Part shown: piece by piece, positions 1-64,000 of the stretch
Layout of the letters: each line of letters begins with the position of its first letter
How positions within the stretch are numbered: the stretch's first letter is position 1
Assembly: GCA_964650355.1 (NCBI GenBank)
Contig: CAZYTL010000005.1
Coordinates: 23,209 to 87,208, forward strand
Length of the DNA: 64,000 nt
Direction of reading: 5' to 3'
Origin: an uncultured Gammaproteobacteria bacterium
GTDB lineage: Bacteria; Patescibacteriota; Microgenomatia; CAYXHB01; CAZYTL01
Translations under genes and position numbers: made by a program
Notes under the pieces: model-generated
Seen by the model: only the letters and a program-made list of their open reading frames with translations
Databases searched by the model: none
What the model was told of the DNA's origin: nothing

Positions 1-240
1 AAAATCGGCAAACTGGTGCTCAAATCTCCCCACATAATTATTTATTCCTAAGGGGTCGTTAACTACAGACACAGCATGATCGCAAGAAGGACAGTGGATC
101 TCCCCCCAGTTACCTATTGTTCCATCCTCAAAATCTTGAACAATAACCGCCGCCCAAGTGGTTGTAGCACCTACACTCATCACTACCAAACCCATTCCCA
201 CAACTACCAGCAAGTTAATTAACGATCTTTTACTCGCCAT
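1..240 (-). CDS. 5'-partial secreted protein. The N-terminus lies at 240 and the gene runs off the window start. Signal peptide plus the start of a concanavalin-like polysaccharide-lyase-type jelly roll.
   Basis: The reverse complement from the cat at 238-240 reads MASKRSLINLLVVVGMGLVVMSVGATTTWAAVIVQDFEDGTIGNWGEIHCPSCDHAVSVVNDPLG..., open to position 1. It resembles the N-terminus of the 40010..41458 protein (FESGDLSGWRDGGHCC). Confidence 0.45.
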   Translation of the reverse strand, partial: MASKRSLINLLVVVGMGLVVMSVGATTTWAAVIVQDFEDGTIGNWGEIHCPSCDHAVSVVNDPLGINNYVGRFEHQFADF

Positions 241-274
241 TACCTTAACCTTATCAAAAAATCATGGTTAATTC

Positions 275-2425
275 TCAATTAACAATTACCTTTCCCCAAT
301 CAATCGTATTCACCTTCCCGTCTCCGGTCATATCTCCTAATCCCGTCAACCAGTTTGTCAGTAAATACTTCAGGTCCCTTACCCTATACCTTACCTGATC
401 ACTAATCACCATCTCCCCAAACACTGTCGAGTCTCCCGCCGGCTTGCTACTTCCTACCGGAAACCATAATAAGTAATCGTCTCTTCCTCCTCCGTCATCA
501 TCATCATTAATCCCTAAGTCAAACCCGATCATCTGATTCACCGGTGCATTACTCTGCCCTAAATTCCCCCACGGTATCGCTGCCTCTACCACATATCCAT
601 TACTCCCACTTACTACCGCATGCTCTACACCCGTAGTTCCGCTAATTATCCCCTGCTCAGCAATCCGATTAGTCAAATCAATCGTATATTGATGGTCATT
701 CCCGTCATACCCTGCCTGTCCGTCCCTGTCCCCGTCCACAAATATCTCTACACTATCATCGTCCCAGATGTTGGCTGCCTCATTACTTAATACATCATCT
801 GTTACCCTAACTCCCACATACAAATATTGCTCATCCCATGCGGCCTGCCAGCTCCCGCTCACATCACTTGCCGGCTCATTCACCTGCGCATACCCAAACT
901 CTCCTTCGTTTACTGGTATCCCTTCCCAGTCACTTAAATCCCCGTCTATCACCATCGGCGCCACCACCCGATTACTCTCAGCTCTCGGCCACGGTGCCAT
1001 TGTCGGTGTCGGACTGGTTGTCGCATCTGAAGGGTATTCATAAGCACCCATGTCAAACCCTCCTCCTTGTGGCCTGCTCACCCCAGCATAATCAAACGTG
1101 ATCCCCTGGCTAGTTAGGTCTACCCCACCATCTATCGCAGGAGAGTCACCTTGCAGTGAATAATCATCTGCCCCCGCATTGATAAACTTCACATCAGAAA
1201 CATTTGTCTGCGTCAAATTATCTGACACTACCACATTGTTCCCGCTCCCGATCGTCACATACCTTTGTTCCCCGTCTACGATAATGTTATTCTGTACTCT
1301 ATTATTATTGCCTTTATCGTTATTAAAAGCTATACCATTACGACTGGGGTTTATGATTGTATTATTCCAGACATAAATACTCTTCCCTACCACACCCGCC
1401 GGCGCCACTTTTATCCCGTTGTAATCTGAATTTAAACCCGGTCTGACTATCACGTTATTATAAATCCTGTTACCTCCATTACCTTGGACGTATATTCCTG
1501 TACCCCATCCGTCTTTGATTAAATTATTGTAAATATTACATACGCTCCCTAGATTATTCATTACCCCGCCTGAAAACCCCGGATCATGTGCCTGACTATC
1601 TTTGTAAATCAAATTATGGTGAATTCCGCAATCCGCTATTGCCGACCCTACTTGAATCCCCTTCATGCCAATGTTTTCCACTCGATTGTTATAAATATTC
1701 ACCCCCCTCAACACCGAATCATAAACATACTCTGTTCCGCTATTACAACTCAAACTCCTCCCCTGGTAGAACGAGCTGCCAATATAAAAAGCCGAATGTC
1801 CTGTACCATGCACATAATTATCATGCAAGACTGAATTATACTGTGTAAATTTGCTCCGGTTCACCACATCATCCAAATCACCTACTTTTATCCCGTCCCC
1901 GTCGTAATCATACGCATGCCAGTCACTGGTCGATCCGTCAGAACAGACCGCCACCGTCTTCGCTGATATCCCAATTATTGGCACTCCTGATACCTCAATG
2001 TGATCCACCTCAAAATCACTCGTCTTGTTGGGCATCGTTATCCCGTTTGCCGTCGAGTGAATAATCTTTATCCCGTACTTGACTTGAGTGTCACCTGTCC
2101 CGGTAATCTTGATATACTTGCTGTTTTGCACCAAAATCCCCTCTGACGTCGTTGAGTTAATCACCACTTGCCCACCGAAATTAATAAACGTAATTGGCGT
2201 ACTCGTGTCTCTCAAAAAATTTCTTAACTTCAAACTATCTCTATTTCCAGATAAAATGCACACTGTATCACCAGGCTGCACAGCAGCATAATTTTCCCTC
2301 CCGTCCGCAATCGATACGTTCACAGGAATCGTATAATCACAACTCACAGCTCCGTAAACCGTTCCTGGAACCATCAACCACCCTCCTATCACCATCATGA
2401 ACAACCAAACCAATCTTCTCCTCAT
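275..2425 (-). CDS. Secreted beta-helix family protein. Signal peptide, conserved N-domain (AVSCDYTIPVNVS..GDTVCI..GNR), parallel beta-helix repeats, PT linker, CBM9-like module, C-terminal dockerin-like tail.
   Basis: 716 aa ORF with a hydrophobic N-terminus. It has repeated NN.I/YNN beta-helix rungs and a TSPTPT linker. The CBM9-like block is DGDLSDWEGIPVNEGEFGY...DDDSVEIFVDGDRDG. The tail is LLTNWLTGLGDMTGDGKVNTIDWGKVIVN. Confidence 0.8.
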   Translation of the reverse strand: MRRRLVWLFMMVIGGWLMVPGTVYGAVSCDYTIPVNVSIADGRENYAAVQPGDTVCILSGNRDSLKLRNFLRDTSTPITFINFGGQVVINSTTSEGILVQNSKYIKITGTGDTQVKYGIKIIHSTANGITMPNKTSDFEVDHIEVSGVPIIGISAKTVAVCSDGSTSDWHAYDYDGDGIKVGDLDDVVNRSKFTQYNSVLHDNYVHGTGHSAFYIGSSFYQGRSLSCNSGTEYVYDSVLRGVNIYNNRVENIGMKGIQVGSAIADCGIHHNLIYKDSQAHDPGFSGGVMNNLGSVCNIYNNLIKDGWGTGIYVQGNGGNRIYNNVIVRPGLNSDYNGIKVAPAGVVGKSIYVWNNTIINPSRNGIAFNNDKGNNNRVQNNIIVDGEQRYVTIGSGNNVVVSDNLTQTNVSDVKFINAGADDYSLQGDSPAIDGGVDLTSQGITFDYAGVSRPQGGGFDMGAYEYPSDATTSPTPTMAPWPRAESNRVVAPMVIDGDLSDWEGIPVNEGEFGYAQVNEPASDVSGSWQAAWDEQYLYVGVRVTDDVLSNEAANIWDDDSVEIFVDGDRDGQAGYDGNDHQYTIDLTNRIAEQGIISGTTGVEHAVVSGSNGYVVEAAIPWGNLGQSNAPVNQMIGFDLGINDDDDGGGRDDYLLWFPVGSSKPAGDSTVFGEMVISDQVRYRVRDLKYLLTNWLTGLGDMTGDGKVNTIDWGKVIVN

Positions 2426-2475
2426 AAATTCACTCTACCACGAATCACACATCACGAAGCACGTAACGATAGGCA
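2426..2475 (-). promoter_or_regulatory. Family promoter. -10-like TGGTAGAGT 6 nt upstream of ATG, with degenerate ACGTAAC sites further upstream.
   Basis: The plus strand reads cat|aaattcactctaccacgaatcacacatcacgaagcacgtaac. On the coding strand this is GTTACGTGCTTCGTGATGTGTGATTCGTGGTAGAGTGAATTT ATG. Confidence 0.5.
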
Positions 2476-2637
2476 AGAAACATGTAGCAAAAAACAAAAA
2501 ACTGAGAAACTAAGAGACAACGTAGTTACCTAATTACAACAAATTACTACTTTCTACTACCTACTTCCAAAATTCTTACTCCTGAATTCGAAATTCTATC
2601 TTCTATATTCTCATTTCTGATTCCTGTTTACCAATTA

Positions 2638-2717
2638 CCTGCCCGCAATGCTACGCCAGCCCGCAGTAGATACAGCGTTTCTGGCGGGTATAACGTTGCA
2701 GGCGGGCTGATTACCGA
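2638..2717. repeat. GC-rich palindromic element (cctgcccgcaatgctacgc...ttgcaggcgggctg) just 3' of a family gene. Probably a terminator or REP-like element.
   Basis: Imperfect inverted repeat gcccgc/gcgggc arms. A second copy lies at 32795-32850. Confidence 0.5.
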
Positions 2718-4679
2718 CTACTGACCACCGACCACCTTTCCCCAATCAATCGTATTCACCTTCCCATCCCCGTTCTGATCCAACAACCCATCAAACCAAC
2801 CCCCTAACACCTGCCTCAACTTTTTCCCTAATCCCATCTTTATTCCATAGATATCTACCTCCGTCAAACTATTCCACTCATTGGTATTATTTATATGCCC
2901 CAAATACCTCACGTATCTCCCTTGTATATCCGAAAAATCATATACCTCCTGCTCGAGAGTCATTCCGCTGCTTTCCCCACTCCACACCGTCTCCCAATTT
3001 ACCCTGTCACTCGAAACCTGTAAGTCAAACTTATTCATTCTACTGTCTCCTTGATATACCCCGATCCTCACCAGTCCCACCGTCCTCACTACACCTAAAT
3101 CATATTCAATCCATTGTCCGTCTCCGCTCGCTGACCAACGGGTACTCAAATCATTATCCACCGTATTTCCTGATAGGTTAGTCCCATCGTCTCCACTTGT
3201 CCTCACTCTACTAACGTCAGGCGTTATCTCCTCATACCTGGGATCAATCGTTGGTGTGGGCCGCGGAGTTACACTTGGTGCGCTGTTCATATATTCATCT
3301 GCTCCCACATCAGATCTGGCTATTCCGTCTCCGTTACCATCTTGAGGTCGTGGCTGATCATCTATATCTCTGACCGCATACCCACTACTACTGCCCTGAT
3401 CTATCGCCGGAGAGTTTACCGTTAAATGAAAATCCAGTTGTGACGGATCTTTAAACTTGACCGCATCTCTTTGGCCGTAAACTAAATTATTATAAGCATT
3501 CACATAATTACTTACCACTCCTGTCTCTAAAGTCTCGGCTATCAAATTATCATAAACCGCCCCCTGTTTTGGAGTTGAACTGACTCTGATTCCGCTCCGA
3601 GAACTTTTAACAATCGTATTATTATAAATCATTCCTCCATCTCCCAAGTCCCAGTTAATCCCCTGCGCACTTGTAGCCATCCCCGAATTGTAAAAAATAT
3701 TATTGTAAATCACATATCCTCCGATTCCTTGAATATACATCCCCGAACCTCGAGAATTATAGATTTGGTTATTATAATAATTACCAGTAGTCCCCCTATT
3801 TATGATCATTCCAAATCTCCCGTTCCCAGCTGATGGATCTGAAGACAACCCTGCATCCCTAACTATATTATGATGAATATCAACTTCACTTACCGCACTC
3901 CCCACCTGAATCCCGTCCCACCCCGTCCGATCCACCACATTATTATAAACCTTCACCCCTCTCAATACCGGATCATCAACATATTCTGTTCCGCTATTAC
4001 AACTCAAACTCCTCCCTTGGTAGAAAGAACTGCCGATATAAAACCCCTCTGTTCCCACATCATGAACATAATTATCATGAAAAATCGAATTAATCTGCGT
4101 AAAATTACTCCGATTCACCACATCATCTAAATCACCCACCTTTATCCCGTCTCCGTCGTAATCATACGCATGCCAATCGGAAGTCGATCCATCAGAACAA
4201 ACCGCCTCTGTCTTCGCTGATACGCCAATTATCGGCACCCCTGATACCTCAATGTGATCCACCTCAAAGTCACTTGTCTTGTTGGGCATCGTCATCCCGT
4301 TCGCCGTCGAGTGAATTATCTTTATCCCGTATTTGACTTGAGTATCTCCGGTCCCTGTAATCTTGATAAACTTACTGTTTTGCACCAAAATCCCTTCTGA
4401 CGTCGTCGAGTTGATCACCACTTGCCCTCCGAAATTAATAAACGTAATTGGCGTACTCGTGTCCCTCAAAAAATTTCTTAACTTCAAACTATCTCTATTC
4501 CCGGCTAAAATGCAAACTGTATCTCCTGGTTGCACACCAGCATAATTACCCCTCCCGTCTGCAATCGATACGTTCACGGGAATCGTATAATCACAGCTCA
4601 CCGCTCCGTAAACTGTCTCTGGATTCATCAACCCCCCTGCTATCACCATTATGAATAACCCGACCAGATTTCTCCTCAT
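2718..4679 (-). CDS. Secreted beta-helix family protein with C-terminal F5/8 type C (discoidin) domain and dockerin-like tail.
   Basis: 653 aa. The first 230 or so residues are nearly identical to the 275..2425 protein, including at nucleotide level. The discoidin block is SGNTVDNDLSTRWSASGDGQWIEYDLG. The tail is LGGWFDGLLDQNGDGKVNTIDWGKVVGGQ. Confidence 0.8.
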   Translation of the reverse strand: MRRNLVGLFIMVIAGGLMNPETVYGAVSCDYTIPVNVSIADGRGNYAGVQPGDTVCILAGNRDSLKLRNFLRDTSTPITFINFGGQVVINSTTSEGILVQNSKFIKITGTGDTQVKYGIKIIHSTANGMTMPNKTSDFEVDHIEVSGVPIIGVSAKTEAVCSDGSTSDWHAYDYDGDGIKVGDLDDVVNRSNFTQINSIFHDNYVHDVGTEGFYIGSSFYQGRSLSCNSGTEYVDDPVLRGVKVYNNVVDRTGWDGIQVGSAVSEVDIHHNIVRDAGLSSDPSAGNGRFGMIINRGTTGNYYNNQIYNSRGSGMYIQGIGGYVIYNNIFYNSGMATSAQGINWDLGDGGMIYNNTIVKSSRSGIRVSSTPKQGAVYDNLIAETLETGVVSNYVNAYNNLVYGQRDAVKFKDPSQLDFHLTVNSPAIDQGSSSGYAVRDIDDQPRPQDGNGDGIARSDVGADEYMNSAPSVTPRPTPTIDPRYEEITPDVSRVRTSGDDGTNLSGNTVDNDLSTRWSASGDGQWIEYDLGVVRTVGLVRIGVYQGDSRMNKFDLQVSSDRVNWETVWSGESSGMTLEQEVYDFSDIQGRYVRYLGHINNTNEWNSLTEVDIYGIKMGLGKKLRQVLGGWFDGLLDQNGDGKVNTIDWGKVVGGQ

Positions 4680-4754
4680 ACATTCACTCTACCATAGCCC
4701 AAAGATCGCGTAGCCCGCATCGCATCACGCGTAAATCTACCATCTCTTTTTTCT

Positions 4755-6650
4755 TTACAACAGACCACTTATCACCTTCCCCCAATCCCAACTATTTACC
4801 ACCCCATCTTCGCTCCCGTCTCCTGCACTACCTAACCAATTACTCAACAAAAACCTCCACCCCGGTTCCTGGTATACCAATCTAATCGCATCTGCCACCA
4901 CATCTTCTCCTCCGCTTACCATATCACTAACCGTCACCGACCCTTGATTAATAAAATAATATTTTCCCAACAGATTCCATTGCTCGTTACTTACCTGCTG
5001 GTTCACTCTTACTTCTTCTGCTCCTCCGGTAAAATTTATCGTATACGGTACATCAGTTGGCCGTATCATCGATGGCCACCAACTCGCATATACCTCATAC
5101 TCTCCCGGCCGGTTAACCGTAAACGACCACGTAGCTGTATCTCCGCCTCTAATCAAATGGTTAAACATATGCGAACTACCGTAGTGCAACCCCTGGGGAT
5201 CAACGTATTCCTGCCACATATCCTGCACAAACGCAGTGCTAAACCCCTCATCGACATTATCAATAATCATCTCATTTGGATTTACAGTTGGTGTTGCCAT
5301 CGGACTCATACTTACATACTCATACGCTCCCATATCTGGTTTGGAATCCCGTGAATTACCTTCAAAGTCAAGGCTGACTCCTACCGCTGTTCCCTCATCT
5401 CTTACCAAACTATCAGACACTAACCGAAAATCATTCACTGCCCTGTCCACAAACCCCGGGTCCACATGCAAAGTATTTGGCCCATCCAAAGCATGGCTGG
5501 TCCCTGGTCCTCCGTACCAATCATTATAATCCATCACATTACTGCCCGATAAACTCCGATTATTAATCTGCTCATCAGTATTAAAGGCTGAAATATTGTC
5601 AATGATCCGGTTATTTTTCAGATTCTTAAAATCTGCAAATAATATTCCTGTCCTATTACCCACCACCGTGTTGTGGTAAATTTCATTTCCGTACCCCACC
5701 ACCGTGTCTGCCGGCCAACCATCCAGTTTGCCCGCGTCCAACCTGATTCCGGAATACGGATTCCCGTAAATCAAATTATTGGTTACTTTAGTCAACCTCC
5801 TCACATAAATCGCCGCCTGTGTATAATTACGACCGCATTCATAAATTCTATTACCGTCAATCACATTGGCGTCCGGCGACCCGATTCCAAAATGTCCACA
5901 ATCAGAAATCGTATTTCCCTGTATCAGGGTACCCACGGCATTCAGCTTAGTATCCACCCCTTCCCATACATTATAAATCGTATTACCAATCACTTTATTA
6001 TTCCGACAATGATGTGTATAACTAGCCCCGCCTTTGGACACATAAATCCCTTCACCTAATGAAATATCATAAACTTCATTATTTTCTAACAAATTATCAT
6101 CGCACGACGGATAATCAGGATTGTCATAGTGAATACCAATCTTAATTCCAATTGTCGTCCCGGAATAATACGTCGGATCTATATAAATATGATGAATCTT
6201 CATCCCCCGCACAATATTGTGGTCCGCCCATATATTCATCGCTTCTGCAATGAAATTCTTCAGCTCTAATCCTTCAATAATCCAGTAGTCATGCTTGATT
6301 CCCAAAAACTTTTGCACCACATAATTGCCGTCAATCACCACCCCGCTCGACTCTGGTTTAACCGTGATCGGTGCCTGAGCCGTTCCACTAGCCGCAGTTT
6401 CAGCGTACATATACAAAGGACTACTCCCCCCTCCGCCCACATTATAAGTACCACCTCGAATCAACAACCGGTCCCCGGCTCTTAGTTTGTTAATCCCGTA
6501 GCTGATCGATTTCCATGGGCTCTGACTGCTTCCGCTGTTGCCGTCATTTCCTGTGGTCGCCACATAATAATCCGCTGCCAGCGCTGTTTTGGACATTACC
6601 AGATTCATCCCCACGCCTATCAATAACCAAACCGCGATTCTTCTTAACAT
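4755..6650 (-). CDS. Secreted right-handed beta-helix protein (DYYVATTGNDGNSG...PW type N-terminus), with a beta-sandwich carbohydrate-binding-like module and dockerin-like tail.
   Basis: 631 aa with a signal peptide. The N-terminus AADYYVATTGNDGNSGSSQSPWKSI is typical of pectin-lyase-fold proteins. The C-terminal module is DTATWSF..PGEYEVYASWW..VPYTINF..VVADAIRLV. The tail is WRFLLSNWLGSAGDGSEDGVVNSWDWGKVISGLL. Confidence 0.75.
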   Translation of the reverse strand: MLRRIAVWLLIGVGMNLVMSKTALAADYYVATTGNDGNSGSSQSPWKSISYGINKLRAGDRLLIRGGTYNVGGGGSSPLYMYAETAASGTAQAPITVKPESSGVVIDGNYVVQKFLGIKHDYWIIEGLELKNFIAEAMNIWADHNIVRGMKIHHIYIDPTYYSGTTIGIKIGIHYDNPDYPSCDDNLLENNEVYDISLGEGIYVSKGGASYTHHCRNNKVIGNTIYNVWEGVDTKLNAVGTLIQGNTISDCGHFGIGSPDANVIDGNRIYECGRNYTQAAIYVRRLTKVTNNLIYGNPYSGIRLDAGKLDGWPADTVVGYGNEIYHNTVVGNRTGILFADFKNLKNNRIIDNISAFNTDEQINNRSLSGSNVMDYNDWYGGPGTSHALDGPNTLHVDPGFVDRAVNDFRLVSDSLVRDEGTAVGVSLDFEGNSRDSKPDMGAYEYVSMSPMATPTVNPNEMIIDNVDEGFSTAFVQDMWQEYVDPQGLHYGSSHMFNHLIRGGDTATWSFTVNRPGEYEVYASWWPSMIRPTDVPYTINFTGGAEEVRVNQQVSNEQWNLLGKYYFINQGSVTVSDMVSGGEDVVADAIRLVYQEPGWRFLLSNWLGSAGDGSEDGVVNSWDWGKVISGLL

Positions 6651-6740
6651 ATCTTCACTCTACCACAGCTCAGAGGTCACGTAACCCGCATCACACAACC
6701 AACAAATCAATGTCTCGTGACTTGACGTTCCGCCATACGC

Positions 6741-7277
6741 TTAATACGCCTTTCTCCCTATTACAGCCACCTTGCTCCCATCCACAATAACGGGAATCAC
6801 CACCTGATTACCAATCTGGTAATCTCTTTCTTGCTCTTTATCATTAACAAGTACTCTTAAATCATAAAGTGGATCTCTAGTATCTTCCGTCGAGTCAGCC
6901 AAAAACACGCTGGGTTGAGTACACATACCCCGACCAGGTGGACAAGCTTTTTCCCCAAGCAGAGTACTAATCACATACCCGGAAACCTTAACCATAGAGC
7001 CGTTCAAAGCACTCCGGTGTTCAACCACATATTTGACCGGTATCGGCTCTTGCGGAAGTGAACCAACAGATAAATCAGGATATGGCGCTAAACCGGCCTC
7101 ATTAGGATCCTCGGGTTGGATCGTTGCACTGGAAAGCTGCCCACTTCCCTGGCTCACAGGAGTGTTAACACCACTGTCCGGTCCACCGCCCAACCCCTTT
7201 TGGTAGTAAACCAAAAATATCACCACTCCCACCAGCACTCCAATCACCATCAGTAATCTGGTTGTCGTTTTTTGCAT
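6741..7277 (-). CDS. Hypothetical protein anchored by an N-terminal TM helix.
   Basis: 178 aa. The TM segment is LLMVIGVLVGVVIFLVYY. No family motifs. It lacks the family promoter box. Confidence 0.45.
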   Translation of the reverse strand: MQKTTTRLLMVIGVLVGVVIFLVYYQKGLGGGPDSGVNTPVSQGSGQLSSATIQPEDPNEAGLAPYPDLSVGSLPQEPIPVKYVVEHRSALNGSMVKVSGYVISTLLGEKACPPGRGMCTQPSVFLADSTEDTRDPLYDLRVLVNDKEQERDYQIGNQVVIPVIVDGSKVAVIGRKAY

Positions 7278-7333
7278 ATATAATACCAGCTTAACATAAA
7301 CTCAAATTCAGATTCAGCCCTAATTTTCTAATC

Positions 7334-9562
7334 TTAATTATCAAAACGCCCCCCCTCCACCCAACTCACCCCATTCTGCAAACTCCCATCATTGTGATTA
7401 CCCGTCGCGTCGTGAACCACCGTTCCGCTGCCTTCATTAAACTTCCAGTAACCCACCAACCCGGCTGCACCCAGATCAACCTCTCGACTCATATCTGACT
7501 GAATCTGTTGCTGAGTCCTGGCATAATTCCACAACCTCAATTCGTCTTCCTCTCCCTGCAAACTGTAACTACTTACCGCTGAAGAAATATACATATCTTC
7601 TGTCGTGCCAATGGATCTCCCATTCAAAACACTTATATCAAAGTTCCCCACCAAATTTCCATCTAAATAAAAGCTCGCCTGCTGACTCCTGTCAGCCACC
7701 ACTGCCACCTGATGCCACTGATCATCCTTGATCCCCAACGACTTATCTGAATTCGCATATACAACCTGGCTTCCATCCCCCAAATATAATCTCAAATCAT
7801 CATCCTGGTTTGAATACCAAAACCAATACCCCGGCTGAGAAGCACTGCTCGCGCCCTTATAATCAATATTGAAATTTGAATTCTGCGTACTTGCCACCTT
7901 CACCCAAGCTTCAATCGAAAAATCCCCGCTCCCTACATCCAACTCCGGGACGTTAGCAAACCTCACTCGGTCGTCTATCCCGTCAAAATGCACCGCATAT
8001 TTAACCGGCGGCCTAATGATTAACTTCGCCCAATCCAGACTATTGATCACTCCGTCGGCTACTCCTTCAAAAATCTGGTTATTAGTCAACCAGCTAACTA
8101 ATAAACTCTTTGCCTGAGAGGCCCAAGGTATCGGCGTTACCGTCGGTGTCGGCACTATCCCTGACGCATATTCATACGCCCCGATATCATAAACTCCTTC
8201 TTGCGGACGGCTAATTCCCAAATAATCACTAGTGACAAAATCCACTGTTGTACCCGCATTAACCGCTGGCGATCCCGATTGCACGGAGTAATCACCACTG
8301 CCCGGATCAGTAAATTTTACCTCCCCCACCGTGGGGCTCGATAAGTTATTCGTCACCAAAACCCCGGCCGTAGTCTTAATATACGTCTCGCCGTTTTGGG
8401 GATTTACCACCAAATTATTTTGCACTAAATTATCGCTTCCGAAATCCTGATTGAACAAAATTCCCCATCCTCTTGGTTTCACAATCGTATTATTGGCAAC
8501 AAAAACACTATTACCATGATTTATTTTTGTACCAACATATATACCGCTCCCGTTAGCACTAGTATAAGAACTGTACCTACCCGGATTTATAATCACATTA
8601 TTAAACACATGATTCAACCCATGTCCCTGCACATAAATTCCGGCTCCAATAATGTCCGTAATAAAATTATTATAGACATCACACACACTTCCCGGATTAA
8701 TCATATAACCTCCCTCATGTGCTGTCTGCTGTTCAGTTCCTGTATTTGTTATCCGATTATGATGCGCGTCGCAATTTTCCACTGCTGATCCGATTTGAAT
8801 TCCCTTAGTGCCGATATCTTCCACCTGGTTACCGTAAACATGCACGCCCTTCAAAACCGGATCATAAATCGTGGCTGTTCCTCCGCAATTTAATTCATAA
8901 GCTCCCTCTACATAATGCGAACTTCCTAAATACATCCCCATCGAAATATTGTAAATATATATGTCATGAAAAGTAATGTTGTGTGTAGTTATTTCGGTTT
9001 ACCGCATCCTGAGCATCAATTTCTCCATCGTTATTATAGTCATACCCTCTCCAGCTGGTGGGGGACCCGTCTGGGCAGGTCGAATCCGCCTTACTTGACA
9101 CTCCGATTCCGGTTCCTCCTATTCCGGTGATTTCCAAATGATCGACTTCAAAATTGTCAGACTTATGCAATAAATTAATTCCCGTATTCGTAGATCCTGA
9201 AATCTTTATTCCGTAATTCACCCCTGCCGCCCCCGTTCCCGTAATTCTAATATGACTGCTATTGCTCACTTCTATCCCCGAAGACTGGCTGGTATTAATT
9301 ACTACTTGCCCCCTGAATTAATAAAAGTAATCGGTGTCGTGGACGATCTTTTAAAATTTATCAAATTCAACGCTCCTCGGTTTCCGGCTTCAATACACAC
9401 CGTATCTCCGGGTTTCACACTCGCATAATTACCTCTACCGTCAACCCTTGTTACCCCTGTGGAAATAGTAAAATCGCAACTCAGTGCTTCATAAACTACT
9501 TCCGGACTCATCATCCACCCGATCACGATTAATCCAACCATCCAAATCAATCTTCTCCTCAT
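7334..9562 (-). pseudogene. Disrupted member of the beta-helix family, with an internal dockerin-like module and a C-terminal LamG (concanavalin-like) domain. It is split into three ORFs by two frameshifts.
   Basis: ORF 9302..9562 carries the signal peptide and N-domain and stops at ...PITFINSGGK*. The intact paralog continues SGGQVM, so a 1-nt shift is likely. ORF 8964..9269 continues (IRITGTG...NRNNYTQHYFS*). ORF 7334..8941 resumes the helix in another frame (HDIYIYNISMGMYLGSS against paralog HDNYIHDVGAEALYIGGS), then carries SLLVSWLTNNQIFEGVADGVINSLDWAKLI plus LamG. Confidence 0.7.
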
Positions 9563-9649
9563 ATCATGACTCTACCACGATCCAAGTATCACGGAGCACA
9601 TAACACGTAGCATTCCGTTTACCCCTCATTACCATTTACAATTTACCGA

Positions 9650-11743
9650 TTACAAGTTACTTATTATCTCTACCCAGTCCCAACTATTCACCTTTCCGTC
9701 TTGGTTCCCATCACCTACTCCGGTCAACCAGTTCGCTAACACTTCCCACCAGTTGATCGGTACCGGCGTCAATGTTGGTGTCATAACCATTTGCATTCCG
9801 CAAATTCGGTACTGACCCGCGCGCGACCATGTACCCCAATTGCCAATCTGATTAACCATCGCCTGCTCTGTTCTGAAACCATAATTATTCGCCAACAGCT
9901 GCTCTCCCTGACCCGAAGGAGTGACCCACACAGAATATGTATGGTCTTCAAAACTAGCGGCCAACCTTACCTTATAATTCAAATTCGGGCTAAAGGTAAT
10001 CACCTGATCAGACTGGTATATATCCCCATTTCTAACATCAAAATAACCATCGGGATTTAATCTGAATAACATCGCGTAATCTGCATAATAGCTACCCGCA
10101 TCTTTGGAAAACGCCACTAAACCTTCTACCTCCCCGGTTGCCTGATTATCCCGGGGTGTCACCTCAAACTCGGCGGTAAAATCGCTAGTCAAATTCTGTG
10201 ACAAAGCATAGTTATCCCACCCCGGATCTCCGCCGGAATTGCCAGTTCCTAATCCGCTACTCAAGTAACATCCTGGTTCTAGGGTCGGAGTTGGCGCACT
10301 GCTCACATACTCATACGCTCCGATGTCAAATCCCCCTCCCTGTGGTCGGCTTACCCTAGCGTAATCAAACGTAATTTTCTGGCTCGTCAGATTTACCCCC
10401 ACATCTATCGCTTTTGATCCTCTTGTTAATGAATAATCATCCCCGGAAGGATTATTAAAATTCAACCCGCTATTATTCAACTGGGTAATATTATGAGAAA
10501 CCGTCACCGGCGCACTTCCGTATTGCTTGATATAAGAGCCATTGCCCCATCCGCTATAGTTCCCGGGATTAATAATAATATTATTCTCAAATCTGAAATC
10601 AGCTCCTAAATCAGGCGCAAATTTTATCCCGAAATTATGGGGGTTGATAATCGTATTATTCCACACATAATCAGACCCATTGGCGTTTTCCTCAAACTTC
10701 CAAATGGTAATTCCGTTTCCTTCGTTATTCCCCGTCGTTTTATTCACCCCCGCATTAATAATTACGTTGTTATAAACTCTATTCCCCCTATTCGCAAAAA
10801 TACTGATCCCTGTAGCTCCGGCATCCTTCACCCAGTTATTGTACAGGTCACACTCGCTACCTGTTTTAATATCCCAACCCACTTCCTGATACAACCTTTT
10901 TTTCAAACCCGTCGCTTCCGTATGATTTTGATAAACTTCACAATCCTCAACCGCCGAGCCTACTCCTCCTCCGTCCCAGCCGGTATTCTTTATCGTGTTA
11001 TTAAAAACCCTCACCCTTCTCAATACCGGCTCATATACCCGCTCATTTCCGCTATTGCAGCTTAACACCACCCCGGTACCATAAAAAGACCCTCCGATAT
11101 ATAATGCCTCTGCCCCTACGTCATGAATATAATTATCGTGCACTCGGGTATCATATTGTGTGAAGTTGCTGCGATTCACCACGTCGTCCTTATCATTTCC
11201 CGTAATCCCGTCATTGTCATAATCATAAGCTTTCCAGTCAGCCGTTGACCCGTCTGAGCACACCGGTTCAGTTTTTGTTGTTATTCCCTGCCCATCTGCT
11301 CCTGAAATCTCCACGTGATCTATCTCCAGATAACTGCTTTTATGTCCTGCATTAATCCCCACTCCGGCTGATCTGTTGATCTTAATTCCGTATTGATATC
11401 CACTCACCCCGCTCCCGGTAATCCGAATGTGCTGACTATTATGTACAGCTATCCCGTTTGAACCGCTACTGCTAATCATTACTTGCCCGCCGGAATTAAT
11501 AAATGTAATCGGTGCGGTCGCCGTCCCTTTGAAATTTTTCAAATTCAATCCTCCTCGATTTCCCGCCGTAATGCACACGGTATCTCCGGGCCCCACACCT
11601 GCATAATCGGTCCTCCCGTCAGCCGTCGTTCGACTGGTGGAAATCGTAAAATCGCAACTCACGGCCCCATAAACCACCCTCGGCATTATCAATCCACCCA
11701 TCGTCACTATAACGACCAACCCAATTAACCACCGTTTCCTCAT
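9650..11743 (-). CDS. Secreted beta-helix family protein with unknown C-terminal domain and dockerin-like tail.
   Basis: 697 aa. It has a signal peptide, an AVSCDFTISTS N-domain and helix rungs. The tail is INWWEVLANWLTGVGDGNQDGKVNSWDWVEIISNL. Confidence 0.8.
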   Translation of the reverse strand: MRKRWLIGLVVIVTMGGLIMPRVVYGAVSCDFTISTSRTTADGRTDYAGVGPGDTVCITAGNRGGLNLKNFKGTATAPITFINSGGQVMISSSGSNGIAVHNSQHIRITGSGVSGYQYGIKINRSAGVGINAGHKSSYLEIDHVEISGADGQGITTKTEPVCSDGSTADWKAYDYDNDGITGNDKDDVVNRSNFTQYDTRVHDNYIHDVGAEALYIGGSFYGTGVVLSCNSGNERVYEPVLRRVRVFNNTIKNTGWDGGGVGSAVEDCEVYQNHTEATGLKKRLYQEVGWDIKTGSECDLYNNWVKDAGATGISIFANRGNRVYNNVIINAGVNKTTGNNEGNGITIWKFEENANGSDYVWNNTIINPHNFGIKFAPDLGADFRFENNIIINPGNYSGWGNGSYIKQYGSAPVTVSHNITQLNNSGLNFNNPSGDDYSLTRGSKAIDVGVNLTSQKITFDYARVSRPQGGGFDIGAYEYVSSAPTPTLEPGCYLSSGLGTGNSGGDPGWDNYALSQNLTSDFTAEFEVTPRDNQATGEVEGLVAFSKDAGSYYADYAMLFRLNPDGYFDVRNGDIYQSDQVITFSPNLNYKVRLAASFEDHTYSVWVTPSGQGEQLLANNYGFRTEQAMVNQIGNWGTWSRAGQYRICGMQMVMTPTLTPVPINWWEVLANWLTGVGDGNQDGKVNSWDWVEIISNL

Positions 11744-11800
11744 ACATTCACTCTACCACAGCCCAGGGATCACATAACACAAATCACGTAGCTAATAACT
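11744..11800 (-). promoter_or_regulatory. Family promoter (TGGTAGAGTGAATGT-ATG) with two ATCACRTARC sites.
   Basis: cat|acattcactctaccacagcccagggatcacataacacaaatcacgtagc. Confidence 0.5.
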
Positions 11801-12380
11801 TTTAAAATAAAAAACAAATAAGTAAAGCCCTAAAATAAATATTCCTTCCTACCTATGGTTCCATCAGAGTATTTATCAATAATTATTTAATGCTTATAAA
11901 GTTTATAATATTAATATTATTATATTTTAACTATATAAATTTTTCATCTAAATATAGCACTTAATTATAACAAGATATAAGTAACCTGCAATTAAAATCT
12001 GGATAATTCGTCAATTTGGTTGACAATAGAGACTCGTAACCAGTTCAAAATTCGACAAATATCGCACATATTTATATAAAATTGTTACAAATAAATTATA
12101 AATTTTTAATACAATGCGTAAGCAATCTTCAAATATATGAATATTTCTACATAAAACAGGGTTTTTAAACAATAAAATATAAACCATCTATTATGCTAAA
12201 CTAGATAAACGTATATAGATAATAACATCATGAATCCCTGATCAACACAACTGAGAATGAATAGTTTGCTTACCTTTTGTGTGTAGTTCACAACGCGAAC
12301 ATCCAAACATGGAAACATCAACGTCAATCCATGGTTAAGAATGGTTGACTTATCAGATTTGATCTGTTACCCTTACATCA
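11790..12380. other. Roughly 600 bp strongly AT-rich non-coding stretch forming the left flank of the foreign cassette.
   Basis: Long A/T runs such as ataatattaatattattatatttt, with no ORF. It is the only such stretch in the array. It contains a ttgaca hexamer (near 12023) but no convincing -10. Confidence 0.6.
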
Positions 12381-12381
12381 T

Positions 12382-12777
12382 ATGAAAACCGATCCATTAA
12401 ACGCTTTGATATCAAATGATGCAAGAGCCACAGATAGGCAGAAACTCGCGGACCTTCTCACCCCTTATGTAGTAATAGATCAAAAATCACAAGAGTTCGG
12501 CTTTAAAGAAGCCTTCGAGGAGCTAGACAACGACACCAAAATTGAAATCTTTCTTGCAAGTATAAAGGCTCGTGCATTATTATTTGGCGTTACTGACGGG
12601 TCACGTCCTACAGAACTGATTTCCCTTGGAATTATGCCAGAGGGCAGCGTAAAGACCAGCCTCAAGCGCTTATTTGAAAACCGAAAAATAAAGAAAGGGA
12701 ATGACGGTAACTATTTTCTCCCTGCTTACCGTATCCTCGAACTATCTAAACGTCTTGTTACTAAACAACCAAAATAA
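12382..12777 (+). CDS. Hypothetical protein. First gene of a 4-gene foreign cassette. Possible winged-helix C-terminus.
   Basis: 131 aa. Tightly packed with the next gene (stop 12777, next start 12781). Composition is balanced in G and C, unlike its neighbours. Confidence 0.55.
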   Translation: MKTDPLNALISNDARATDRQKLADLLTPYVVIDQKSQEFGFKEAFEELDNDTKIEIFLASIKARALLFGVTDGSRPTELISLGIMPEGSVKTSLKRLFENRKIKKGNDGNYFLPAYRILELSKRLVTKQPK

Positions 12778-12780
12778 ATT

Positions 12781-13173
12781 ATGGATTCAAAACGAATTGA
12801 CGAACTTGAAAAAAGAGTGGAGAAGCTTGAACGGCTCCTACTCACTCCAGATCCAAAACCAACTAAGACCAAAAAAATGTCCCCGAAGGAATTTCTGCTC
12901 ACTAAAAGCGTAAAGTTTAGCATGCAGAAGGTCCTTGTACTCGGATATTACCTCGAACACATGGAAGGAATAGAATCATTCAATGTAATGGATCTTGAAT
13001 CAATATTCCGGGCTGCGAAGGAAAAACTACCTAAAAATATAAATGATATGGTTAACAAAAACGTCGCCCGCGGACTTATTGACGAAGCCAAGAGCCAAAA
13101 AGACTCTAAAAAAGCATGGTATCTAACCTCTACAGGAGAGAACTTGGTAGAAAATGAATTAAATCTAAACTAA
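12781..13173 (+). CDS. Hypothetical protein. Cassette gene 2. Coiled-coil N-terminus and possible winged-helix C-terminus (KAWYLTSTGENLV).
   Basis: 130 aa, with IDELEKRVEKLERLL. Confidence 0.55.
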   Translation: MDSKRIDELEKRVEKLERLLLTPDPKPTKTKKMSPKEFLLTKSVKFSMQKVLVLGYYLEHMEGIESFNVMDLESIFRAAKEKLPKNINDMVNKNVARGLIDEAKSQKDSKKAWYLTSTGENLVENELNLN

Positions 13174-13177
13174 CAAT

Positions 13178-13720
13178 ATGTCAAATAATTCATCGGTAGA
13201 ATTAACGGGAAAAATAGTAGAATTACTTTCGCCCTTAGAATCAGAAGAAAGACTGCGAATCATCGACGCCTCATTAATATTGCTTGGCGAGAAGCCAGCT
13301 GGGGCTGGAAAAAGCAAATATCTCCCTGATAGAGATGATGTTGCTATACTTCCGCAACGCGCACGCTTATGGATAGAGCAAAATAAAATCAAAGTGGAGC
13401 AAATTCAGCAAATATTCCAATTGGGCGATGCCGCTTTTGAAGTCATTGCATCACCCATTCCAGGGAAATCTACAAAGGATCAAACTTTAAATACTTATAT
13501 ACTCACTGGGATTGGTAATCTTCTCATAACAGGAGAGCCTTCCTTCCCGGATAATCAGGCACGTTCGTTGTGTAAAAATTCTGGTTGCTATGACAGTGCG
13601 AATCATTCTGCATATCTAAAAAATAGAGGGAATGTATTCACTGGTAACAAAAAGACCGGTTGGTCACTTACCGGTCCAGGACTTAAACTCGGCGCTGAAC
13701 TTATAAAGGAATTAAACTAA
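13178..13720 (+). CDS. Hypothetical protein. Cassette gene 3.
   Basis: 180 aa. No motif recognised. Confidence 0.5.
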   Translation: MSNNSSVELTGKIVELLSPLESEERLRIIDASLILLGEKPAGAGKSKYLPDRDDVAILPQRARLWIEQNKIKVEQIQQIFQLGDAAFEVIASPIPGKSTKDQTLNTYILTGIGNLLITGEPSFPDNQARSLCKNSGCYDSANHSAYLKNRGNVFTGNKKTGWSLTGPGLKLGAELIKELN

Positions 13721-13723
13721 TAC

Positions 13724-14506
13724 ATGCCTGACCCTAACAAAATATTAATCAACATACCAAGGGGTTTGCGTGAACCACTATTAGAGAGCTATCAAGAAAT
13801 CTCTCGGAATTACACCGAACATCGCTGGGAACCTTCAGAATTAAATGGGGGGAAATTCTCAGAAGCAGTCTATTCGATTATTGATGGAAGTATCAACGGT
13901 TCATTCGCTATAAAACCTTCGAAACCGAAAAATATGGTTAAAGCATGTCGCGATCTTGAAAATCTTCCTGCTAATCCAAACCGTGTTGGTGACAGAAGTC
14001 TACGCATCCTCATTCCACGTTTATTAATAAGTCTCTACGAAATACGGAGTAACAGAAACGTGGGGCATCTAGGTGGTGATGTTGATCCAAATTTTATGGA
14101 TGCTACGGCCGTTTTTAGTATAGCGAACTGGGTACTAGCAGAACTTATACGTATTTTCCATTCAATTTCAACAACAGAAGCTCGAGTAATTGTCAACGGG
14201 ATTGTGGAACGTAAACATCCACTCATTTGGGATGTTGGGAGTGTCAGACGAGTCTTAGACCCCAAGATGAGTAAAAAAGACCAAGCATTATTCCTTTTAT
14301 ATTCCAAGCCTGGATGGGTTACTGAAAAGGATCTTTTTCAATGGGTTGAATACAGCAATTCAAGTATATTTCGTAAATACATACTCATCCCATTACACAA
14401 TATCCGGTTGGTTGAGTATGACCAGTCTCAGGGCCAAGTGCGCATCTCTCCACTTGGTAGCGAATATATAGAGGATAGAATTTTAAAAACACGCACCCAA
14501 TCATGA
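13724..14506 (+). CDS. Hypothetical protein. Cassette gene 4. Possible HEPN-like R-x(4-6)-H motif (RSNRNVGH).
   Basis: 260 aa. The start is 4 nt after the stop of gene 3. Confidence 0.5.
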   Translation: MPDPNKILINIPRGLREPLLESYQEISRNYTEHRWEPSELNGGKFSEAVYSIIDGSINGSFAIKPSKPKNMVKACRDLENLPANPNRVGDRSLRILIPRLLISLYEIRSNRNVGHLGGDVDPNFMDATAVFSIANWVLAELIRIFHSISTTEARVIVNGIVERKHPLIWDVGSVRRVLDPKMSKKDQALFLLYSKPGWVTEKDLFQWVEYSNSSIFRKYILIPLHNIRLVEYDQSQGQVRISPLGSEYIEDRILKTRTQS

Positions 14507-14603
14507 GAGGAACCAGAATCTAAAGCCCAACGACTATGGTTAAGCCGCTTTCGACGCAAGCTCACCTAAGGATTTTTAGCTACTATTCTACTATTACAGA
14601 CTG

Positions 14604-16622
14604 CTACAGGCTACTGATTACATTCGCCCAGTCCCAACTATTCACTTTCCCGTCTCCATTCTGATCTCCTTTGTTACTAAACCATTTCGCCAATAAATAC
14701 TTAAAGTCTCTCACCCGGTATCTTACCTGATCACTAATCACCATCTCCCCAAACGCTGTCGAATCGTTCGCCGGCTTACTCTCCCTCAATGGAAACCATA
14801 ATAAATAATTGTCCCTGCTCCCCCAATCGTCATCATCATTGATCCCTAAGTCAAACCCGATTGTCTGATTCACGGGCACGCTACTTTGCCCCAAATTGGG
14901 ATCCCAAGGTATGGCCACTTCTATCACATACCCATCGCTGCTGGTAGTCACCGCGTGCTCCACATCAATCGTGCCACTAATCGCCCCATGCTCCGCTATC
15001 CGGTTTTGTAGATCAATCGTATATTGGTGGTCATTCCCATCATAACCAACCTGTCCGTCCCTGTCCCCATCCACAAATATCTCCACCCCGTCATCATCCC
15101 ATATATTAGCCGACTCATTACTCACCAAGACATCATCCGTTACCTTCACCCCTACATATAAATATTGCCCATCCCATGCTGTCTGCCACCTCCCGCTCAC
15201 ATCACTCGCCGGCTCATTCACCAAGGCATATCCAAAAGCCCCTTCGTTTACTGGTATCCCTTCCCAGTCGCTTAAATCACCGTCTATCACCATCGGGGCT
15301 ACCACCCGCACTGCTTCCACCGGCACAATCGGAATTACCTCACTTCGGTACTCAAAAGCTCCCAAGTCGGTTTTTCCGCCCTGAGGCCGCAGCACATCAT
15401 CATAATCAAATAATGGGAAAACACCAGTATTCCTGCCTTTATCAATCGCCACACTTGATTGCGCCGTTAACCGATAATTGTCAGCACTAGAATTAACAAA
15501 ATTCACAGAAGCCACCGACCCTCTGTAGTTATTACTGGCATTCCCCTGGATAGAAGTATTTCCTCCCACCACCAAATTATCAAAAATTTGGCTCCCTGAG
15601 GCAACAATCCCCCCCTTCACGCTATTAACTATCGTATTATTATAAACTACGCTCAATCCATAATCGAGAATCCTCACGCTGTCCGTTTTCGATCCTATCA
15701 CTACATTATTGTAAATTCGAGTTTTTTCTGATGTAGATACCCGCCCGTTGGCAATTCCGGTATCCCAAGAATTAATCACCAAGTTATTGTATACGTCGCC
15801 GGAGGCATCTGCTAATTTAATCCCCCCTTCAAGTACATGTTGCACTTGACCATTTAACAAACCCGTATCTTTGACAATATTATGATGCACTTTGACATTT
15901 TTAGCCATCTTAATATTAATTCCATCAAAACCGCTTCGCTCTACCAAATTAGAGCTTACCTCTGCTCCGTCAATATAGCCAAGTTCACTTTCCGGCTGCC
16001 CTGGCGGTGGATCTGTCCCTAAATAAATTGCCTCATGGTCGATATTTAAAAAATGATTATGATGAACATAAACATCATATAAAGTTTTTTGGCCCCGAGC
16101 TTTAAAGGCTACACCACCCTGGTAAGGTAAATTAATAATATTATCCTTCATTGCTATATGATCAATTTCAAACCCATGCATATCTCTATATTCCTCCATC
16201 CATATCCCATTGTGCGCTCCGATTATTTGGATACCACAATCTTGACCTGCGCGCGAGTAATCCGAACCGCAATTGCTGGAAACTCCACTTCCCGAAATCC
16301 TTAAATATGCACAATTATTCATTTTAATTCCAGCGCGATCTGTTCTGATCACCACCTGACCATCTTTATTGACAATTGTGATCCAAGAAGAAGCAGTTCC
16401 TTTTATATTCTGGAACGTTAACGGACCTCGATCTCCGGCTGCCAGACAAATTGTATCTCCTGGTTTCACAGAGGAATAGTTTGATTGTTCATCTTGTCCG
16501 TCCACCGTACTCACACTCAAAGGTACAATAAAATCACAACTCGGCGCTCCGTGAACCACTTCCGGAACCATCAACCATGCTGCTATCTCAAATACAAATA
16601 ACCCAATCCATCTTCCTCTCAT
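14604..16622 (-). CDS. Secreted beta-helix family protein with CBM9-like module and dockerin-like tail.
   Basis: 672 aa. The CBM9-like block is almost identical to that of 275..2425 (MVIDGDLSDWEGIPVNEGAFGYALVNEPASDVSG). The tail is LLAKWFSNKGDQNGDGKVNSWDWANVISSL. Confidence 0.8.
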   Translation of the reverse strand: MRGRWIGLFVFEIAAWLMVPEVVHGAPSCDFIVPLSVSTVDGQDEQSNYSSVKPGDTICLAAGDRGPLTFQNIKGTASSWITIVNKDGQVVIRTDRAGIKMNNCAYLRISGSGVSSNCGSDYSRAGQDCGIQIIGAHNGIWMEEYRDMHGFEIDHIAMKDNIINLPYQGGVAFKARGQKTLYDVYVHHNHFLNIDHEAIYLGTDPPPGQPESELGYIDGAEVSSNLVERSGFDGINIKMAKNVKVHHNIVKDTGLLNGQVQHVLEGGIKLADASGDVYNNLVINSWDTGIANGRVSTSEKTRIYNNVVIGSKTDSVRILDYGLSVVYNNTIVNSVKGGIVASGSQIFDNLVVGGNTSIQGNASNNYRGSVASVNFVNSSADNYRLTAQSSVAIDKGRNTGVFPLFDYDDVLRPQGGKTDLGAFEYRSEVIPIVPVEAVRVVAPMVIDGDLSDWEGIPVNEGAFGYALVNEPASDVSGRWQTAWDGQYLYVGVKVTDDVLVSNESANIWDDDGVEIFVDGDRDGQVGYDGNDHQYTIDLQNRIAEHGAISGTIDVEHAVTTSSDGYVIEVAIPWDPNLGQSSVPVNQTIGFDLGINDDDDWGSRDNYLLWFPLRESKPANDSTAFGEMVISDQVRYRVRDFKYLLAKWFSNKGDQNGDGKVNSWDWANVISSL

Positions 16623-16692
16623 ACCTTCACTCTATCACACCCTATTTCATGTTATAAACCAATCTAAGCTTTCGGATTCACCCATCCAACAA

Positions 16693-18231
16693 TTAATACC
16701 CCGGCGGATAACCACTCCAAATTTCAAAATCATCATAATATAAATCAGTCCCGGCATCCCCTTGAGTCGCGAGTCTAACCAGGTAATCCGGGTCATGGTA
16801 TAACTTAAACATCATCTGGTCATGAAGCTTTTGGTCATGCTTTGTTTGACCGGTAAAATTAGCCACAATCTGACGCGGATACCCATCTCTTTTAATTGCC
16901 ACATAAAACACCCCATCGGTTTCATCATATTTAAAAAATATTTCCATAGTGAACCACTCTCCAAACGGCACCGCCACCTGACAATACTCCGCCACATTGC
17001 AGTTATACCAATTGTTAATCCCTTCTGGCCGCTGTTTTACTACTCTGAAGTTCCAGAAGTTCCGATTTTGTTTTTTTTCAAGCTGGATCGCATATCGGGT
17101 ATTTTCTCCCCCTGCAAAAAGTTCCGGTTCCCAAGCATGCGATTCCCAAATCATAAACCACGCTGCTGACTCAGAATACGAATACAGATTTTTGATCTTC
17201 TCAGGAATATAAATCCGAAAACGATAAAATTGTTGGTTAAAAAGATTGGGCTCGCCGTCGTCCTGCCAAGCTGTATTGGCAACCTGTTTTAATGTCCACT
17301 GTGATCGACTAACATTCCCGACTGCACCCCGGTTATAAAGATGTAAAACATGATTATTAATATTCTTTGGATCCCTGCTAATTTTCCAACCACCTCCCTC
17401 AGCATAATAACTTTGATATTTTGCCCAAGGCACGTTCTGCTTAATATTATCCCAATTATTAATTCCGGAAGGCATACTTTTATCAATCCCATGAATTCCT
17501 GACCATGACAAATAAGAATCCGCTTCAAACCCGGACTTAAACTGCAGTTTCCCCCCGGTCATTGGTGTTGGTGTAGGACTGACCATCGGAGTCGGAGTCA
17601 ATGTGGGAATGGCCATTAAACTGACAAAGTCCAAAGAGTTCGTCTGTCCGTCATCTGTCATCTCTCCGGTCCAACTCAACCACCCTGCTAATATCCGTTT
17701 CAGTTGATCACCTAAACTCAATGGTAAAGCATATATATCCACCTCAGTTAAACTATTCCAGTCATATACCTGGTTATTGACCAAAGCTTGATGTCCCAAG
17801 TACCTAACATATCTGGCATCGGTATCCGTAAAATCATACACCTCTTGAGTGCTGGTCGTACCGCTACTCTCTCCATTCCAAACCGTGGTCCAATTCGCAC
17901 CGTCAAGTGACGTTTGTAACTCAAACAGATTCTTCCTGTTGGCGCCCTCATACACCCCGATTGTTACATACGTAATTGTTCTCATCATTCCCAAATCATA
18001 CTTTATCCATTGTCCGTCTCCACTAGCTGACCACCGGGTACTTGAATCATTATCCACCGTGTTAGCTGGAATATTACTGCCATCATTGCTGCTGGCTGTG
18101 ACTTTATCTGGCAATGGAGTTACTTCTTCACTTTCTGCTGCCCATAACCTTGATCCTCCGAAAATCAACCACCCTAGACCAATACAAACCGTTAGTATAA
18201 CCAAACGAAACGATAGCTTCTTTCTCCACAT
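16693..18231 (-). CDS. Secreted protein with reversed module order: N-terminal discoidin domain, internal dockerin-like segment, PT linker, then a C-terminal jelly-roll putative polysaccharide-lyase-like domain.
   Basis: 512 aa. The discoidin block NTVDNDSSTRWSASGDGQWIKYDLG is nearly identical to the domain in 2718..4679. The internal segment is ILAGWLSWTGEMTDDGQTNSLDFVSLMA. The C-terminus ends YDDFEIWSGYPPGY. Confidence 0.7.
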   Translation of the reverse strand: MWRKKLSFRLVILTVCIGLGWLIFGGSRLWAAESEEVTPLPDKVTASSNDGSNIPANTVDNDSSTRWSASGDGQWIKYDLGMMRTITYVTIGVYEGANRKNLFELQTSLDGANWTTVWNGESSGTTSTQEVYDFTDTDARYVRYLGHQALVNNQVYDWNSLTEVDIYALPLSLGDQLKRILAGWLSWTGEMTDDGQTNSLDFVSLMAIPTLTPTPMVSPTPTPMTGGKLQFKSGFEADSYLSWSGIHGIDKSMPSGINNWDNIKQNVPWAKYQSYYAEGGGWKISRDPKNINNHVLHLYNRGAVGNVSRSQWTLKQVANTAWQDDGEPNLFNQQFYRFRIYIPEKIKNLYSYSESAAWFMIWESHAWEPELFAGGENTRYAIQLEKKQNRNFWNFRVVKQRPEGINNWYNCNVAEYCQVAVPFGEWFTMEIFFKYDETDGVFYVAIKRDGYPRQIVANFTGQTKHDQKLHDQMMFKLYHDPDYLVRLATQGDAGTDLYYDDFEIWSGYPPGY

Positions 18232-18290
18232 ACACTCACTCTACCACAGCTCACAGGTCACGTAACACGTAACATAGAATATAGAGCAGG
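18232..18290 (-). promoter_or_regulatory. Family promoter with tandem GTCACGTAAC-ACGTAACA sites.
   Basis: cat|acactcactctaccacagctcacaggtcacgtaacacgtaacatag. Confidence 0.5.
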
Positions 18291-18441
18291 AGACAAGAGG
18301 ACATAAAGCATGAAGCAAGAAAACATAGAACATAAAAACAAAAAACAGAAAGCCACAGAAATATAGAAGCGATGTAATTACTTAATTACAACAAAGAACC
18401 AAACTCTTACATTCTATATTCTAAATTCTACCTCCTACTTT

Positions 18442-20118
18442 CTAATTACTCATCAACCCTACCCAATCCCAACTATTCACCTTCCCGTCATTACCACTTC
18501 CCAACCCAAAATCATCCTTTCCCCAACCAACCAATAACATCTTCGACAATGGATACTGTAACTCTCCTACTTTCACCAACCGTACCGCGTCAGCAATCAC
18601 GTTCTGTCCTACCACGTCATCGCTCACACCGATTTTCCCATTTTTAATAAAAGCATATTCCCCCAACAAATTCCATTGCCCGCCGTTATACCTCTGGTCA
18701 ACCCGTACCGTACTTTTGTTATTGAAAGTTTCGATTGTGTAAGGCACCTGGCTGGGACGTGCATGTGGACCATCACTCACCGCCCACCACCAGGCATAGA
18801 CATCATATACACCTGGCTTCGGAACAGAGAAACTCCAGGTCGCCGTATCCCCGTTCCCTGCCTCCAAATTATAATAATGCGACCCATTATAGTGCTGGCC
18901 GTCAAGCGTACCCGTCACCGGATACCTTACCCAGTCATCTCCTCCCGGAGCCTTAAAACGATTAAAGCCTTGATCTTCATTATCAATGATGACTTCATTG
19001 GGATTAGGTGTGGGTGTTGCTTGGTCCTGAGTAACCATCGGACCAATATATTGGGTTGCAATCACCACATTGTCATCCCATGATTTTTGGTCCTGATAGG
19101 CGGTCCATTCACCACCGAAATAAGCATTTAAATCAAAGTCATTAATTTTAAGATCGTTAGTATCGCGAAAATGCAACCCTGTATAATGCCCTTTTAATTC
19201 TCCATTAAGCCACATTTTAATTTCTCCGTTATTTACTCCGGCATCATTGGCTTTCAGCATAATTTCAAAACAATTCCACTCACCTGTCTTCAATATTTTT
19301 ACCCCTCCAACGTTCTGCGGCAGACTATCACCAAAGTCGTTGATTTGCTCGGGATTGTATGTATAAAATTGTGTCTCAAAGCCATTGGGATCATCCCAAG
19401 CTTGCCAATTCTGCAATTTCAAAGAAAAAGCATTATAACCTGTCGGCCTCCCTCCGTAATAACCTCTCGGGCCTCGAGCATAAAGCCCATTGGCTTTAGT
19501 TGCCGCGTGAGTTTTTAAACTCCCATCAGGCAAATACCCCCAAAACTTATACCCTGGCTCAAACTTCCGGTACCACCTCAAATAAAGTCTATCGTGAGCC
19601 TCTATCGTAAAATTATACGGAAAAGGATAATGGAAATATTTAGTATTTGCTCGCTCCAAACTGCCGTTACCCGTCAAAATTCCCCCCGTATTAGTCGTAT
19701 TCCAACTATTACCATTGGGGTATGAGTAATTTCGATCACAGTACTTACAATCAATTAAACATTGCCCGGAAATACCGTCAAAAGCCGTATCCAGAGTAAA
19801 TCCGGTATAATTTCGTAAATCTGAATTTGCAATACAACTTGGATTACATGGCATGCAGCGAGCAAAATACTCTGGTCCGGGCATATAAAAACCAGTACCA
19901 AACTCTGCCGCCGCCCAATCCGATCGTTCAAACCCTATAAAATGAATCACCGCCGGATCATCTTTAATTCCCTGGTCATAAGGATACTTGGCAGCAATTC
20001 CATACTCCACATTTTGAGCCTTTACTCCACCTGCACCCAATATCACTGCGGTTCCCAACAAAACAATTAATAATAAAACTTTCGACCAATTTACCATCAT
20101 CCTTCGTTTTCTCCTCAT
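18442..20118 (-). CDS. Secreted protein with jelly-roll putative polysaccharide-lyase/hydrolase domain, beta-sandwich carbohydrate-binding-like module and dockerin-like tail.
   Basis: 558 aa with a signal peptide. The CBD block is DTATWSFSVPKPGVYDVYAWWW...IADAVRLV. The tail is LLVGWGKDDFGLGSGNDGKVNSWDWVGLMSN. Confidence 0.7.
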   Translation of the reverse strand: MRRKRRMMVNWSKVLLLIVLLGTAVILGAGGVKAQNVEYGIAAKYPYDQGIKDDPAVIHFIGFERSDWAAAEFGTGFYMPGPEYFARCMPCNPSCIANSDLRNYTGFTLDTAFDGISGQCLIDCKYCDRNYSYPNGNSWNTTNTGGILTGNGSLERANTKYFHYPFPYNFTIEAHDRLYLRWYRKFEPGYKFWGYLPDGSLKTHAATKANGLYARGPRGYYGGRPTGYNAFSLKLQNWQAWDDPNGFETQFYTYNPEQINDFGDSLPQNVGGVKILKTGEWNCFEIMLKANDAGVNNGEIKMWLNGELKGHYTGLHFRDTNDLKINDFDLNAYFGGEWTAYQDQKSWDDNVVIATQYIGPMVTQDQATPTPNPNEVIIDNEDQGFNRFKAPGGDDWVRYPVTGTLDGQHYNGSHYYNLEAGNGDTATWSFSVPKPGVYDVYAWWWAVSDGPHARPSQVPYTIETFNNKSTVRVDQRYNGGQWNLLGEYAFIKNGKIGVSDDVVGQNVIADAVRLVKVGELQYPLSKMLLVGWGKDDFGLGSGNDGKVNSWDWVGLMSN

Positions 20119-20205
20119 ACATCAACTCTATCACAGCTTAGACGTCACCTAGTCCGTAAATTCCATCCTCATCTTTCCTCCCAAATACGAATTACTGATT
20201 ACCGA

Positions 20206-23049
20206 TTACAAGTTACTGATTACCTTTCCCCAATCCCAACTATTCACCTTCCCGTCTCCGTTCTGATCTCCCAGACTAGCCAGCCAATTCCTTAGCAATA
20301 ACTTAGCCATTGCCCCGAAATTTATTCCGGCTTTCTCGCCATTAAACGTCATTCCTCCCCAACCCACCGGTCCGTTCATATCTCCTCCGTCACTGTTTGA
20401 CCACGCCGCCGTATATCTTACTCCCGCCCCGTCGCGGTCATCTAGCACTATCTCTAACCCCCAATTGTCTCCGGCCTGAGGCGCAGAAATTCCCATTTCC
20501 GCCCATGGAATCCTCATCTCCATCTCATACCCCTCATCCACATCACTGTTGTCATTTACTGTTCCCTTCACCACCACCGCTGACTCAAAAGCTATGTTGC
20601 TCAAACTCGTTCCTTGTTCAGTTCTCTGCTTATTTAATACATTGACTAAAAATTTAAAATCATTATTGTCTCTTGTCGTTCCTCCTTGTTCGCCCACGTC
20701 TAACATTAACTCCAGACTGTCATCCTCCCACAACCTCCCCCCGTTATCTGCAATGGCATTTAAGTTTTGGTCGTTAACATCCACACCTACATATAAAGCA
20801 CCATTGTCCCACAGCAACCAATAACTCCCGTTACTCCCTGTCTCTGTTTGCGTTAATCGAATCTCATTAGCCCTCCCATACTCATCAATCTGTCCATCTA
20901 ATATTGGTTTAATACCGGTCGTCAATAAATCATATTGTTTCCCCTGCAATGGGGTCACTGTTGGCAACGAACCGCCTCCCGCCCCCTCACTCCACTTAAT
21001 CAGCCTCACATACTTGACTGTCACATCACCGCTCTCTGTCACAATCGCCAGATCTTGCCCGTTTGGTAAACCTCCGCCAAATGCGGCTTCATCCAACACC
21101 CACGTCACCGTCTTCCACTGGCCGCTATTGCTCCCGCTCACGCTCGCTGTACTCAATATCCCCAGATTTCCTCCGTCATATTGCACATGCCATCGCCCGC
21201 TATTGTTGTCCTTATACGTCACCTTTAACAATACCAGCCCCGGTTGATTATTAATGAACCTATCCTCCACCGCAAAATCCATCCGATTATTTCCGTTCAC
21301 CCGATCCGTCCGTCGCGCTACTAAATTATAAGCATCCCCGCTTCCCCATGGAGGATTTCTTAAAGTGTCCCGTCCCGGATCAGGGCGGTAAACTTTTTCC
21401 ACCGCCACTGTTCGGGCATTCGGCAAATCCCTTTGATACAGATACTTTTCAAAATTCTTCATCGCCAGATCTCTGGGTTGTCCATCCAGGACATCTCGTT
21501 TATAACCCTCATTTAAAAACACCCACGCGTCCCGGCTGGTATCCACAGTCTTTCCCATCGACTTCTGCACATAATCTGAAAAGGGAGGATTCAAATCATA
21601 ATTGTAACTGGTTATATATAAAAATCTGTCATGCTGCGTCATTGCCCTAAAATTCGACATCAACCATCCGTGTTTTCTTTCCGCTACAGTAGTACCCCAA
21701 AGAGAATAATTTTCATTCTCGTCTCCCCTGGCTCGCCTCTGGTTGATCACCGGAAAATTTAAATCCGTTTGAAAATAAGTTTCATAAAGTGGTGATGTCG
21801 TACCATATGGATCATGAACCAGCTTCTGGCCTGTCGAACCCGCATAATCGATCCAAAAATAATACTTTTCTATAATCCCTTCCCTGAAAGATGCTCCCCG
21901 GTCCAAAACATGCTGCACAATTGCCGCACTGGCTGTTGGATAGCCTAACGAACCCTCTTTGCCTACCCACATCAACTTGTATTCCACTCCGCTAAACGCA
22001 TCAGCCCAGGCGTCAATCCTTTTAATCGCCCAATTTCTATATACATCAGATGACAAACCAAACACATTAATCGCAGTTTGCTTGTCATCAGCTGTCAACC
22101 CCAACTCTTCTCCCCGACTGTAACTGATTCCGTGAATATAAGCAAACACCACCAGCGGGTCTTGAGGAATTCCGCTCGCACCCAAAGCCTTCACGAATTT
22201 CAAATATTCCTTCTCCACTCCCGGATCCCGGGGGGAGACATAAGTCACATCAAAACTACTGTTCGTACCTTTAAATGTAGCTATCGGCGGATTGTACTTT
22301 TGTATCACCCAGTCTGGCACTTTATCTATTTCACCACTCATTATTCTCAATCCCAAAGGATAATTCCCTTGCAAACCTCGCAAATAATCAATTTTATTCC
22401 AAAGCAAATCAAATCGATAAACCCCGTCCTCCGGATTAAGTACCTTCCAGCTAAATGCCGAATCCCCCGCCGCCGATACTGGAATCTTCTCATTAGGATA
22501 CTCAGAATTAAAATTCGCCCCGAATCTGAAAAAACCACTATCCGCATCCCTCCTTACCCCCGGCGGTAAATACCAGTCATTATCCGTATTCACAGTCTTC
22601 ATCACCGCATTATTTCCCCTCATAATCAGCAATCCGTAATCGTTAACCTGATTCTGCGGCGCAAAAACCCGCAACAAATAATCTCCCGTTCCTAAATTAT
22701 CCAGTCTTAAATACTCGTTATCCGTTGTCGACTTTGACTCCCCAATCTTGATCATGTCACTTCGGTATAATTCCATATCCAAATTCCCGTCGCCATTGCT
22801 AAACGCCATTCCTACCATCAGCGTTCCCGATTGATTCCAACTGATCCGATACCAATCCTCATCTCTCCACGCCAACTGCTCATACAATCCCGGTGAAATC
22901 GACTTAGCCGTTGCTGCCGTATCATTCTCCTCAAAACTATCGTCCCCGCTTTGGGCAATAACCTTTCCCGTCCTCATTACTGACATCCCTGCAACCATCA
23001 TCCCCACCCCTAAAACCATCATTAACAAACTCAACCATCTTCTCCTCAT
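20206..23049 (-). CDS. Large secreted multidomain protein: PPC/collagen-binding-like N-domain, unknown (possibly glycoside-hydrolase-like) core, CBM9-like module, dockerin-like tail.
   Basis: 947 aa. The N-domain is DDSFEENDTAATA...DEDWYRISW. The CBM9-like block is LWEDDSLELMLDVGEQ...GLEIVLDDRDG. The tail is LLLRNWLASLGDQNGDGKVNSWDWGKVISNL. Confidence 0.7.
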   Translation of the reverse strand: MRRRWLSLLMMVLGVGMMVAGMSVMRTGKVIAQSGDDSFEENDTAATAKSISPGLYEQLAWRDEDWYRISWNQSGTLMVGMAFSNGDGNLDMELYRSDMIKIGESKSTTDNEYLRLDNLGTGDYLLRVFAPQNQVNDYGLLIMRGNNAVMKTVNTDNDWYLPPGVRRDADSGFFRFGANFNSEYPNEKIPVSAAGDSAFSWKVLNPEDGVYRFDLLWNKIDYLRGLQGNYPLGLRIMSGEIDKVPDWVIQKYNPPIATFKGTNSSFDVTYVSPRDPGVEKEYLKFVKALGASGIPQDPLVVFAYIHGISYSRGEELGLTADDKQTAINVFGLSSDVYRNWAIKRIDAWADAFSGVEYKLMWVGKEGSLGYPTASAAIVQHVLDRGASFREGIIEKYYFWIDYAGSTGQKLVHDPYGTTSPLYETYFQTDLNFPVINQRRARGDENENYSLWGTTVAERKHGWLMSNFRAMTQHDRFLYITSYNYDLNPPFSDYVQKSMGKTVDTSRDAWVFLNEGYKRDVLDGQPRDLAMKNFEKYLYQRDLPNARTVAVEKVYRPDPGRDTLRNPPWGSGDAYNLVARRTDRVNGNNRMDFAVEDRFINNQPGLVLLKVTYKDNNSGRWHVQYDGGNLGILSTASVSGSNSGQWKTVTWVLDEAAFGGGLPNGQDLAIVTESGDVTVKYVRLIKWSEGAGGGSLPTVTPLQGKQYDLLTTGIKPILDGQIDEYGRANEIRLTQTETGSNGSYWLLWDNGALYVGVDVNDQNLNAIADNGGRLWEDDSLELMLDVGEQGGTTRDNNDFKFLVNVLNKQRTEQGTSLSNIAFESAVVVKGTVNDNSDVDEGYEMEMRIPWAEMGISAPQAGDNWGLEIVLDDRDGAGVRYTAAWSNSDGGDMNGPVGWGGMTFNGEKAGINFGAMAKLLLRNWLASLGDQNGDGKVNSWDWGKVISNL

Positions 23050-23102
23050 ATATCCACTCTATCACGCAAGATTTCCTTCCGTATACCGAATTTGGAAACC
23101 CT

Positions 23103-25175
23103 CTATCTCTCCGCCCACCCCACCCCATTCACGAACTGTCCGTCATTATGATTGCTCGTCGCATCATGTGTCAGTACCCCGCTGCCTTCATTAAACTTCC
23201 AGTATCCTACCAGACCTGAAGAATTAACATCCACTTCACTGTTCATATTCCCCTCGATCTCCACTTCACTTCTAGCTACATCCCAGATCCTCACCTCATC
23301 AATCTGCCCATCTGTATACTCTGTACTCAACCTCCCTATCATTAATGGATTACTATCCTGATTAATCGTGTCACTCCCCACGTTCGCCCGACCTTCCTCT
23401 ACCCCGTTAATGTATAGTATCTCATTACTCCCGTCATACACACACGCCATATGATACCATCTCCCCATCTCCACCGCAGTGTACCAACTCACCCTTTGGT
23501 TGCCTGTATTAACATAATTTAAATAACAACTAAATCCCTGCCCTGTAGCGTTATTCCCCATTACCCATATCCTCATCTGGTTAAACGCCGTGCTCAACAC
23601 ATTATTGTTTCTGGTTAAATCATTCGCTCTCACCCACCCCTCAATAGTGATCTGATTAACCGGTTTGTAATCCACTGAGTGTGGCACTTCCACATAATCA
23701 TTCACTCCGTCAAAACTTAAACTGTAATTCGTAGCCATCCCCGCTCTCGCTGTCCAGTCCAAACTATTAACCTTTCCATCCCCAACCAAATCCAGTCCGG
23801 CTAAATTCCCTAACCAATTTACCAGCCACTCCTCCAACGTATACACTGGGGTCGGTGTCGGAGATAGCATTACCCCATATTCATAAGCCCCGATATCCGG
23901 AGCCATACCTTGGGGTACCTGGTGTTCGTCAAAATCTAAATCATATCCCAGATTCATCCCCGCATCTATCGCCGGGCTCCCATCTAGTAGATGAAAATTC
24001 TTATTCACTACATCTACAAATTTGGGGTCAACGACCCGCTCATTTCCGGATAAACCGAATCCCACTACCGTCTTCGGATTCATCAAATAAAAAATATTAT
24101 AGTCATGGGTAATCGGGCCATTCGCTTCATTGTAAATATTCCAAAAATCATTTAAGTAAAAAATATTGTTATACAGAGTCAGTATACTTGCATCCGTATG
24201 AGAAGAAATCCCGATATAACCGCTCGTTAAATTTTCGCTGCCATCAAGTTTGAAATAATCCTTGTTTTCCACCATCGTATTATTATAGAATTTAAAATTT
24301 TTCGCCTGGATTGCAAACGTCCCGCTTAAATGAATCGTTACCAACCTCCGGTAATCGTTTACTGACACATCGTAATAAAATTCATTATTTTCAACTTTAT
24401 AATTATTAACTCCACCCACTTCCAAAAATCCCTGGTTTTCTTGGCTCCAATTATGATGAACTAAATTATTACTCACATCACGTTCTCCGGCATAGATCTC
24501 AAAGGCTCTACCGTCATATCCATAATCATAACTAGCAGCTCGGCATCTCAACATCCGATTATTAGCGATTTCATTAAACGAACCATTTAAATTAAATGCT
24601 GTGGCTCCATAATCATCATCCCCTCCGATAGTATTATTAATCATATGTAAATCATGAATGTAACTATTGGTCACTAAATTATGTTGGCCATCGATCCTCA
24701 CCCCCGCACCTACTTTAGTAACTTCCAAATTGCGTATAGAATTATTATTCCCCGTCGATTGCACCCATACCCCGAATCGGAAAGTATCATCCAACTTCAG
24801 ATTCTCCACCACCACATAACTCCCCAATACTCGGATCAAATCCGTACCACTCGCATTAGTTAGTAACGGTACATTCCCAGTTCCGTAATCACTAAACACG
24901 ATCGGATTTCCATTCACTCCCGAATTATTAATTTTCAGCATCCCTGTCCAGCTACCTCCTCTCTTAAACATCACCTTGTCTCCAGGTTGTAAATTTGTAT
25001 TATTTACTTTAGTTAATGTCTTCCAGGGCTGGTTCACCGTCGTACCCGAATTACTATCCGACCCGCTCACATTATCTACATAATAATCCGCCGCCCAGAC
25101 CGGCTTAATTACCACCATCAGACTTATTCCTATCCCTATCAACAATCCGACTAATGAAGCCAATCTTCTCCCCAT
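23103..25175 (-). CDS. Secreted beta-helix protein with internal dockerin-like module followed by C-terminal LamG domain.
   Basis: 690 aa. The N-terminus AADYYVDNVSGSDSNSGTTVNQPWKTL is followed by helix rungs. Then come LEEWLVNWLGNLAGLDLVGDGKVNSLDW and the LamG block SLSFDGVNDYVEVPHS...VGYWKFNEGSG. Confidence 0.75.
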   Translation of the reverse strand: MGRRLASLVGLLIGIGISLMVVIKPVWAADYYVDNVSGSDSNSGTTVNQPWKTLTKVNNTNLQPGDKVMFKRGGSWTGMLKINNSGVNGNPIVFSDYGTGNVPLLTNASGTDLIRVLGSYVVVENLKLDDTFRFGVWVQSTGNNNSIRNLEVTKVGAGVRIDGQHNLVTNSYIHDLHMINNTIGGDDDYGATAFNLNGSFNEIANNRMLRCRAASYDYGYDGRAFEIYAGERDVSNNLVHHNWSQENQGFLEVGGVNNYKVENNEFYYDVSVNDYRRLVTIHLSGTFAIQAKNFKFYNNTMVENKDYFKLDGSENLTSGYIGISSHTDASILTLYNNIFYLNDFWNIYNEANGPITHDYNIFYLMNPKTVVGFGLSGNERVVDPKFVDVVNKNFHLLDGSPAIDAGMNLGYDLDFDEHQVPQGMAPDIGAYEYGVMLSPTPTPVYTLEEWLVNWLGNLAGLDLVGDGKVNSLDWTARAGMATNYSLSFDGVNDYVEVPHSVDYKPVNQITIEGWVRANDLTRNNNVLSTAFNQMRIWVMGNNATGQGFSCYLNYVNTGNQRVSWYTAVEMGRWYHMACVYDGSNEILYINGVEEGRANVGSDTINQDSNPLMIGRLSTEYTDGQIDEVRIWDVARSEVEIEGNMNSEVDVNSSGLVGYWKFNEGSGVLTHDATSNHNDGQFVNGVGWAER

Positions 25176-25235
25176 CTTCTCACTCTACCACAGAGATCAC
25201 GTGATCCATATCACGTAGCACATAGCATGGAGCAG
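25176..25235 (-). promoter_or_regulatory. Family promoter with a perfect GATCACGTGATC palindrome plus an ATCACGTAGC site.
   Basis: cat|cttctcactctaccacagagatcacgtgatccatatcacgtagcac. Confidence 0.55.
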
Positions 25236-25330
25236 GAAACATGAAAGCATTAGAACCAATAAATCCGCATACAATTTTCATCCCTTATTCATGATTCCTA
25301 ATTCCTTATTACTAATTACAATTTTACCGA

Positions 25331-27568
25331 TTACAAGTTACTGATTACCTTTCCCCAATCCCAACTATTTACCTTCCCGTCCCCATTCTGATCCCCCAGA
25401 CCAGTCAACCAATTCTTCAATAACAACCTCGCCATTCCCATCCAGTTAACCCCGGCTGATTCCTTACTAAACTCTATATCTCCCCATCCGTCAGGATCGT
25501 TCAATATTCCCCCATTGCTATTCGACCAGGTCACCGTATGCCGAACGCTGCTTGCATCCCGGTCATCCAAAACTAAGTCAAAACCCCAAACTTGTCCCGT
25601 TGTCGGAATAGGCACCCCTCCCAAATACGTCCAAGGGATTCGCATTTCCATCGTATAGCCATCATCAATATCCGTATTATTATTCACTGTCCCCATCACC
25701 TGAACAGCTGATTCGAACCCTCCCTGGGTAGGCCAGGTCAAATCCCAACTCTGACTCTCGCCCTGCACATTAAGCACATTCAGATAAAACTTATAATCAT
25801 CCGCCAACAGAGCCCCTCCGCCGTTATTGGCAGTATCCAACATCAATTCAATACTATCGTCATTCCAAATCTGTCCGTCACGGTCTGTCGTTACCGCGTT
25901 CAACTGCCCGTCAATCACCTGCGCTCCTAGATACAAACCTTCGCTATCCCAAAACAGCCAAAAATCGCCTTCTGTTCCTGTGTCCGGTTGCTTTAAATGA
26001 ATACTGGGAGAAGAGGAGTTTATCTCAGTTAAATTTCCATCCACCACAAACCTGAATGGCATTTGAGAAGCCACATATTTGCTCACCATTGGTCCTTCAA
26101 CCACGTATTCATACGCCCCGATGTCAGGATGACTGTCTCTCGGCTCCCCCACCAAATCAGTCGTCACCCCCAGTGGCGTACCCGCATCAATTACCGGACT
26201 TCCAAGCAAAGGGTGTAAATCAGCATCCAATTGGAAATCAGCCACTGCATATCGACTGCCTGTTCCCTGTAGCGTACTTAGTACGCTGCTTTGTGATTGG
26301 CTCCAAAAATTATAACTGGCAGTCCATGCTGATGAGGTCGTCCCCGTGCCTCCTGAAATCAAATTGTTTATCCATTTCGCATTCACCACCGTTCCGCTGG
26401 ATAAGTACCTGTCATTATCATAGAAAGTGTTATGAAACACCTGCAGATTTTCCACATCGCTCGTCTCTAAACCGATTCCTCCGTTCCCGCATCCTGACTG
26501 GTAAAAAATCTTCCCTCGCTTAAACACATTATTTTGAATCGTCACATCGTTCACCGCAGCGGTGCCGTTATGTTTGAACACTACCAAATGTTTGGTATTA
26601 TCATCAAAAATATTTCCGTCAATTATCACATTCCTGGCGCTATTATGAACTAAAATCCCTTCTCCGCACGACCCGCTGGCATCCTGGTCCGAAGTAGTCG
26701 GCCGAAATCCTGCAATATAGTTATTCTTGATTAACACCGGACCGGATAGATTGCCAAATCCTTTCACATCTACTCCGTTTTCCCCCACATTACCCAAAAC
26801 CCCGTGATATGGTCTTTCCACCCAAAACCTATTATTTTGAATCACTACCTTGCCGATTGCCGCTCCTGCCTTATAAGACCAGGCTCCCACCTGCACTCCG
26901 TCAGAACCGTTATTTTCAAATTGGCTGTTCAATATCTGAATATTATCTCCCTTATACATAATATCGATCGCGTTAAACTCTCGTCCTGTCTGCGAGAATG
27001 GCACTCCCGTACGGTTATCGTGAAAATAGCTATTCTGAATCAAAATCTGATTGGCATTCTTGATGAAAATTGGCGACCCCATTTGATTATTTCTAAACTC
27101 ACAATTATCAAACACAATATTCGCCGCCGTTACAGTCGCACTGTCCCCCAATCCCTGATCCAACCCCAACTTAAACGTCTGATCTACCTGATTGTCGAAA
27201 ACCAAATTTTCAAATCTCCACCAAGATACTCCATTCAAATAAATCACTTCCCCATTACTTAACACGGCAGTCTCATTCGGATAACCCTTCACTCTAATAG
27301 GTGACGAACTAGTTCCGCTTTTGCTTGCGTCCAGAGATATCGACTTATTCTTATACGTTCCCCCTCTTATCCATAAGGTATCTCCCGTGTGTAGATGGTT
27401 TATTCCATAACTAATCGTTTTCCAAGGACTCTGTATGCTTCCATTACTACCATCGTTTCCTGTCGTCGCCACATAATAATCAGCCGCGCGCACGGGTTTT
27501 GCCATCATCGAACTCAACCCCGCCGCCGCAACTAACCCGACGATTAAAACCAAACTTCTGCTACCCAT
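25331..27568 (-). CDS. Secreted beta-helix protein with CBM9-like module and dockerin-like tail.
   Basis: 745 aa. The N-terminus is AADYYVATTGNDGSNGSIQSPWKTI. The CBM9-like block is IWNDDSIELMLDTANNGG...GFDLVLDDRD. The tail is LLLKNWLTGLGDQNGDGKVNSWDWGKVISNL. Confidence 0.8.
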   Translation of the reverse strand: MGSRSLVLIVGLVAAAGLSSMMAKPVRAADYYVATTGNDGSNGSIQSPWKTISYGINHLHTGDTLWIRGGTYKNKSISLDASKSGTSSSPIRVKGYPNETAVLSNGEVIYLNGVSWWRFENLVFDNQVDQTFKLGLDQGLGDSATVTAANIVFDNCEFRNNQMGSPIFIKNANQILIQNSYFHDNRTGVPFSQTGREFNAIDIMYKGDNIQILNSQFENNGSDGVQVGAWSYKAGAAIGKVVIQNNRFWVERPYHGVLGNVGENGVDVKGFGNLSGPVLIKNNYIAGFRPTTSDQDASGSCGEGILVHNSARNVIIDGNIFDDNTKHLVVFKHNGTAAVNDVTIQNNVFKRGKIFYQSGCGNGGIGLETSDVENLQVFHNTFYDNDRYLSSGTVVNAKWINNLISGGTGTTSSAWTASYNFWSQSQSSVLSTLQGTGSRYAVADFQLDADLHPLLGSPVIDAGTPLGVTTDLVGEPRDSHPDIGAYEYVVEGPMVSKYVASQMPFRFVVDGNLTEINSSSPSIHLKQPDTGTEGDFWLFWDSEGLYLGAQVIDGQLNAVTTDRDGQIWNDDSIELMLDTANNGGGALLADDYKFYLNVLNVQGESQSWDLTWPTQGGFESAVQVMGTVNNNTDIDDGYTMEMRIPWTYLGGVPIPTTGQVWGFDLVLDDRDASSVRHTVTWSNSNGGILNDPDGWGDIEFSKESAGVNWMGMARLLLKNWLTGLGDQNGDGKVNSWDWGKVISNL

Positions 27569-27615
27569 ATCTTCACTCTATCACAACCTTAAGGTCATAT
27601 TCTTCACCCTCCTGA

Positions 27616-29316
27616 TCACTGATTACCTGTCTGCGCATTTATCTGCGAAGGTAGAGGCAAGTTTATGATTGTCGTCCAGTCCCAACTATTCACCTTCCCA
27701 TCCCCATTCCCGTCTCCGTTAGAACCCAACCAATTATTCATCAAATACTTCCACCCCGGCCCCTGATAAACCAGTCTCACTGCATCCGCCACCACATCTC
27801 GTCCGTTACTTGCTCGATCACTTACCTCTACCCACCCCTGATCCACAAAATAATGTCTCCCCAACAGATTCCATTGTCCTCCGTTTGCCTGCTGATTCAC
27901 TCTGACCGTTTCCGATCCGCCAGCATAATTAACCACATATGGCACATCAGTTGGCCTATAATCCTTAGCTAACCACCATCCATCCACGTCATATATTCCA
28001 GGCTTACCAACCGTAAAATCCCATCTGGCAGTATCTCCTCCGCCAATCAACACATTGTAATAATGCGACCCATTGTAATGCTGACTATCAACAGTACCCG
28101 TATCCGGATACCTTACCCATGCGTCTCCCCCTGAAGCAGTAAAATAACTAAAACCGGCATCCTCATTATCAATAATCACCTCATTCGGATTAGATGTGGG
28201 TGTTGGACTGACTTCAAATGGAGGCATCGATTCCCAATCAACTTCATTTCTGTTAACCACCCACGAATCATTTAGCAATTCTGAAGCATTTTGATTATCT
28301 ATAATCGCAACTTTAGCCCCGGTCCATGAATGCCAGTTCTGAAAATAAACTACCTTGGGATACTTGGTCTTAATTGAATTAATAATTGTAGCATTGTTCC
28401 AAGAACCGTCCAGGATGCTGGCCGGTCCCACCTCAGCTAATCCCAAGGGTTTACCCACTCCTGTTAATTGTTCATAACTGTCACTCCTTATAGTCTGACT
28501 ATCACTGTACAGATCTAAAGCCACAATATCTACATAATCATCTCCGGGATAAACCAATAACGGCGGATTCCAATAAGTATTCGCCACATCTGCCGCCGCA
28601 TAAACCCACAAAATATTATTCAGCCCCTTTTGATATGTAAAATAATCAAACATTTGTCTCCACATCTGTTTCCAGACTTCCGCTCCCTGTTCCGGATGGT
28701 CTTTCAACACCGCCCCCATATCCCACCAGAAACAGTTCATAAAATTCATCTCATGAAACGGCCGCCACAAAACCACCACTCCCGCCTGTTGCAAATCATT
28801 AAAATGTTTGGCTACCCGATCTAGTTCAGCCTTCCAAACTGGGTAAATTTGACTATTCTGATCCAGCAACTCTCCCAGATTCCGATTAGTTAAATCCCAA
28901 CTAGTGCCACCGGTCCAGGGGTTAGGAGCATGGTGGTCATAGGCCACCAATCCCCCGGCATTCCAATACTCAGTCACCCCCTGGGTAAAAGCCTCTACCT
29001 TAGATTCTGTGTTCCCCCAGTATTGCTGACCAATCGTCCCTCCTATCATCCCCACGTAATTACCTGTCAATTGATGGAGACTCTCAATATATAAATCATA
29101 ATCATTCGCAAATCCCTGTGCAGCCCGCAAATGCTGGCTTGATATCACTCGATTACCCCCACGATTCGGCAAATCATTTAAATAATTCAACACCTTCCTT
29201 GTCTGCAAATTAGCATTGGGATTAGCCGGTTCAATCGCCAGTACCGGCTTACTCACCCACAAAGCCACTCCTACCCCCACCACCATCATTCCTATCCATC
29301 TTAAGACTCTCCCCAT
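27616..29316 (-). CDS. Secreted GH26-family (beta-mannanase-like) glycoside hydrolase with beta-sandwich carbohydrate-binding-like module and dockerin-like tail.
   Basis: 566 aa. WRPFHEMNFMNCFWWDMG matches the GH26 catalytic-acid motif (W-R-x-x-H-E-x-N...WW). The CBD block is DTARWDFTVGKPGIYDVDGWW. The tail is WKYLMNNWLGSNGDGNGDGKVNSWDWTTIINL. Confidence 0.75.
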   Translation of the reverse strand: MGRVLRWIGMMVVGVGVALWVSKPVLAIEPANPNANLQTRKVLNYLNDLPNRGGNRVISSQHLRAAQGFANDYDLYIESLHQLTGNYVGMIGGTIGQQYWGNTESKVEAFTQGVTEYWNAGGLVAYDHHAPNPWTGGTSWDLTNRNLGELLDQNSQIYPVWKAELDRVAKHFNDLQQAGVVVLWRPFHEMNFMNCFWWDMGAVLKDHPEQGAEVWKQMWRQMFDYFTYQKGLNNILWVYAAADVANTYWNPPLLVYPGDDYVDIVALDLYSDSQTIRSDSYEQLTGVGKPLGLAEVGPASILDGSWNNATIINSIKTKYPKVVYFQNWHSWTGAKVAIIDNQNASELLNDSWVVNRNEVDWESMPPFEVSPTPTSNPNEVIIDNEDAGFSYFTASGGDAWVRYPDTGTVDSQHYNGSHYYNVLIGGGDTARWDFTVGKPGIYDVDGWWLAKDYRPTDVPYVVNYAGGSETVRVNQQANGGQWNLLGRHYFVDQGWVEVSDRASNGRDVVADAVRLVYQGPGWKYLMNNWLGSNGDGNGDGKVNSWDWTTIINLPLPSQINAQTGNQ

Positions 29317-29375
29317 ACCTCCACTCTACCACGAATCACGTAACCTCTATCACGTAGCAAATAAACAATGAAACC
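29317..29375 (-). promoter_or_regulatory. Family promoter with two ATCACGTARC sites.
   Basis: cat|acctccactctaccacgaatcacgtaacctctatcacgtagc. Confidence 0.55.
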
Positions 29376-29456
29376 CAGACTATCGATACTCTGCTATTAC
29401 TTTCCTCAGCCATCTTCTCACTATCACAACTGCTAACCACTACCTCCCACCAGTAA

Positions 29457-32400
29457 TCAAAACGGCCTGTCCGCCACCCACTCCACCCCGTTCGTCAACT
29501 GCCCGTCATTATGATTGCCCGTTGCATCATGTGCCAGTGTCTCGTTTCCTTCATTAAGCCTCCAATATCCTACCAGCTCTGAAGTATTAACATCCACCTC
29601 CCGGTTCATATTCCCCTCGATCTCCGCCTCGCTCCTGGCTACATCCCAGATCCTCACCTCATCGATCTCCCCATCTGTATATTCTGTACTCATCCTCCCT
29701 ATCATTAACGGATTACTATCTTGATTAATCGTGTCACTTCCCACAGTGATCTCACCCACCTTAACCCCGTCTACATATAACCTCTGATACTGTCCGTCAT
29801 ACACACACGCCAGATGATACCATCTACCTGTCTCCACTCCTGTGTACCAACTCACCCTTTGATTGCCTGTATTCACATAATTTAAATAGCAACTAAAACC
29901 CTGCCCGATAGAGTTATTCCCCATCATCCATATCCTCATCTGGTTAAACGCCGTGCTAGTCAAATTATTATTAGTGCTAAAACTATCCGCTTTAATCCAC
30001 CCCTCAATAGTGATCTGATTAACCGGTTTGTAATCCGTTGAGTGCGGCACTTCCACATAACCATCTACTCCATCAAAACGCAAAGCATAATTAGTAAAAC
30101 TCGAACCTCCCTCACGACTAACTTTGGTTGTCCAGTCCAGACTATTAATCTGTTCGTCATTTACCAAATCACCTGCAATCAAATTTCCAAACCAATTCGT
30201 TAAAAATTTAAGCCATGAAGGTATTGGCACAGGTGTAGGCGTAGGCGTCCCCGGTGGCGGTGTAGGAGTAGGAGTCAATGGAACTGCTCCTCCATACTCC
30301 AGTGCTCCAATATCATATGCATTACCTGATTTTGCTTGATCAACAATCGTTATTCCCAAAACCTGGGCCATATTTGCCATTAAAGTCTTCACCTCACTGG
30401 GTTCCATTCCACTATCAATCGCTTTACTCCCAGAAGCTAAAGACAGTTTCGCTTTAATTGATTGAATCGGACTAGTATCCAGGTTAGTAGCATCAACAAA
30501 CAACTTTTGCCCTTGATTTTCTACCCCATGAACTTCCCAGGGAGTTTGGTAGCAAATCGATTCTCCTCGATCATTAGCATCACACACTTTGGCATAAATA
30601 TAATCCTCTTTAGGGTATAAACCGCTATCTAAAAGTAAGTGCCCTGCCGGGTTTGCACTATTTGGTATTGGCGGTACTCCAATACTACTGTCCCGCTGAT
30701 AAAGATTATAATCCACTTTGGGATTATTCATATTAGCTGGGTTCGCTACAATTCCAAAATAATTATCGTCAATAATATTGTTACGAATCGTGAAGTTATC
30801 AAAAGTGCTGCTTTTGCCCCCGGCCAATATTCCGTTACGGGTAACCCCCATTCCCATAATAGTATTGTTATATACCTTTGCTTTACCGCTAGTCCCTATA
30901 TAACCATTATTAATAAAAATATTCCTATAAATAGTAATTCCGGTTGTCCGGTCTTGATTTAATCCCGAGCCGGAAAACCCTTGGAAAAACCCCACGCCGT
31001 TATAATTAGGGCCGTTAGTGCTAGTAGTGCGCCAAAATGCATTGGCAGAAGCATAACTCCAGCCTCTGTTATTCCGGATCACATTACCCATTACCAACAC
31101 TTTGGTATAAGGCACATCTTTAGAATATATCCCGAACCCACTACCCTCAGAATGATTCAATCCGCATCTCTCCAAATAATTATCTTTTACTAAAATATAC
31201 TCCCCCAAACTCTCAGTGACCGCAATACACTTATGAGCCACATCATGAATATAATTATCTTTTATAATTAATTTATAAGCATTAGAAAAATATAAACCAT
31301 AGTCGCGATTCACTGGTTTAAAACCGATATGGTGGATCTGGTTGTTAACTATCTGCATCATCGGAAAACCACTCGTAGTCATCCCTTCCAAACTGTAGGG
31401 GTAGGTGACTAATGCATTGCCTTCGATATCATATATTTCCGAGTTAACTATCTGGGTATCTTTCGATAACAAACCATCTTTAACTTTCGGCCGTCTTAAG
31501 GTAATCCCCTTGCCACTATGAGCGATTTTTATATGATCAAATTTAACGTGTTCCCCCTGCTGGGAATAATGAAAGCCCACCAACGCGCCTTCCGGGTTTT
31601 GAATATCGCCCTCATTATTAAGCAAATTATTCACGAACATGATATCCAGACCCTTAAATACCAAGTTCGATTGTTCAGAAAAATCAAGTCCGATCCCCCG
31701 CGTGGCGATTTCTATGTTTAAATTTGCCGGACTAACTTGTGTCCTAGTTTTGATATACAGTCGATTTTGGTTAATGTACCATTCCATCTCCCGATCCAAA
31801 AACGCCGGGTTACCTTCCAAATAATATTTAGTGAACGCCCCAATCCCTGGTATACCTGATAAATAATCAAAATCAGCCCGGTCACTCCAGCCGATCTTAC
31901 CAGAACTTTTGTCAAAACTGCTGATCTGCCGCCGAAATATATAAAATGCCGACCGGGTATCCATCATATATGCCACCGCCCCGACCAAATCCGCATACTT
32001 ACGTAAATCCAAACCATCCCCACCCGTGTTTTGATCAGTTAAATTATACAAAGAAGAATTAGCCGTCATTTTGGGCGACATGCAAGCTAATAGATCTGAA
32101 GCTGGACTACTGGGGCACCCACTTCTTGCTTGGTTATCATTCCATACACTATTACCACCATCTGCTGTCGCCCAATTTTCATGATATTTCCAGTAAGTTT
32201 CTACTGTGAAGTCCGGCTCATGAGCTTTTGGGTATTTAACTATTCCGTCCCCGATTTCCTGAAAAAAGGTTATTTCCGGGTATTTCGGCCAACCATTAAA
32301 CGCAGACCCAGGTACCTGCAACTCATATATCAATTCTGGTTTTGCTGGCAATTGAGAAATATCAGCTGAGTATACGCCATTGCCTTCAGAACGCCAGGAA

Positions 32401-32729
32401 AAACCCTTACTGTTAACAGACCCATAAATAAACACTGTATCCCAGCCGTTTACTGCTTCGAAAGTGATTGGGTTGCCTACACTACCTGAACGCCGGACAT
32501 TAACTGTTTCCCTATAAACCCCGGGCATGATCCTCACCCGGTCACCAGCCTGAACAGTGTTAGCTGCCTTCTGAATAGAACTAAAAGGCAGTTGTTGTGT
32601 ACCAGAGTTATTATCATTGCCTGTAGTTGACACATAATAATCCGCCGCCCATACAGGTTTAGTTATCACTCCACCTAATCCGGCTATCAGCAGCACCAGC
32701 CCCAATTTAAACCAATCTCTATGACCCAT
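29457..32729 (-). CDS. Very large secreted beta-helix protein with PT linker, internal dockerin-like module and C-terminal LamG domain.
   Basis: 1090 aa. The N-terminus is AADYYVSTTGNDNNSGTQQLPFSSI. The linker is TPTPTPPPGTPTPTPVP. The module is SWLKFLTNWFGNLIAGDLVNDEQINSLDW. The LamG block is nearly identical to that of 23103..25175. Confidence 0.75.
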   Translation of the reverse strand: MGHRDWFKLGLVLLIAGLGGVITKPVWAADYYVSTTGNDNNSGTQQLPFSSIQKAANTVQAGDRVRIMPGVYRETVNVRRSGSVGNPITFEAVNGWDTVFIYGSVNSKGFSWRSEGNGVYSADISQLPAKPELIYELQVPGSAFNGWPKYPEITFFQEIGDGIVKYPKAHEPDFTVETYWKYHENWATADGGNSVWNDNQARSGCPSSPASDLLACMSPKMTANSSLYNLTDQNTGGDGLDLRKYADLVGAVAYMMDTRSAFYIFRRQISSFDKSSGKIGWSDRADFDYLSGIPGIGAFTKYYLEGNPAFLDREMEWYINQNRLYIKTRTQVSPANLNIEIATRGIGLDFSEQSNLVFKGLDIMFVNNLLNNEGDIQNPEGALVGFHYSQQGEHVKFDHIKIAHSGKGITLRRPKVKDGLLSKDTQIVNSEIYDIEGNALVTYPYSLEGMTTSGFPMMQIVNNQIHHIGFKPVNRDYGLYFSNAYKLIIKDNYIHDVAHKCIAVTESLGEYILVKDNYLERCGLNHSEGSGFGIYSKDVPYTKVLVMGNVIRNNRGWSYASANAFWRTTSTNGPNYNGVGFFQGFSGSGLNQDRTTGITIYRNIFINNGYIGTSGKAKVYNNTIMGMGVTRNGILAGGKSSTFDNFTIRNNIIDDNYFGIVANPANMNNPKVDYNLYQRDSSIGVPPIPNSANPAGHLLLDSGLYPKEDYIYAKVCDANDRGESICYQTPWEVHGVENQGQKLFVDATNLDTSPIQSIKAKLSLASGSKAIDSGMEPSEVKTLMANMAQVLGITIVDQAKSGNAYDIGALEYGGAVPLTPTPTPPPGTPTPTPVPIPSWLKFLTNWFGNLIAGDLVNDEQINSLDWTTKVSREGGSSFTNYALRFDGVDGYVEVPHSTDYKPVNQITIEGWIKADSFSTNNNLTSTAFNQMRIWMMGNNSIGQGFSCYLNYVNTGNQRVSWYTGVETGRWYHLACVYDGQYQRLYVDGVKVGEITVGSDTINQDSNPLMIGRMSTEYTDGEIDEVRIWDVARSEAEIEGNMNREVDVNTSELVGYWRLNEGNETLAHDATGNHNDGQLTNGVEWVADRPF

Positions 32730-32794
32730 GTCTTCACTCTACCACGGGTCAAGCATCACGAGCACGTAACAATAACTTCTTTAGACTCCTGATT

Positions 32795-32850
32795 ACCGTT
32801 TACCATTTACCTGCCCGCAATGCTACGCATCGCGTTGCAGGCGGGCTGAT
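32795..32850. repeat. Second copy of the GC-rich palindromic element (cctgcccgcaatgctacgcatcgcgttgcaggcgggctg), 3' of the pectate-lyase gene.
   Basis: Sequence identity to 2638-2717 apart from an internal expansion in that copy. Confidence 0.5.
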
Positions 32851-34358
32851 TACAGATTACTTATTACCTTTCCCCAATCCATCACATTCACTATCCCATC
32901 CCCGTCTTGATCTCCGAGGGGACTCTTCCAGTTCATCAATAACTCTTTCCACCAACTCTCTCCTTCCGGTAATTTCGGATCAGTCCCGTTCAAATACTCC
33001 TCCAAATCCGTATACCCATCCCCGTCAAAATCGCTTCCCGAATCATCAGCGGAACCTTGGTTCAAATTACCAAAATTAGCTAGCTCCCAACTATCTGGCA
33101 TTCCGTCACTATCCTCGTCATTAAATACTGTTACCGAACTTAAATTAGGCCACTTAATCGCTGACCTTCCACTTGCACCATCATAATCAACTCCATTTAG
33201 ATAACTCGCGTTTCCGTTCTTTAATTCATCAATTATCCTCCGAGTATTCGCATCCGTCACCGACAGTCTGGGACCGGCCTCGTCCAAAATCTTCTGATAA
33301 GCCTGCTCAGCACTCTCTACCTTTTGCATCGAAAAGGGCTCGTTCCTCGTACTCCTGTATGCTTCTAAGGGTGGTCTTCTAATATAAGCGATTCCCGGAG
33401 CCACATTCCCGATCTCATACACTGCATTAGTATAAATCTGTGTGTCCATGGTAGCATCCGGCTGGTATACATATTCAATCCCGCTGGCGCTTTCCGGGCC
33501 CTTCAAAAAATAATTATTAATCAAATTTAATGATCGCGGATTACCACTCACTGGCGTGTGCCCAAAGTTATAAACTAAATTATTTACAAAATCAACGTTC
33601 TGACTCAACCGGATTTGAGGATTCCGGGCTGTAGAATTAGTTAACAAATTATGATGCAACGTCACGTACTTTGCATAATTAAACAATTCATTCTTATTCC
33701 TGGGAAAATTAGTATTCATCGAATGGAAGTTTGGCGGTCGCGCCTCGCTATGCTTTGAATGATACAATCCCTCACCTAGAATAGACCATTGAATCGTCAC
33801 ATAATCCGCAGTTGGCAATATCTCCGGCCCGCCCTGGTCGGACCCCCAGATCAATTCGCTGTGATCTATGATGATATTTTCATATCTTACAGTCCCGCTA
33901 GCCTTACCAATATTAATTCCCGCCCTAGTGTCAGGAGAACTGGAACTTTGCGAAACATCATCACCCACCCTCAATTTCAAATATCTAATTACCACATCAT
34001 GAGTAAATATAAATAAACTGGCATCTCTTATCTGAATACCGTCTCCGGGCGCTGTCTGGCCGGCTATAGTTATATATGGATTCTCGATTTTTATATTACT
34101 TTTAAGTCTTATTGTTCCCCCGACTTTAAACACCACCGTCCTCCGACCCGACGCCTCCAATGCCGCTCTGAAACTTCCCGGTCCGGAATCATCTAAATTT
34201 TGCACATAAATTACCCTTCCTCCGCGTCCTCCCTCCGTTGTTGATCCAAAACCTTCTGCCCCCGGAAAAGCGGGTAAAGAAACCGCCCAAACCGGACGAA
34301 CTGCCAACAATCCCATCCCTGTTACCATGAAACTTACAACCAACCAGCTTCGTCTCAT
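32850..34358 (-). CDS. Secreted pectate-lyase-like protein with Ca-binding Asp-rich insert and dockerin-like tail.
   Basis: 502 aa. The N-terminus FPGAEGFGSTTEGGRGGRVIYVQNLDDSGPGSFRAAL is recalled from bacterial pectate lyases. There is a thrombospondin-type DSDGMPDSWE...DFDGDGYTDLEE block. The tail is ELLMNWKSPLGDQDGDGIVNVMDWGKVISNL. Confidence 0.65.
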   Translation of the reverse strand: MRRSWLVVSFMVTGMGLLAVRPVWAVSLPAFPGAEGFGSTTEGGRGGRVIYVQNLDDSGPGSFRAALEASGRRTVVFKVGGTIRLKSNIKIENPYITIAGQTAPGDGIQIRDASLFIFTHDVVIRYLKLRVGDDVSQSSSSPDTRAGINIGKASGTVRYENIIIDHSELIWGSDQGGPEILPTADYVTIQWSILGEGLYHSKHSEARPPNFHSMNTNFPRNKNELFNYAKYVTLHHNLLTNSTARNPQIRLSQNVDFVNNLVYNFGHTPVSGNPRSLNLINNYFLKGPESASGIEYVYQPDATMDTQIYTNAVYEIGNVAPGIAYIRRPPLEAYRSTRNEPFSMQKVESAEQAYQKILDEAGPRLSVTDANTRRIIDELKNGNASYLNGVDYDGASGRSAIKWPNLSSVTVFNDEDSDGMPDSWELANFGNLNQGSADDSGSDFDGDGYTDLEEYLNGTDPKLPEGESWWKELLMNWKSPLGDQDGDGIVNVMDWGKVISNL

Positions 34359-34418
34359 ATTCTCACTCTACCATGGATCAAGCATCACGTAGCACTAACA
34401 CGTAACAAGTCCGATAGC

Positions 34419-36536
34419 CTACTGACCATTGACCCTCACAGTCCAGTCCCAGCTATTCACTTTCCCATCCCCATTTCCGTCTCCTGTTACTCCAAACCAA
34501 CTACTCAGCAAATACTCCCACCCAGGTCCCTGATAAACTAATCGCACCGCATCCGCCACCACATCCTCTCCTGAACTGGCCATATCACTTACTACCACCG
34601 ATCCTTGATTCATAAAATAATGTCTCCCCAATAGATTCCATTGCCCGTCAGTTACCTGTTGATTCATCCTCAACTCGTCTGTCCCTCCGGCAAAATTGAT
34701 CGTGTACGGCACATCAGCAGGCCGCTTCGCCAATGGCCACCAACTCGCATACACATCATACATTCCCGGTTTACTTACACTAAATGACCAGGTAGCTGTA
34801 TCTCCGTCTCCTATCAAATGATTAAACAGATGCGATCCTCCATAGTGCAACCCTTGGGGATCAACGTATTCCTGCCAAGCATCCGGCCCGGATGTGGTTC
34901 GGAATCCCGCGTCCGCGTTATCCACAATCACCACCTCTATATCAGGTGTAGGAGTTGGCGTCGGGGATAACGTCGGCGTCGGCGAAGCTGAACCCGGGGT
35001 CGGAGTGGGAATCGTCCCTCCGTACACTCCATCCAGAGTTTTCCATAATCCCCCACTGCTTTGCCATGTAACCGAAATCCCTCTCTCCGCCATAATTCTG
35101 TCTTCCATAGGCCAGGGCCACAACGGCTGAGTCGTTAATACTCCGTCTTCGTAACGATATATTACATCCGCCCCCACATCTCCTCCGTTTTCTCCTTTGC
35201 CAGCCAATTCCGTCCTTGAGGCCATTAAATAAGCCCCGTATCCGTATTTGCCCACCGGCCAATTAACCGTTAACGAACTTTCATTACTCCCGCTACTGGT
35301 ATTGAAATAAGGATGCGTCATCACCGGTGTGAATCGATTTTGAGAGTGTGTCAACAAACCGGAAACCCCGCTTTCTTTATAGAAAGCGTACCCGGAATCC
35401 AATCCGCCGAAATAAGCATCCCTCACTTCCAAGGCTCCGGAGTTTCCTTCGGCCAGCACCACACCTCTGGCAGCAGCGGCATTGCTGATCCACGTAAAAT
35501 TCCTTACCTGGTTATTACTACTTTTATTCGAAGACACGCCCCTGGGTGCTGATTCTGCGTTCGTGGCGTTAATCGCCACAATATTTTCCATCCGACAACC
35601 ACTACACGACGTAAAGTAATAAGAATTTCCCTTGCCTTCCTTAATTACCGACCCCAAAACTTTCTGGTTTTGTCCCGGAATAATAATTCCGTGCACCGGT
35701 GCGCTATAAGCATTACCCGAGCTGTCTTTTCCGTGGCATGGCAAAGCCTCCGCACTGCCATTAAACCCGATCGCATTTTCAATCACCGTATTATAACCTC
35801 CGTATACTTCAATATTTTGACACCATGCATACTTATCAGGATTGCTGAATTTCTCCCACAGATTAAAAAATCTCCGCACAGTCACATCATACGTATCCCA
35901 ATCAACCAGCAAACCATGAATCCCTTCCCCGTAAGCTGCTCCGTCTTCAATTAAAATATCATGCGTATAAATCAATTGATTATTTGTGTCTCTACCTCCT
36001 CCTTCAATTTTAAACACCGGATTCCACAACCCCTTCCCGTCTCTGGCAGACACCCTTCGTAAACGAACATCATGCGACCCTGATCCCGCCACCCCGCTCA
36101 CCCCCTTGATCGTTACCGGTGAACATTGCCCCCCCACAATATTGGGATTTGAACATTTTCTAAAATAAATCCCTTCAACATCAATATAGCTTGACCGCTC
36201 TATCCACAAAGTCAAACGTTGATTCTCACCGTCTACTACAACCTGGCCGTCATTAATTGCTCTAATTACAATCCGTGCATCAACCCTGCCTTGTTTATTT
36301 ACCACCTTCATTGCCTGTCGATACGTCCCGTTATAAATATTTAATCTATCTCCGAGACCCAATTCTCCTATCGCGTGGGCAAAAGTCGCCCACGGACTCT
36401 GACTGCTACCACTGTTACTATCACTCCCGTTCGTAGCTACATAGTAATCCACCGCCCACACCGGTTTAGTTACCACATTCAAATTCATCCCCACTCCGAT
36501 CAATAATCCAACCACCGTAACCATTCTTATCTTCAT
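34419..36536 (-). CDS. Secreted beta-helix protein with beta-sandwich carbohydrate-binding-like module and dockerin-like tail.
   Basis: 705 aa. The N-terminus is AVDYYVATNGSDSNSGSSQSPWATF. The CBD block is DTATWSFSVSKPGMYDVYASWW. The tail is WEYLLSSWFGVTGDGNGDGKVNSWDWTVRVNGQ. Confidence 0.75.
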   Translation of the reverse strand: MKIRMVTVVGLLIGVGMNLNVVTKPVWAVDYYVATNGSDSNSGSSQSPWATFAHAIGELGLGDRLNIYNGTYRQAMKVVNKQGRVDARIVIRAINDGQVVVDGENQRLTLWIERSSYIDVEGIYFRKCSNPNIVGGQCSPVTIKGVSGVAGSGSHDVRLRRVSARDGKGLWNPVFKIEGGGRDTNNQLIYTHDILIEDGAAYGEGIHGLLVDWDTYDVTVRRFFNLWEKFSNPDKYAWCQNIEVYGGYNTVIENAIGFNGSAEALPCHGKDSSGNAYSAPVHGIIIPGQNQKVLGSVIKEGKGNSYYFTSCSGCRMENIVAINATNAESAPRGVSSNKSSNNQVRNFTWISNAAAARGVVLAEGNSGALEVRDAYFGGLDSGYAFYKESGVSGLLTHSQNRFTPVMTHPYFNTSSGSNESSLTVNWPVGKYGYGAYLMASRTELAGKGENGGDVGADVIYRYEDGVLTTQPLWPWPMEDRIMAERGISVTWQSSGGLWKTLDGVYGGTIPTPTPGSASPTPTLSPTPTPTPDIEVVIVDNADAGFRTTSGPDAWQEYVDPQGLHYGGSHLFNHLIGDGDTATWSFSVSKPGMYDVYASWWPLAKRPADVPYTINFAGGTDELRMNQQVTDGQWNLLGRHYFMNQGSVVVSDMASSGEDVVADAVRLVYQGPGWEYLLSSWFGVTGDGNGDGKVNSWDWTVRVNGQ

Positions 36537-36589
36537 ATATTCACTCTATCATGCAAGATTTCATTCCGTATACCTACTCCGTAAATCCT

Positions 36590-37325
36590 CTACCTCCTCG
36601 CCCACCCCACCCCATTGATCAACTGACCGTCGATATGATTACTCGTCGCGTCATGTGCCACCATTCCGCTCCCCTCATTAAACTTCCAATAACCTACCAA
36701 TCCCGGAGAACTCACGTCCACCTCCTTGTTCATATTCCCCTCGATCTCCGCCTCACTTCTGGCCACATCCCAGATTCTCACCTCATCTATCTCCCCGCTC
36801 ATATACTCTGCGCTCAACCTCCCAATCAATAATGGATTGCTATCCTGGTTTATCGTATCACTCCCGACACTGACCTCTTCCACCTTTACTCCGTCTACAT
36901 ATAGCCTCTGATACTGTCCGTCATACATACACGCCATGTGATACCACGTATTATTACTCACACTTGTGTCCCAACTCACCCGACGATTGCCTGCATTAAC
37001 GTAGTTAAAATAACAATTGAAACTGCTTTCATTTACCCACAGTCTCATCTGATTAAAGGCTGTACTCATCAAATTACTATTAGCGCTAAAATTATCAGCC
37101 TTCACCCATCCCTCTATCGTAATTCTATTACCGGGCTTGTATGCGCTACTACTGGGCACTTCCACATAACCATCCACCCCGTCAAAACTTAAACTGTAAT
37201 TCGTATTCATCCCCACTTTCGTTGCCCAATCCAAACTATTAACCTTTCCATCCCCAACCAAATCCAGTCAGGCTCATCCCCAGCCCTATCAATAACCAAA
37301 CCAGCAAGACTAATCTTCTCCGCAT
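36590..37325 (-). pseudogene. Minimal or remnant family member. The family promoter and signal peptide are joined, across a +1 frameshift, directly to a dockerin-like module plus LamG domain.
   Basis: From the ATG at 37325 the reading is MRRRLVLLVWLLIGLGMSL..., stopping after 28 codons. Skipping 1 nt gives LDLVGDGKVNSLDWATKVGMNTNYSLSFDG... open to 36590. The ORF track starts this frame at a TTG (37261). The TGATAGAGTGGAAGT-ATG promoter box is present at 37326-37340. It looks like a deletion derivative of a 23103-like gene. Confidence 0.55.
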
Positions 37326-37381
37326 ACTTCCACTCTATCATAGCCCAACGTAACCCATACGTAACAAAAACAAAATGCTAA

Positions 37382-39976
37382 TTACTGACCAACAACTACC
37401 TCTGTCCAGTCCCAACTATTCACCTTCCCGTCTCCATTTATATCTCCTAAACTTGTCAACCAGTTCATCAACAAATACTTCAAATCTCTCATCCGATATA
37501 TTAGCCTGTCTTTAATCACCATCTCCCCAAAAGCCGTGGTATCATCCGCCGGTTTTTTCACTTTCACCGGAAACCATAATAAATAGTTGTCCCTGCTTCC
37601 TCCGTCGTCATCGTCATTGATACCCAAATCAAACCCCATTATTTGATTCACTGATACATTACTCTGCCCTAAATTGGGATCCCAAGGTATGGCTACTTCT
37701 ATCACGTAGCCATCGCTACTGATGGCCACCGCATGCTCCACCCCGGTTGCTTCGCTGATTGCCCCATGCTCAGCTATACGGTTGAGTAAATCAACCGTAT
37801 ATTGGTGGTCGTTCGCATCATAATCAGCCTGACTATCTCTATCCCCGTCTACAAAAATCTCCACGCTGTCATCATCCCATATATTAGTCGACTCGTTACT
37901 TACCAATTGATCATCTGTCACTTTCACCCCTACATATAAATACTGCTCATCCCATGCCATCTGCCAACTCCCGTTCACGTCACTTGCCGGCTCACTCGCC
38001 TCCGCATAGCCAAACTCCCCCTCGTTCACTGGTATCCCTTGCCAGTCATCCAAATTCCCATCTATCATCAACGGCGCAAACACCCGCACTCCTTCCACCG
38101 GTAACCACGGCACTATCGTCGGCGTCGGACTGGCACTACTACTAACTGTTAACTGTCTCCAATTATAACTCAGAGTAGGATACCCTGGATAACTAAGAGT
38201 AAACACGTCTGATCCGTAAGCAAACTGCGCATAAGGACTATCCAAAATCGGATAACTCAAGTCAGCTTTAGTTAACGCCTGTCCGTTAATTTCCCGCCCT
38301 TTTAAAATATCACTGTCATATCGCAGTGACAAACTGGCTCCGTCTTTTGCTTGATAATTAATTTGCGGATAGGTTTTACTAAAACTCACGCTGCGTGATC
38401 GGATATTCTGCTTAAAAGCATCAAAAGACGCATAATCGTCAACATGGGCAATTTCCCCGACTCCACCTGATTTTCCATTTGCCCTTACTAACCAATAACC
38501 ATTCTTTGAATCCCAAACCATTTTTCCACTCTCTCCCCAGGCTCGGTATGCGATATAAGCTTCACCCTGCTGACCAAACCACCACCCGCTATAAGAAGAA
38601 GGTACATCCAATGTCGCATACTTAGGAATGTGCACCTGGGTAAACTCATACGTCTTCCCGTAAGGATTCCATACCTGCATCATCACATTCTTATAAAAAA
38701 GCATCCTCCGCTTCCCTCCGAACTCTATAGTAAAATCTCCCTCTCCGCTACCCGAATTTGCTTGGTTTGGGTCGCTGAAATCACCTGCATCCCCCGGTTG
38801 GATCTGAGTCAACACCGTCCTCTTCCCCCCTGCCTCTTCTGAAGTATAAATGCTATTCGTCTGGCCGTTGTTGGGCCAACCACTTGTATAGGCTTGACTG
38901 CCCCCCATGCCTGCTGCCTGGTTTTTAAGCACAAAATAATTCAACGGGTCTAGCCTCTTGTTGTCTATAAAGATTGCCGTGCCATAATCCCTGATATCTG
39001 AAAAAATGTCTGCCATTCTCCGCCATGAAAAATTTCCCTCAGCCGCCTTGCGGTGATAAATCTCTCTAATGATATCAGGAGGTTGATAACCTGACACCAC
39101 AATCCCCGGAGCTTTCCAGCTTAAAAAACCAGGCACGGGAATCTGCTCGGCAAACAACAACCACTTCCCGGTCAGAGACCAATTATCGTCCTCTACTGCC
39201 CCTTTATAGTCTCTACTTTCCGGCCCCACGTAAAGATTATGCGGCAACAAATTCAACGCGTTATTCAACAAAATATAATCAAGCGCAAACTGAGCCTTCT
39301 TCCGAATCTGCGCATCATTAGAATACGTCAAAGCCGTCAATCCCAAACAGGTGAGATCCGTGTAACTAGCGGAGTTGAATTCGAATTCTCCACTGGTCAT
39401 CATCCTTTCATAAGCCCGGTTAAAACGCATCTTTGCCACATCAATTCTAGTCTGATTCCCCAAAGCCTCCCCTGATAACATCACCGTCGCCGCCCACGTT
39501 ACCAAATGATTACTCATGGGTTCATCTCTGTTATCACCCCAAGTATCGTTCATTGCCCTTCTGAATACCTGATTCTTCAAGTCCGTACTAATACCAATAT
39601 CCGGATATTTCCTCAACCCCAAAACCACACTCACAGTCCAATGGTGATCAGCATTGCTATTGTTTAAACTCAGTGTGGTCTTGATATCTTTTTCCAAATT
39701 AGCCACTGTGTCATCAGAGTACGCCCATCCCCGCTTAATCCGCTCCATTCTGGCCAAAATCACTCCGCCGTTTTTCCGAATATCTCCGTCAATCGTTCGA
39801 ATATTCCTGTCCCAATTTCTAATCAAATATTCCGCGTGCTGATTATAGATCGTTTGATAACCACTCTCTACGATCGCAGCTTCTACAGGCAAAGAAAACC
39901 AGTAGACAAACACTATTGCCATTACTAAGCACACCCCCGTCTTAAATCCCCCGCTAATTAGATTACTTTTTGTCAC
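37382..39976 (-). CDS. Secreted large protein (unknown, possibly polysaccharide-lyase-like N-region) with CBM9-like module and dockerin-like tail. The ORF-track start is a GTG.
   Basis: 864 aa. The CBM9-like block MIDGNLDDWQGIPVNEGEFGYAEASEPASDVNG is about 85% identical to the domains in 275 and 14604. The tail is LLMNWLTSLGDINGDGKVNSWDWTEVVVGQ. There is no TAGAGT box upstream. Confidence 0.7.
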   Translation of the reverse strand: MTKSNLISGGFKTGVCLVMAIVFVYWFSLPVEAAIVESGYQTIYNQHAEYLIRNWDRNIRTIDGDIRKNGGVILARMERIKRGWAYSDDTVANLEKDIKTTLSLNNSNADHHWTVSVVLGLRKYPDIGISTDLKNQVFRRAMNDTWGDNRDEPMSNHLVTWAATVMLSGEALGNQTRIDVAKMRFNRAYERMMTSGEFEFNSASYTDLTCLGLTALTYSNDAQIRKKAQFALDYILLNNALNLLPHNLYVGPESRDYKGAVEDDNWSLTGKWLLFAEQIPVPGFLSWKAPGIVVSGYQPPDIIREIYHRKAAEGNFSWRRMADIFSDIRDYGTAIFIDNKRLDPLNYFVLKNQAAGMGGSQAYTSGWPNNGQTNSIYTSEEAGGKRTVLTQIQPGDAGDFSDPNQANSGSGEGDFTIEFGGKRRMLFYKNVMMQVWNPYGKTYEFTQVHIPKYATLDVPSSYSGWWFGQQGEAYIAYRAWGESGKMVWDSKNGYWLVRANGKSGGVGEIAHVDDYASFDAFKQNIRSRSVSFSKTYPQINYQAKDGASLSLRYDSDILKGREINGQALTKADLSYPILDSPYAQFAYGSDVFTLSYPGYPTLSYNWRQLTVSSSASPTPTIVPWLPVEGVRVFAPLMIDGNLDDWQGIPVNEGEFGYAEASEPASDVNGSWQMAWDEQYLYVGVKVTDDQLVSNESTNIWDDDSVEIFVDGDRDSQADYDANDHQYTVDLLNRIAEHGAISEATGVEHAVAISSDGYVIEVAIPWDPNLGQSNVSVNQIMGFDLGINDDDDGGSRDNYLLWFPVKVKKPADDTTAFGEMVIKDRLIYRMRDLKYLLMNWLTSLGDINGDGKVNSWDWTEVVVGQ

Positions 39977-40009
39977 TATTTTTAATCTAGCACACCCTTA
40001 CAGTTACCA

Positions 40010-41458
40010 CTACTGTTTTACCACTCTTACCCAATCCCAACAATTCACCTTCCCGTCTCCATTCTGATCTCCGATGGCGCTAAACCAATTGACCAACCAC
40101 GACTTCAAATTAGTCAGGTCTAAAGAAATTTTTTCAATCCGGATTTTGTCAAGTTTGGTGTTCATTTCCCGTCCTTGAAAGCGGAGAGTGTAGACCGGCC
40201 CGTTTGTGAGAGTAAAGATTCGGGGATCAGTTTTAGGCGAATCAAAAGTACCGCTGCCCCGGTAGCTGACCTGATTCCAAACCCAAGAAGTGGGAGGTTG
40301 AGTATCAATGGTTTGGTAGAGGATATCCCAGATGTCAGCAGTAGTAGGAGAGGTTTGGTTGATGGTAACGTAGAAGGAGTTATCGTTACCGGCAGTAGGC
40401 CAGACTCTGCCTGAGACTAAGTAGTCACCAGATTGGGCAACTCTGAATTGGAAGGCGGCGTTTCCATTATCTGCTTGGGAAGAATAGATATATTGACCTC
40501 CGGAAGCCGTGGAGTCAGAGTTGATAGTCATGGAAGATAGTTGCATAGACTCGGCCTCCGATTCATAGGCAGTTTGGATCAGAGCCGGAGTAGGTGTCGG
40601 GCCGGTCGTTGGGGAAGGCGTAGGAGTAGATGTGGGACCTCCCGGACAGGGAGGTCCTCCTTGATCAGGATTCACTTCTGCACAACTGGTACCTCTCCGA
40701 TACTCATCGTGATAGATAATCTCTGTATCACTATAAATGTCTTTGTTTCTATAAATCCCCATCTTCAAATAAGGCCCAGTATTATAATCGTAATCGTAGC
40801 CTACTGGCCCACCGTAATCTAAAACAGGATCCGGATTGCCATCCATCCAAACCCTCACATAATGGTTTCCTGATAGTCGGTAATCAAAACGAGTATTAAA
40901 AATAAAATCATGCCATACTCCCTGTGTTGCTTTTCCAATCCATTTATCCTGATTAGATCCTTCTGTAGATCTGATGCCAATATAAAAATCGCCCCCATAA
41001 ATGTACTGCAAGCTTAAAATCGGGCTATCTCCTCCGGTAGCCGCATGCCATTGGGCTATTATATTAAATCTGTAAGAACCATTTGGCTGATACCTAGGGT
41101 CAATATATACTGAAAACCCCTGCCAAACGTCTGTTGAATAAGGGATTTTGTCTTGATCATTAGCTCCATTTAACATAATTTCGGAGCGTTCATTTCCTCC
41201 CATGGGGTTTGGTGTGGGTATGTTTCCATCTCGCACTATGTTTCGCACCGCATATTTGCCGCTTCTTACCGGACTGGTTACCACCTGCGTCGAATCGGTA
41301 CAACAATGGCCACCATCTCGCCACCCGCTTAAATCCCCACTCTCAAAATCCAACACCTTGTGTTGAATATATTGAGCTCTTGCTGGGAACACAGCCACAA
41401 ATCCCATTACCCAGCATGCAACCACCAATCCAGCAATTCGCCACCATTTCCTGTCCAT
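40010..41458 (-). CDS. Secreted concanavalin-like putative polysaccharide lyase (PF14099-like jelly roll) with CBM6/35-like module and dockerin-like tail.
   Basis: 482 aa. The lyase block is ERSEIML...QWHAATGGDSPILSLQY. The CBM block is AYESEAESMQLSSMTINSDSTASGGQYIY..FQFRVAQSGDYLVSG..DNSFYVTI. The tail is LKSWLVNWFSAIGDQNGDGKVNCWDWVRVVKQ. Confidence 0.7.
   Translation of the reverse strand: MDRKWWRIAGLVVACWVMGFVAVFPARAQYIQHKVLDFESGDLSGWRDGGHCCTDSTQVVTSPVRSGKYAVRNIVRDGNIPTPNPMGGNERSEIMLNGANDQDKIPYSTDVWQGFSVYIDPRYQPNGSYRFNIIAQWHAATGGDSPILSLQYIYGGDFYIGIRSTEGSNQDKWIGKATQGVWHDFIFNTRFDYRLSGNHYVRVWMDGNPDPVLDYGGPVGYDYDYNTGPYLKMGIYRNKDIYSDTEIIYHDEYRRGTSCAEVNPDQGGPPCPGGPTSTPTPSPTTGPTPTPALIQTAYESEAESMQLSSMTINSDSTASGGQYIYSSQADNGNAAFQFRVAQSGDYLVSGRVWPTAGNDNSFYVTINQTSPTTADIWDILYQTIDTQPPTSWVWNQVSYRGSGTFDSPKTDPRIFTLTNGPVYTLRFQGREMNTKLDKIRIEKISLDLTNLKSWLVNWFSAIGDQNGDGKVNCWDWVRVVKQ
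40150..40640. repeat. Left arm of a roughly 480 bp inverted duplication. It encodes the CBM6/35-like module of 40010 and is G-rich on the plus strand, against the local skew.
   Basis: The reverse complement of 40270-40320 is cctctaccaaaccattgatactcaacctcccacttcttgggtttggaatcag. The matching 43420-43470 reads ctctatcaaaccattgacacccaacctcccacttcttgggtttgggatcag. Confidence 0.65.
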
Positions 41459-41589
41459 ACCTCCACTCTACCGCAACCTAACCTCAACTATCAACCTTTT
41501 CCGCCTCATGATATTCTGTAAATAAGTACTCATCTACCCATTTTTAAAAACTACCAATTCTCTCCTTAATTATTCTTATATGTAAAATC

Positions 41590-43737
41590 ATGAATAAACC
41601 TAAACACCTCTCATTTCTATTTCTTATCAGACTAGCCGTCAAGATTTCACTTTCTCTATTGCTCTTTCTATTTGTTAGTTCTCCGGTTTACGCCCAATCC
41701 ACAGTCACCATTGTTCCCACATTCCAATCTCTGGGCATTTATTGGCAACACTCTCAGGGGTCAAGTACCGCCCAAGTCCAATACCGGCCCTCAGGAACAA
41801 CTACCTGGCACACGGCTCACCCCATGTGGTATGCCGGTAACTCTGAATACCGCAGCAGCATTGTGCTACTAAACCCGGGGACTACATATGAAGTCCGTCT
41901 GACTCTGGGCACTTCCTCAGTCACTACCACCGCCACCACCTGGTCGGAAAACTTCCCCATCGGCCAAACCGTTACCTTGCCCGAAAACACCTCTCAAACC
42001 GTAACCATCAATAATTCAGGCACTGCCAACGGCTATCTGTTATATACCCATCAATCAGGCAAAACCGCCACCATCAATACTACCGCCACCAATAACATCA
42101 GAATCAACGGGTCCTATGTAATTATTCGTGGTTTGACGTTAAAAAACGCCGGCACGGACGCCATCAAAATTAGTAGAGAGTCTCACGACATCATCGTCGA
42201 AAACAATACTGTCACCAACTGGGGCGGATCAGGAAATAGTAATAACATGGCCGCAGCCGTCAGCACCGACCAACCAGGAAATGGTTACAACGCCGGACCT
42301 CGAATTATTATTCAAAACAATCTATTCACTACCCCCAGAGGCAACTCCAATACCTGGGACACTGCTCATCCCCATGGCCCTCAGGGAGTAACCCTGTGGG
42401 AAACCGACGGACAAAACGTCATCCGCAGCAACACCGTCACTTCCAATAATAGCCATTATTATAACGACGGGATCGGCGGAGGCAAAAATTCTAGTACCAG
42501 AGGCAACGTTTACCGCGACAGCGACATCTATAACAACACCGTGAAATATTGTCGGGATGATGGATTAGAAATCGAAGGAGGCAATATGAACGTTAGAATA
42601 TGGAATAACCATATCGATAACTGTTTTGTGGGCATCGCTACTGCAGCTAACCTCACTGGCCCCAATTACATTTTCCGCAACCTGATCACCAACGGCCGCC
42701 AGAGCGATGGCAATATCAAGTCAGCCGCCTTCAAGTTAGGCAGCGGCAGCACCTTTGGCGCCATCTACATTTACCACACCACTGTAAATAACGTCAGAAA
42801 CGGCCTCACCAACTGGGGCGGAGCAGTCTATAACCTCACCGCCAGAAATAACATCTTAAACACAATTCAAGATAGTATCGGCTCTACCATCGCTTCCTCT
42901 AACATTTATGACCACAACACTTGTGCCAATCCTGAAACTGGCTGCACCACCGGCACTGTAGCGTTCGAAAGCGGCTCTTATATTCCCACCTCCAGCATCG
43001 CTGTAGACAAAGGTCTTCCTATTCCTAATTTCAATGATGGCTATCTCGGCTCAGCTCCTGACATCGGCGCTTTCGAAAGAGGCGGTACCGTACCCAATCC
43101 CACAGCGACTCCCACATCTGGCCCTACTCCCACCACTGGTCCGTCGCCCACGCCCCCCCTCATCCAAACCGCCTACGAACTCGAAGCCGAATCCCTGCAA
43201 CTCTCTTCTCCCATGACCATCAACTCTGACTCTTCAGCTTCCAATGGTCAATACATCTCTTCCCCAATAGCTGAACAAGGAATCGCTGCTTTCCAATTCA
43301 AAGTTGCCCAAGATGGTGACTATCTCATCTCCGGTAAGGTTTTCCCTACCGCTGGGAATGATAACTCTCTTTACATCACCATCGATCAGTCCTCTCCCAC
43401 TGCCGCAGATACTTGGGATATTCTCTATCAAACCATTGACACCCAACCTCCCACTTCTTGGGTTTGGGATCAGGTCAGCTACCGGGGCACAGGTACCTTT
43501 GACTCTCCCCAAACTGATCCTCGTATCTTTACTCTCTCTGCCAACCACACCTACGCTCTCTATATCCAGTCCCGGGAAATCAACACCAAACTCGATAAAC
43601 TCCGCATTGAGAAAACTACCACCACTCCACCCACTTTGCAGCAATTTCTCACTCACTGGCTCACCTCTACCTTCGACCAAATCTTAGACGGCCAAGTCAA
43701 CAGCCTAGATTTTTCCCAAATCATAACCAATCTCTAA
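41590..43737 (+). CDS. Secreted beta-helix protein (plus-strand member): FN3-like N-domain, helix rungs, CBM6/35-like module, degenerate dockerin-like tail.
   Basis: 715 aa with a signal peptide. The rungs include IIVENNTVTNWGG and IWNNHIDN. The module AYELEAESLQLSSPMTINSDSSASNGQYISS...FQFKVAQDGDYLISG is about 80% identical to the one in 40010. The tail is LQQFLTHWLTSTFDQILDGQVNSLDFSQIITNL. Confidence 0.75.
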   Translation: MNKPKHLSFLFLIRLAVKISLSLLLFLFVSSPVYAQSTVTIVPTFQSLGIYWQHSQGSSTAQVQYRPSGTTTWHTAHPMWYAGNSEYRSSIVLLNPGTTYEVRLTLGTSSVTTTATTWSENFPIGQTVTLPENTSQTVTINNSGTANGYLLYTHQSGKTATINTTATNNIRINGSYVIIRGLTLKNAGTDAIKISRESHDIIVENNTVTNWGGSGNSNNMAAAVSTDQPGNGYNAGPRIIIQNNLFTTPRGNSNTWDTAHPHGPQGVTLWETDGQNVIRSNTVTSNNSHYYNDGIGGGKNSSTRGNVYRDSDIYNNTVKYCRDDGLEIEGGNMNVRIWNNHIDNCFVGIATAANLTGPNYIFRNLITNGRQSDGNIKSAAFKLGSGSTFGAIYIYHTTVNNVRNGLTNWGGAVYNLTARNNILNTIQDSIGSTIASSNIYDHNTCANPETGCTTGTVAFESGSYIPTSSIAVDKGLPIPNFNDGYLGSAPDIGAFERGGTVPNPTATPTSGPTPTTGPSPTPPLIQTAYELEAESLQLSSPMTINSDSSASNGQYISSPIAEQGIAAFQFKVAQDGDYLISGKVFPTAGNDNSLYITIDQSSPTAADTWDILYQTIDTQPPTSWVWDQVSYRGTGTFDSPQTDPRIFTLSANHTYALYIQSREINTKLDKLRIEKTTTTPPTLQQFLTHWLTSTFDQILDGQVNSLDFSQIITNL
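43090..43630. repeat. Right arm of the inverted duplication (CBM6/35-like module of 41590).
   Basis: See the 40150-40640 entry. The mirror-image spurious ORFs 40175..40414(+) and 43234..43680(-) both contain VADLIPNPRSGRL. Confidence 0.65.
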
Positions 43738-43842
43738 ACTTGAACGACCTTCACGACCAACTTCTAACTTTAAAATTCTTTCTTCTACCTTCTGATTTCT
43801 AATAACCATTTTCTCAAAAAATGCAACTGTTATACTACACCA

Positions 43843-44652
43843 ATGACGACTTCCGGTCTTTTCCTCATCAACAAGCCACCTGCCTCGCCGAACGCAAGTC
43901 AAGGCAGGCCCGGACCCACCAGCCATGATATCGTCAATATCGCCAGGAAAAAACTCGGCATTAAAACCATCGGCCATACCGGCACCCTTGATCCTTTCGC
44001 TACCGGATTACTGATACTTTTGGTAGGAAAAGCAGCCACCAAACAGCAATCACGTTTCCTCAAACTCGACAAACAATACCTGGCCACCGCCCTCTTCGGC
44101 TACACCAGCGACACCTACGACATTACCGGTTCTATCCACAAATCTGACTCCGAATTTCAAAATCTTAATCCTAAAACTCTTGAATCTAAAATCTTAAATC
44201 TTAAATCTAATTTCACCGGTACCATTCTCCAAACCGTTCCTCCCTTCTCCGCAGTCAAACGTCATGGTCAAAAACTCTACCATCTGGCCAGAAAAGGCCA
44301 AATTAATCTCTCTGACCTCCCTCAACGCCGAGTCACCATTCACAAGTTCACCATCACCAATCAGTCCCCACCCCCAAACCATTTCATCAACAAAGTTATT
44401 AAAACCAACAATTTGACAATTCAACAATTTAACAATCTAACTACTAATTTCCTAATAGAATGTTCCACCGGCACCTACATCCGCTCCCTCATCCACGACC
44501 TTGGCCAAGAAATCGGAATCGGCGCCCTGGTTGCAGCTCTCCACCGCACCCACATCGGTCCCTATACTATCTCCCAAGCTATTCCCCCCGACCAAATAGA
44601 CCCCGAACATATCCGACCGTTGACATTTCCCTCTCAACTCACCAAACTATAA
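43843..44652 (+). CDS. truB: tRNA pseudouridine(55) synthase TruB.
   Basis: [23 protein letters not shown] matches the TruB catalytic-Asp motif. The NKP..TSHD N-terminal motif is also present. Confidence 0.85.
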   Translation: [269 protein letters not shown]

Positions 44653-44722
44653 TAAGTATCAGGTATCTCGTATTATGTATTTAATATATAAAACTAACCT
44701 TCTTAATACCTGATACCTAATA
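44648..44722 (+). terminator. Long imperfect hairpin between truB and gap (taataagtatcaggtat...atacctgatacctaatacttata).
   Basis: Inverted repeat aagtatcaggtat / atacctgatac(c)t visible by eye. It is followed by an A/T-rich tract. Confidence 0.4.
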
Positions 44723-44744
44723 CTTATACCCAATACCATCCATT

Positions 44745-45794
44745 ATGAATCTTGCCATCAACGGCTTCGGTCGCATCGGACGTTTGAGCTTTCGCGTTGC
44801 CCTCCTCCGCCATCAAGATCAATTTGACCAAATCGTCATCAATACCTCTGGTTCCATGCCTGTCGCCGGCTGGGCCCATCTCGCCCAATACGACACCACC
44901 TACAGAAAATTCTCTCAACAAATCCAAGTTGAAGAAGTCAAAACCCCAGACAAAGCCACCGATGAAGATCCTCTCATCGGCTACTTCTCAGTCAACGACA
45001 AAAAGTGTCCTGTTCTTGCTCAACGTGACCCTGTTAAGCTTCCCTGGAAACAATACCAAATCGACGTGGTTATCGAATCCACCGGGGTCTTCCGCGACGC
45101 TGCCGGCGCTCAAAAACATCTGGATGCAGGAGCCCATCACGTCGTCATTTCCGCCCCTACCAAAAGCGATTTCATCCACACTTACGTCCGCAGCGTCAAT
45201 CAAGAACAGGATGAACCCATCATGTCCAATGCCTCTTGTACCACCAACTGCATTTCTCCCATAGCCAAAGTTATCCATAGTCAATTCGGAGTTAAAAAGG
45301 CCTTCATGAACACCATCCACGCCTACACCGATGACCAGAACCTCCAGGATAACTCTCATCGCGACCTCCGCCGTGCCCGAGCCGCCGCCCAAAACATCAT
45401 TCCCACCTCCACCGGCGCCGCCGTTGCCACCACCGAAACCATCCCCGAACTTAAAGGCCTCTTTGATGGTATAGCCCTCCGCGTTCCCGTAGTCACCGGC
45501 TCCATCGCTAGTCTCATCTTCGTCACAGAAAAACCTGTCACCATCGATCAGGTAAACCAAGCACTGGAACAAGCTAGCCAACAACCCAATTATCAGAACA
45601 TCCTTGCCGTCACCCACGAACCCTTAGTCTCTTCAGACATCATCGGTTCTCCTCACTCCGCCATTGTAGACTTGGCATTTACCAAAGTCATTGACCACGA
45701 TCTCGTCAACATCCTTGCCTGGTATGACAACGAATGGGGCTATACCTGCCGCCTGGTAGAACAAGCCATCGCCGCTGCCACTCCCAACCAATAA
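44745..45794 (+). CDS. gap: Glyceraldehyde-3-phosphate dehydrogenase.
   Basis: INGFGRIGR NAD-binding motif, SNASCTTNC active-site Cys motif, and WYDNEWGY. Confidence 0.9.
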   Translation: MNLAINGFGRIGRLSFRVALLRHQDQFDQIVINTSGSMPVAGWAHLAQYDTTYRKFSQQIQVEEVKTPDKATDEDPLIGYFSVNDKKCPVLAQRDPVKLPWKQYQIDVVIESTGVFRDAAGAQKHLDAGAHHVVISAPTKSDFIHTYVRSVNQEQDEPIMSNASCTTNCISPIAKVIHSQFGVKKAFMNTIHAYTDDQNLQDNSHRDLRRARAAAQNIIPTSTGAAVATTETIPELKGLFDGIALRVPVVTGSIASLIFVTEKPVTIDQVNQALEQASQQPNYQNILAVTHEPLVSSDIIGSPHSAIVDLAFTKVIDHDLVNILAWYDNEWGYTCRLVEQAIAAATPNQ

Positions 45795-45906
45795 CTATTT
45801 TCCCGCTTCTTCCCCATTGCCGCCTCTCCCATAAATGGTGTACTTTATTAATAGACCTTTTCTTCAATAGCTTTAAACTTTTCGCTCTTAACTATTAACT
45901 ATCTCT

Positions 45907-47352
45907 ATGCGCATCCTCATTCCCACTTCCGAAGCCGCTCCCATATACAAGGTTGGTGGCTTAGGGGACGTCGTCGGCAGTCTGCCCCGAGCTCTCACCC
46001 AACTCGGCCACGATGTTCGCCTAGTTCTACCTCGCTACTCCCAAATAGAACTTCAGCCGGAACACTGGCATCGTCTTGACCAGTTCCCGGTCATCTATGA
46101 CCACCACCTTCACCAAGTCCAAATCTGGCAAGGATATCTACCCCATACTCAAAACGAATACTCCTCCTCGGGCGTGATCGTCTACCTCTTCGAGGAACCT
46201 CAATACCTCACTCAAAACTATCAGGAAGCTTACACCCAAATTGATCAATTCGCCTTCTTCTCCCAAGCTGTCACCACTTGGTTAGGTGAACACATCACCG
46301 CTTGGCAACCCCAAATCATCCACCTCCATGACTGGCACGTAGCTCTCATTCCCTTGCTTCTTAAACAACAATACCCTCTCGTCAGCCCCCGTTACAAAAC
46401 GCTGCTTACTATTCACAACCTCGCCCACCAAGGCGTTACCCCCAGCCCCATCGTCAACAAGCTCCGACTCGATCCCAGCCTCTGTCAATCTCTTTCCTGG
46501 GACATGGAAAACGGTGATGTAGACATCCTCATGGAAGGCATCATCCACTCAGATCTCGTCAACACCGTCAGCCCTACATACGCTAAAGAAATCCTCACCA
46601 CCGAACACGGCTCCACCTTAGAACCCGTCCTTCAAAGCATCCAAGGCAAACTTTCCGGCATCCTCAACGGCATTGACACCCAAAGATGGAATTCCCAAAC
46701 AGATCCCGCTCTCGTCCAAACCTACACCGTCGATAACTGGCACTCAGGAAAACAAGCCAATAAAACCGCCCTTCAAAAACAAGCCGGCCTTCCCGAAAAC
46801 GCTGACACACCTCTTCTTGGATTCGTCGGTCGTCTTGACCCCATCCAAAAAGGCGTTCACCTCATCCTCGAAGCCATCCGCGCCGGCCGCCTTGCCAACG
46901 ACCACCACCAATTCATTCTCCTGGGCACCGGCGATCCTCAACTTCAGGACCAGCTCCGCCAAACGGCAGAAGCCAACCCCCATTTCTCCGCCCACATCAA
47001 ATTTGACTCCCAACTCGCCAGCCGCATTTACTCCGCTTGTGACTTTCTCATCGTGCCTTCCAAATTCGAACCCTGTGGGCTTATTCAGATGATCGCCATG
47101 CGCTACGGCACCATCCCCATCGTCAGACAAACAGGCGGCCTCATCGACACCGTCAAAGAAGAACAAACCGGCTTTTTATTCCCGGATTACACCATGGAGT
47201 CTATGACCGCGGCCGTCGATAAGGCTCTTGATTACTGCCAGGACTTCCAACGCTGGACCCAACTAGTCACCAATTGCATGACCCAGGATTTTTCCTGGAA
47301 CAACGCCGCCCAAGAATATGTTAAGCTGTATGAAAGACTATTGATCACCTAA
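45907..47352 (+). CDS. glgA: Glycogen/starch synthase (GT5, ADP-glucose type).
   Basis: K-x-GGLGDV motif (KVGGLGDVVGSLPRAL). 481 aa. The C-terminal GT-B motifs are present. Confidence 0.8.
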   Translation: MRILIPTSEAAPIYKVGGLGDVVGSLPRALTQLGHDVRLVLPRYSQIELQPEHWHRLDQFPVIYDHHLHQVQIWQGYLPHTQNEYSSSGVIVYLFEEPQYLTQNYQEAYTQIDQFAFFSQAVTTWLGEHITAWQPQIIHLHDWHVALIPLLLKQQYPLVSPRYKTLLTIHNLAHQGVTPSPIVNKLRLDPSLCQSLSWDMENGDVDILMEGIIHSDLVNTVSPTYAKEILTTEHGSTLEPVLQSIQGKLSGILNGIDTQRWNSQTDPALVQTYTVDNWHSGKQANKTALQKQAGLPENADTPLLGFVGRLDPIQKGVHLILEAIRAGRLANDHHQFILLGTGDPQLQDQLRQTAEANPHFSAHIKFDSQLASRIYSACDFLIVPSKFEPCGLIQMIAMRYGTIPIVRQTGGLIDTVKEEQTGFLFPDYTMESMTAAVDKALDYCQDFQRWTQLVTNCMTQDFSWNNAAQEYVKLYERLLIT

Positions 47353-47364
47353 CAGTAACCACAG

Positions 47365-47410
47365 TTTTTGTTTTTCTGTTACATGTTACGTGTTCCATGT
47401 TACGTGACTT
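47365..47410 (+). promoter_or_regulatory. Four tandem ACRTGTT/ACGTGAC heptads immediately upstream of galT. The core is the same ACGTG as in the family-gene operator sites.
   Basis: ctgttacatgttacgtgttccatgttacgtgactt ATG. Confidence 0.45.
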
Positions 47411-48322
47411 ATGGCCAAATACGTTCCCGATACCTATACCAACCGCTGGGTCATCTTCGCCACTAAACGCGCTTTCCGACCCGACGATCATGCCCCAAAA
47501 GAAAAAAAAGGGCCCAAATCTAAACCTCCTGTTTTGCAAAAAAAACACGGTTACAACTTTCTTTCCTCTTGTCCTTTCTGCATCGGTAATGAACATCTCA
47601 CTCCTCCTGAGGTTACCCGCTGGAGCAGCCACGACGGCCATCCCGAATCCCAAACAGACCATCACTGGCTCGTCAGAGTCATTCCCAACAAATTTCCCAT
47701 CTCCGACATTCACGAGGTAGTCATCCATAGCCCTGACCACCTTCTGGATATCACCTCTCTTCCCGAGTACCACGTTGAAATCATCTTCAAAGTCTTCCTC
47801 CAGCGCTTCCAAGCCCTTTCCCAAAAAGGCACCGTCATCATCTTTACCAACCGGGGCAGTGAGTCAGGAGAATCACTCAACCATCCCCACAGCCAAATTG
47901 TTGTCCTACCTCGTCAAATCAAACTCGAAGTCATCTCTCTCCAACCGGTCAATAACATTATCGAAGAAACCCCTCACTACTACGTCTACTGCCCGGATTT
48001 TTCCCAGTGGCCTTATGAAGTTTGGGTCTCCCTTAAAAAGTTTCACGAACCATCATTCGTTGACCACGACACCGCCCACTTCGACACCATCAGCGAGGAA
48101 GAACTCGCCGAACTCAGCCAAGTCATGCGGCACATCCTCGCTACTCTTAGGTCAAAATTCCCCGACAGCTCCTACAATTATTACATCCATCCCTATAGCC
48201 CCTGGTACGTCCGTATCATCCCCAGATTCGTCACCCGCGCCGGCTTCGAACTGGGTACTGGCATCTACGTCAACGTCAAAGATCCCGCCCTCGCCGCCAG
48301 AGAACTCCGTCCCCAGGAATAA
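47411..48322 (+). CDS. galT: Galactose-1-phosphate uridylyltransferase-like HIT-family nucleotidyltransferase (GalT, or ADP-glucose phosphorylase-like).
   Basis: CPFCIGNEH zinc/Cys motif and HPHSQIVVLP His-Pro-His active-site motif. Confidence 0.7.
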   Translation: MAKYVPDTYTNRWVIFATKRAFRPDDHAPKEKKGPKSKPPVLQKKHGYNFLSSCPFCIGNEHLTPPEVTRWSSHDGHPESQTDHHWLVRVIPNKFPISDIHEVVIHSPDHLLDITSLPEYHVEIIFKVFLQRFQALSQKGTVIIFTNRGSESGESLNHPHSQIVVLPRQIKLEVISLQPVNNIIEETPHYYVYCPDFSQWPYEVWVSLKKFHEPSFVDHDTAHFDTISEEELAELSQVMRHILATLRSKFPDSSYNYYIHPYSPWYVRIIPRFVTRAGFELGTGIYVNVKDPALAARELRPQE

Positions 48323-50100
48323 CTACCAGTCTCTTAACTGAGCCAGAAATCAAACACCCTTCTCCTCTGCATTTTTTTATCATCAAGGACCACAATGACA
48401 TAATGTTAGAAATTAAATAAAAATCTTCATTTCCAATTCTTCTGTAACTCCTACCTCCATCCCGACAGCCAAGTGTCACTCCTAAAATGATCAACCGCGG
48501 ATCAATATCCATCCGCATAAGACCAGTCCTATTGAATGACTGAATTCCCCGTTGTGCCCTCCTGCTCCTAACATCACCCAATTTCAGGAGCGATTTATCC
48601 AAATTCCGAAGCTCCATTAATTAGGGGTACAACTATTCGCTAACCCCGACACTTCTGACGCAGAAAGAGCACGGTTATACACTCTAATTTCATCAAGATC
48701 CCCTGTAATATCAGCACCATCACTAACCCCCCTACAATCCATTCCAACTCCCACATAACAAATATGTCCAATCGGTGGTCCAGTGGCTCGGCTAACAACG
48801 CTCACCCCGTTAACATACAACCTAGCCATACCGTCTGTATCGGAATAAGTTAAAGCCACGTGACTCCATTGGCCAACTGGTAAAGGATTAGAGGCATTAA
48901 GGTAATCATAACCTCCTCCTCGGTGAATTAAGCCTTGAGGACGATTTTGACTGTCAAGATTTATAATGAATGTACTCCGGCCATCAATAACTAGGTTATA
49001 AGAACCGCTTTGCGTTCTCGGCCTAACCCAAGCCGCAATCGTAAAATCTGTCACATCAAAATCGCCCCCATCAGTACCAGAGGGACTGATAAAAGTTCTA
49101 TTCCTACCGTCGATACTAAGAGCTTGCCCCCCACACCCACCGTTGATCCATGTATCTCCAGTCGGATCCAAGAGAGAAGTATGATAATTATATCCCGACA
49201 TATCAAATACATTACTATCTGATTCGTTATCGAACGAATAATATAGAATCAGCCCTGGTTCAGGTGAGGGTTCTGGTGTGACCATAGTTGTCGGTGTCGG
49301 GGTAGGTGTCGACGTCGGAGGGACAGGTTCTATACACAATCCGGTATCAGGATCGCACACCTCCGGATCAGTACATCCACTAACTACACAACTCGATACA
49401 CACGTTCCCGTATCCGGATCACATACCCCATACCCGTCACATACACTCGGATCTGTAGTACAATCATACCCCCCACATAGATAAGTCGGATTGTCCCCAC
49501 TCGGCTCACATTGCCCCCCACTTCCACACGCCGCAGATGACCAACACTCTAATGTACATGGATTCCCCGGATCTTTCGCCTGACATGCATATTCCCCTAC
49601 CCCTCCATACGGATTACATACCTCACATTGCCCACACGCACTCGGATCATCAGGATCACATGGCGTCAGACTCCCAGGCGGTGTCGTCGGTCCCGGCCCA
49701 GGCGGTACCGTCACCTCCGGTGGCGGTGTCGGTGTTGGTCCTCCTCCTGTACCAAACCCTTCAAATATCTCTATCCCCAAAAAATATTGCACCAAAATCG
49801 CTATCGCATACGATAACGCCAACACCGCAAACCCTATCAAACACTGCGTCAACCTCTCCCTCGCCTTCTGTAAATTAGATTGATCATCTCCACTCGTTAA
49901 CCACTGAAACCCTCCCCACAACAAACATAAAAATACCACCACTCCCCCTGCTATCAACACCATCCCCAATACCTTCGACAGAAATGTCGGTATCGATATC
50001 ACCCCACTAAATAGATTCCCCACCTCCTGTAAGTGCCCCAACAATTGCGTCACTGGCTGCATGCTAACCTTAGTATCTCATTCGCCTTTTTACCCTGTCA
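48190..50100. repeat. Tandem duplication unit 1: galT 3' end, spacer, surface-protein gene, promoter.
   Basis: 48190-48322 recurs at 50128-50280. 49500-50100 recurs near-identically at 51430-52036. Confidence 0.7.
48617..50062 (-). CDS. Membrane-anchored Cys-rich surface protein with N-terminal two-TM hairpin (TrbC/VirB2-like topology), PT linker, CxxC-rich region and C-terminal LamG-like domain.
   Basis: 481 aa. TM1 is VLGMVLIAGGVVVFLCLLWGGFQWL. The loop is TSGDDQSNLQKARERL. TM2 is CLIGFAVLALSYAIAILVQYFL. There are many CGQCEVC/CTLEC motifs. The LamG block is FTIAAWVRP...LYVNGV. Confidence 0.65.
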   Translation of the reverse strand: MQPVTQLLGHLQEVGNLFSGVISIPTFLSKVLGMVLIAGGVVVFLCLLWGGFQWLTSGDDQSNLQKARERLTQCLIGFAVLALSYAIAILVQYFLGIEIFEGFGTGGGPTPTPPPEVTVPPGPGPTTPPGSLTPCDPDDPSACGQCEVCNPYGGVGEYACQAKDPGNPCTLECWSSAACGSGGQCEPSGDNPTYLCGGYDCTTDPSVCDGYGVCDPDTGTCVSSCVVSGCTDPEVCDPDTGLCIEPVPPTSTPTPTPTTMVTPEPSPEPGLILYYSFDNESDSNVFDMSGYNYHTSLLDPTGDTWINGGCGGQALSIDGRNRTFISPSGTDGGDFDVTDFTIAAWVRPRTQSGSYNLVIDGRSTFIINLDSQNRPQGLIHRGGGYDYLNASNPLPVGQWSHVALTYSDTDGMARLYVNGVSVVSRATGPPIGHICYVGVGMDCRGVSDGADITGDLDEIRVYNRALSASEVSGLANSCTPN

Positions 50101-50112
50101 ATGTTAAATTAA
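50063..50112 (-). promoter_or_regulatory. Sigma70-like promoter of the surface-protein gene: TTGACA, 18 bp, extended -10 TGaGATACT, 11 nt to ATG.
   Basis: On the coding strand: aatttaacaTTGACAgggtaaaaaggcgaatgaGATACTaaggttagcATG. The same arrangement lies upstream of copy 2 (51985-52035). Confidence 0.5.
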
Positions 50113-50139
50113 ACATCTCCCCAAATCTCCCGTAACAAC

Positions 50140-50280
50140 TGCATCCATCCCTATAGCCCCTGGTACGTCCGTATCATCCCCAGATTCGTCACCCGCGCCG
50201 GCTTCGAACTGGGTACTGGTATCTACGTCAACGTCAAAGACCCAGCCCTAGCCGCCAAAGAACTCCGCAACCAAGACTAA
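50140..50280 (+). pseudogene. Orphan duplicate of the galT 3' end (last 44 or so codons), left by the tandem duplication.
   Basis: It encodes HPYSPWYVRIIPRFVTRAGFELGTGIYVNVKDPALAAKELRNQD*. This is nearly identical to the galT C-terminus. Confidence 0.7.
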
Positions 50281-50388
50281 AGCCTTCCTCATTCACTAAA
50301 ATGAAAAATTGCCGATTTCTGCCACACTAAATCTTAATTAAGCCCATATTCATCAACGACTTAATCCTCTCCTATCCCTTCTTTAGAA

Positions 50389-51984
50389 TTAGAATAAGTG
50401 AAAGTTATACACTGTATCCCCGCTCACATTCATATAATTAAAGTCACGGTATATATTCGGGCCATCCCTCAACAATGACCAAACTACATATCTTCCGTTA
50501 GGCAAGCCATTAATTCGATAGTTGCCGCTTGCATCAACCCTACCTGAACGAATCGCTCCGGTATCAACATTATAAATATAAATAGGAGTATTCGCTTGAG
50601 AAATCGGAATCCCTCCTGTCCCCGGATATCGATTAATTCCGCTCAAACTTCCGGTTCCTACACTCGGAGGAGTTAAAGTTGACAAATCAATATCTCTGAC
50701 AAATGGTACCCAGAAATTAATTATATTAGGCACGGTATCACTGGAATCCATAGTCCCGTGACCAAAAGTCAAAACACTGCCTTGTCTCCTCAGAATAGTT
50801 ATCAAATAACTATTTGGCGCATACTGCAATGGATAAAGACTATTCAACTGCAAGTCGCCTTGACTATTGGTTGTGAACGGACACCAAGAAATAGGAATGC
50901 TCGGATCCAGACTATAACTGAACAAATATCCTGGTTCGCTAGCATAAGCCGTACCATACAATAATAAATTAACATTTATATAAGTAGACGAACCCGTTAA
51001 CCCAGTAGCACAAGCATACTGCCCTGCTGGTGGTGTTGGAGTAGGAGGTATAGGAGTATTCGTCGGAGCAATGTATTCACATCTACAATTAGTCCATTCT
51101 TTCGCTCGGTTTTGACATCTCGGCGCTCCCGTAGAACTGTGCATCACCCTTCCGCATCCTATCCCACTCGTCTCCGTACAACTCGCGTCACTCCCTAAAT
51201 ACGCCCTGTTATTAGTCGCCAACCTATCAGTCCCTACATCCGTGCATTCCCGCCCCGCCCCAGAGCACAACTGGTTACAACTCTGATTAGTCGCAATATT
51301 AGGTATCGACGGATCTATACAATGACCCGTCTCAGGATCGCATACCCCGTACGGCTCACATATACTCGGATCTGTCGTACAATCTCTCTGCATACACTCC
51401 TCCCGGTATTCACCACCTTCCGCCGGTTCGCATTGCCCCCCACTCCCACACGCCGCAGCTGACCAACACTCTAAAGTACAAGGATTCCCCGGATCTTTAG
51501 CCTGACATGCATATTCCCCTACTCCACCATACGGATTACATACCTCACATTGCCCACATGCACTCGGATCACTCGGATCACATGGCGTCAGACTCCCTGG
51601 CGGTGTCGTCGGTCCCGGCCCCGGCGGTACCGTCACCACCGGTGGCGGTGTCGGTGTTGGCCCTCCACCACTTCCAAACCCTTCAAATATCTCTATCCCC
51701 AAAAAATATTGCACCAAAATCGCTATCGCATACGATAACGCCAACACCGCAAACCCTATCAAACACTGCGTCAACCTCTCCCTCGCCTTCTGTAAATTAG
51801 ACTGATCATCCCCGCTCGTCAACCACTGAAACCCTCCCCACAACAAACATAAAAATACCACTACTCCCCCGGCTATCAGCACCAAACCCAACAACCTCGA
51901 CAAAAACGTCGGTATCGATATCACCCCACTAAATAGATTCCCCACCTCCTGTAAGTGCCCTAATAATTGCGTCACCGGCTGCAT
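50389..51984 (-). CDS. Paralog of 48617..50062 with an identical N-terminal 230 aa (two-TM anchor plus Cys-rich region) but a different C-terminal half: a second Cys-rich block, PT linker, and a carboxypeptidase-regulatory-like beta-sandwich.
   Basis: 531 aa. The C-terminal block is RSGRVDASGNYRINGLPNGRYVVW. The N-terminal 5' half is near-identical to copy 1 at nucleotide level. Confidence 0.65.
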   Translation of the reverse strand: MQPVTQLLGHLQEVGNLFSGVISIPTFLSRLLGLVLIAGGVVVFLCLLWGGFQWLTSGDDQSNLQKARERLTQCLIGFAVLALSYAIAILVQYFLGIEIFEGFGSGGGPTPTPPPVVTVPPGPGPTTPPGSLTPCDPSDPSACGQCEVCNPYGGVGEYACQAKDPGNPCTLECWSAAACGSGGQCEPAEGGEYREECMQRDCTTDPSICEPYGVCDPETGHCIDPSIPNIATNQSCNQLCSGAGRECTDVGTDRLATNNRAYLGSDASCTETSGIGCGRVMHSSTGAPRCQNRAKEWTNCRCEYIAPTNTPIPPTPTPPAGQYACATGLTGSSTYINVNLLLYGTAYASEPGYLFSYSLDPSIPISWCPFTTNSQGDLQLNSLYPLQYAPNSYLITILRRQGSVLTFGHGTMDSSDTVPNIINFWVPFVRDIDLSTLTPPSVGTGSLSGINRYPGTGGIPISQANTPIYIYNVDTGAIRSGRVDASGNYRINGLPNGRYVVWSLLRDGPNIYRDFNYMNVSGDTVYNFHLF

Positions 51985-52036
51985 ACTAACTCTAGTATCT
52001 CATTCGCCTTTTTCCTCTGTCAATGTTAAATTAATA

Positions 52037-53452
52037 TTGATGCGCTCATCCTGGCTACCCAAATCTCTCATCTACCAAATATTCACCGGCCGTTGGTCAA
52101 TGGAAACTTCAACTCCCCCTCTCAAGGACCTATCTAAACGTAACTGGCAATCTTTAACCAATCTCGGATTTAATACTTTCTATCTTCTCGGCCTTTGGGA
52201 ACACCAAGGCCCCATTGTCGTAACTCAAGAAGAAGGAATTAATTTACCCTCTCCTCATAGTAATGAAGCTTCGTCCAAAGGACGATCGTCCTCTGGACGA
52301 AACGAAGCTCTTGAAACTCATCTTCCTCGCATCTCCTCCATGATGGCCCTCACCAACCACCAGATCGTTGACCCTCGTCTCGGAACCCAAGAGGACCTTA
52401 CCCAACTGATTAATCATTTCCATCAATTAAACTGTCAGGTAATCGTAGACTTCGTTCCCAACCACACAGCTACCACCCACCCCTGGGTCACCTCCCATCC
52501 CGAGTACTATTATCAAAAATCTTTCCCAAAAGGGAAAGATAACAACAATTTAACCATTCAACCATTCGACAATTTTCTTCCCGAATTTTCCGGCGACGTT
52601 TATAAACTCAACTACCAGAACCCCCAACTTCGCCAGGAAATGCTCCGCATCCTCCAATTCATCAGTCAACTCAACATCGATGCCGTCCGCTGTGACATGG
52701 CCCATCTAGTCCCCGCTGATTTCTGGTCCGAAGCCATCTCTATTATTAAAAATCAACACTCTGACTTTACCTTCATTGCCGAAGCCTATCCTCCCCACCC
52801 TTTTGATTACTCCGTTATCACCGATCTTATCAGAGCCGGATTCGACGCCGTCTACGACAGCCAACTCTACTATGACCTCAATCAAATCATCCTCCACCAC
52901 GCCCCACTCGACTACCTCACCAAACACATCAGTTACGTTTCTTCTCGTCTTCCCCAAACTAATAACTATCAACTATCAACTATCAACTACTTTTGTAACC
53001 ACGATGACCCACCCTTAAACAATCGACACAACGACCCAACAATTCAAAGCCAGATCGAAACTTACCTTGAGTCTCTCATCGCTCTCACTCTCTTCACACC
53101 CGGCACTCCATTCTTCTACAACGGCTCTCTTTTAGGATTCGACCATCGCCTGGCCCATCATTGGCTGGAGAAACTTCCTTTACAATACCAAGAAACCGAA
53201 AACCCCATCCCGGACCATCTGCAACAGATCTTTCGTCTCCGCCCTCAAATCACCACGGAAAAATTTCTCTCAATTTCTGTCAATTCCCAACTAATTTCTA
53301 TCTCTTACTCTCATCACTTAATCACCATCAACCTTACTCCTTCTCCGCAACCATTATCAAATTTCCCAACCACCCAACGCGGACTCGTCCACCAATACAC
53401 CTCTTCCGACCAACTTCCTCCCGGACAATCAGAAATCTTTCTCCTCCCTTAA
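52037..53452 (+). CDS. GH13-family alpha-amylase-like enzyme.
   Basis: YQIFTGRW (region 0), DFVPNHT (region I), AVRCDMAHLVP (region II Asp) and FIAEAY (region III Glu). Confidence 0.7.
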   Translation: MMRSSWLPKSLIYQIFTGRWSMETSTPPLKDLSKRNWQSLTNLGFNTFYLLGLWEHQGPIVVTQEEGINLPSPHSNEASSKGRSSSGRNEALETHLPRISSMMALTNHQIVDPRLGTQEDLTQLINHFHQLNCQVIVDFVPNHTATTHPWVTSHPEYYYQKSFPKGKDNNNLTIQPFDNFLPEFSGDVYKLNYQNPQLRQEMLRILQFISQLNIDAVRCDMAHLVPADFWSEAISIIKNQHSDFTFIAEAYPPHPFDYSVITDLIRAGFDAVYDSQLYYDLNQIILHHAPLDYLTKHISYVSSRLPQTNNYQLSTINYFCNHDDPPLNNRHNDPTIQSQIETYLESLIALTLFTPGTPFFYNGSLLGFDHRLAHHWLEKLPLQYQETENPIPDHLQQIFRLRPQITTEKFLSISVNSQLISISYSHHLITINLTPSPQPLSNFPTTQRGLVHQYTSSDQLPPGQSEIFLLP

Positions 53453-53677
53453 CACTAAATTAACCATCTCTTATTGCTGTTATCTGATTACTCTTTACCG
53501 ATTACGAACCCCACTTTCTATCAATTTCCAAATTTCACAATTTCCTATTTCTATTTTCTACTTCTTATTTCCTATCATTATCTTATTCATTGACTTCTTC
53601 TCTCCTCTAGTTCTACTATGAAAGTTAGATTACAAAACTAAAAATTTTTTTAATCTATTACCCACAATTCATAATTC

Positions 53678-54898
53678 ATGAACGTTCTAATGTTCGGTTG
53701 GGAATTGCCCCCCCACCACAGTGGAGGACTGGGCACAGCTTGTTATGGCTTAACCCACAGCCTTTGCCAACATGGAGTCAACATCAATTTCATCCTTCCT
53801 CGCAAACTTCCTCATCACATCTCGTTCATGCATGTCTATTCCGATCACATTTCTTCCGCCGATCTCTCCGTCACCGCCCTTAACTCCCTTCTTAAATCCT
53901 ATTCCACCACTGTCGATTATCAAACCCTTCTTTCCCAACTCACTCCCGAAGAGTTACAAGCCCACGTCTTTGGCCGCAACCTCATCGATGAAGCTCTCCG
54001 TTATGGTCGTCAGGCGGCCAAATGGGCCCGTCATCTTCCTCATGACCTCATCCATTCCCACGACTGGATGACTTATCCCGCCGGTATCCAGGCAGCTAAG
54101 ACCTCCGGCAAACCCTTTGTCGCCCACGTGCACGCCACCGAATTCGACCGCTGCGCCGGCGACCACGTCAACCACCAAGTCGCCGACATCGAATACCAGG
54201 GTTTAACAAGAGCCGATCGGGTCATCACGGTTAGTAAGTACACCAAAAACATCATAGTTAATAAATATGCCGTCAATCCCCACAAAGTTACGGTTGTTCA
54301 TAATGGCATCGAACCCCACGAATTCCCTCCCACCCATCTACCCACCCTCCTCCCTGGATATCAAGTTGTCCTCTTTGTCGGTCGACTCACCATCCAAAAA
54401 GGAGCTGACTACCTCCTCAAAGCCGCCCCCAAAGTGCTCCTCCATCGCCCTCGCACCATTTTCCTCATCACCGGTGACGGTGATCTCAAACGCCAACTCA
54501 TTATGGAAGCTGCTGGGCTGGGCGTTTCCCATCGCGTCCTCTTTACCGGCTTCATCCGTGACCGCCACCAACTTGCCTCTATTTACCAAGCGGCTGACGT
54601 CTTTGTCATGCCCTCGGTTTCCGAACCTTTCGGCATAGTCCCCTTGGAAGCCATGGCCAACCACAAACCAGTCATCATCTCCAAACAATCCGGCGTATCA
54701 GAAATAGTTAACCATAGTCTCAAGGTTGACTTCTGGGACGTAGACCGTTTAGCTGATCTCATCATCTCCGTTCTCAACTATCCTGCTTTGCAGGAGGAAA
54801 TGGCTTTCCAGGGAAACCGTGAACTCCAACACATTACCTGGGATAACGCTGCCCGCAAAACCCTGGCCGTCTATCAACAAGTCCTCAACCATTCTTAA
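53678..54898 (+). CDS. GT4-family glycosyltransferase (glycogen-synthase-like, GT-B fold).
   Basis: The N-terminus is GWELPPHHSGGLGTACYGL. It has FVGRLTIQKGADYL and the E-x7-E motif EPFGIVPLEAMANHKPVI. Confidence 0.65.
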   Translation: MNVLMFGWELPPHHSGGLGTACYGLTHSLCQHGVNINFILPRKLPHHISFMHVYSDHISSADLSVTALNSLLKSYSTTVDYQTLLSQLTPEELQAHVFGRNLIDEALRYGRQAAKWARHLPHDLIHSHDWMTYPAGIQAAKTSGKPFVAHVHATEFDRCAGDHVNHQVADIEYQGLTRADRVITVSKYTKNIIVNKYAVNPHKVTVVHNGIEPHEFPPTHLPTLLPGYQVVLFVGRLTIQKGADYLLKAAPKVLLHRPRTIFLITGDGDLKRQLIMEAAGLGVSHRVLFTGFIRDRHQLASIYQAADVFVMPSVSEPFGIVPLEAMANHKPVIISKQSGVSEIVNHSLKVDFWDVDRLADLIISVLNYPALQEEMAFQGNRELQHITWDNAARKTLAVYQQVLNHS

Positions 54899-54911
54899 AC
54901 CCCATAGTATC

Positions 54912-54939
54912 TTGACAAACAACTAATCCCCTGTATAAT
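54912..54939 (+). promoter_or_regulatory. Near-consensus sigma70 promoter: TTGACA, 16 bp, TGtTATAAT (extended -10).
   Basis: cTTGACAaacaactaatcccctgTATAATtg, read directly. It lies 215 nt upstream of the small ORF ATG. Confidence 0.6.
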
Positions 54940-54945
54940 TGAAAC

Positions 54946-55156
54946 CGTTGAAAACCTCCCCACACCGCGTGGAGAAGGGTTTTCTTCTCGCACCTTTATA
55001 AAGGTCAAAAGATGCTACCAGGTGTGCATTCTTGTGCCTCACCTGCAGCTCTAGCGGAACGGAAAGAGAATAAATACTCCTGATTCTTTTCCCCATCCGC
55101 TAGAGCACTCGCGCTCATGGCGGAAATAATGCTTACGCAGAAAGGAGGTGAAATCC
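54946..55156 (+). other. Roughly 210-nt GC-rich structured leader or possible cis-regulatory RNA with two clear hairpins (55019-55045 caggtg/cacctg, and 55048-55106 with an 11-bp stem gctctagcgga/tccgctagagc). It ends in the strong SD aaaggaggtg.
   Basis: Perfect inverted repeats are visible in the sequence. No tmRNA, RNase P or SRP hallmark motifs were found. Confidence 0.4.
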
Positions 55157-55498
55157 ATGCTGCGCAAGCGAAATCTGCTTTGGGCGGCCTTGGCCGCCAT
55201 CGTCGTCATCGGCTTGCTGGCGCCCCTCTGGGCACCCGCAACGCACACCGCAGAAGCCGCGGGACCCTGTTATTTTGCCAATAGGCAGAGGGTCTGCCCC
55301 ACCAGTTTACGCACTGAAAACTATGATTACCTCATGGGATTGGATGATACCGGACAAATCATCCAATCCTGGCGTGCTTCGCCTAACGGGCGCACCCAAA
55401 CGGACGCATATGATGCCAGAATCACCAGCTTTGCTGTCTTCGGCAAAGCCAACGGCATCAGCCAAGCAAGCTCGCCCAACTGGGGAGGCACGAGGTAG
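55157..55498 (+). CDS. Small secreted protein of about 113 aa with signal peptide and two Cys, in a GC-rich insert with foreign composition and a canonical SD.
   Basis: ATG at 55157, preceded by AGGAGG with a 7-nt spacing. The ORF track starts at the upstream GTG 55148. The signal peptide is MLRKRNLLWAALAAIVVIGLLAPLWAPATHTAEA. The GC content is well above the rest of the window. Confidence 0.5.
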   Translation: MLRKRNLLWAALAAIVVIGLLAPLWAPATHTAEAAGPCYFANRQRVCPTSLRTENYDYLMGLDDTGQIIQSWRASPNGRTQTDAYDARITSFAVFGKANGISQASSPNWGGTR

Positions 55499-55815
55499 CA
55501 CCCCGTTCCACCATGGGACACCCTGGGCTCCGGCTTTCTAGGGGGGCCCTTTTTCATGCTCATAAGTTCCCCTCCCTCAACTCCTTCTTCCATCTCCATT
55601 CCAAACCCGCTAAACTAAAGGCAGTGCATTAAGAATCACGAATCAAGAATCTCCTATAAGGGGAATAAACCATTATATCCGCAAATTCCTTATTCTTATC
55701 GTGTTCAGAAACTAATAACTATTAAATTAACTATTAATTGGTTACTTTCCAATCTTGATGTGAAACTTGTCCCAAAGGGACCCCTTCGGGGAAACTAATA
55801 CCTGATACTATCCTT

Positions 55816-57057
55816 ATGGCCGCCGTCGTCCTCTATTTCCACGTCCACCAACCATTTCGCGTCAAACCCTACTCCATCTTCCAGGCAGGTCATGACCATC
55901 AATACTTCAACGCCAATAGCGGATCCCGACTCGATAACCAAAAAATCCTTCGCAAAGTCGCAGACAAATGTTACCTTCCTGCCACCAAAATCCTCCGTGA
56001 CCTGATTTCCCGCTATCCCGATTTCAAAGTTTCATTTTCCATTTCCGGTCCTATCATTGAACAACTCAGACAATTCGCCCCTGAAGTTCTCCACTCCTTT
56101 CAGGATCTGGTGGCCACCGGCAACGTGGAACTTCTCGCCGAAACCTACCACCATAGCCTCTCCTTTCTCTATTCCCAACCAGAATTTCACCGCCAAATCC
56201 AACTCCAACATCAAAACATTCAGGATACCTTTGGCTACACCCCCACCGCCTTCCGTAATACCGAACTCATTTACAATAACGCCCTTGCCGCTGAAGTCGA
56301 AAAACTCGGTTATCAGGTAATTCTGGCCGAAGGCATTGACTCCGTACTTGGTTGGCGCAACCCCAATTTCGTCTACCGACCCGCTACCACCCAAAAATTG
56401 AAACTCTTACTCAAAAACTATCGTTTATCCGACGATATCGCCTTTAGGTTCTCCGAACGCTCATGGAACGAATGGCCCCTTACCGCCGAAAAATTCGCCA
56501 ACTGGGTCTCCCAGGTAAACGGCAACGGCCACGTAGTCAATCTCTTCATGGATTTTGAAACTTTAGGAGAACATCAATGGGCCGACTCAGGCATCTTCGA
56601 TTTTCTCCACCAACTTCCCTACGAAATCTACCGTCATCCTGATAACCAATTCATGACCGTCACTCAAGCCGCCCAAACCTTTCCGGTCATGGATACCATC
56701 GACATGCACCACCTCACTTCCTGGGCAGACACCGAACGCGACCTCTCAGCTTGGCTCTCCAACCCCATGCAGCACTCCGCCATCCAAACTCTTTACGACC
56801 TGGAAGAACTCATTCTCAATACCGACGATCCCGAGTTAATTTCCGACTGGCGCCACCTCCAATCCAGTGACCACTTCTATTATATGTGCACCAAATGGTT
56901 CAATGACGGCGACGTCCATAAATACTTCAACCCCTACGAGACTCCTTATGATGCCTTTATCAATTACATGAATGTTCTCCACGATCTCAGGCATCGGGCC
57001 GAATCCCACCCCCGCAACACCACCAAACACAAGTTGACAACCAAGAGCCAAAAGTGA
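55816..57057 (+). CDS. GH57-family alpha-glucan-active enzyme.
   Basis: The N-terminal HQP motif (LYFHVHQPFR) is recalled from GH57. There is an acidic FMDFETLGEH region. It sits in an alpha-glucan gene neighbourhood. Confidence 0.6.
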   Translation: MAAVVLYFHVHQPFRVKPYSIFQAGHDHQYFNANSGSRLDNQKILRKVADKCYLPATKILRDLISRYPDFKVSFSISGPIIEQLRQFAPEVLHSFQDLVATGNVELLAETYHHSLSFLYSQPEFHRQIQLQHQNIQDTFGYTPTAFRNTELIYNNALAAEVEKLGYQVILAEGIDSVLGWRNPNFVYRPATTQKLKLLLKNYRLSDDIAFRFSERSWNEWPLTAEKFANWVSQVNGNGHVVNLFMDFETLGEHQWADSGIFDFLHQLPYEIYRHPDNQFMTVTQAAQTFPVMDTIDMHHLTSWADTERDLSAWLSNPMQHSAIQTLYDLEELILNTDDPELISDWRHLQSSDHFYYMCTKWFNDGDVHKYFNPYETPYDAFINYMNVLHDLRHRAESHPRNTTKHKLTTKSQK

Positions 57058-57078
57058 GAACCTGAATAATAAATCCCT

Positions 57079-57684
57079 ATGACCTTTCCTGTCCCACCCA
57101 CTAACTACTACCGTACCCCAAAATGGCAAGCCCCGGTCAAACCCAGCTATCGCAGTTTCTGGCTCAACGACGGCACCGTCATCCAAAACATCTGGCAACT
57201 CAAACACGTCTTCAAAACCGCCCCTGATCCCATTTTCTATCATCACGTCCACGATCAGACCAATCAATTCGCTGATTGGATCGACCAGGCTGTTTGGGAT
57301 CATCAACTCGCCCACTTACTCCGCAACCAAACCCACCGCTGGGGAATGATCGTCGCCCTGGAACGCCACCAAATGCGTTCTCTCAACCTCCCTCCGTATT
57401 TAGCCGCCCGGTGGCTCTCTCCCACCCCTGAAAGCTTCTACCTCTCCAATAACCGCTACCTTTATAGCCTTACCGAACTCAAACACGCCCTCATGGACAT
57501 CGACGAACCCTTGTTCAAACAACACCTCCAAACCGTTCCCAGCGACTTCGTCAATTGGATCAATGACTCCATCGGTAACTACCTCTTGGCTGAGATCCTA
57601 GCCGACGACACCAACCAAACCAAATTCCTCATCCACCTCTCCGATCATCTGGAAATGCTCCACGAAGCCGCCAAAGACTACTAA
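57079..57684 (+). CDS. Hypothetical protein.
   Basis: 201 aa ORF. C-ending codon usage as in its neighbours. No recognised motif. Confidence 0.5.
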   Translation: MTFPVPPTNYYRTPKWQAPVKPSYRSFWLNDGTVIQNIWQLKHVFKTAPDPIFYHHVHDQTNQFADWIDQAVWDHQLAHLLRNQTHRWGMIVALERHQMRSLNLPPYLAARWLSPTPESFYLSNNRYLYSLTELKHALMDIDEPLFKQHLQTVPSDFVNWINDSIGNYLLAEILADDTNQTKFLIHLSDHLEMLHEAAKDY

Positions 57685-57739
57685 AAATCCTTCCCCTCCT
57701 CTTGCATCTCCTGCTATACTTAATGTCGTCGTTATCAAT

Positions 57740-57827
57740 TATTTATTGTTTTATTAATTTATTGATTTATTGTTCGAAGCTCGCATAGCGAGCATTTTTA
57801 ATAAACTAATAAACTAATAAATCTTAC
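57740..57827. other. AT-rich inverted-repeat spacer (ttattaatttattgatttattg ... aataaactaataaactaataaa) around a GC hairpin gctcgc-ata-gcgagc.
   Basis: Read directly. Related AATAAAT(C)AATAAAT repeats flank the four-helix-bundle gene at 58915-58999 and 59402-59434. Confidence 0.45.
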
Positions 57828-58910
57828 ATGAAAGCCATCATCCCTATTGGCGGTCGCGGCACCCGCATGCGCCCGGTCACCTTCACCGCCAACAAACACT
57901 TCATTCCCGTTGGCAACAAACCGCTAATCTTCTACCCCATTGAAACCATCGTTGAAGCCGGAATCAAAGACATCGCCATCACCTATAATCCCGGACAGCT
58001 AGAATATGCTAAAGAAGTTCTTGGTAATGGTTCCCGATGGGGTGCCAAATTCACCTACATCCTTCAACCCGAGCCCAAAGGCTTGGCCAACATCTATCAA
58101 GTCTGTGAAGACTGGGTCGGCAACGACCTCTTTGTCTCTCACATGGGAGACAATATCTTTACCAATGGCATCAAAGATCTCGTTCAATTCTTCAAAAAAG
58201 CCAAGCCCTCAGGTGGCCTGGTCACCATGGTCCAACATCCGGAAAATTGGAGATTAGGTGTGCCTTATTTTGATAAACAAGGGAATTTAATAAAATATGT
58301 CGAGAAACCGAAAAATCCTCCTCATAATTTTGCCGTTCCCGGACTTTACTTCATGACTCCTAACGCTTTTAAAGTCTTTAAAGGCAAGGATAAACTCCAA
58401 CCATCAGCGCGAGGGGAATACGAACAACCCGATGCCTATCAGTGGTTAATCGACCACCACTACCAAGTCCTTGTCAAAGAATACCAAGGCAAATGGCTCG
58501 ACCCTGGCAAATTCAACGATTGGCTGGAGACCAACCAATACCTGCTCGACACCCAAACCCAAACAGACCTGAAAAGCAAACCCGACAAACATTCCAAAAT
58601 CGAAGGCCGCGTTACTATTGGCAATCAGTGTCAAATAAAAAACACCACCATCCGCGGTCCAGTTAACATTGGCGACCACGTCACCATCATGGACAGCTTT
58701 ATCGGCCCCTACACCTCTATCTACCACAACTGTCACCTGCTCAACTGCAACTTGGAGAACTCCGTACTCATGGGCAGCGTCATCCTCAAAGACATCACCA
58801 AACCTATCGACAACAGCATCATCGGCCCAGATTCAGAAATCAAGGGCAACCACAACGGCCATGACGACCTCGAACTATTCATTGGAGAGATGTCGAAAAT
58901 TTCACTGTGA
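57828..58910 (+). CDS. Sugar-1-phosphate nucleotidyltransferase (glucose-1-phosphate thymidylyltransferase-like long form with C-terminal left-handed beta-helix).
   Basis: The N-terminus has IIPIGGRGTRMRPVT...KPLI. The C-terminal hexapeptide repeats are IGDHVTIMDSFIGP. Confidence 0.7.
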   Translation: MKAIIPIGGRGTRMRPVTFTANKHFIPVGNKPLIFYPIETIVEAGIKDIAITYNPGQLEYAKEVLGNGSRWGAKFTYILQPEPKGLANIYQVCEDWVGNDLFVSHMGDNIFTNGIKDLVQFFKKAKPSGGLVTMVQHPENWRLGVPYFDKQGNLIKYVEKPKNPPHNFAVPGLYFMTPNAFKVFKGKDKLQPSARGEYEQPDAYQWLIDHHYQVLVKEYQGKWLDPGKFNDWLETNQYLLDTQTQTDLKSKPDKHSKIEGRVTIGNQCQIKNTTIRGPVNIGDHVTIMDSFIGPYTSIYHNCHLLNCNLENSVLMGSVILKDITKPIDNSIIGPDSEIKGNHNGHDDLELFIGEMSKISL

Positions 58911-58999
58911 AATTTTCGATGATTTATTAATTTATTACTTTACTAATTTATTAAAAAATAAGCCTGCATGGCAAACTGAATAAATCAATAAATCTTTAT

Positions 59000-59401
59000 A
59001 TGGATACTTACGCTAGTATTGAAAATCTACAAAAACTTAAGGTCTATCAATTAAGCAGAAAATTGTCCAAATTAGTTTGGGATATAGTTTCTAAATGGAA
59101 ATACGTTGCCCAAAAGACAATTGGTATTCAATGGATCGAATCAACTGACTCAATTTCATCAAATATTGCAGAAGGTTATGGAAGATACCATTTTAATGAA
59201 AGCATAAATTTCTATTATTTTTCTCGAGGTTCTTTATTTGAATCTCATGACTGGTTTAAAAAAGCTCAGGAAAGAAGATTGTTAACAGGAGAACAAATTA
59301 AGCAATATTTAGACATTTTTGAAAAAATCCCTATTGAACTGAATGTGTTAATTAAGCGAACCAAAACAAGTGCGAAAGAATACAAAAAGTTGAATAAATA
59401 A
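59000..59401 (+). CDS. Four-helix-bundle protein of the 23S-rRNA-intervening-sequence family.
   Basis: 133 aa. The motifs are LKVYQLSRKL...SNIAEGYGRY...SRGSLFE. It is flanked by AATAAAT-rich repeats, consistent with an insertion into the rml cluster. Confidence 0.6.
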   Translation: MDTYASIENLQKLKVYQLSRKLSKLVWDIVSKWKYVAQKTIGIQWIESTDSISSNIAEGYGRYHFNESINFYYFSRGSLFESHDWFKKAQERRLLTGEQIKQYLDIFEKIPIELNVLIKRTKTSAKEYKKLNK

Positions 59402-59434
59402 ACAAATAAATTAATAAATATTTTAAAATTTTCT

Positions 59435-60445
59435 ATGAAAATTTTAGTAACCGGCGGCGCTGGCTTCATCGGCTCCAACTTCATCCACTACTGGCTAGAA
59501 ACTCATCCCCGCGATAAAATCATCAACCTCGACAAACTCACCTACGCCGGCAACCTGGAAAACCTCAAAGACATCGAACACCACCCCAACTATAAATTCA
59601 TCAAAGGAGACATCCTCGACAAAAAACTAGTTAAAAAGCTCATGCCGGACATCGACATCGTGGTTCATTTTGCTGCCGAATCCCACGTAGATCGTTCGCT
59701 ATTTGCCGCTGAAGACTTCATCACCAGCAACGTCATTGGTACTCAAATCCTTTGCGAAGCCGCGGCCCAACATCATATTAAACGATTCCACTACATCGGC
59801 ACAGATGAAGTATTCGGTGCTCTTCCCTTAAATACTAAATCTAAATTCAAAGAAACTGACCAATTCGACCCCCGCAACCAATATGCAGCCAGCAAAGCCG
59901 GCGCAGAATACATCGTCCGCGCTTATTACCACACTCACCAGCTACCCATTACCATTACCAACTGCACTAACAATTTTGGTCCTTATCAACACCCCGAAAA
60001 ACTCATTCCTTTGTTCATCACCAACCTGTTAGAAAATAAACAGGTTCCCATGTACGGCGATGGACTCTATGTCCGGGATTGGCTTTATGTTAAAGACCAT
60101 TGTCGCGCTATAGATTTAGTCCTCAAAAAAGGCAAAGTAGGCGAATCCTATCTTGTCGGAGCGCAACACCAAGAAGTCAACAACCTTCAACTCACTAAAA
60201 AAATCCTCACCATTCTTAACAAAGATGAAAAGTACATCAAGCACGTCAAAGATCGCCCCGCTCATGACCGTCGTTACGCCGTAGATTGGAGCAAAATCGC
60301 CCAACTGGGATGGAAACCGGAACATGATCTTGATACCTGGCTGGAGTACACTGTTAAATGGTACACAGAAAATGAACAATGGTGGCGCCGGGTCAAAAGC
60401 GGAGAATATCAAAAATACTACCAAAAAGTCTACCAAAACAGATAA
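59435..60445 (+). CDS. rfbB: dTDP-glucose 4,6-dehydratase.
   Basis: TGGAGFIGSNF Rossmann motif, the catalytic YAASKAGAE (YxxxK) and the RmlB-type C-terminus. Confidence 0.9.
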   Translation: MKILVTGGAGFIGSNFIHYWLETHPRDKIINLDKLTYAGNLENLKDIEHHPNYKFIKGDILDKKLVKKLMPDIDIVVHFAAESHVDRSLFAAEDFITSNVIGTQILCEAAAQHHIKRFHYIGTDEVFGALPLNTKSKFKETDQFDPRNQYAASKAGAEYIVRAYYHTHQLPITITNCTNNFGPYQHPEKLIPLFITNLLENKQVPMYGDGLYVRDWLYVKDHCRAIDLVLKKGKVGESYLVGAQHQEVNNLQLTKKILTILNKDEKYIKHVKDRPAHDRRYAVDWSKIAQLGWKPEHDLDTWLEYTVKWYTENEQWWRRVKSGEYQKYYQKVYQNR

Positions 60446-60446
60446 G

Positions 60447-60981
60447 TATGAATATAAATGTCCAAGAACTGTCCATTGCCAAACTTCAACAAACTAAATT
60501 TCAAATCAAGGAAAAACTTAATTCTCCCACTATTAAAAACGTCTACTTTAAATCACTAAAGCGCCATGTTGACCCTCGCGGAGACATCACTGAACTTTGG
60601 AGCCAACCCTGGTCAGAAAAGGAACCCGTGGAAAAAACAGTCAGGCATGTCTACTTCAACACCACACACCAAGGCGTCGTTAAAGCTTGGCACATCCACC
60701 AACACACCACTTCTCAATACACTTGTATCTCAGGCAAAATGCAGGTAGTTCTCATTGACCTTAGAGAAAAATCGCCCACCCAAGGTCACGTCAACCAATT
60801 CCTCATCGGTACTTACGCCCCATCTTTCATCAAAATCCCTCCCGGAGTATTAAAAGGTTGGAAATCAATTCAAGGTGACTCTGTCATCATCAATCTTCTC
60901 ACCAGCGCAGATTTAAAAGACAACTCCCGCTACCCCTGGGACTGCATCCTCCCTGACATCTGGCTTCCCAAAAACGGCTAA
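60447..60981 (+). CDS. rfbC: dTDP-4-dehydrorhamnose 3,5-epimerase-like cupin.
   Basis: HVDPRGDITELW plus the His-rich WHIHQH. The likely true start is the ATG at 60447 (MNINVQ), 2 nt after the rfbB stop. The ORF-track start at 60379 overlaps rfbB. Confidence 0.6.
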
Positions 60982-60987
60982 TATATC

Positions 60988-61494
60988 ATGTTGACTCCCT
61001 CAGAAATCCATACAGTTCAAAAATTACTCGGTAAACTTAAACCCGGCTTTTTGCCTGCCCCCATCTTCTATGAAATTATCCGTTTAGTTACCAATCCTAC
61101 CATGATGATTGTCCCCATTTACCAAAACGCCAATCATGAAATCTTCATCTGGTTGCACCAACGTGAAGATAATGATCCCTACTACCCTGGAATGCTCAAC
61201 CCACCCGGAAACGTCATCAGGTCAACAGACGCCTCTTTAGAAGCAGTCTTCAAGCGCATCTGGACCCAGGAAATGTATAAAACCAAAATCATTAAAGGAC
61301 CAATTTTTGTTCACAATGATTTCACCCAAACCAATCGCGGGAAAGAACTCACTCTCTTGTATTGGATCACCATCAACAACCAAGTATCCAAAGGCAAACT
61401 ATATCCTTTTAAACATCTTCCCAGTAACATCATCGAGAGTGATCGCCATCGCTTTCAGGATGCTGTTAATCATTTCCTTAAACACGAAAAGTAA
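60988..61494 (+). CDS. Hypothetical protein.
   Basis: 168 aa, within the rml cluster. No motif recognised. Confidence 0.45.
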   Translation: MLTPSEIHTVQKLLGKLKPGFLPAPIFYEIIRLVTNPTMMIVPIYQNANHEIFIWLHQREDNDPYYPGMLNPPGNVIRSTDASLEAVFKRIWTQEMYKTKIIKGPIFVHNDFTQTNRGKELTLLYWITINNQVSKGKLYPFKHLPSNIIESDRHRFQDAVNHFLKHEK

Positions 61495-61550
61495 TTTCTT
61501 CCCCACATCTCAAGTGTAGTAATTCGCTAATTAATTCTCATACCTAATAC

Positions 61551-62531
61551 ATGATACCTAATACCAAAATCCTCATCACCGGCGCCAATGGCTTAGTTGC
61601 TTCCCGAGTCATCCAACTCCTTCCTTCCGATTATCAGCTTCTTACTCCTGATCTCAACCGCTTTAATTTATTAAACAAATCCCAAATCACCCAATTCATA
61701 AAACAGAACCGTCCAGACATCACCATCCACTTCGCCGCTTACACCAACGTCTCCGAAGCCGAAAACCAGGCCGGAAATAAACAAGACGACTGTTGGCAAA
61801 TTAACGTCGAAGGCACCCGCAACCTCATCTCTGCTCTAAAAGCTAACAGCTATCAGCCATCAGCTAACTTAATCCACATCTCCACCGACATGGTTTTTCC
61901 CGGGGCAGAAGATAATCCCGGCCCCTACACCGAAACCCACCCTCTACCTATCAAGTCTCCTATAAATAAAAATTCTAACAGCTATCAGCTAAAAGCTAAT
62001 AGCTATCGCTTGTCCTGGTACGGTTGGTGCAAACTCCAAGCCGAACTCCTGGCCCGTCAAGCCGGAACCACCATCGTCCGCCTCATCTATCCCGTCTGCG
62101 TCCACCCCGTCAGACCGGATTACCTTCACAAACTCTATAATCAAAGCCAAAAGTATCCTCTCTTCGACGACCAACAAATCTCCATCACCTACATCGACCA
62201 ACTCGCCGACGCACTTATAAAAATCATTGATCTAAAAGCTAGCAGCCAAAAGCTATCAGCTAATACCTTCCACATCTCCACCCCTGACACCACCACTCCT
62301 TACCAACTCCTCAAATACACCCTTGAAAAACTCCGCCAGGACACTTCACATCTCAAATCCTCATCTCTCAAAGACTACCTAAAAACCCAACCCAATCCCT
62401 ACCGCTATCCCCTCAAAGGTGGCCTCAATTCTGACCAAACATCCCAAACTCTCAAAATCAAATTCTTCTCCTGGCAGCAAGTCGTCAACCATCTCATCTC
62501 TCAAGGTCTCAACTTTCCTACTCAATCATAA
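61551..62531 (+). CDS. rfbD: dTDP-4-dehydrorhamnose reductase-like (RmlD), carrying three in-frame low-complexity mini-repeat insertions.
   Basis: ILITGANGLVASRV...PDITIHFAAYTNVSEAE. The repeats AGCTATCAGC/AAAGCTAAC at about 61844, 61978 and 62240 encode (L)KANSYQ-like segments. The protein is 326 aa against a typical 290 or so. Confidence 0.6.
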   Translation: MIPNTKILITGANGLVASRVIQLLPSDYQLLTPDLNRFNLLNKSQITQFIKQNRPDITIHFAAYTNVSEAENQAGNKQDDCWQINVEGTRNLISALKANSYQPSANLIHISTDMVFPGAEDNPGPYTETHPLPIKSPINKNSNSYQLKANSYRLSWYGWCKLQAELLARQAGTTIVRLIYPVCVHPVRPDYLHKLYNQSQKYPLFDDQQISITYIDQLADALIKIIDLKASSQKLSANTFHISTPDTTTPYQLLKYTLEKLRQDTSHLKSSSLKDYLKTQPNPYRYPLKGGLNSDQTSQTLKIKFFSWQQVVNHLISQGLNFPTQS

Positions 62532-62565
62532 CCTTCAACCGTTTCTTATCAACTCAATCCTGATT

Positions 62566-64000
62566 CTACTGTGGAACTTCACAAAACTGGCCGTACACAA
62601 ACTCAGTTGACATATTTATATCATCAGGCATATCAAAAGTATGTCTGCTCTTCTCAATCAACACAATCGTCATATACACTGCCTCACCTGGCTGTGCGCA
62701 ATAAGGTTTATTTAAAACATTCTCCTGCATATAAGCCAGACAACTATTAATCGAAGCCGTTGCCTCGGGATCATCGGTCCAGGTTCCTTGAATCATTCGC
62801 GCATCCTCCTCAGAACTCGTTCTAAAATAAGAAGCGCAGACCATTGGCCTGAACAACCAGTCAGCCACATCTAACATATTCACCTTCTCGTCTCTGACTA
62901 AGTCAAAAGAATCCACTTTCTGCCCGTAATTAGATAGCATTAACTTAGCATTCGGTTTTACTCCAAACACATAGTCTTCTACCTCACCCCCATAATCAAC
63001 TCCTGCGGGCTCTCCCGGTCCGGCTAAAGTGCTTTGACTATCGACTCTGGCTCTGAAGAAAAACGGACCGCTCAACCCTACCGCATTTCCGGTCGCAAAC
63101 CCGAACACCCTGCTTCCGATACAGTTATTCTCCGGTTTAATGTTAATCACTCCTGTATCCCAAAAAACAATATTTCCATATCCCCAATTAATCCACGAAC
63201 TTACTACAGCATCAATTGGCTCTACACAGCCGGGCATTGATACTGTCTTTCTCATTAAATATGACTTCCCTGGCTCTATTAACACCCCGTCTAATGACCG
63301 CCAATTTTCAATCCCGTCATCGGGGTTCAAATCGATCTCAACCCCGTCGTCTCCATCGTCAAACACGTTAGTTGCCGTTTCAAAATCCCTTTCTGACCCT
63401 AACCGAACATCGTGGTCCGGATAAGGATAGTCAGCCGCTAGATAATGATACGCCTCCCCCATCACCTCACTCACCTGTTGATCTCCGTAATCTATTTGGC
63501 GTTCATATTTATCCACCACATAATCCTCAACTTCACCCCCCACATCAAAGTGACGATCAGCCGGACCTGGAATCCCGGTTCCGATCCTGGCCGAAGCTCT
63601 AAACCTGAATAACATTGGTCCGTTTTCCCCGGCATTTTCCGGCACATTAATATCCAAATAATCCCAACCCTGACATGAATTCCAATCTCCCACTTCTATC
63701 CGTTTATAATCTTCAGTCAACAGCTGCGCACCTTGTCCGTTACTCCAATCAACCCAGGCAAGATATGAAGAATATGGATCAACCCACTCCTTACAACCGG
63801 GAATAGTCACTTTCACTCTTAATCGATAACTTTCTCCGGGTACCAATTTTGCAGTATTCAAGGGAGCATAATAATCCCGGGGTATATTTATCCTTATTCC
63901 CACCCCATCATTGTCAGCTACCTTAGTACCCTCAGAATTCAAACTCTGGTTATCATCCGGTATGTTTGTCCCTTTCTCATAATCCCGTTTAGAACCTAAA
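62566..64000 (-). CDS. 5'-partial large surface protein with two GEVED-type motifs (the N-terminus runs past the window end).
   Basis: FDVGGEVEDYVVD and VDYGGEVEDYVFG. The frame stays open upstream of the TTG at 63942 to position 64000. It has a weak dockerin-like stretch DSFDLVRDEKVNMLDVADWL. Confidence 0.6.
   Translation of the reverse strand, partial: LGSKRDYEKGTNIPDDNQSLNSEGTKVADNDGVGIRINIPRDYYAPLNTAKLVPGESYRLRVKVTIPGCKEWVDPYSSYLAWVDWSNGQGAQLLTEDYKRIEVGDWNSCQGWDYLDINVPENAGENGPMLFRFRASARIGTGIPGPADRHFDVGGEVEDYVVDKYERQIDYGDQQVSEVMGEAYHYLAADYPYPDHDVRLGSERDFETATNVFDDGDDGVEIDLNPDDGIENWRSLDGVLIEPGKSYLMRKTVSMPGCVEPIDAVVSSWINWGYGNIVFWDTGVINIKPENNCIGSRVFGFATGNAVGLSGPFFFRARVDSQSTLAGPGEPAGVDYGGEVEDYVFGVKPNAKLMLSNYGQKVDSFDLVRDEKVNMLDVADWLFRPMVCASYFRTSSEEDARMIQGTWTDDPEATASINSCLAYMQENVLNKPYCAQPGEAVYMTIVLIEKSRHTFDMPDDINMSTEFVYGQFCEVPQ

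Follow-up and report, generated by a model that had tools for sequence, protein, structure and literature searches.

What is a compact plus-strand operon doing in the middle of a long minus-strand gene array, where did it come from, and what might its products do? In the window (the whole stretch of 64,000 nt analysed here) the minus strand carries all other genes from position 275 to 41458, and the next plus-strand genes begin only at 41590. A co-directional array of secreted beta-helix/CBM genes is interrupted by a plus-strand cassette of about 2.7 kb, whose four ORFs occupy positions 12382-14506 and all start with ATG: ORF1 (12382-12777, 131 aa), ORF2 (12781-13173, 130 aa), ORF3 (13178-13720, 180 aa) and ORF4 (13724-14506, 260 aa). 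These lengths and the orientation opposite to all neighbours agree with the original prediction, which had also described the ORFs as tightly packed or overlapping; the packing is real, but with gaps of 3, 4 and 3 nt the ORFs do not overlap. Downstream, a spacer of 97 nt (14507-14603) lies between the stop of ORF4 and the stop of the convergent native gene at 14604-16622, and a scan of this spacer found no terminator. For the 697-aa protein flanking the cassette, a search of the metagenome collection brought up no relatives.

The cassette had been singled out by a balanced G/C usage against an extreme strand-specific third-position bias in every native gene. With the third-position G/C skew always read on the plus strand, the native genes show values of -0.27 to -0.77 independent of their coding strand, whereas the cassette as a whole has a pooled skew of -0.13 (705 codons), compared to an average of -0.51 with an sd of 0.18 in native genes (binomial p = 1.7e-9), and a GC3 of 0.35 versus 0.475. 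The foreign composition of the cassette is statistically clear. The contrast is not as uniform as proposed, however: the native-looking gene at 40010-41458 is also free of skew (+0.06), and among the cassette genes (ORF1 -0.31, ORF2 -0.06, ORF3 0.00, ORF4 -0.17) ORF1 taken by itself, with about 49 informative sites, is indistinguishable from native genes by this measure. The segment lacking the skew extends from about 11850 to about 14550, where the native skew returns. The missing strand skew, the lower GC3 and the interruption of a co-directional array all speak for a gain of this segment by horizontal transfer.

The structural model of ORF4 shows a four-helix bundle followed by a MarR-like winged helix domain. 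The bundle (residues 1-165, 13724-14218, plus strand) is HEPN-like, and the winged helix comprises residues 168-253 (14225-14482, plus strand). The R-x6-H motif that had been pointed out as HEPN-like consists of R108 (14045-14047) and H115 (14066-14068) and lies at the position of the HEPN active site, with helix 3 ending at residue 109 and H115 in the subsequent loop. Among 86 diverse family members with identities down to 28%, R108 is kept in at least 90%, and R111, H115, E47 and D126 are invariant. The residue following R108 is asparagine in at least 90% of the members versus serine in the ORF4 of the window. HEPN domains are defined by a four-helix up-down bundle, in which an insert commonly separates helix 2 from helix 3, and by a further conserved acidic position, situated in helix 2 and often part of Ex3[KR] (Anantharaman et al. 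2013, PMC3710099). ORF4 shows the four-helix bundle, the appropriately placed R-x6-H motif and the acidic residue in helix 2, E47, which is located within the helix formed by residues 42-58 (consensus E47-V-V-Y-R, compared to E47-A-V-Y-S in the window). The motif loop itself (residues 111-120) is the part of the model with the lowest confidence (mean pLDDT 53), and in fold comparisons the bundle matches HEPN domains and generic four-helix bundles equally well.

Profile searches gave little beyond this. The four cassette proteins have no match above threshold in Pfam, NCBIfam, PHROGs or PADLOC, just as the original prediction had recognised no family among them; against PADLOC-DB v2, ORF2, ORF3 and ORF4 have no match even at E <= 1, and ORF1 has a weak match to AbiEi only. 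For the ORF4 of the window, no curated HEPN family was matched in Pfam, NCBIfam or PADLOC. The only curated family recurring among the weak matches is Abi_C (PF14355), found with E = 0.02-0.1 in six of the 86 members and with E = 0.045 for their consensus; its scores of 13-14 bits compare to a gathering threshold of 24, and the alignment covers exactly the R...H motif (residues 103-137). Profile searches against the PDB with close and diverse ORF4 alignments yielded chance-level matches only, and a fold search against BFVD generic winged-helix matches only. ORF4 is a predicted HEPN-type RNase.

ORF3 (13178-13720, plus strand) appears from its model to begin with a helical hairpin (IVELLSPLESEERLRII), which a linker connects to a small unit of helix and strand. 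Its C-terminal winged helix is seen by fold in the predicted model and contains the invariant residues C132, C137, N142 and H143. Two winged-helix proteins had been suspected in the cassette; by fold, these domains are found in ORF3 and at the C-terminus of ORF4, while ORF1 and ORF2 give weak sequence hints. At 79 of the 86 ORF4 loci a co-oriented ORF ends between -8 and +43 nt from the ORF4 start, overlapping ORF4 in 39 cases and abutting it in 11; 64 of these partners are ORF3 homologues, and the remainder carry an ORF2-type module. No partner gene is present at three loci (L063, L071, L080). From this gene arrangement, ORF3 is best described as a near-obligatory, apparently translationally coupled partner of ORF4. 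A 381-aa protein (P0209) considered as an ORF3-ORF4 fusion looks like a frameshifted gene call and was set aside. Across these loci the pair shows the layout of type II toxin-antitoxin systems, in which two adjacent, co-oriented genes, the small partner first, overlap or abut and occur in changing genomic contexts.

The two leading genes link the cassette to a larger set of relatives. The small ORF1 protein probably ends in a winged helix-turn-helix, judging from a weak match of residues 85-125 to AbiEi (E = 1.2e-3) and weak matches of the family consensus to Penicillinase_R and PH0730-like_N (residues 86-115). It has thirty homologues with identities of 48-65% and a conserved pattern MPEGSVKTSLK..G.Y.LP, and is missing from all 80 genome loci with ORF4 relatives. 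In ORF2, an N-terminal coiled coil precedes a C-terminal module (YYLE..F...DL...F..A....P.N.......RG......LT..GE..VE), probably a winged helix; the protein weakly matches a family of transcriptional regulators in PHROGs (E = 4.5e-3). Sequence identity to ORF2 amounts to 55-61% for the gene in second place of ORF1-led cassettes and to 57-63% for the first gene of the three-gene cassettes L005, L007, L010 and L022 (42% in L069). ORF2 is an optional third component beside ORF3-ORF4. In 20 alternative partners of ORF4, moreover, the C-terminus is made up of the ORF2-type module. Because five partners fuse the ORF3 N-terminal hairpin (iE 1e-10 to 1e-13) to an ORF2-type module, ORF2, ORF3 and ORF4 are tied together; a paralogy of ORF2 and ORF3, suspected by eye, was not supported by hhalign, and the chimeric partners are the sole link between the two.

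Cassettes led by ORF1-ORF2 were found in one genome of the Terrybacteria (candidate phyla radiation, CPR) and otherwise in metagenomes. The final position in them is taken by an ORF4 relative, a PLD-like nuclease (PLDc_2, E = 3e-5; PADLOC candidate PDC-S05, E = 3e-18 and 5e-16), a weakly DUF4145-like protein (E = 0.15 only) or GmrSD (E = 2e-27), and third-gene and fourth-gene types are freely combined. The view that the cassette is a defence or toxin-antitoxin module gains support from this replacement of the last gene by PLD-like and GmrSD proteins, and from the coupled two-gene core in changing neighbourhoods. The same mixing of types would also suit a defence system without antitoxin logic, in which the winged-helix modules of ORF1, ORF2, ORF3 and the effector recognise foreign nucleic acid, such as modified or structured DNA, and binding and assembly activate the nuclease, making ORF3 an adaptor or sensor and not an inhibitor. 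The GmrSD variant is a modification-dependent restriction enzyme, the variant effectors possess an N-terminal module of their own (weak matches of the ORF2-type profile fall on the N-terminus of one PLD-like effector, with E = 0.005, and of one DUF4145-like effector, with E = 0.02), and the high conservation of ORF4 resembles that of an enzyme more than that of a fast-evolving toxin. However, these inter-module matches are weak and the C-terminus of ORF4 is not matched by the ORF2-type profile; the cassette encodes no NTPase, helicase or other signalling component, and the tight translational coupling of two genes, the small partner lying upstream, follows the classical type II toxin-antitoxin plan. 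We regard such a sensor-effector system as unlikely.

The roughly 600 bp of extremely AT-rich DNA reported to precede the ORFs was confirmed as a tract of 638 nt with 27% GC (11744-12381, plus strand), falling to 23% over 11780-12250, compared to 40% in the other intergenic DNA of the window. Relatives also have a long upstream gap of 447-1167 nt (713 nt in one of them), and in both relatives measured (L087, L090) the GC content of this gap is below that of the locus; no DNA similarity was detected between the upstream regions of the window and its relatives. The tract is probably the regulatory region of the cassette itself, acquired together with it. An Rfam search of the cassette region gave no match and RNA folding of the tract no stable fold (z = -0.5 to +0.5), and on these grounds a structured RNA, a type III antitoxin and a retron msr within the window were rejected. 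Directly before ORF1, a weak promoter-like TTGACT-N17-TACCCT (12346-12374, plus strand) can be discerned by reading the sequence only, with the palindrome CAGATTTGATCTG (12354-12366) inside it; it was not reported by a consensus promoter scan. About half of the related cassettes show TTGACA-N16-18-TAnAnT at -63 to -83, which the window does not.

Two direct copies of TAGATAA are located in the tract at 12202-12208 and 12216-12222 (plus strand), 180 and 166 nt before the ATG of ORF1. This motif did not reach global significance in the ten discovery loci and became convincing only in an independent set: in 31 upstream regions of ORF1-led cassettes it occurs 23 times versus 7.0 +/- 2.7 in shuffled sequences, a number attained in none of 1000 shuffles, and it is present at 15 of the 31 loci versus 6.2 expected. 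Across the whole window it is not enriched (9 versus 9.8). The TAGATAA pair may be an operator to which one of the winged-helix proteins binds. Such sequence-specific DNA binding would equally be expected of a plain transcription-regulator cassette, in which all four proteins bind DNA, the ORF4 bundle serves ligand binding or oligomerisation without being catalytic, and the targets lie outside the cassette, such as in the glycan-degrading genes around it or in a mobile element. The winged helices of ORF3 and ORF4, the hints of others in ORF1 and ORF2, the equally good fit of generic bundles to ORF4 and the insignificance of all HEPN profiles would agree with this. It is, however, difficult to reconcile with PLD-like and GmrSD nucleases taking the slot of ORF4, and the invariance of R111, H115, E47 and D126 at the exact HEPN catalytic positions is not expected for a scaffold. 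In addition, no conserved synteny or target genes were found among the 130 immediate neighbours of the ORF4 loci, and the foreign composition speaks against a role in the native array. We consider a purely regulatory cassette quite improbable.

The ORF4 family is large, unnamed and scattered. It comprises 1,273 clusters at 50% identity. The carriers, 361 of 185,579 species genomes, belong to more than ten phyla, with a patchy spread and identities of 50-74% across phyla. The nearest relatives include Saccharibacteria and Kaiserbacteria, and since Bradyrhizobium (sp. PUT101), Methylobacterium (sp. J-070), Sphingopyxis (sp. LC363) and Puia are among several culturable carriers, the family is directly testable. 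Judged from its homologues, the ORF3-ORF4 pair is a widespread family not confined to the genome of the window. A short contig from the assembly of run SRR14802573 contains the ORF3-ORF4 segment as well. Its 130 immediate neighbours are heterogeneous. Besides a few serine or tyrosine recombinases, integrases, methylases, ArdC and HepT they are housekeeping genes seen once each, so that genes of defence or mobile elements form a small minority. Searches by tblastn of 72,556 plasmids and 50,697 phage genomes (collections biased to cultured hosts) detected no family member, and 2.9 million viral contigs contained a single truncated match; the frequent carriage on plasmids, phages or other mobile elements that characterises type II toxin-antitoxin systems is thus not seen for ORF4.

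These data also bear on the idea that the genes serve an unrecognised integrative element and not the host, as its cargo or as a maintenance (addiction) module. The patchy distribution would fit, as would the occasional adjacent recombinases and, at L005, a tRNA gene located about 900 nt before the cassette starts, and the conserved long hairpins of sister cassettes, whose distance from the first gene downstream is 134-190 nt, could represent recombination or transposition sites. Yet the upstream tract of the window lacks this hairpin, a search for insertion scars revealed no direct or inverted repeats flanking the cassette, and neither a tRNA nor a recombinase is present in or near it. With the family missing from plasmid and phage collections and its neighbours being mostly housekeeping genes, we give this explanation little credence.

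Our best reading, which we consider an even call, is that the segment is a self-contained operon gained by horizontal transfer, a mobile module of the toxin-antitoxin or abortive-infection type in which a HEPN protein has winged-helix partners. The RNase activity, its inhibition by ORF3, the binding of DNA, the trigger and an anti-phage role are inferred as follows. ORF4 would act as the effector, its metal-independent HEPN-type RNase domain (R108/R111, H115, E47) being joined to a winged helix. ORF3 would bind ORF4, probably via its conserved N-terminal helical hairpin, and silence the nuclease, while its winged helix may help to repress the operon. Loss or displacement of ORF3, for example upon phage infection or transcription shut-off, would free the RNase, which could then cleave cellular or phage RNA and stop growth. 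ORF1 and ORF2 would be accessory, probable winged-helix proteins that probably set expression via the TAGATAA sites. Several observations sit uneasily with this explanation: the sub-threshold HEPN matches, the serine after R108, the low confidence of the motif loop, the lack of a PDB match, the three partnerless loci, the scarcity of defence or mobile neighbours and the absence from plasmids and phages. A conservation of 50-74% across phyla is likewise unusual in a toxin.

As HEPN RNases with small controlling partners are already known, the category is not new. This family of about 1,270 clusters, however, is nameless in Pfam, NCBIfam, PHROGs and PADLOC, and the ORF1-ORF2-led cassettes show a combinatorial swapping of nuclease effectors behind a constant leader. 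One of these cassettes is from the Terrybacteria; CPR/Patescibacteria are generally regarded as poor in recognised defence systems. It is possible, if somewhat short of an even chance, that ORF3-ORF4 founds a large and undescribed HEPN-winged-helix toxin/partner family and that ORF1-ORF2 define an unrecognised modular defence architecture, known to date from a Terrybacteria genome and from metagenomes; as part of this same joint reading, a leader, a TAGATAA operator and often a 200-nt hairpin would drive HEPN-like, PLD-like or GmrSD effectors.

Among known systems, stand-alone wHTH regulators of the BrxR/CapW type precede diverse defence systems, and the constant ORF1-ORF2 leader with a shared upstream motif before interchangeable nucleases is similar; ORF1 and ORF2, however, have only about 130 aa and no WYL or WCX domains, and homology was not detected. 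Of the defence proteins with a PLD nuclease (PDC-S05, NsnC, DrmC), PDC-S05 is matched by the PLD-like nuclease that fills the ORF4 slot of sister cassettes, but this protein is absent from the window. In AbiE, a winged-helix antitoxin and regulator leads an abortive-infection operon. The sub-threshold AbiEi match over the probable winged helix of ORF1 is reminiscent of this, although the 131-aa ORF1 aligns only to positions 26-66 of the 207-position profile, and no AbiEii/DUF1814 nucleotidyltransferase-like protein is encoded in the cassette. The weak matches of the ORF4 family over the R...H motif point to Abi_C ('Abortive infection C-terminus'), which we take to be the HEPN domain of AbiJ; in contrast to AbiJ, the nuclease-like domain of ORF4 is N-terminal and followed by a winged helix, and ORF4 has an obligatory partner gene. 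The type II/VII toxin-antitoxin system HEPN-MNT (HepT/MntA) is likewise a small two-gene operon in which a neighbouring gene controls a HEPN RNase (Rx4-6H), the larger or downstream product, but there the partner is a minimal nucleotidyltransferase, whereas ORF3 is modelled as helices and a winged helix and has no nucleotidyltransferase match in a profile scan; ORF4 has an additional C-terminal winged helix and no sequence match to the HEPN/DUF86 families of Pfam. By analogy, the closest mechanistic precedent for ORF3-ORF4 is the HEPN-winged-helix pair of the type IX retron (Retron-Kva2). In this abortive infection system the HEPN subunit is held inactive by a separate winged-helix protein, which wraps it, lies near its active site and, together with msDNA, encircles that site (bioRxiv 10.64898/2026.07.14.738597). 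The window contains neither an RT-sized ORF between the flanking native genes nor msr/msd (Rfam), and the retron HEPN protein lacks the canonical Rx4-6H that ORF4 possesses. If ORF3 does inhibit ORF4, the pair would represent a retron-independent case of winged-helix control over a HEPN nuclease.

Four plus-strand genes, ORF1 (12382-12777, 131 aa), ORF2 (12781-13173, 130 aa), ORF3 (13178-13720, 180 aa) and ORF4 (13724-14506, 260 aa), all with ATG starts, form a cassette in a region (275-41458) in which every other gene lies on the minus strand; coordinates and lengths agree exactly with the original prediction. Of the "tightly packed or overlapping" arrangement described there, only the operon-like packing held, with gaps of 3, 4 and 3 nt and no overlap. 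The proposed extremely AT-rich upstream tract was confirmed: the 638 nt preceding ORF1 have a GC content of 27%, compared with 40% in the remaining intergenic DNA. Third-position G/C skew, read on the plus strand, ranges from -0.27 to -0.77 in the native genes irrespective of coding strand (mean -0.51, sd 0.18), whereas it is -0.31, -0.06, 0.00 and -0.17 for ORF1 to ORF4 (pooled -0.13; binomial p = 1.7e-9), and GC3 is 0.35 in the cassette versus 0.475 in native genes. The skew-free block spans ~11850 to ~14550. The balanced G/C usage claimed for the cassette is confirmed, except that ORF1 by itself is statistically inseparable from native genes.

Of the 64 1-kb segments of the window (1-64000), 59 have a GC skew of about -0.2 to -0.5; the exceptions fall at 12-14 kb, at 14-15 kb (-0.18, partly cassette) and at 40-41 kb. 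Because the third-position skew (up to -0.77) has the same sign for genes on both strands, it follows the DNA strand rather than the direction of coding; this strand asymmetry is unusually strong for a bacterial genome. That every native gene is extremely biased is true in general, with the exception of a minus-strand polysaccharide-lyase gene (40010-41458; PF14099, E = 3e-34), the only other gene without strand skew (third position +0.06; GC skew 0.00 in 40001-41000), which was possibly gained in a second recent acquisition or recently inverted. The surrounding minus-strand array (275-41458) encodes about 20 co-directional paralogous secreted proteins with right-handed beta-helix or polysaccharide-lyase-like cores and CBM9, F5/8-type-C, Laminin_G_3 or Golvesin_C modules, several of them sharing the C-terminal motif G(D/N)GKVNSWDW. 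The array represents a very large commitment to the extracellular binding or degradation of glycans. Within it, the segment 8942-9649 (minus strand) has the look of a pseudogene, a paralogue either truncated or frameshifted, its short ORFs 9302-9562 and 8964-9269 matching the N-terminal signal region and subsequent beta-helix start of the adjoining 697-aa and 672-aa proteins. Elsewhere in the window, 48617-50062 (minus strand) encodes a possible surface-filament adhesin, with a T4SS_pilin domain (PF18895, E = 2e-9) at the N-terminus and a lectin-like Laminin_G_3 domain.

The four proteins fit no curated family, with no match above threshold in Pfam, NCBIfam, PHROGs or PADLOC. They are nevertheless no orphans: the relatives of ORF4 number more than 1,650 at the level of 90%-identity clusters (60-74% identical, ~260 aa, all unnamed), and a search of 1.84 billion representatives with its profile gave 1,273 clusters at E <= 1e-3, of which 282 reach E <= 1e-30; among the 150 matches listed, most are 240-280 aa long and shorter ones cover the profile only partly. 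With one genome per species, 361 of 185,579 genomes carry a relative, including Saccharibacteria, Kaiserbacteria, Nomurabacteria, Acidobacteriota, many Alphaproteobacteria (Bradyrhizobium, Methylobacterium, Hyphomicrobium, Sphingopyxis), Planctomycetota, Verrucomicrobia, Chlamydiae, Cyanobacteria, Chloroflexi, Gaiellales, Bacteroidota, Nitrospiraceae and Myxococcales. The family was found neither in PLSDB plasmids nor in INPHARED phages, and once, truncated, in IMG/VR.

In the AF2 model of ORF4 (pLDDT 84.8), a bundle of four helices (13-31, 42-58, 90-109 and 122-146, residues 59-89 forming an insert) is followed by a winged helix (residues 168-253). In 86 family members, down to 28% identity, E47, R111, H115, D126 and W136 are invariant, and R108 and the Asn at the next position are kept in at least 90%. 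The HEPN signature comprises, besides the Rx4-6H motif itself, a polar residue following the arginine and a further acidic position in helix 2, commonly Ex3[KR] (PMC3710099). ORF4 agrees on all three points: R108 ends helix 3, H115 lies within the loop, and helix 2 contains E47 (consensus E-x3-R). Abi_C, the sole recurrent weak Pfam match (six of the 86 members; family consensus E = 0.045), aligns exactly over residues 103-137. Because the model is of low confidence in the motif loop and profile matches to HEPN stay short of significance, membership of ORF4 in the HEPN superfamily is probable rather than certain.

Of 86 loci, 79 have an ORF of 117-239 aa in the same orientation whose end lies -8 to +43 nt from the start of ORF4; it overlaps the ORF4 relative in 39 of them and abuts it in 11. 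By iterated search, 64 of these partners are ORF3 homologues and 20 match the ORF2-type C-terminal module, five of the latter (L031, L068, L073, L078, L082) matching both profiles by joining the ORF3 N-terminal hairpin (iE 1e-10 to 1e-13) to an ORF2-type module. Since these five are chimeric and profile-profile comparison did not support overall homology of ORF2 and ORF3, their relationship is one of domain shuffling, not paralogy. About a dozen of 77 loci have a separate ORF2-family gene upstream of the partner, and the nearest ORF4 relative (74% identity) lies in a three-gene cassette of this kind, without ORF1. The 130 immediate neighbours of the ORF3-ORF4 unit share no theme (three Recombinase, two Resolvase and two Phage_integrase matches, single methylases, ArdC and HepT, the remainder housekeeping singletons), and ORF3-ORF4 is therefore a free-standing two-gene module moving between contexts. 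Three loci are without a partner gene, which counts against a toxin-antitoxin reading; that the winged-helix modules sense nucleic acid directly, without antitoxin logic, is, set beside the close spacing of partner and ORF4, an unlikely alternative.

ORF2 consists of a coiled coil and a conserved C-terminal module, which judging from a weak PHROG regulator match is probably a winged helix, while the C-terminal end of ORF1 has a typical wHTH-like sequence (weak AbiEi, Penicillinase_R and PH0730 matches). ORF1 was absent from all 80 genome loci carrying ORF4 relatives. Its 30 homologues, one of them in a Terrybacteria genome, lead their cassettes in every context examined, and an ORF2-family gene comes second in 27 of 30 loci with a called second gene. 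The third gene varies (71-173 aa, at least five types) and combines freely with the fourth, which encodes an ORF4 relative (33-35% identity to ORF4 of the window), a PLD-like nuclease of 237-251 aa (FHDRFIIVD motif; PLDc_2 E = 3e-5; in PADLOC PDC-S05 E = 3e-18, also NsnC and DrmC), a 222-aa protein (weak DUF4145 match, E = 0.15) or an additional 239-270-aa type; after a different second gene, the last gene encodes GmrSD (E = 2e-27). In front of this full GmrSD type IV restriction enzyme (L124:4986-6584) stand an ORF1-like gene and, as second gene, a different one of 139 aa. Another conflict-type gene beside a sister cassette, L109:5954-6406, encodes a 151-aa protein with a classic RNxxxH motif and a weak HEPN_Cthe2314 match (E = 4e-4). 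The ORF1-ORF2 leader was combined with a main-clade ORF3-ORF4 pair only in the window, among the loci examined. Interchangeable nucleases behind a constant leader resemble modular conflict systems, which is the strongest argument from context for an effector rather than a regulatory role of ORF4; that the bundle is non-catalytic and the cassette plainly regulatory, with which the missing HEPN profile match would agree, is distinctly unlikely.

In the AT-rich tract of the window, neither an Rfam match nor a stable fold was found. Long gaps ahead of the first gene are also seen in relatives, with GC below that of their own locus in both relatives measured. We interpret the tract as a regulatory region that belongs to the cassette and came in together with it. 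Many of these gaps, but not the window's tract, carry a long hairpin, as at L005:6667-6861 (stem ~28 bp, z = -11.5), L022:4654-4875 (z = -11.0), L111:382-603 (z = -7.3), L091:3463-3644 (z = -5.5) and L010:4688-4871 (z = -5.0). These inverted repeats lie upstream of ORF2- or ORF1-led cassettes and have stems of up to ~28-35 bp around an AT-rich core of 100-140 nt, with the 3' arm terminating 134-190 nt ahead of the first gene in 12 loci; of 106 upstream regions, 21 score above the 95th percentile set by 458 control segments. Stem sequences vary from locus to locus, and Rfam matched none of the four hairpins scanned (L005, L007, L010, L022). The hairpin is possibly an RNA, a recombination site or an insulator. 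That the cassette serves an unrecognised element using such hairpins, as its cargo or addiction module, is very unlikely, the window's tract being without one. At L005 the first gene of a three-gene cassette has a tRNA gene (6043-6113) ~900 nt upstream, and a Resolvase gene lies 2.6 kb downstream of the cassette, which would be compatible with island integration at the tRNA in that genome. Common to the window and its relatives is the motif TAGATAA, derived from ten loci, where it was globally non-significant, and then tested on 31 independent ORF1-led upstream regions, where it occurs 23 times against 7.0 +/- 2.7 expected (0 of 1000 shuffles; 15 of 31 loci). The motif, of which the window has two direct copies (12202-12208, 12216-12222), is a candidate operator. 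About half of the ORF1-led cassettes (including L087, L090, L091, L093, L102 and L116, but not the window's) have a sigma-70-type promoter close to consensus, TTGACA-N16-18-TAnAnT, whose distance from the ORF1-like start downstream is fixed at 63-83 nt.

The best-supported reading of the cassette, to which we give an even chance, is a toxin-antitoxin or abortive-infection-type module. ORF4 would act as a HEPN RNase, ORF3 would bind and silence it and help to repress the operon, ORF2 and ORF1 would serve as accessory regulators, and loss or displacement of the partner would set the RNase free. Apart from the partnerless loci, the lack of a significant HEPN profile match, the high conservation of ORF4 and the absence of the family from plasmids and phages count against it. 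The original interpretation as a defence, toxin-antitoxin or other mobile cargo module is upheld overall, its mechanism being a prediction. The family, the HEPN-plus-winged-helix architecture, the winged-helix partners and the effector-swapping cassettes led by ORF1-ORF2 are absent from the libraries searched, while the category, an effector of HEPN type controlled by a small partner, is already known. In the type IX retron, a winged-helix protein wraps the HEPN subunit and is located close to its active site (bioRxiv 10.64898/2026.07.14.738597), a structural precedent for the control of a HEPN nuclease by a winged-helix protein as proposed for ORF3 and ORF4.

Follow-up and report, generated by a model that had tools for sequence, protein, structure and literature searches.

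Gene A, a secreted polysaccharide lyase gene on the minus strand of a 64,000-nucleotide stretch of DNA (the window), is probably a mosaic: a module cassette shaped on the C-rich strand appears to have been inverted into it from an unseen sister copy of the module in gene B, its divergently oriented neighbor. Substitution modeling suggests that the strand flip is recent, while the module copies are not.

Both open reading frames are as called in an earlier reading of the letters alone (the sequence-only reading), and gene A is also a called gene in an independent assembly (Table 1). Gene A starts with a signal peptide, followed by a lyase domain, a Pro/Thr linker, a CBM6/35-like module (the A arm), and a dockerin-like tail. 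The lyase domain belongs to PF14099 (119.3 bits against a gathering threshold of 29.9; E = 2.9e-34). Gene B has a signal peptide, an uncharacterized catalytic region, a Pro/Thr linker, a CBM6/35-like module (the B arm), and a degenerate tail; it matched no Pfam family at E <= 0.1 and no PDB sequence. Promoter-like matches in the intergenic region were no more numerous than in shuffled sequence, and the locus as a whole had no Rfam families and no excess of promoter-like or terminator-like sites.

Table 1. Features of the gene A/gene B locus (positions are those of the window)
Feature	Position	Strand	Description
Gene A	40010..41458	(-)	ORF, 482 aa; secreted polysaccharide lyase (PF14099)
Gene A tail	40013..40123	(-)	aa 446-482; dockerin-like; native minus-type composition
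A arm	40124..40582	(-)	CBM6/35-fold module (predicted), aa 293-445; wrong-strand cassette
Identical-third-position run	40256..40300	(-)	15 codons; partner 43444-43488; from codon alignment
Gene A linker	40583..40675	(-)	aa 262-292; Pro/Thr-rich; from codon listing
Gene A lyase domain	40700..41347	(-)	aa 38-253; from Pfam
A/B intergenic region	41459..41589	.	131 nt, AT-rich, divergent; presumed site of both promoters
Gene B	41590..43737	(+)	ORF, 715 aa; secreted enzyme
B arm	43159..43614	(+)	CBM6/35-fold module (predicted), aa 524-675
Gene B spacer and degenerate dockerin-like tail	43615..43734	(+)	FDQILDGQVNSLDF

The host is a Microgenomates-like candidate-phyla-radiation (CPR) bacterium; the GAPDH encoded in the window is 64% identical to a protein of Ca. 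Chazhemtobacterium aquaticus Ch65, and the best named matches are Microgenomates. One strand of the window holds 29.89% C and 15.20% G, and genes in both orientations are skewed the same way across the 64 kb seen. Ch65 has 29.83% C and 14.97% G, and chromosome-wide G/C disparity is described for its Microgenomates order, UBA1400, in Ch65, Ca. Collierbacteria, and Ca. Beckwithbacteria (PMC7143001). The present organism resembles this order in carrying about 30% C and 15% G on one strand irrespective of gene orientation, but it is of a different lineage, and its whole-chromosome skew is extrapolated from 64 kb. Domain-level skew scars are a feature of the present locus and are not described for UBA1400 in that paper (PMC7143001).

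The plus strand of the window is C-rich throughout, with a GC skew of about -0.33. DNA that switches strands keeps the mutational composition of its old strand until substitutions erase it, and the flip in sign delimits the moved piece; local GC-skew reversals are established marks of recent inversions and insertions in bacterial chromosomes. Such a reversal covers the A arm. In 200-nt windows from 40100 to 40699, skew was +0.13 to +0.33, against -0.2 to -0.68 in the surroundings, and change-points at 40141 and 40654 separated +0.287 inside from -0.341 outside (log-likelihood ratio [LLR], 36.7). Among 1271 500-nt windows of the 64 kb (mean, -0.323; standard deviation, 0.132), the highest value, +0.276, was in this region. 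A scan of third positions located the segment at codons 312 to 439 (40142-40525) with an LLR of 36.0, compared with at most 8.9 in the other 20 minus-strand genes, so that gene A alone among the 33 genes of the window carries a wrong-strand segment. The sequence-only reading had described it as G-rich on the plus strand, unlike every other minus-strand gene, and as retaining the C-ending codons of a plus-strand gene; both descriptions hold. GC3 skew over codons 298 to 429 was -0.54, where other minus-strand genes average +0.38 +/- 0.18 (minimum, -0.14; n = 318 windows) and plus-strand genes -0.69 +/- 0.11.

The same signature is present in all three classes of strictly synonymous sites. In the A module, two-fold pyrimidine sites are 60% C (62% in plus-strand genes, 26% in minus-strand genes), two-fold purine sites are 13% G (18% and 56%), and four-fold sites are 22% purine (18% and 69%). 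The flanks are composed as expected for their strand: the lyase domain has 26% C at two-fold pyrimidine sites, 42% G at two-fold purine sites, and 62% purine at four-fold sites, and GC3 skew in the tail is +0.43. Inversion of the whole of gene A was also considered, prompted by the seemingly intermediate GC3 skew of the lyase domain (+0.08), and was rejected since its site classes are essentially minus-type. Gene B has a GC3 skew of -0.66, typical of plus-strand genes, and its tail is C-type, with 11% purine at four-fold sites. Thus, the A arm bears the hallmarks of a strand-switch scar: a skew reversal at synonymous sites, sharp boundaries, and correctly composed flanks.

Could the protein itself, rich in Thr, Ser, Pro, and Gln, or codon selection have forced the C-richness of the A arm? 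Codon positions 1 and 2 are C-rich in both modules, and some skew does stem from the amino-acid content of the neighboring Pro/Thr linker, whose positive plus-strand value is owed mostly to CCN and ACN codons. Such constraint is nevertheless quite improbable as the cause, given the agreement of the three synonymous site classes. A module of the same family from the same sample (P0029), coded on the G-rich strand, has G-type codons and a GC3 skew of +0.41, so the family is not intrinsically C-rich, and no comparable segment occurs in other minus-strand genes, including those with Pro/Thr linkers of their own.

The module is indeed inverted between the two divergent genes, as the sequence-only reading had claimed. 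Two inverted blocks match, one of 330 nt at 79% nucleotide identity (40208-40537 with 43207-43536) and one of 65 nt at 75% (40129-40193 with 43551-43615). With linker codons, the full inverted extent is 40124-40630 against 43105-43614; the last 12 or so codons of the gene A linker align with the gene B linker as homologous, and the linkers share a short inverted match (40617-40637 with 43110-43130). Chance does not remotely explain the repeat, and the window contains just these two copies of the module. The arms are less alike than the 85 to 90% reported earlier: nucleotide identity is 75.8% over the 459-nt module core and 57% at third positions, and only one 60-nt stretch reaches 95%. At the protein level, A and B are 67% identical over 189 residues (E = 1e-81) and 77% identical over the 153-residue module. 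For the module pair, dN is 0.16 and dS is 1.0 (NG86), with overall dS estimates of about 0.6 to 1.0; dN/dS is 0.16, and both copies are likely under purifying selection. These distances contradict the earlier proposal that one arm was very recently duplicated from the other. Four-fold-site distance between the arms is about 0.9, compared with 0.3 to 1.6 for other paralogous modules of the gene array (one saturated 32-site pair excepted). The two arms are long-separated paralogues whose divergence matches that of other module pairs in the array.

A misjoin at the repeated module, whether chimeric or collapsed, could also yield a wrong-strand segment, and the arms do have two exact matches, of 24 and 21 nt, that short k-mers could bridge. 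Misassembly is very unlikely, however. Both arms lie within a 7330-nt stretch (37240-44569) that a contig from a second assembler (Logan, SRR14802573) reproduces at 100% identity. Mismatches between the arms, on either side of the identical runs, make up 24% of positions, so nothing has been collapsed. Furthermore, the reading frame is intact and in frame, the boundaries fall precisely at domain edges, and dN/dS is low.

Because the divergence of the arms is old while the C-type composition of the A arm is little eroded, the flip and the copies have separate ages. We modeled both with an F81-type model using 103 synonymous sites and equilibrium frequencies pooled from only 33 genes. The joint fit places the switch in the last 6% or so of the time since the A/B split, with 95% support from 0 to 40%. 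A switch at the split itself was rejected (likelihood-ratio statistic, 16.5; p = 5e-5), and none of 150 parametric bootstraps reached the observed value. By site class, the statistic was 7.2 for two-fold sites alone (p = 0.007) and 9.7 for four-fold sites alone. The earlier suggestion that the copy is too young to have re-equilibrated therefore stands for its present orientation, which appears young relative to synonymous change, but not for the duplication, which is old.

These estimates bear on an alternative history, in which gene B's module, or its immediate ancestor, was duplicated directly and in inverted orientation into gene A. The copy would then have been on the G-rich strand throughout its divergence, about 0.3 to 0.5 synonymous substitutions per site per lineage, with re-equilibration slower than modeled. 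We regard this as rather unlikely, although several observations suit it. Gene B is adjacent, and no known relative of the A arm is closer than its module; the next closest among 1868 family members, P0029, is 49% identical. At sites that differ, A is moderately richer in G (25:11) and poorer in C (26:44) than B (p about 0.03 to 0.04), so A has already spent some time on the G-rich strand; codon positions 1 and 2 show a net C change of -4 on the A branch and +3 on the B branch. A run of 15 codons with identical third positions (permutation p = 0.0076) may be a small tract converted later or may reflect constraint at the nucleotide level, and the arms may still interact. Finally, under an HKY model with free kappa, the 60 four-fold sites alone gave a kappa of 7.2, at which switch-at-split and a later switch fit equally well. 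To choose between models, we added transition-only two-fold sites and the kappa of same-strand paralogues to the four-fold data. Eleven same-strand paralogue pairs give a kappa of about 1.25, not 7, and the two-fold transition-only sites of the A arm are unmoved from plus-strand values. Together with the joint test, these argue against direct duplication and for a later switch.

Reciprocal exchange of module segments is another conceivable route, through one inversion between the arms followed by a second that crossed over at different points. Inverted repeats 2.7 kb apart can mediate inversion, yet this history is scarcely credible here. It predicts a G-type patch within the B module, whereas the largest G-type segment of gene B (LLR, 5.8) covers codons 18 to 33, outside the module, and the sequence separating the arms has, on both sides, the composition expected for its strand.

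In the history we favor, a module copy, sister to that of gene B, would have spent a long period evolving on the C-rich strand and then moved in inverted orientation into gene A by non-reciprocal recombination, recently relative to synonymous change. The route may have been ectopic gene conversion or a domain insertion through the linker and tail junctions. The cassette, of roughly 0.46 to 0.5 kb, would comprise the CBM6/35-type beta-jelly-roll module and about 12 linker codons, fitting precisely where the Pro/Thr linker of the PF14099 lyase meets its dockerin-like tail. In its present form, gene B is unlikely to have been the donor, although the A arm has no closer surviving relative. A different C-strand copy is the most likely source, perhaps an unseen paralogue located in another part of this genome or in that of a related strain. 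No donor closer than gene B was found in the window, among 1.84 billion representative proteins, or in genome and metagenome scans. GTDB genomes and JGI metagenomes yielded no close relative to the gene A protein, to the two-module alignment, or to a 50-nt degenerate DNA pattern encoding W[VI]W[DN][QE]VS[YH]RG[ST]GTFDSP, and a word-index protein search with the module alone as query returned zero matches.

The fold of the module is predicted to be a beta-jelly-roll of the CBM6/CBM35 type (galactose-binding-like), in line with the family named by the sequence-only reading. An AlphaFold model of the A module from a 30-sequence alignment reached a pLDDT of 89.5 and a pTM of 0.85, compared with a pLDDT of only 45 from a two-sequence alignment. 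Top Foldseek matches of the model were CBM35, CBM6, and MiXBM (E about 2e-6; target-normalized TM, 0.65 to 0.77), and profile matches to PDB CBM6, CBM35, and xanthan-lyase modules had E values of 3e-4 to 0.02. Neither A nor B reached the Pfam thresholds for CBM_6 or CBM_35; the only match, to CBM_4_9, scored 17.3 bits where 25.9 are required. Relatives in the module family likewise have only weak CBM_6, CBM_35, GH115_C, and Golvesin_C matches. The module shares with known CBM6/CBM35 structures (PDB 2w1w, 2w47, 2cdp, 1uxz, and 2vzp) the predicted fold and an N-terminal EAE...ASGG.Y motif, but sequence identity is only 12 to 20%. As in other modular glycan-degrading enzymes with such domains, it follows a catalytic domain and a Pro/Thr linker and precedes a dockerin-like element. 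The module may direct the lyase to the polysaccharide on which enzyme B also acts.

The tail of gene A (40027-40110) is a direct-repeat match to the tails of 11 other minus-strand genes, at 72 to 97% nucleotide identity, with the motif GDQNGDGKVNxWDW. The gene B tail has lost the Gly and Trp positions of this motif and has no nucleotide-level match to the other tails. The tails differ from type I dockerins (PF00404) in having a single DxNGDGKVN repeat rather than two in tandem; a neighboring gene scored 15.8 bits as a dockerin against a cut-off of 22.9, and a distant Patescibacteria relative (P0279) has a precomputed Pfam assignment to Dockerin_1 (PF00404). Across the gene array, many binding modules occur in mix-and-match combinations. 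Unusually frequent cross-strand exchange of domain cassettes at linker/tail junctions, through a hot spot or a dedicated shuffling mechanism, is a doubtful reading of this CAZyme array; if true, it would diversify enzyme and binding-module combinations, and skew would time each event from within the sequence.

Ectopic gene conversion and domain shuffling occur among paralogous modular CAZymes, such as cellulosomal enzymes with dockerins. The present genes resemble these in joining a catalytic domain, a binding module, and an anchoring tail, in sharing modules among paralogues, and in a putative transfer that is non-reciprocal and bounded by linkers. They differ in the single dockerin-like repeat below the Pfam threshold, in the CPR host, and in a transfer across strands. 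As with classic skew reversals, the change of sign shows what moved and where its edges are, but the segment so marked is one protein domain (about 0.45 kb) inside an otherwise native gene. The reversal is also read at synonymous sites, against a strand that is C-rich chromosome-wide (as extrapolated from 64 kb) rather than per replichore. The locus thus amounts to ordinary, if neat, domain shuffling among arrayed CAZyme genes, made visible by the extreme asymmetry of the strands, and it reveals no new kind of system. In CPR genomes with extreme one-strand G/C disparity, synonymous composition can reveal and roughly date strand switches of single domains, separating the age of a rearrangement from that of the paralogues, which sequence identity alone would confuse. 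The locus also shows a Microgenomates-like bacterium, from a group whose metabolism is usually thought limited, evolving its secreted glycan-degrading enzymes by mixing and matching parts.

On a related contig (L008), homologues of both genes lack the module. The homologue of A has 319 residues and that of B has 559, and in each the linker leads directly into the tail. The lyase domain of gene A is 73% identical to its counterpart there (P0272; L008 7308-8267), and the catalytic region of gene B is 75% identical to L008 5560-7239. The A homologue on that contig is itself a mosaic, so the absence of the module there is no proof of the ancestral state. The closest relatives (L002 and L003) have a subtilase gene instead at the site near truB and GAPDH, and synteny there was uninformative. 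The lyase domain on L008 is G-type on the C-rich strand, with an LLR of 44.5. Two independent wrong-strand domains were seen in the same gene pair in two lineages, a binding module in the window and a lyase domain on L008.

Gene A, a minus-strand gene composed of a lyase domain, a linker, a CBM6/35-fold module, and a tail, is transcribed divergently from its plus-strand neighbor, gene B. The C-terminal parts of the two genes are homologous in opposite orientation, with 67% protein identity over 189 aa (E 1e-81), and alignment of the arms bears out the sequence-only reading that an inverted repeat of the module lies between them. Gene A has a polysaccharide-lyase domain (PF14099) at aa 38-253, predicted by Pfam (E 2.9e-34), and the N-terminal ~500 aa of gene B matched no Pfam family and no PDB sequence. 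Only these two copies of the module occur in the 64-kb window. Positions 37240-44569 are matched at 100% identity by a Logan contig from run SRR14802573, and a collapsed join is excluded because the arms are 24% diverged.

Coordinates of the two genes, their shared arms, and the related locus L008
Feature	Coordinates	Strand or orientation	Description
Gene A	40010..41458	minus	482 aa; signal-peptide-like N-terminus
Gene B	41590..43737	plus	715 aa; signal-peptide-like N-terminus
Inverted arm pair 1	40208-40537 / 43207-43536	inverted	330 nt, 79%
Inverted arm pair 2	40129-40193 / 43551-43615	inverted	75%
L008 (ENA ERZ27293400 k141_606611)	5560-8267		tandem homologues of B and A, both without module

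The module belongs to a family for which 1.84 billion representative proteins yielded 1868 members at E <= 0.001, and one protein often has multiple copies. Its relatives gave weak Pfam matches to GH115_C, CBM_6, CBM_35, and Golvesin_C, and a 30-sequence profile matched a xanthan-lyase module and CBM6 and CBM35 chains in the PDB (E 3e-4 to 0.02). The AlphaFold model (pLDDT 89.5) matched CBM35, CBM6, and MiXBM by Foldseek at E ~2e-6. The description of the module as CBM6/35-like thus stands for the predicted fold, but not as threshold-level sequence membership in either family.

The window contains 27.7% A, 27.2% T, 29.9% C, and 15.2% G (GC skew -0.326), and this plus-strand C/G regime is independent of gene orientation; the skew does not switch near 41.5 kb, where gene orientation flips. 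Coding-strand GC3 skew is ~+0.3 to +0.6 in nearly all minus genes and ~-0.5 to -0.8 in most plus genes. Within gene A, GC skew rises to +0.13 to +0.33 in 200-nt windows from 40100 to 40699. Maximum-likelihood change-points at 40141 and 40654 separate a skew of +0.287 inside from -0.341 outside (LLR 36.7), the largest positive departure in any of 1271 500-nt windows, confirming that this segment, against the other minus genes, is G-rich on the plus strand.

The reversal extends to synonymous sites, where the proposed C-ending signature of a plus-strand gene was also found. GC3 skew over gene A codons 298-429 is -0.54, compared with +0.38 +/- 0.18 in minus genes (minimum -0.14) and -0.69 +/- 0.11 in plus genes, and a third-position log-likelihood scan placed the segment at codons 312-439 (40142-40525) with an LLR of 36.0 (maximum 8.9 in 20 other minus genes). 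Two-fold Y sites in the module are 60% C (plus genes 62%, minus genes 26%), two-fold R sites 13% G (18% and 56%), and four-fold sites 22% purine (18% and 69%). The lyase domain (26%, 42%, and 62% for the same three classes) and the tail (27%, 67%, and 75%) are minus-type, and tail segment 40027-40110 matches the tails of 11 other minus genes as a direct repeat at 72-97% nucleotide identity. In the Pro/Thr linker, part of the skew is amino-acid-driven and third positions are mixed. Since the module is plus-type while the lyase domain and tail are minus-type at synonymous sites, gene A is a three-part mosaic of native lyase domain, wrong-strand module, and native tail. Far weaker patches with the third positions of minus genes occur in plus genes 57828-58910 (codons 136-168, LLR 12.2) and 59435-60445 (codons 290-317, LLR 10.5).

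C-ending codons are not required by the module family. Its closest other member, P0029 (49% identical to A), shares the sequencing sample, the architecture, and the tail. The P0029 gene lies on the G-rich strand of a contig whose skew is +0.32, and GC3 skew in its module is +0.41.

The two copies are less similar than the 85-90% claimed earlier. Aligned by codon, the module core (A codons 293-445) has 75.8% nucleotide identity (82%, 88%, and 57% at codon positions 1, 2, and 3), and protein identity is 77% across 153 aa. With dN 0.16 and dS 1.0 (NG86), purifying selection acts on both copies (dN/dS ~0.16). Under F81, the copies are 0.89 apart at 60 four-fold sites and 0.55 apart across all 116 synonymous third positions. 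Because other paralogous modules in the same array are 0.3-1.6 apart at four-fold sites, bar one saturated 32-site pair, the A/B pair is of ordinary age. When changes were polarized with 28 family members, the two branches proved equally long, with 10 amino-acid changes derived in A and 11 in B.

The synonymous compositions of the copies are nearly equal though 38-47% of synonymous sites differ, and C-to-T and T-to-C differences are balanced. We modeled each synonymous site class with strand-specific equilibrium frequencies from the window's genes, where rho is the fraction of the time since the A/B split at which the A lineage may switch regime. A switch at the split (rho = 1) was rejected (joint LRT 16.5, p 5e-5; 7.2 for two-fold and 9.7 for four-fold sites alone), and a value as large as that observed arose in none of 150 parametric bootstraps. 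Rho was best estimated at 0.06 (95% support 0-0.40). With kappa left free on four-fold sites alone (kappa 7.2), a switch at the split and a later switch were not separable; eleven same-strand paralogue pairs gave kappa ~1.25, and transition-only sites independently agree with the result. At differing sites A is slightly richer in G (25:11) and poorer in C (26:44) than B, so some time has elapsed on the new strand. We infer that the copies are old but the strand flip recent, which makes present-day gene B unlikely as the direct donor. The idea of a very recent inverted duplication therefore holds for the young orientation of the A module, but not for the copying itself.

Besides genes A and B, a protein search found P0272 (319 aa), which shares 73% identity with the lyase domain of A. 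On the related contig L008, which carries P0272 as its A homologue, the B homologue (559 aa) is 75% identical over B aa 32-502, and in both homologues the Pro/Thr linker joins the tail directly. Presence or absence of the cassette, which comprises the module and ~12 linker codons, thus falls precisely at the linker/tail junction. The mosaic of the window is mirrored in L008, where the lyase domain (codons 1-233), rather than a binding module, is wrong-strand: its composition is G-type, yet it lies on the C-rich strand (LLR 44.5; <=10 for the contig's other genes). The linker and tail of that gene are C-type. Four-fold-site distances are 0.34 between lyase orthologues and 1.57 between B orthologues, so the move of the lyase domain postdates the split of the lineages. 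As the L008 lyase gene is itself mosaic, absence of the module there leaves the ancestral state of gene A unfixed. The tails of the two L008 genes share 84% identity over 77 nt.

Genes A and B end an array of ~20 secreted carbohydrate-active enzymes (275-43737). Among its catalytic domains are beta-helix, GH26, PL14, chondroitinase-B-like, and PF14099, paired with CBM9, F5/8-type-C, Golvesin_C, Laminin_G_3, or the CBM6/35-like module, and most enzymes have a conserved C-terminal tail of ~35 aa (WLxxxGDxNGDGKVNSWDW) that looks like one dockerin repeat. The A module is a cross-strand domain transfer in this shuffling-prone array, exposed by strand asymmetry. The asymmetry is extreme but already known: GAPDH in the window is 64% identical to that of Ca. 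Chazhemtobacterium aquaticus, placing the organism in Patescibacteria/Microgenomates, and the Ca. Chazhemtobacterium aquaticus genome (29.83% C, 14.97% G) and others of order UBA1400 were reported to show the same one-strand disparity (PMC7143001). Gene A amounts to a neat natural experiment rather than a novel type of system; the sequence-only reading was sound in observation, save for the identity estimate, and half right in interpretation.

Other features were also observed. The gene B tail (43615-43734) has lost the Gly and Trp motif positions (FDQILDGQVNSLDF versus GDQNGDGKVNSWDW), as expected from long G-depleting pressure on a C-rich coding strand. In ORF 36590-37261 the tail motif (LVGDGKVNSLDW) stands at the start, ahead of a Laminin_G-like region, and ORFs 7334-8941 and 8964-9269 resemble pieces of a single beta-helix gene; gene splitting or rearrangement may account for both loci. 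The array is interrupted at 12100-14500 by a skew-neutral island of low GC (38%), which is probably recently acquired foreign DNA; its four plus-strand ORFs (12382-14506) had no Pfam match. The 23S rRNA-intervening-sequence protein gene (PF05635) at 59000-59401, within a sugar-nucleotide gene cluster, also looks foreign (GC3 0.25, no skew). Minus genes 48617-50062 and 50389-51984 are 89% identical over their N-terminal 222 aa (four-fold-site distance 0.32) and differ in their C-terminal halves. On L002, a related contig (JGI 3300057003) with 88% identical GAPDH, GC skew switches sign immediately past GAPDH (~3500), going from about -0.4 to +0.25, which may mark a rearrangement breakpoint or a replication landmark.

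Follow-up and report, generated by a model that had tools for sequence, protein, structure and literature searches.

Tandem pilin-fusion genes with unrelated outer domains in a probable candidate-phyla-radiation bacterium

Two adjacent genes in the stretch of 64,000 nucleotides analysed here (the window) encode proteins that share a pilin-like N-terminal hairpin and differ entirely in their C-terminal halves. Both are intact open reading frames on the minus strand: gene A (48617-50062, 481 aa) encodes the hairpin, a Pro/Thr linker, a Cys-rich region and a LamG domain, and gene B (50389-51984, 531 aa) the hairpin, linker and Cys-rich region followed by an 8-Cys module and a rare beta-sandwich cassette. 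The reading that we favour, with moderate confidence, is that they are paralogous proteins of the cell surface, each with a complete VirB2-like (PF18895) pilin as its base, displayed outward and diversified by duplication and cassette exchange. We found no description of pilin fusions to such large outer domains in the literature searched, and regard the pair as an adhesin-like form, so far undescribed, of a pilin family that Patescibacteria are known to have.

A tandem duplication with a replaced centre

The shared module covers codons 1-223 of both genes (49394-50062 in A and 51316-51984 in B, minus strand) and comprises the hairpin, the Pro/Thr linker and the first Cys-rich units. An earlier note, made from the sequence alone, had called the promoters and roughly the first 230 codons identical. 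The sharing holds, up to codon 223, but the identity is less than complete: 199 of 223 residues agree (89%; BLASTP, E = 9e-120), the promoter plus the first 564 coding nucleotides are 92.5% identical (46 mismatches), and the blocks immediately upstream of the genes (50064-50112 for A and 51986-52034 for B, minus strand) match at 45 of 49 positions. Each block does hold the common promoter that the note described, with a -35 TTGACA, an 18-nt spacer and an extended -10 element of the form TGnGATACT (TGaGATACT in A), at 50101-50072 for A and 52023-51994 for B. Homology between the genes is interrupted at codon ~188, returns for ~24 codons and is over by codon ~223; beyond residue ~223 BLASTP finds no significant similarity between the proteins and their Pfam domains differ, in agreement with the claim that the C-terminal halves are unrelated. 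Within codons 1-190, 38 codons differ, 28 of them synonymously and 10 non-synonymously, a ratio showing purifying selection on both genes.

An intact galT-like gene of the HIT family (47411-48322, plus strand; ORF and Pfam) lies convergent with gene A, its product passing the Pfam thresholds of DUF4921, DUF4931_N and GalP_UDP_transf narrowly in each case. An orphan 3' fragment at 50142-50280 (plus strand), copied from the final 139 nt of this gene, marks the start of duplication unit B and lies at the unit boundary, as the note had proposed. The repeat finder paired 48154-48322 with 50112-50280 at 86% identity; the sharp core, 48184-48322 against 50142-50280, is 139 nt long with 10 mismatches, all 10 of them within the last 60 nt of the fragment. 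The fragment retains the reading frame and the stop codon of galT, lacks a start and meets an in-frame stop at 50110, and six of its nine differing codons, read from the sequences, are synonymous. Between this fragment and the promoter block of A is a junction of 29 nt (50113-50141), about 15/30 bases of which match galT and which is either decayed homology or filler DNA.

The locus is made up of two tandem units of ~1.9 kb each, and the orphan fragment sits where the earlier proposal of a tandem duplication, here of ~1.93 kb, predicts it. The unit ends are 92-93% identical, with the galT 3' end on one side and the N-terminal module and promoter on the other, the centres lack homology, and the copies are spaced 1958 and 1922 nt apart. 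The 294-nt spacer 3' of A (48323-48616, no Rfam match) is not homologous to the 108-nt spacer 3' of B (50281-50388), so the spacer belongs to the replaced segment. A 128-nt run without mismatch between the copies (P = 0.0008) and the confinement of mismatches to one end of the galT fragment are indicative of gene conversion. All the elements described in the note were confirmed, their stated coordinates being exact or a few bases off, and chance is excluded for each. A tandem duplication of roughly 48184-50112 would have given rise to both units; in one copy, other sequence would then have taken the place of the C-terminal half and 3' spacer, and patchy gene conversion between the units would have followed. 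The result would be two binding specificities served by one promoter type and one anchor. The exact locus occurs in one genome only, and the single-copy ancestral state was not seen among the relatives found, the nearest of which has only the TruB-GAPDH neighbourhood in common with the window.

Another history, which we consider improbable, is that A and B are old paralogues or alleles of diverged strains whose 5' halves and promoters were homogenised by gene conversion. Both architectures do occur elsewhere and appear to be old: P0091, a pilin with LamG, is merely 32% identical to A, and P0006, which resembles B, matches it in two parts at 51% and 39% identity. The uneven distribution of mismatches, including the 128-nt identical run, would also suit this history, and the mostly synonymous codon differences of the galT fragment would fit divergence inside a working gene. 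Conversion at the 5' ends, however, could not create a galT copy downstream of B, and this non-functional fragment lies exactly where a tandem duplication predicts and shows the same 92% identity as the N-terminal module; the unit lengths are also nearly equal. Less probable still is an assembly artefact in which the assembler placed two strain alleles of a single polymorphic locus, alike in their flanks and differing in their C-terminal cassettes, one after the other. The contig (88,567 bp) is of metagenome type, the repeated parts are the flanks that two alleles would share, and differences of ~7-8% are of the size expected of strain alleles. Yet the junction contains no long exact word from either flank and so offers no substrate for a mis-join, the galT homology breaks off abruptly after 139 nt and does not extend further into the gene, each copy has a complete promoter and an intact ORF, and a comparable tandem pilin-fusion pair is found in an independent assembly (L011).

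The pilin hairpin and its relatives

The hairpin occupies residues 23-94 of both proteins, at 49781-49996 in A (minus strand; Pfam, AlphaFold pLDDT 83-90, hydropathy) and 51703-51918 in B (minus strand; Pfam, pLDDT 81-90). Both score above the Pfam cut-off of 26.6 bits for PF18895, T4SS_pilin (A 37.9, B 38.4), which bears out the suggestion of a TrbC/VirB2-like N-terminus. A profile built from 89 small pilins matches A and B with E = 1e-41 and no other ORF of at least 35 aa in the window. Pfam gave no PF04956 (TrbC/VirB2) match in either protein, and a profile search of PDB sequences returned no pilin. Hydropathy finds exactly two hydrophobic segments per protein, and the AlphaFold models show confident helices at 24-56 and 61-95. 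Since the ORF can be extended upstream by five codons only, a signal peptide would not fit, and the N-terminus is better described as the two-TM hairpin that the note envisaged than as a cleaved signal peptide followed by a single TM. The interhelix loop is basic, with three K/R residues (K66, R68, R70). Judged by hydropathy and charge, the hairpin would span the membrane twice, its two ends outside and this loop inside, as in VirB2/TraA.

Relatives with the same kind of fusion are rare but present. At two loci (L002 and L003) a small pilin gene stands directly upstream of the fusion gene, and in L012, from Ca. Woesebacteria, the fusion P0020 comes after four small pilin genes. The free-standing pilin of L003 (109 aa) is 48% identical to the hairpin of A; it ends in '..EVFEGFA', against '..EIFEGFG-TGGGPTP' in A, and its C-terminus coincides with the start of A's Pro/Thr linker. 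The tandem pair of L011 encodes fusions of 506 aa and 634 aa whose hairpins are conserved and whose Cys-rich tails have diverged; its surroundings are housekeeping genes, with no T4SS genes among them. An N-terminal peptide, 'MQPVTQLL.EL..LG.PF', is conserved across the pilin fusions, and one relative (P0004) matches both PF18895 and PF04956. All named relatives of the window's TruB are from Patescibacteria, and the host is probably a candidate-phyla-radiation bacterium. A and B are surrounded by genes of glycogen and sugar-nucleotide metabolism; family scans, run on nearly all of the 36 large ORFs in the window, found no T4SS core genes (VirB4, VirB6 etc.).

Outer domains and possible display

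The linker is followed by 22 cysteines in A and 24 in B, and the cysteine count after the second helix is even in both. The earlier note had assigned a LamG-like tail to A and a carboxypeptidase-regulatory-like tail to B. The former is well founded: residues 333-472 of A (48647-49066, minus strand) match Laminin_G_3 with 95.9 bits, and the best Foldseek matches of the region are lectin-type jelly rolls (E about 1e-7). A weak match to the NCBIfam TafC model (E = 1.3e-6) reaches 27.7 bits against a cut-off of 410, and thus reflects the shared LamG domain only. The latter is doubtful, CarboxypepD_reg scoring 24.9 bits over residues 459-501 of B, below the Pfam cut-off of 32.3. In B, an 8-Cys module (residues ~236-302; 51079-51279, minus strand) recurs in other pilin fusions, its pattern being recognisable by eye in P0001, P0002, P0008, P0010, P0020 and P0056. 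It is followed by the C-terminal cassette (residues 313-531; 50392-51048, minus strand), with a beta-sandwich at 445-505; the cassette has a single relative, P0006, with 39% identity over residues 313-512, and none that has been characterised was found. Outside the hairpin the AlphaFold models are poor (mean pLDDT 49 and 54 for the two proteins), so that they do not resolve the stalk or the head of B.

From these sequence features, a role as cell-surface adhesin is plausible: the Pro/Thr linker, the even cysteine count and the lectin-type LamG fold all fit it. The linker and a disulfide-bonded stalk would keep the C-terminal domain at a distance from the cell, and this domain, to judge by its type, might bind a surface ligand, such as a glycan, on a host cell or a polymer. 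We tentatively suggest, as a possibility that we would not call probable, that A and B, as substoichiometric or tip components, join a filament made up mainly of small pilins whose genes lie elsewhere in the genome, and act there as adhesive subunits. We know of no demonstration that PF18895 proteins form pili. One objection to membership in a pilus is that a head of 380-430 aa per subunit is hard to fit in a tightly packed VirB2-type filament.

It is rather unlikely, though only a little more so, that the hairpin is a static two-pass anchor and that A and B are membrane-tethered lectins or binding proteins, never part of a filament and with no link to a T4SS. Among the ORFs scanned, the window, with its metabolic-gene neighbours, shows neither a T4SS gene nor a small pilin gene, the L011 pair lies in a similar housekeeping context, and the large heads would probably be awkward in a filament on steric grounds. 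Against this, the hairpin is a complete pilin, 48% identical to a free-standing one and fused precisely at that pilin's C-terminus; in three relatives the fusion gene is inside or beside small-pilin arrays; and a mere anchor would have no need of the conserved N-terminal peptide. A further proposal of the earlier note, that enzymes with dockerin-like tails have their binding partner or scaffold in A and B, found no support, and we think it very unlikely indeed that they are cohesin-like surface scaffolds docking such enzymes. The tail motif, 'GDxNGDGKVNSWDW', occurs at ten sites in the window, on secreted beta-helix, CBM9 and lyase proteins, and nearby no protein other than A and B is obviously membrane-anchored and outward-facing. 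Like cellulosome scaffoldins, they are predicted to be anchored to the cell and lie near many secreted enzymes with a dockerin-like calcium-loop tail. Unlike scaffoldins, they have a different type of anchor and no match to a cohesin or related Pfam domain at E <= 0.1, and any binding would be hypothetical. The head of A, moreover, has a lectin-type fold, the two genes, which lie among metabolic genes, are separated from the enzyme array by 7 kb, and the motif is found in 0 of 12 related loci, among them loci with relatives of the pilin fusions; these loci are short.

Comparison with known pilins

VirB2-like pilins (PF18895) are a known feature of Patescibacteria, commonly in arrays of 2-11 genes (PMC12102498), and Southlakia epibionticum requires its pilin array to grow as an epibiont (PMC10633639, PMC12857230). 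The pilins of the described arrays are small, with an average identity of 25% and a maximum of 54% (PMC12102498). A and B resemble them in carrying the hairpin domain above the Pfam threshold, in their tandem order, in having relatives that sit in such arrays and probably in lineage. They depart from them in hairpins that are about 90% identical, in an extracellular extension of 380-430 aa with unrelated heads, and in having no T4SS gene nearby. With the TrbC/VirB2/TraA pilins (PF04956) of Gram-negative T4SS they share the two-helix hairpin, its short charged loop and a predicted topology with both termini outside; they differ in the missing PF04956 match and cleaved leader peptide, in a monoderm host and in the large C-terminal domain. 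In F-pilin, short peptides appended at the C-terminus become exposed on the outside of the pilus. Minor or tip pilins of type IV pili, such as TcpB and CofB, combine a pilin-type N-terminus with a large C-terminal domain. In the Tat-fimbriae of haloarchaea, TafC is a minor subunit that bears a LamG domain (PMC11821415). The likeness of A and B to TcpB/CofB and TafC is one of logic, a filament-subunit module with a bulky binding domain in few copies, whereas neither the filament families nor the machineries that assemble them are related. In Bartonella and Anaplasma, tandem arrays of VirB2 paralogues are thought to vary surface or host interactions, according to the passage that cites them in PMC12102498. 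As described there, those arrays also amplify pilin genes in tandem and vary the exposed part, but it is the pilin itself that varies, whereas in A and B the pilin stays constant and whole C-terminal domains are exchanged.

Two pilin-fusion genes with different heads

Two adjacent minus-strand genes, A (48617-50062; 481 aa) and B (50389-51984; 531 aa), are intact ORFs arranged head-to-tail. They lie between a plus-strand galT-like gene of the HIT family (DUF4921/DUF4931 type; 47411-48322), which is convergent with A, and a plus-strand alpha-amylase-family gene (52037-53452), which is divergent from B. The block interrupted by the pair (45907-57057) is made up of glycogen and sugar metabolism genes, comprising glycogen synthase, the GalT-like HIT gene, the alpha-amylase-family gene, a GT4 glycosyltransferase and GH57, with RmlABCD beyond it.

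The two proteins share 199 identities over residues 1-223 (89%, E = 9e-120) and show no significant alignment past residue 223, so that their C-terminal halves are unrelated, as an earlier note on this DNA had proposed. Similarity at the DNA level begins 49-50 nt 5' of the ATG (50064-50112 versus 51986-52034, 45 of 49 positions identical), and in front of each gene this upstream block provides the region's best promoter-like site (TTGACA, an 18-nt spacer, TG-n-GATACT). The upstream block together with the first 564 coding nucleotides is 92.5% identical between the two. The same note's common promoter is thus confirmed, but its description of the promoter and first ~230 codons as identical is not, given that both are only similar. 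Homology breaks at about codon 188, is regained over some 24 codons and ends at about codon 223, within a Cys-rich region. Among codons 1-190, 38 differ, and 28 of these differences are synonymous, so both genes are functional and evolve under purifying selection. Terminator-like hairpins inside A (49818-49799) and B (51740-51721) were dropped as candidates, as their frequency does not exceed that in shuffled sequence, and Rfam gave no match on 47300-52300.

Within the shared N-terminal module, residues 23-94 match the T4SS_pilin family PF18895 over profile positions 4-71 of 71, at 37.9 bits for A and 38.4 bits for B (cut-off 26.6). A profile of 89 small pilins, assembled by library search, recovered both proteins (each at E = 1e-41) and no other match among window ORFs of at least 35 aa. 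Hydropathy revealed two hydrophobic segments only, with a loop at residues 56-73 (TSGDDQSNLQKARERLTQ) that contains three K/R, and the short stretch after the second helix contains no K/R. AlphaFold runs, which used shallow alignments and were of low confidence outside the hairpin, predicted helices at 24-56 and 61-95 in both proteins (pLDDT 81-90). The first 30 residues are unlike a signal peptide, and an unannotated one is impossible, since the ORFs can be extended by only five codons 5' of the ATG. The TrbC/VirB2-like hairpin suggested previously is therefore well founded, and the competing case of a cleaved signal peptide with a single membrane segment does not apply. By sequence and by modelled shape, the hairpin is a member of PF18895. 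PF04956 (TrbC/VirB2) gave no match for A or B at E <= 0.1, matching only a distant relative (P0004); the module's profile found no pilin among PDB sequences, and NCBIfam returned sub-threshold matches only (TafC and the Mbov_0395 pilin-like conjugal protein). Following the positive-inside rule and the analogy with VirB2/TraA, the loop would be cytoplasmic and both termini would face outward. Each membrane helix carries one Cys, at residues 46 ('FLCLLW') and 74 ('QCLIG'), and neither varies among the fusions or in the neighbouring small pilins of two related loci (L002 and L003).

Beyond the hairpin, both proteins continue with a Gly/Pro/Thr linker (residues ~104-133) and a Cys-rich region that contains internal repeats; a second Pro/Thr linker then leads to the variable head. 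The number of Cys residues past the second helix is even in both cases (22 in A, 24 in B). B contains an 8-Cys module of about 70 aa (residues ~236-302), the pattern of which also appears, by eye, in the relatives P0001, P0002, P0008, P0010, P0020 and P0056. A CxxCxxC stretch (CGQCEVC) is conserved at residues 143-149 of A and B (~49616-49636 and ~51538-51558), in the presumably extracellular Cys-rich region. A match of this stretch to the 4Fe-4S subunit NuoI in the PDB sequence search (E = 0.007) was weak and most likely compositional, and was rejected.

The head of A is a Laminin_G_3 domain (95.9 bits against a Pfam cut-off of 27.6). Foldseek searches with the model of A gave lectin-type jelly rolls as best matches (E ~1e-7), including AbnA domain 4, the N-terminal half of clostridial neurotoxin Hc, the trans-sialidase lectin domain, the NanA carbohydrate-binding domain and pentraxin; because the model is of low confidence, we take these matches to confirm the domain class and no more. 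In B, the cassette at residues 313-531 reached 24.9 bits for CarboxypepD_reg, below the cut-off of 32.3, so its head is like that family rather than a member of it. Hence, of the LamG-like and carboxypeptidase-regulatory-like heads reported previously, the former is secure and the latter stands as a sub-threshold resemblance. The model of B has a beta-sandwich at residues 445-505 (pLDDT 58-83), and a word-indexed protein search with residues 300-531 returned no match.

Tandem duplication, cassette replacement and gene conversion

A second copy of the final 139 nt of the galT-like gene (48184-48322), with 10 mismatches, lies between A and B at 50142-50280. This copy retains the frame and the stop codon and lacks the start, with an in-frame stop at 50110; it is an orphan fragment, in agreement with the earlier reading of a galT 3' remnant at the unit boundary. 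Its position, 29 nt past the end of A's promoter block (50112 to 50142), divides the region into two units of similar length, unit A (~48184-50112) and unit B (~50142-52034), with copy-to-copy spacings of 1958 and 1922 nt. The ends of the units are 92-93% identical, the galT 3' end lying on one side and the shared module with its promoter on the other, while the centres, each made up of the C-terminal half of the gene together with its 3' spacer (294 nt after A, 108 nt after B), are non-homologous. A tandem segmental duplication is recognised by two neighbouring units of comparable length whose ends are homologous and which meet with the end of one joined to the start of the next. The region is thus the footprint of such a duplication, as had been proposed, followed by central replacement in one unit.

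We found no detectable remnant of a displaced cassette in the spacers, nor any nucleotide-level paralogue or donor of either C-terminal cassette within the window. The LamG domain of A is only remotely similar to those of the neighbouring enzymes (E = 6e-5), so these enzymes are not recent donors.

Mismatches between the units are unevenly spread. Against a background divergence of ~7.5%, A and B share 128 nt without a mismatch (coding +184 to +311; 49752-49879 and 51674-51801), a run with P = 0.0008 under uniform placement and P = 0.01 with the test restricted to third codon positions. In the galT fragment, by comparison, all 10 mismatches fall within the last 60 nt. This mosaic suggests gene conversion between the units after duplication, and the 128-nt run is probably a conversion tract. 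The run takes in the last part of the loop as well as the second helix, and the terminator-like hairpin lies within it; constraint at the nucleotide level might also account for its identity. A different concern is that the pair could be an assembly artefact in which two strain alleles were chained together. This is unlikely, given that the junction has no shared word that could support a mis-join, that galT homology stops abruptly, and that a similar tandem pair is present in an independent assembly (locus L011). We consider the history of tandem duplication, cassette replacement and patches of conversion to be solid.

Relatives of the fusions and known pilin systems

The pilin-fusion family is rare. 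With the shared module as query, a word-indexed search of 5.8 billion proteins yielded four matches, and scanning 185,579 species-representative genomes revealed none with the pilin module, the only match being an unrelated LamG in a Phycisphaerae MAG. Scanning JGI metagenome contigs gave one 1.2-kb contig, and tblastn of the shared module against plasmids gave no match. An exhaustive HMMER search of 1.84 billion cluster representatives recovered 9141 pilin-domain proteins at E <= 1e-3, of which only 7 reached E <= 1e-30. Among the 150 best library matches, the majority were 100-230 aa long and about 20 had at least 300 aa.

Both architectures are nevertheless present elsewhere. One 618-aa relative (P0006) resembles B, with 51% identity in the N-terminal module, 39% in the C-terminal cassette and a different middle, and another of 613 aa (P0091), which combines a distant pilin with LamG, matches A at 32% identity in each of these two parts. 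In other long relatives, Cys-rich tails and unknown domains come after one to three hairpins. The fusion genes of L002 and L003 are each directly preceded, on the upstream side, by a free-standing pilin gene of 109-110 aa. The small pilin of L003 is 48% identical to the hairpin of A and ends ('...EVFEGFA') at the very point where A runs on ('...EIFEGFG-TGGGPTP'), indicating that the fusions are complete pilins with a C-terminal extension. A five-gene pilin array in a Ca. Woesebacteria assembly (L012, GCA_016196025.1; 8487-11615) consists of four small pilins and then a 538-aa fusion (P0020). The second gene of this array (8808-9284) has its Cys-rich segment before the hairpin rather than after it, which fits a topology with both termini outside. 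On the unrelated 144-kb contig L011, tandem fusions of 506 and 634 aa with triple hairpins (6915-10473) lie among housekeeping genes (FtsEX, RF-1, TGT, GH57) without T4SS components. The hairpins of this pair are conserved while the Cys-rich tails have diverged, and tandem fusion pairs are thus not unique to the window.

The organism itself is probably a poorly sampled member of the Patescibacteria radiation, judging from a single marker gene. The window's TruB has a best match at 67% identity, and its organism-named matches, at 39-43%, all belong to Patescibacteria (Pacebacteria, Magasanikbacteria and 'Patescibacteria group'). Synteny between the window and the locus of the closest TruB relative is confined to TruB-GAPDH and then gives way to divergence, so the ancestral state of the A/B locus is not seen there.

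VirB2-like pilins are known from Patescibacteria, often as arrays of 2-11 divergent genes and usually together with a monoderm-type T4SS, and a pilin gene lies near virB4 in 1135 of 1948 assemblies (PMC12102498). Southlakia epibionticum cannot grow as an epibiont without its T4SS genes and pilin array (PMC10633639, PMC12857230). Filament assembly by the PF18895 family is still called only a potential property in reviews (PMC12857230). A and B form a two-member array, and fusion genes of relatives occur in pilin arrays. Unlike the described PF18895 pilins, which measure about 100-180 aa, A and B are 481 and 531 aa long and carry large exchangeable domains, predicted to be extracellular. Their hairpins are also ~90% identical, whereas identities in reported Patescibacteria arrays average 25% and reach at most 54% (PMC12102498). 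No T4SS gene was found among the window's large ORFs scanned for families, and the pilin profile detected no small pilin. Full-text searches of the literature library available here found no description of pilin-head fusions, which is not in itself proof of novelty.

A display hypothesis and the neighbouring enzyme array

On functional grounds, which amount to a testable hypothesis, A and B are best read as pilin-anchored display proteins. The hairpin would sit in the membrane, and the linker and a disulfide-bonded stalk would project a binding head, namely a lectin-type LamG domain in A and a beta-sandwich in B, so that the duplicated pair would offer two specificities, each driven by a promoter of the same type. 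It is possible, although we lean somewhat against it, that A and B can also join a filament built of small pilins, either in low proportion or at its tip. In favour of this are the completeness of the pilin hairpin, an N-terminal 'MQPVTQLL.EL..LG.PF' conserved among the fusions, and the location of fusion genes within small-pilin arrays in three relatives. The window's lack of a T4SS gene and of a small pilin, the large size of the heads, and the want of direct evidence for pilus formation by the PF18895 family weigh against it. A broader and more doubtful proposal is that VirB2-like pili of Patescibacteria include lectin- or binding-domain pilins as minor or tip subunits, with host or substrate specificity set by the fused head and evolving as genes duplicate in tandem and exchange entire domain cassettes while the pilin stays constant, a process of which this locus would be a snapshot. 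Were this correct, T4SS-type pili would have in such proteins their first class of adhesin-pilin fusions, and epibiotic bacteria a candidate host-range determinant. Recognisable binding domains on pilins give a concrete handle on the ligands and pilus formation of VirB2-like arrays, which are essential to the epibiotic life of Southlakia epibionticum, the sole genetically tractable member of Patescibacteria (PMC10633639). Should A and B instead be simple membrane-tethered lectins, they would be a modest addition to known domain architectures. The locus is also a clean example of surface-specificity diversification in a small genome: copying of anchor and promoter was followed by maintenance of their similarity, in part through gene conversion, and the displayed domain was swapped whole.

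The earlier note had also suggested, as a speculation, that A and B could be the binding partner or scaffold for the dockerin-like enzymes of the window. These secreted beta-helix, CBM9 and polysaccharide-lyase proteins bear 10 C-terminal copies of the motif 'GD.NGDGKVNSWDW'. We found nothing to link them to A and B, in which Pfam detected no cohesin domain at E <= 0.1 and in which the head of A is of the lectin type. The motif is absent from the related loci, which are too short for a fair comparison of co-occurrence.

About 17 large secreted proteins are encoded in series on the minus strand at 275-41458 (e.g., 2718-4679, 20206-23049, 25331-27568 and 40010-41458), including beta-helix, CBM9, LamG, F5/8-type C, Golvesin_C and polysaccharide lyase types. 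Ten of them end in a tail of ~30 aa, 'LL.NWL...GD.NGDGKVNSWDWGKVISNL', which resembles a single dockerin/EF-hand calcium loop. This glycan-degrading arsenal is unusually large for a presumed Patescibacterium. Within the series, a 223-aa ORF (36590-37261, minus strand) has its TTG start inside a tail-like motif ('LVGDGKVNSLDW') that is followed by a LamG domain; it may be a remnant, an ORF with a mis-called start, or a gene with an internal tail motif. On the plus strand, a 715-aa ORF (41590-43737) matched no Pfam or NCBIfam family at the cut-offs applied.

The window is extremely asymmetric between strands, as GC skew on its plus strand ranges from -0.04 to -0.48 in 2-kb windows, regardless of gene direction. 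For third codon positions alone, plus-strand genes have a coding-strand skew of -0.66 to -0.77 and minus-strand genes one of +0.3 to +0.62. The skew is therefore tied to the DNA strand, presumably through replication, and not to transcription. Some contigs of relatives (L003 and L008-L010) show skews of -0.2 to -0.3.

Follow-up and report, generated by a model that had tools for sequence, protein, structure and literature searches.

A probably acquired orphan gene with a structured leader between two sugar-storage genes of a strand-biased Patescibacteria genome

Introduction

Members of the Microgenomates order UBA1400 show a strand-wide disparity between G and C, as in Ch65, in which C makes up 29.8% and G 15.0% (PMC7143001). 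The DNA analyzed here, a stretch of 64,000 nucleotides (the window) from a Patescibacteria (CPR) genome, shares such a one-strand disparity with Ch65, Ca. Collierbacteria and Ca. Beckwithbacteria, the likeness being one of composition; the published work covers the genome-wide bias, and islands escaping the bias are not its subject (PMC7143001). As the disparity of the host strand is a published property of the lineage, un-skewed DNA on such a strand marks DNA that has not yet been reshaped by the host.

Phage morons and other single-gene ORFan units consist of one ORF between its own promoter and an intrinsic terminator, have a composition unlike that of their neighbors, are inserted between genes that are adjacent in relatives, and often encode a small exported protein of unknown function. 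Acquisitions of single orphan genes are common in bacteria. The locus described here resembles these units in each of these points, export of its product being predicted, but it lies in a chromosomal sugar-metabolism operon and not in a prophage, its promoter is apparently of host type, its leader is very long and structured, and no donor was found.

Small bacteriocins that depend on the Sec pathway, such as the lactococcin 972 and enterocin P types, are products of single, small genes and carry a Sec signal peptide and an N-terminal loop able to form a disulfide. The gene at this locus is likewise single and small, with a predicted Sec signal peptide and an N-terminal loop that could be closed by a disulfide; in contrast to those systems, there is no family match and no immunity or transporter gene, and the mature part of about 79 aa exceeds most of them. 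Leaders that sequester a Shine-Dalgarno (SD) sequence, namely RNA thermometers and the expression platforms of riboswitches, offer a second comparison, as here too the upstream RNA is highly structured and part of the SD is taken up in a predicted hairpin that lies on both sides of the AUG. However, only half of the SD is paired at this locus, and no family match, conserved aptamer or terminator element is present.

Results

A GC-rich, un-skewed segment separates a gene pair that lies side by side in relatives

The segment under study is seated in a glycogen-type operon, where it lies between two genes for sugar storage, and its surroundings are as follows:

53678–54898, + strand: GT4/GT5 glycosyltransferase, glycogen/starch-synthase-like, 406 aa (Pfam Glycos_transf_1, 1.7e-36; Glyco_transf_5, 1.5e-17)
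54968–55553, + strand: compositionally foreign segment of about 585 bp, delimited by change points in the cumulative sum (CUSUM) of G minus C, ends ±30 nt
55554–55815, + strand: host-like spacer, AT-rich and G-poor, 262 nt past the terminator
55816–57057, + strand: GH57 alpha-amylase-family enzyme, 413 aa (Pfam Glyco_hydro_57, 3e-73)

On the + strand, C greatly exceeds G across the window (skew about -0.32, GC 0.45), independently of gene orientation, and in a relative that carries the same operon (locus L085) the skew is +0.28, from which it is evident that the bias tracks the strand and not the genes. The glycosyltransferase gene has the host-type composition (skew -0.30, G3 0.10). The CUSUM turns near 54968–55000 (minimum near 54975–55000) and again near 55550 (maximum near 55500–55550). 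Between these turns, segment 54968–55552 has a GC content of 0.557, compared with a window mean of 0.451 (sd 0.040), which places it in the top 0.13% of all 585-nt windows, and a GC skew of -0.067, compared with a mean of -0.322 (top 4%); both values together are reached by 0.01% of the 585-nt windows, that is, by this place alone. Codons ending in G account for 26 of the 113 codons of the ORF in this segment (23%), compared with about 10% in host genes on the same strand (P=4e-5). A preliminary description of this DNA had called its composition unlike that of the host, and these values agree with it.

The same description had placed the start of the insert at 54900. A compositionally foreign insert is indeed present, but the 69 nt from 54899 to 54967, which contain the promoter and in which we counted 6 G and 24 C, are host-like, as is also seen in the CUSUM. 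With the compositional boundary at about 54968, the imported piece seems to start about 30 nt downstream of the -10 element, and the promoter would probably lie outside of it. This is probably a host promoter that was either captured or has evolved locally.

The genes around the segment are those for an alpha-amylase, the GT4/GT5 glycosyltransferase, the GH57 enzyme, a DUF5752-like protein and an NTP-transferase, followed by dTDP-sugar genes; further upstream lie genes for TruB, GAPDH, a starch synthase, pilin-like surface proteins and a long array of beta-helix/CBM9 proteins. The best relatives of the GH57 enzyme come from Patescibacteria metagenome-assembled genomes, with identities of at most 65% among genomes and at most 73% among metagenome proteins. 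Here the gap between the glycosyltransferase and GH57 genes measures 917 bp. Among the 78 related loci that carry the two genes on the same strand, the distance between them has a median of 20.5 bp; it is at most 150 bp in 68 of these loci and more than 300 bp in 6. In the closest syntenic relatives (L083 and L084) the two genes are 14 bp apart, and both share the downstream order of GH57, a 197-aa protein, the NTP-transferase, a 23S-IVP-family protein and rml genes. No relative of the small protein was found to be encoded in the related loci. An insertion shared with the six lineages that have larger gaps was considered and rejected, as their gaps contain unrelated genes (for example, an SDR dehydrogenase) and are not GC-rich. 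Exact look-up of the full-length flanking proteins returned no record, and hence no strain-level empty site came from that look-up.

The spacer that follows the segment contains a -10-like element (TGaTACTAT / GATACT) a few bases ahead of the ATG of the GH57 gene, so that this gene would not require read-through from upstream.

Deviating composition and codon use thus coincide with a site that is empty in relatives, and a conserved gene pair is broken by DNA that carries its own SD-led gene and a terminator, in agreement with the horizontally acquired insert proposed earlier. Searches of plasmids, phages, viral contigs and metagenome contigs returned no donor and no homologues in another lineage. 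As no donor or homologue was found, we infer the transfer from composition and synteny only. On balance, it is probable that a self-contained gene unit was acquired recently and was inserted between the glycosyltransferase and GH57 genes by illegitimate recombination.

Promoter, Shine-Dalgarno sequence and terminator frame a single ORF

The unit is complete, as it comprises a promoter, an SD sequence, an ORF with a period-3 signal and a predicted signal peptide, and a terminator:

54912–54939, + strand: sigma70-type promoter TTGACA-16-TATAAT, 12 of 12 consensus matches, within host-like G-poor DNA
54946–55156, + strand: structured 5' untranslated leader of about 210 nt, its putative start placed from the -10 element
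55143–55148, + strand: SD sequence AGGAGG, 8 nt ahead of the ATG at 55157
55157–55498 (including the stop codon), + strand: ORF for a 113-aa orphan protein, assigned from SD, period-3 signal and signal peptide
55157–55258, + strand: predicted Sec signal peptide, residues 1–34, from sequence inspection, hydropathy and an AlphaFold2 (AF2) helix
55532–55555, + strand: intrinsic-terminator-like hairpin with 7 pairs, including 4 G-C pairs, and CTTTTTC directly behind it; lies 34 nt past the stop codon

The promoter is made up of TTGACA at 54912–54917, a 16-nt spacer and TATAAT at 54934–54939, and upon scanning both strands it was the only site in 64 kb with at least 11 of 12 sigma70 matches. It had been presented before as TTGACA-16-TGnTATAAT; both hexamers and the singular position stand, whereas the TG directly abuts TATAAT (cTGTATAAT) and the canonical extended -10 sequence TGnTATAAT is therefore not formed. 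A leaderless mini-ORF driven by this promoter (TTG at 54948, 17 codons) was considered and dropped, having no AUG and no support.

Concerning the AGGAGG, which had been described as the SD at the only place in the window with such a promoter and SD, the word itself is not rare (43 copies observed versus 42.6 expected), but it is the only full AGGAGG in place at a gene start (1 of 41). Any SD core at positions -18 to -5 occurs at 2 of the 41 starts, the other one (13724) being a bare AGGA. In 17 of the 41 starts TAGAGT is present exactly 6 nt before the ATG, and TANNNT is found 5–10 nt upstream in 24 of the 41, compared with 10% at random positions; judging from these start regions, host genes appear to be leaderless and to lack SD sites. 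The window contains no 16S rRNA gene. By our estimate, the longest ORF would have an AGGAGG ideally spaced from its first ATG by chance in about 0.15% of cases. Ideal SD spacing, a period-3 signal (chi-square p=0.010) and a textbook signal peptide argue that 55157–55498 is a real gene.

The ORF encodes a predicted exported protein that matches no family

The putative signal peptide has an n-region MLRKRN, a hydrophobic core from L7 to W25 (19 residues) and a likely cleavage motif A32-E33-A34 that is followed by A35. Hydropathy is maximal (2.82) at residues 7–21 and AF2 places a helix at residues 4–25. By heuristic inspection the protein shows what Sec export calls for, that is a charged n-region, a core of 10–20 residues and an AXA motif. 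The mature protein of about 79 aa would be mildly basic and has two cysteines only (Cys38 and Cys47), so that of the small secreted Cys protein described before, the SD-led ORF with a predicted Sec signal peptide remains, while 'Cys' was an overstatement.

No homologue was found among about 15 billion proteins. A word-indexed search of 5.8 billion clusters returned the query itself only, and an exhaustive HMMER search of 1.84 billion representatives returned the query and low-complexity or repeat matches, which were RTX-like repeat proteins aligned with the signal-peptide region and one dockerin-repeat protein. A dockerin-like domain (P0005, E=7e-4) was rejected as the score was reached only via five repeated stretches, there was no Pfam match and the aligned loop S-P-N-G-R-T is without acidic ligands. 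When the ORF and two antisense ORFs were compared with Pfam, NCBIfam, PHROGs and PDB sequences, nothing usable was obtained; for the 113-aa protein, there were no Pfam families at E<=1, no NCBIfam families at E<=10 and no PDB sequences, and the sole PHROGs match had an E value of 0.19. A single-sequence AF2 model was discarded (pLDDT 57.6), and Foldseek found nothing below E=0.3 when it was compared with the PDB. Insert DNA gave no blastn match to plasmids and phages, and protein-guided scans of viral and metagenome contigs revealed no relative. A secreted-peptide or bacteriocin-like gene had been suggested, but no such family was matched in Pfam, NCBIfam, PHROGs or the PDB, and no immunity, processing or transport genes adjoin the ORF, its neighbors being the amylase, glycosyltransferase, GH57, DUF5752-like and NTP-transferase genes. 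From the searches made, the unit would belong to an already known kind, the acquired orphan gene, and it fits none of the RNA or protein families searched.

The leader folds strongly and may tune expression

Three hairpins were recognized in or at the end of the leader:

55019–55045, + strand: hairpin CAGGTG (55019–55024) / CACCTG (55040–55045), 6 bp plus an inner 4-bp stem, from sequence and fold
55048–55106, + strand: long hairpin, outer stem of 11 perfect pairs and inner stem of 8 bp, from sequence, repeat search and fold
55116–55182, + strand: predicted interrupted hairpin of about 67 nt around the translation start, from a partition-function fold of 54946–55216

The first two had been described earlier and were both recovered at the same coordinates. 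In the long hairpin, the perfect stem is formed by 55048–55058 and 55096–55106 and encloses a loop of 37 nt that carries CUCCU; when imperfect pairing is included, the arms are 24 nt long, 83% complementary and separated by an 11-nt loop. In the third hairpin, the GGA of the SD is predicted to pair with the UCC that immediately precedes the AUG (p about 0.99) while the AUG stays unpaired. The leader has a minimum free energy (MFE) of -79.1 kcal/mol (z -4.8), none of 200 shuffled sequences folds as well, the z score in sliding windows is about -5.4 and the centroid structure differs little from that of the MFE. A period-3 signal is lacking in the leader (p=0.79).

Such a fold, with its predicted multi-hairpin junction, might be that of an RNA that senses a ligand or signal and controls the small ORF, as would be the case for a new riboswitch, an RNA thermometer or an attenuator that depends on an upstream ORF. 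Half-sequestration of the SD in the predicted start-codon hairpin would agree with this, as would a 23-codon uORF (55012–55083) that terminates within the loop of the long hairpin, and two words show complementarity to the SD, ACCUCC at 54953–54958 and CUCCU in the loop of the long hairpin. However, we estimate a chance of 5–20% that anti-SD words of 5–6 nt arise at random within 210 nt, and the uORF is preceded by a weak AAGG only. A scan with the covariance models of Rfam 15, of the kind that the preliminary description had proposed for the leader, yielded no match at gathering score in the whole window, and at E<=10 the matches within 54800–55900 were noise only (miRNA and snoRNA models on the hairpin, E 3–9). 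There is no U-run behind the leader hairpins, which are followed by ACTCGCG and GCAGCTC, and hence there is no terminator/antiterminator pair; the classical terminator-attenuator that had been put forward as one option is absent, the only terminator-like site being the one that follows the ORF (55532–55555). The searches gave no homologues from which covariation could be drawn. Finally, the excess of structure is about as large in the coding part as in the leader and is therefore not specific to a regulatory domain. Taken together, we consider a sensing function of the leader unlikely.

Excess structure continues through the coding part

Within the ORF, two further hairpins are present:

55337–55369, + strand: perfect 12-bp hairpin with a 9-nt loop, from the repeat search (repeat I5)
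55428–55449, + strand: 9-bp hairpin with a UCUU loop, from the MFE fold and sequence

The extent to which the coding part is structured was unexpected. Folding z is -3.3 for the ORF overall and -5.1 for 55280–55499, to which the hairpin at 55337–55369 contributes, and we estimate that about 4e-4 perfect 12-bp hairpins would arise by chance in 600 nt. Throughout 54895–55554 the folding z is strongly negative, whereas windows in the flanking host DNA stay within -1.5 to +1.5, except for a single one at -3.0.

On a strand with twice as much C as G, any RNA that pairs with itself needs G to be about equal to C. The segment might therefore be an element native to the host, either a structured non-coding RNA of about 600 nt with a fortuitous ORF or the structured mRNA of an old host gene, in which pairing keeps G and C in balance. 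The strongly negative folding z across 54895–55554 and its near-zero level in the flanks, the perfect 12-bp and the 9-bp hairpins inside the ORF and the position of the promoter within host-like DNA are in line with this. Against it stand the AGGAGG at ideal spacing, the textbook Sec signal peptide directly after the start, a period-3 signal that is present in the ORF (p=0.01) but not in the leader, and the lack of any Rfam match, with the large ornate RNAs of Rfam included. Moreover, the position is empty in the closest syntenic relatives (gaps of 14–242 bp), and pairing alone does not need the enrichment of G at third codon positions. A native element is thus quite unlikely. As a counterpoint to the acquisition reading, the ORF region has more structure than an ordinary mRNA should have, and base-pairing constraints could contribute to the balance between G and C.

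There is a slender chance that a new class of structured RNA makes up all or part of the unit of about 600 nt, be it a sensing leader or an mRNA that folds over its whole body and thereby governs its own translation like hok-type mRNAs. In that case, a CPR episymbiont would have imported this RNA along with a secreted effector, and the bacterial host of the episymbiont might be the source.

Comparison with mobile elements and assembly integrity

The segment is rich in hairpins, and with its promoter, one ORF and a terminator it is compact in the manner of a phage moron; in addition, 55021–55043 might pair with 55482–55504 (74% over 23 nt), a 5'-3' interaction reminiscent of hok-type mRNAs. These traits might point to a remnant of a mobile element or phage, such as a hairpin element of the IS200/IS605 or MITE type, an integron cassette, a phage moron or a type I toxin-antitoxin system. 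However, no transposase, integrase or phage genes are present nearby, neither terminal inverted repeats nor a target duplication bracket 54968–55553, there is no further copy in the window, and the product is not a short hydrophobic toxin. What defines an IS, MITE or integron cassette (terminal repeats, transposase or integrase genes) was thus not found in the window or nearby. The only PHROGs match is the one mentioned above, and the phage, plasmid and viral collections contained nothing similar. One viral contig (L086) that matched the pattern of the hairpin stem was rejected as coincidental, as it has the 11-bp stem and nothing else in common with the segment, and the same pattern had no match in metagenomes. 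A mobile-element or phage remnant is therefore very unlikely. For the acquisition itself, the lack of mobility signatures (terminal inverted repeats, target duplication, integrase, tRNA) is a counterpoint; the tRNA/tmRNA scan found none.

As the sequence comes from a metagenome and as the segment resembles DNA of another type of bacterium in both composition and expression signals, DNA of another organism might have been joined into the host contig, a chimera also raised in the preliminary description, but this is very unlikely since it needs two false joins 585 bp apart with the host sequence restored exactly at a conserved gene junction, since insert and the rest of the window share no repeat that could mislead an assembler (longest shared word 15 nt), and since a separately assembled per-run Logan contig (SRR14802573_76880, 2743 bp) is 100% identical to 54307–57049 of the window and spans both junctions. 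This is also the one public contig on which the exact protein was found.

Discussion

The favored reading is that of a probable recent acquisition of a self-contained gene by this genome, in which a host-type promoter would have come to drive an imported leader and ORF. Transcription would start about 7 nt past the promoter (54912–54939), a position predicted from the -10 element, would run through the hairpin-rich leader of about 210 nt and would end at the hairpin and T-run at 55532–55555. Unlike the host's own, apparently leaderless genes, the ORF would be translated by SD pairing (AGGAGG-8-AUG). The 113-aa product would be exported via Sec and cleaved after Ala34, and a mildly basic protein of about 79 aa, with one possible disulfide between Cys38 and Cys47, would be released outside of a monoderm-type cell. 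The leader and the start-codon hairpin would most likely serve to adjust the stability of the mRNA or the initiation of translation, and not to sense a ligand.

If this reading is true, the locus would be a dated acquisition in a CPR genome, in which the extreme strand bias may serve as a clock that makes new DNA visible at the resolution of a single gene. It would also be an SD-led gene with a long leader among apparently leaderless genes, and it would raise the question of whether such hosts can translate canonical mRNAs. Organisms of this type are thought to live attached to other cells, and the predicted exported small protein would be a candidate effector that could act in cell-cell interaction.

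Strand-wide nucleotide bias and its exceptions

Throughout the window (1-64000) C is about twice as frequent as G on the + strand (GC skew about -0.32, GC content 0.45), whichever way the genes point, and the skew is unchanged across the switch of gene strand at about 41.5 kb. This bias agrees with the disparity published for Microgenomates UBA1400 (Ch65; PMC7143001). In L085, a relative carrying the same operon, the skew is opposite (+0.28), and therefore the amino-acid composition of orthologous proteins must differ strongly according to the strand that their genes occupy.

Besides the insert, the following regions of the window have an unusual composition:

12382-14506, + strand: group of four short ORFs, of 131, 130, 180 and 260 aa, within the - strand array of beta-helix genes
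40010-41458, - strand: polysaccharide-lyase gene
59000-59401, + strand: gene of the 23S-rRNA-intervening-sequence-protein family

The four small ORFs gave no match in Pfam. With a GC content of about 0.40 and a skew of about 0 they form a further island escaping the strand bias of the host, so that, judged by composition, this island is a further candidate for acquisition, like the insert. The polysaccharide-lyase gene, with a skew on its own strand of only +0.07 as compared to about +0.3 in its neighbors, may also be a recent acquisition. The gene at 59000-59401 has a GC content of 0.29 and a reversed skew; despite this odd composition a recent arrival was ruled out because a counterpart sits at the same place in L083 and L084, the closest syntenic relatives.

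Inverted repeats at the GT-GH57 junction

54991-55005: perfect 14-nt palindrome ACCTTTATAAAGGT, near position +46 relative to the inferred transcription start
L085 2767-3010: nested long inverted repeat within the 242-bp GT-GH57 spacer

The palindrome may serve as an operator-like binding site for a protein, or simply form a small hairpin. The repeat in L085 has outer arms of about 19 bp (CTCGTCTTCCTGAGGCAAG / CTTGCCTCAGGAAGACG) and inner arms of 13 bp, its sequence is unrelated to the insert, and it may represent a hairpin element located, like the insert, between GT and GH57.

Gene starts and promoters of the host

275-41458, - strand: array of some 20 large paralogues encoding secreted-type beta-helix proteins
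2425, 4679, 6650, 11743, 16622 ... 41458, - strand: example starts of leaderless-looking genes
43843 and 55816, + strand: example starts of leaderless-looking genes
48617-50062 and 50389-51984, - strand: pair of paralogues whose N-termini resemble those of T4SS pilins

The array proteins end in CBM9, laminin-G, F5/8-type-C or Golvesin domains, and most of their genes share near-identical promoter-start regions (gtgat..TGGTAGAGTgaannATG) with TTACGTG-like repeats farther upstream. Among 41 gene starts in the window, 17 have TAGAGT, mostly as TGgTAGAGT, exactly 6 nt 5' of the ATG, 24 have TANNNT 5-10 nt upstream (background 10%) and only 2 have a Shine-Dalgarno core. From their sequence, host genes thus look leaderless. 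A literature search yielded no description of leaderless genes in the host's group; of two papers in which both terms occur, one brings up leaderless mRNA solely with regard to YchF. The two pilin-like paralogues have an identical promoter, consisting of TTGACA, 18 nt, TGaGATACT and then 9 nt to the ATG, which indicates that TTGACA -35 boxes are in use in this host.
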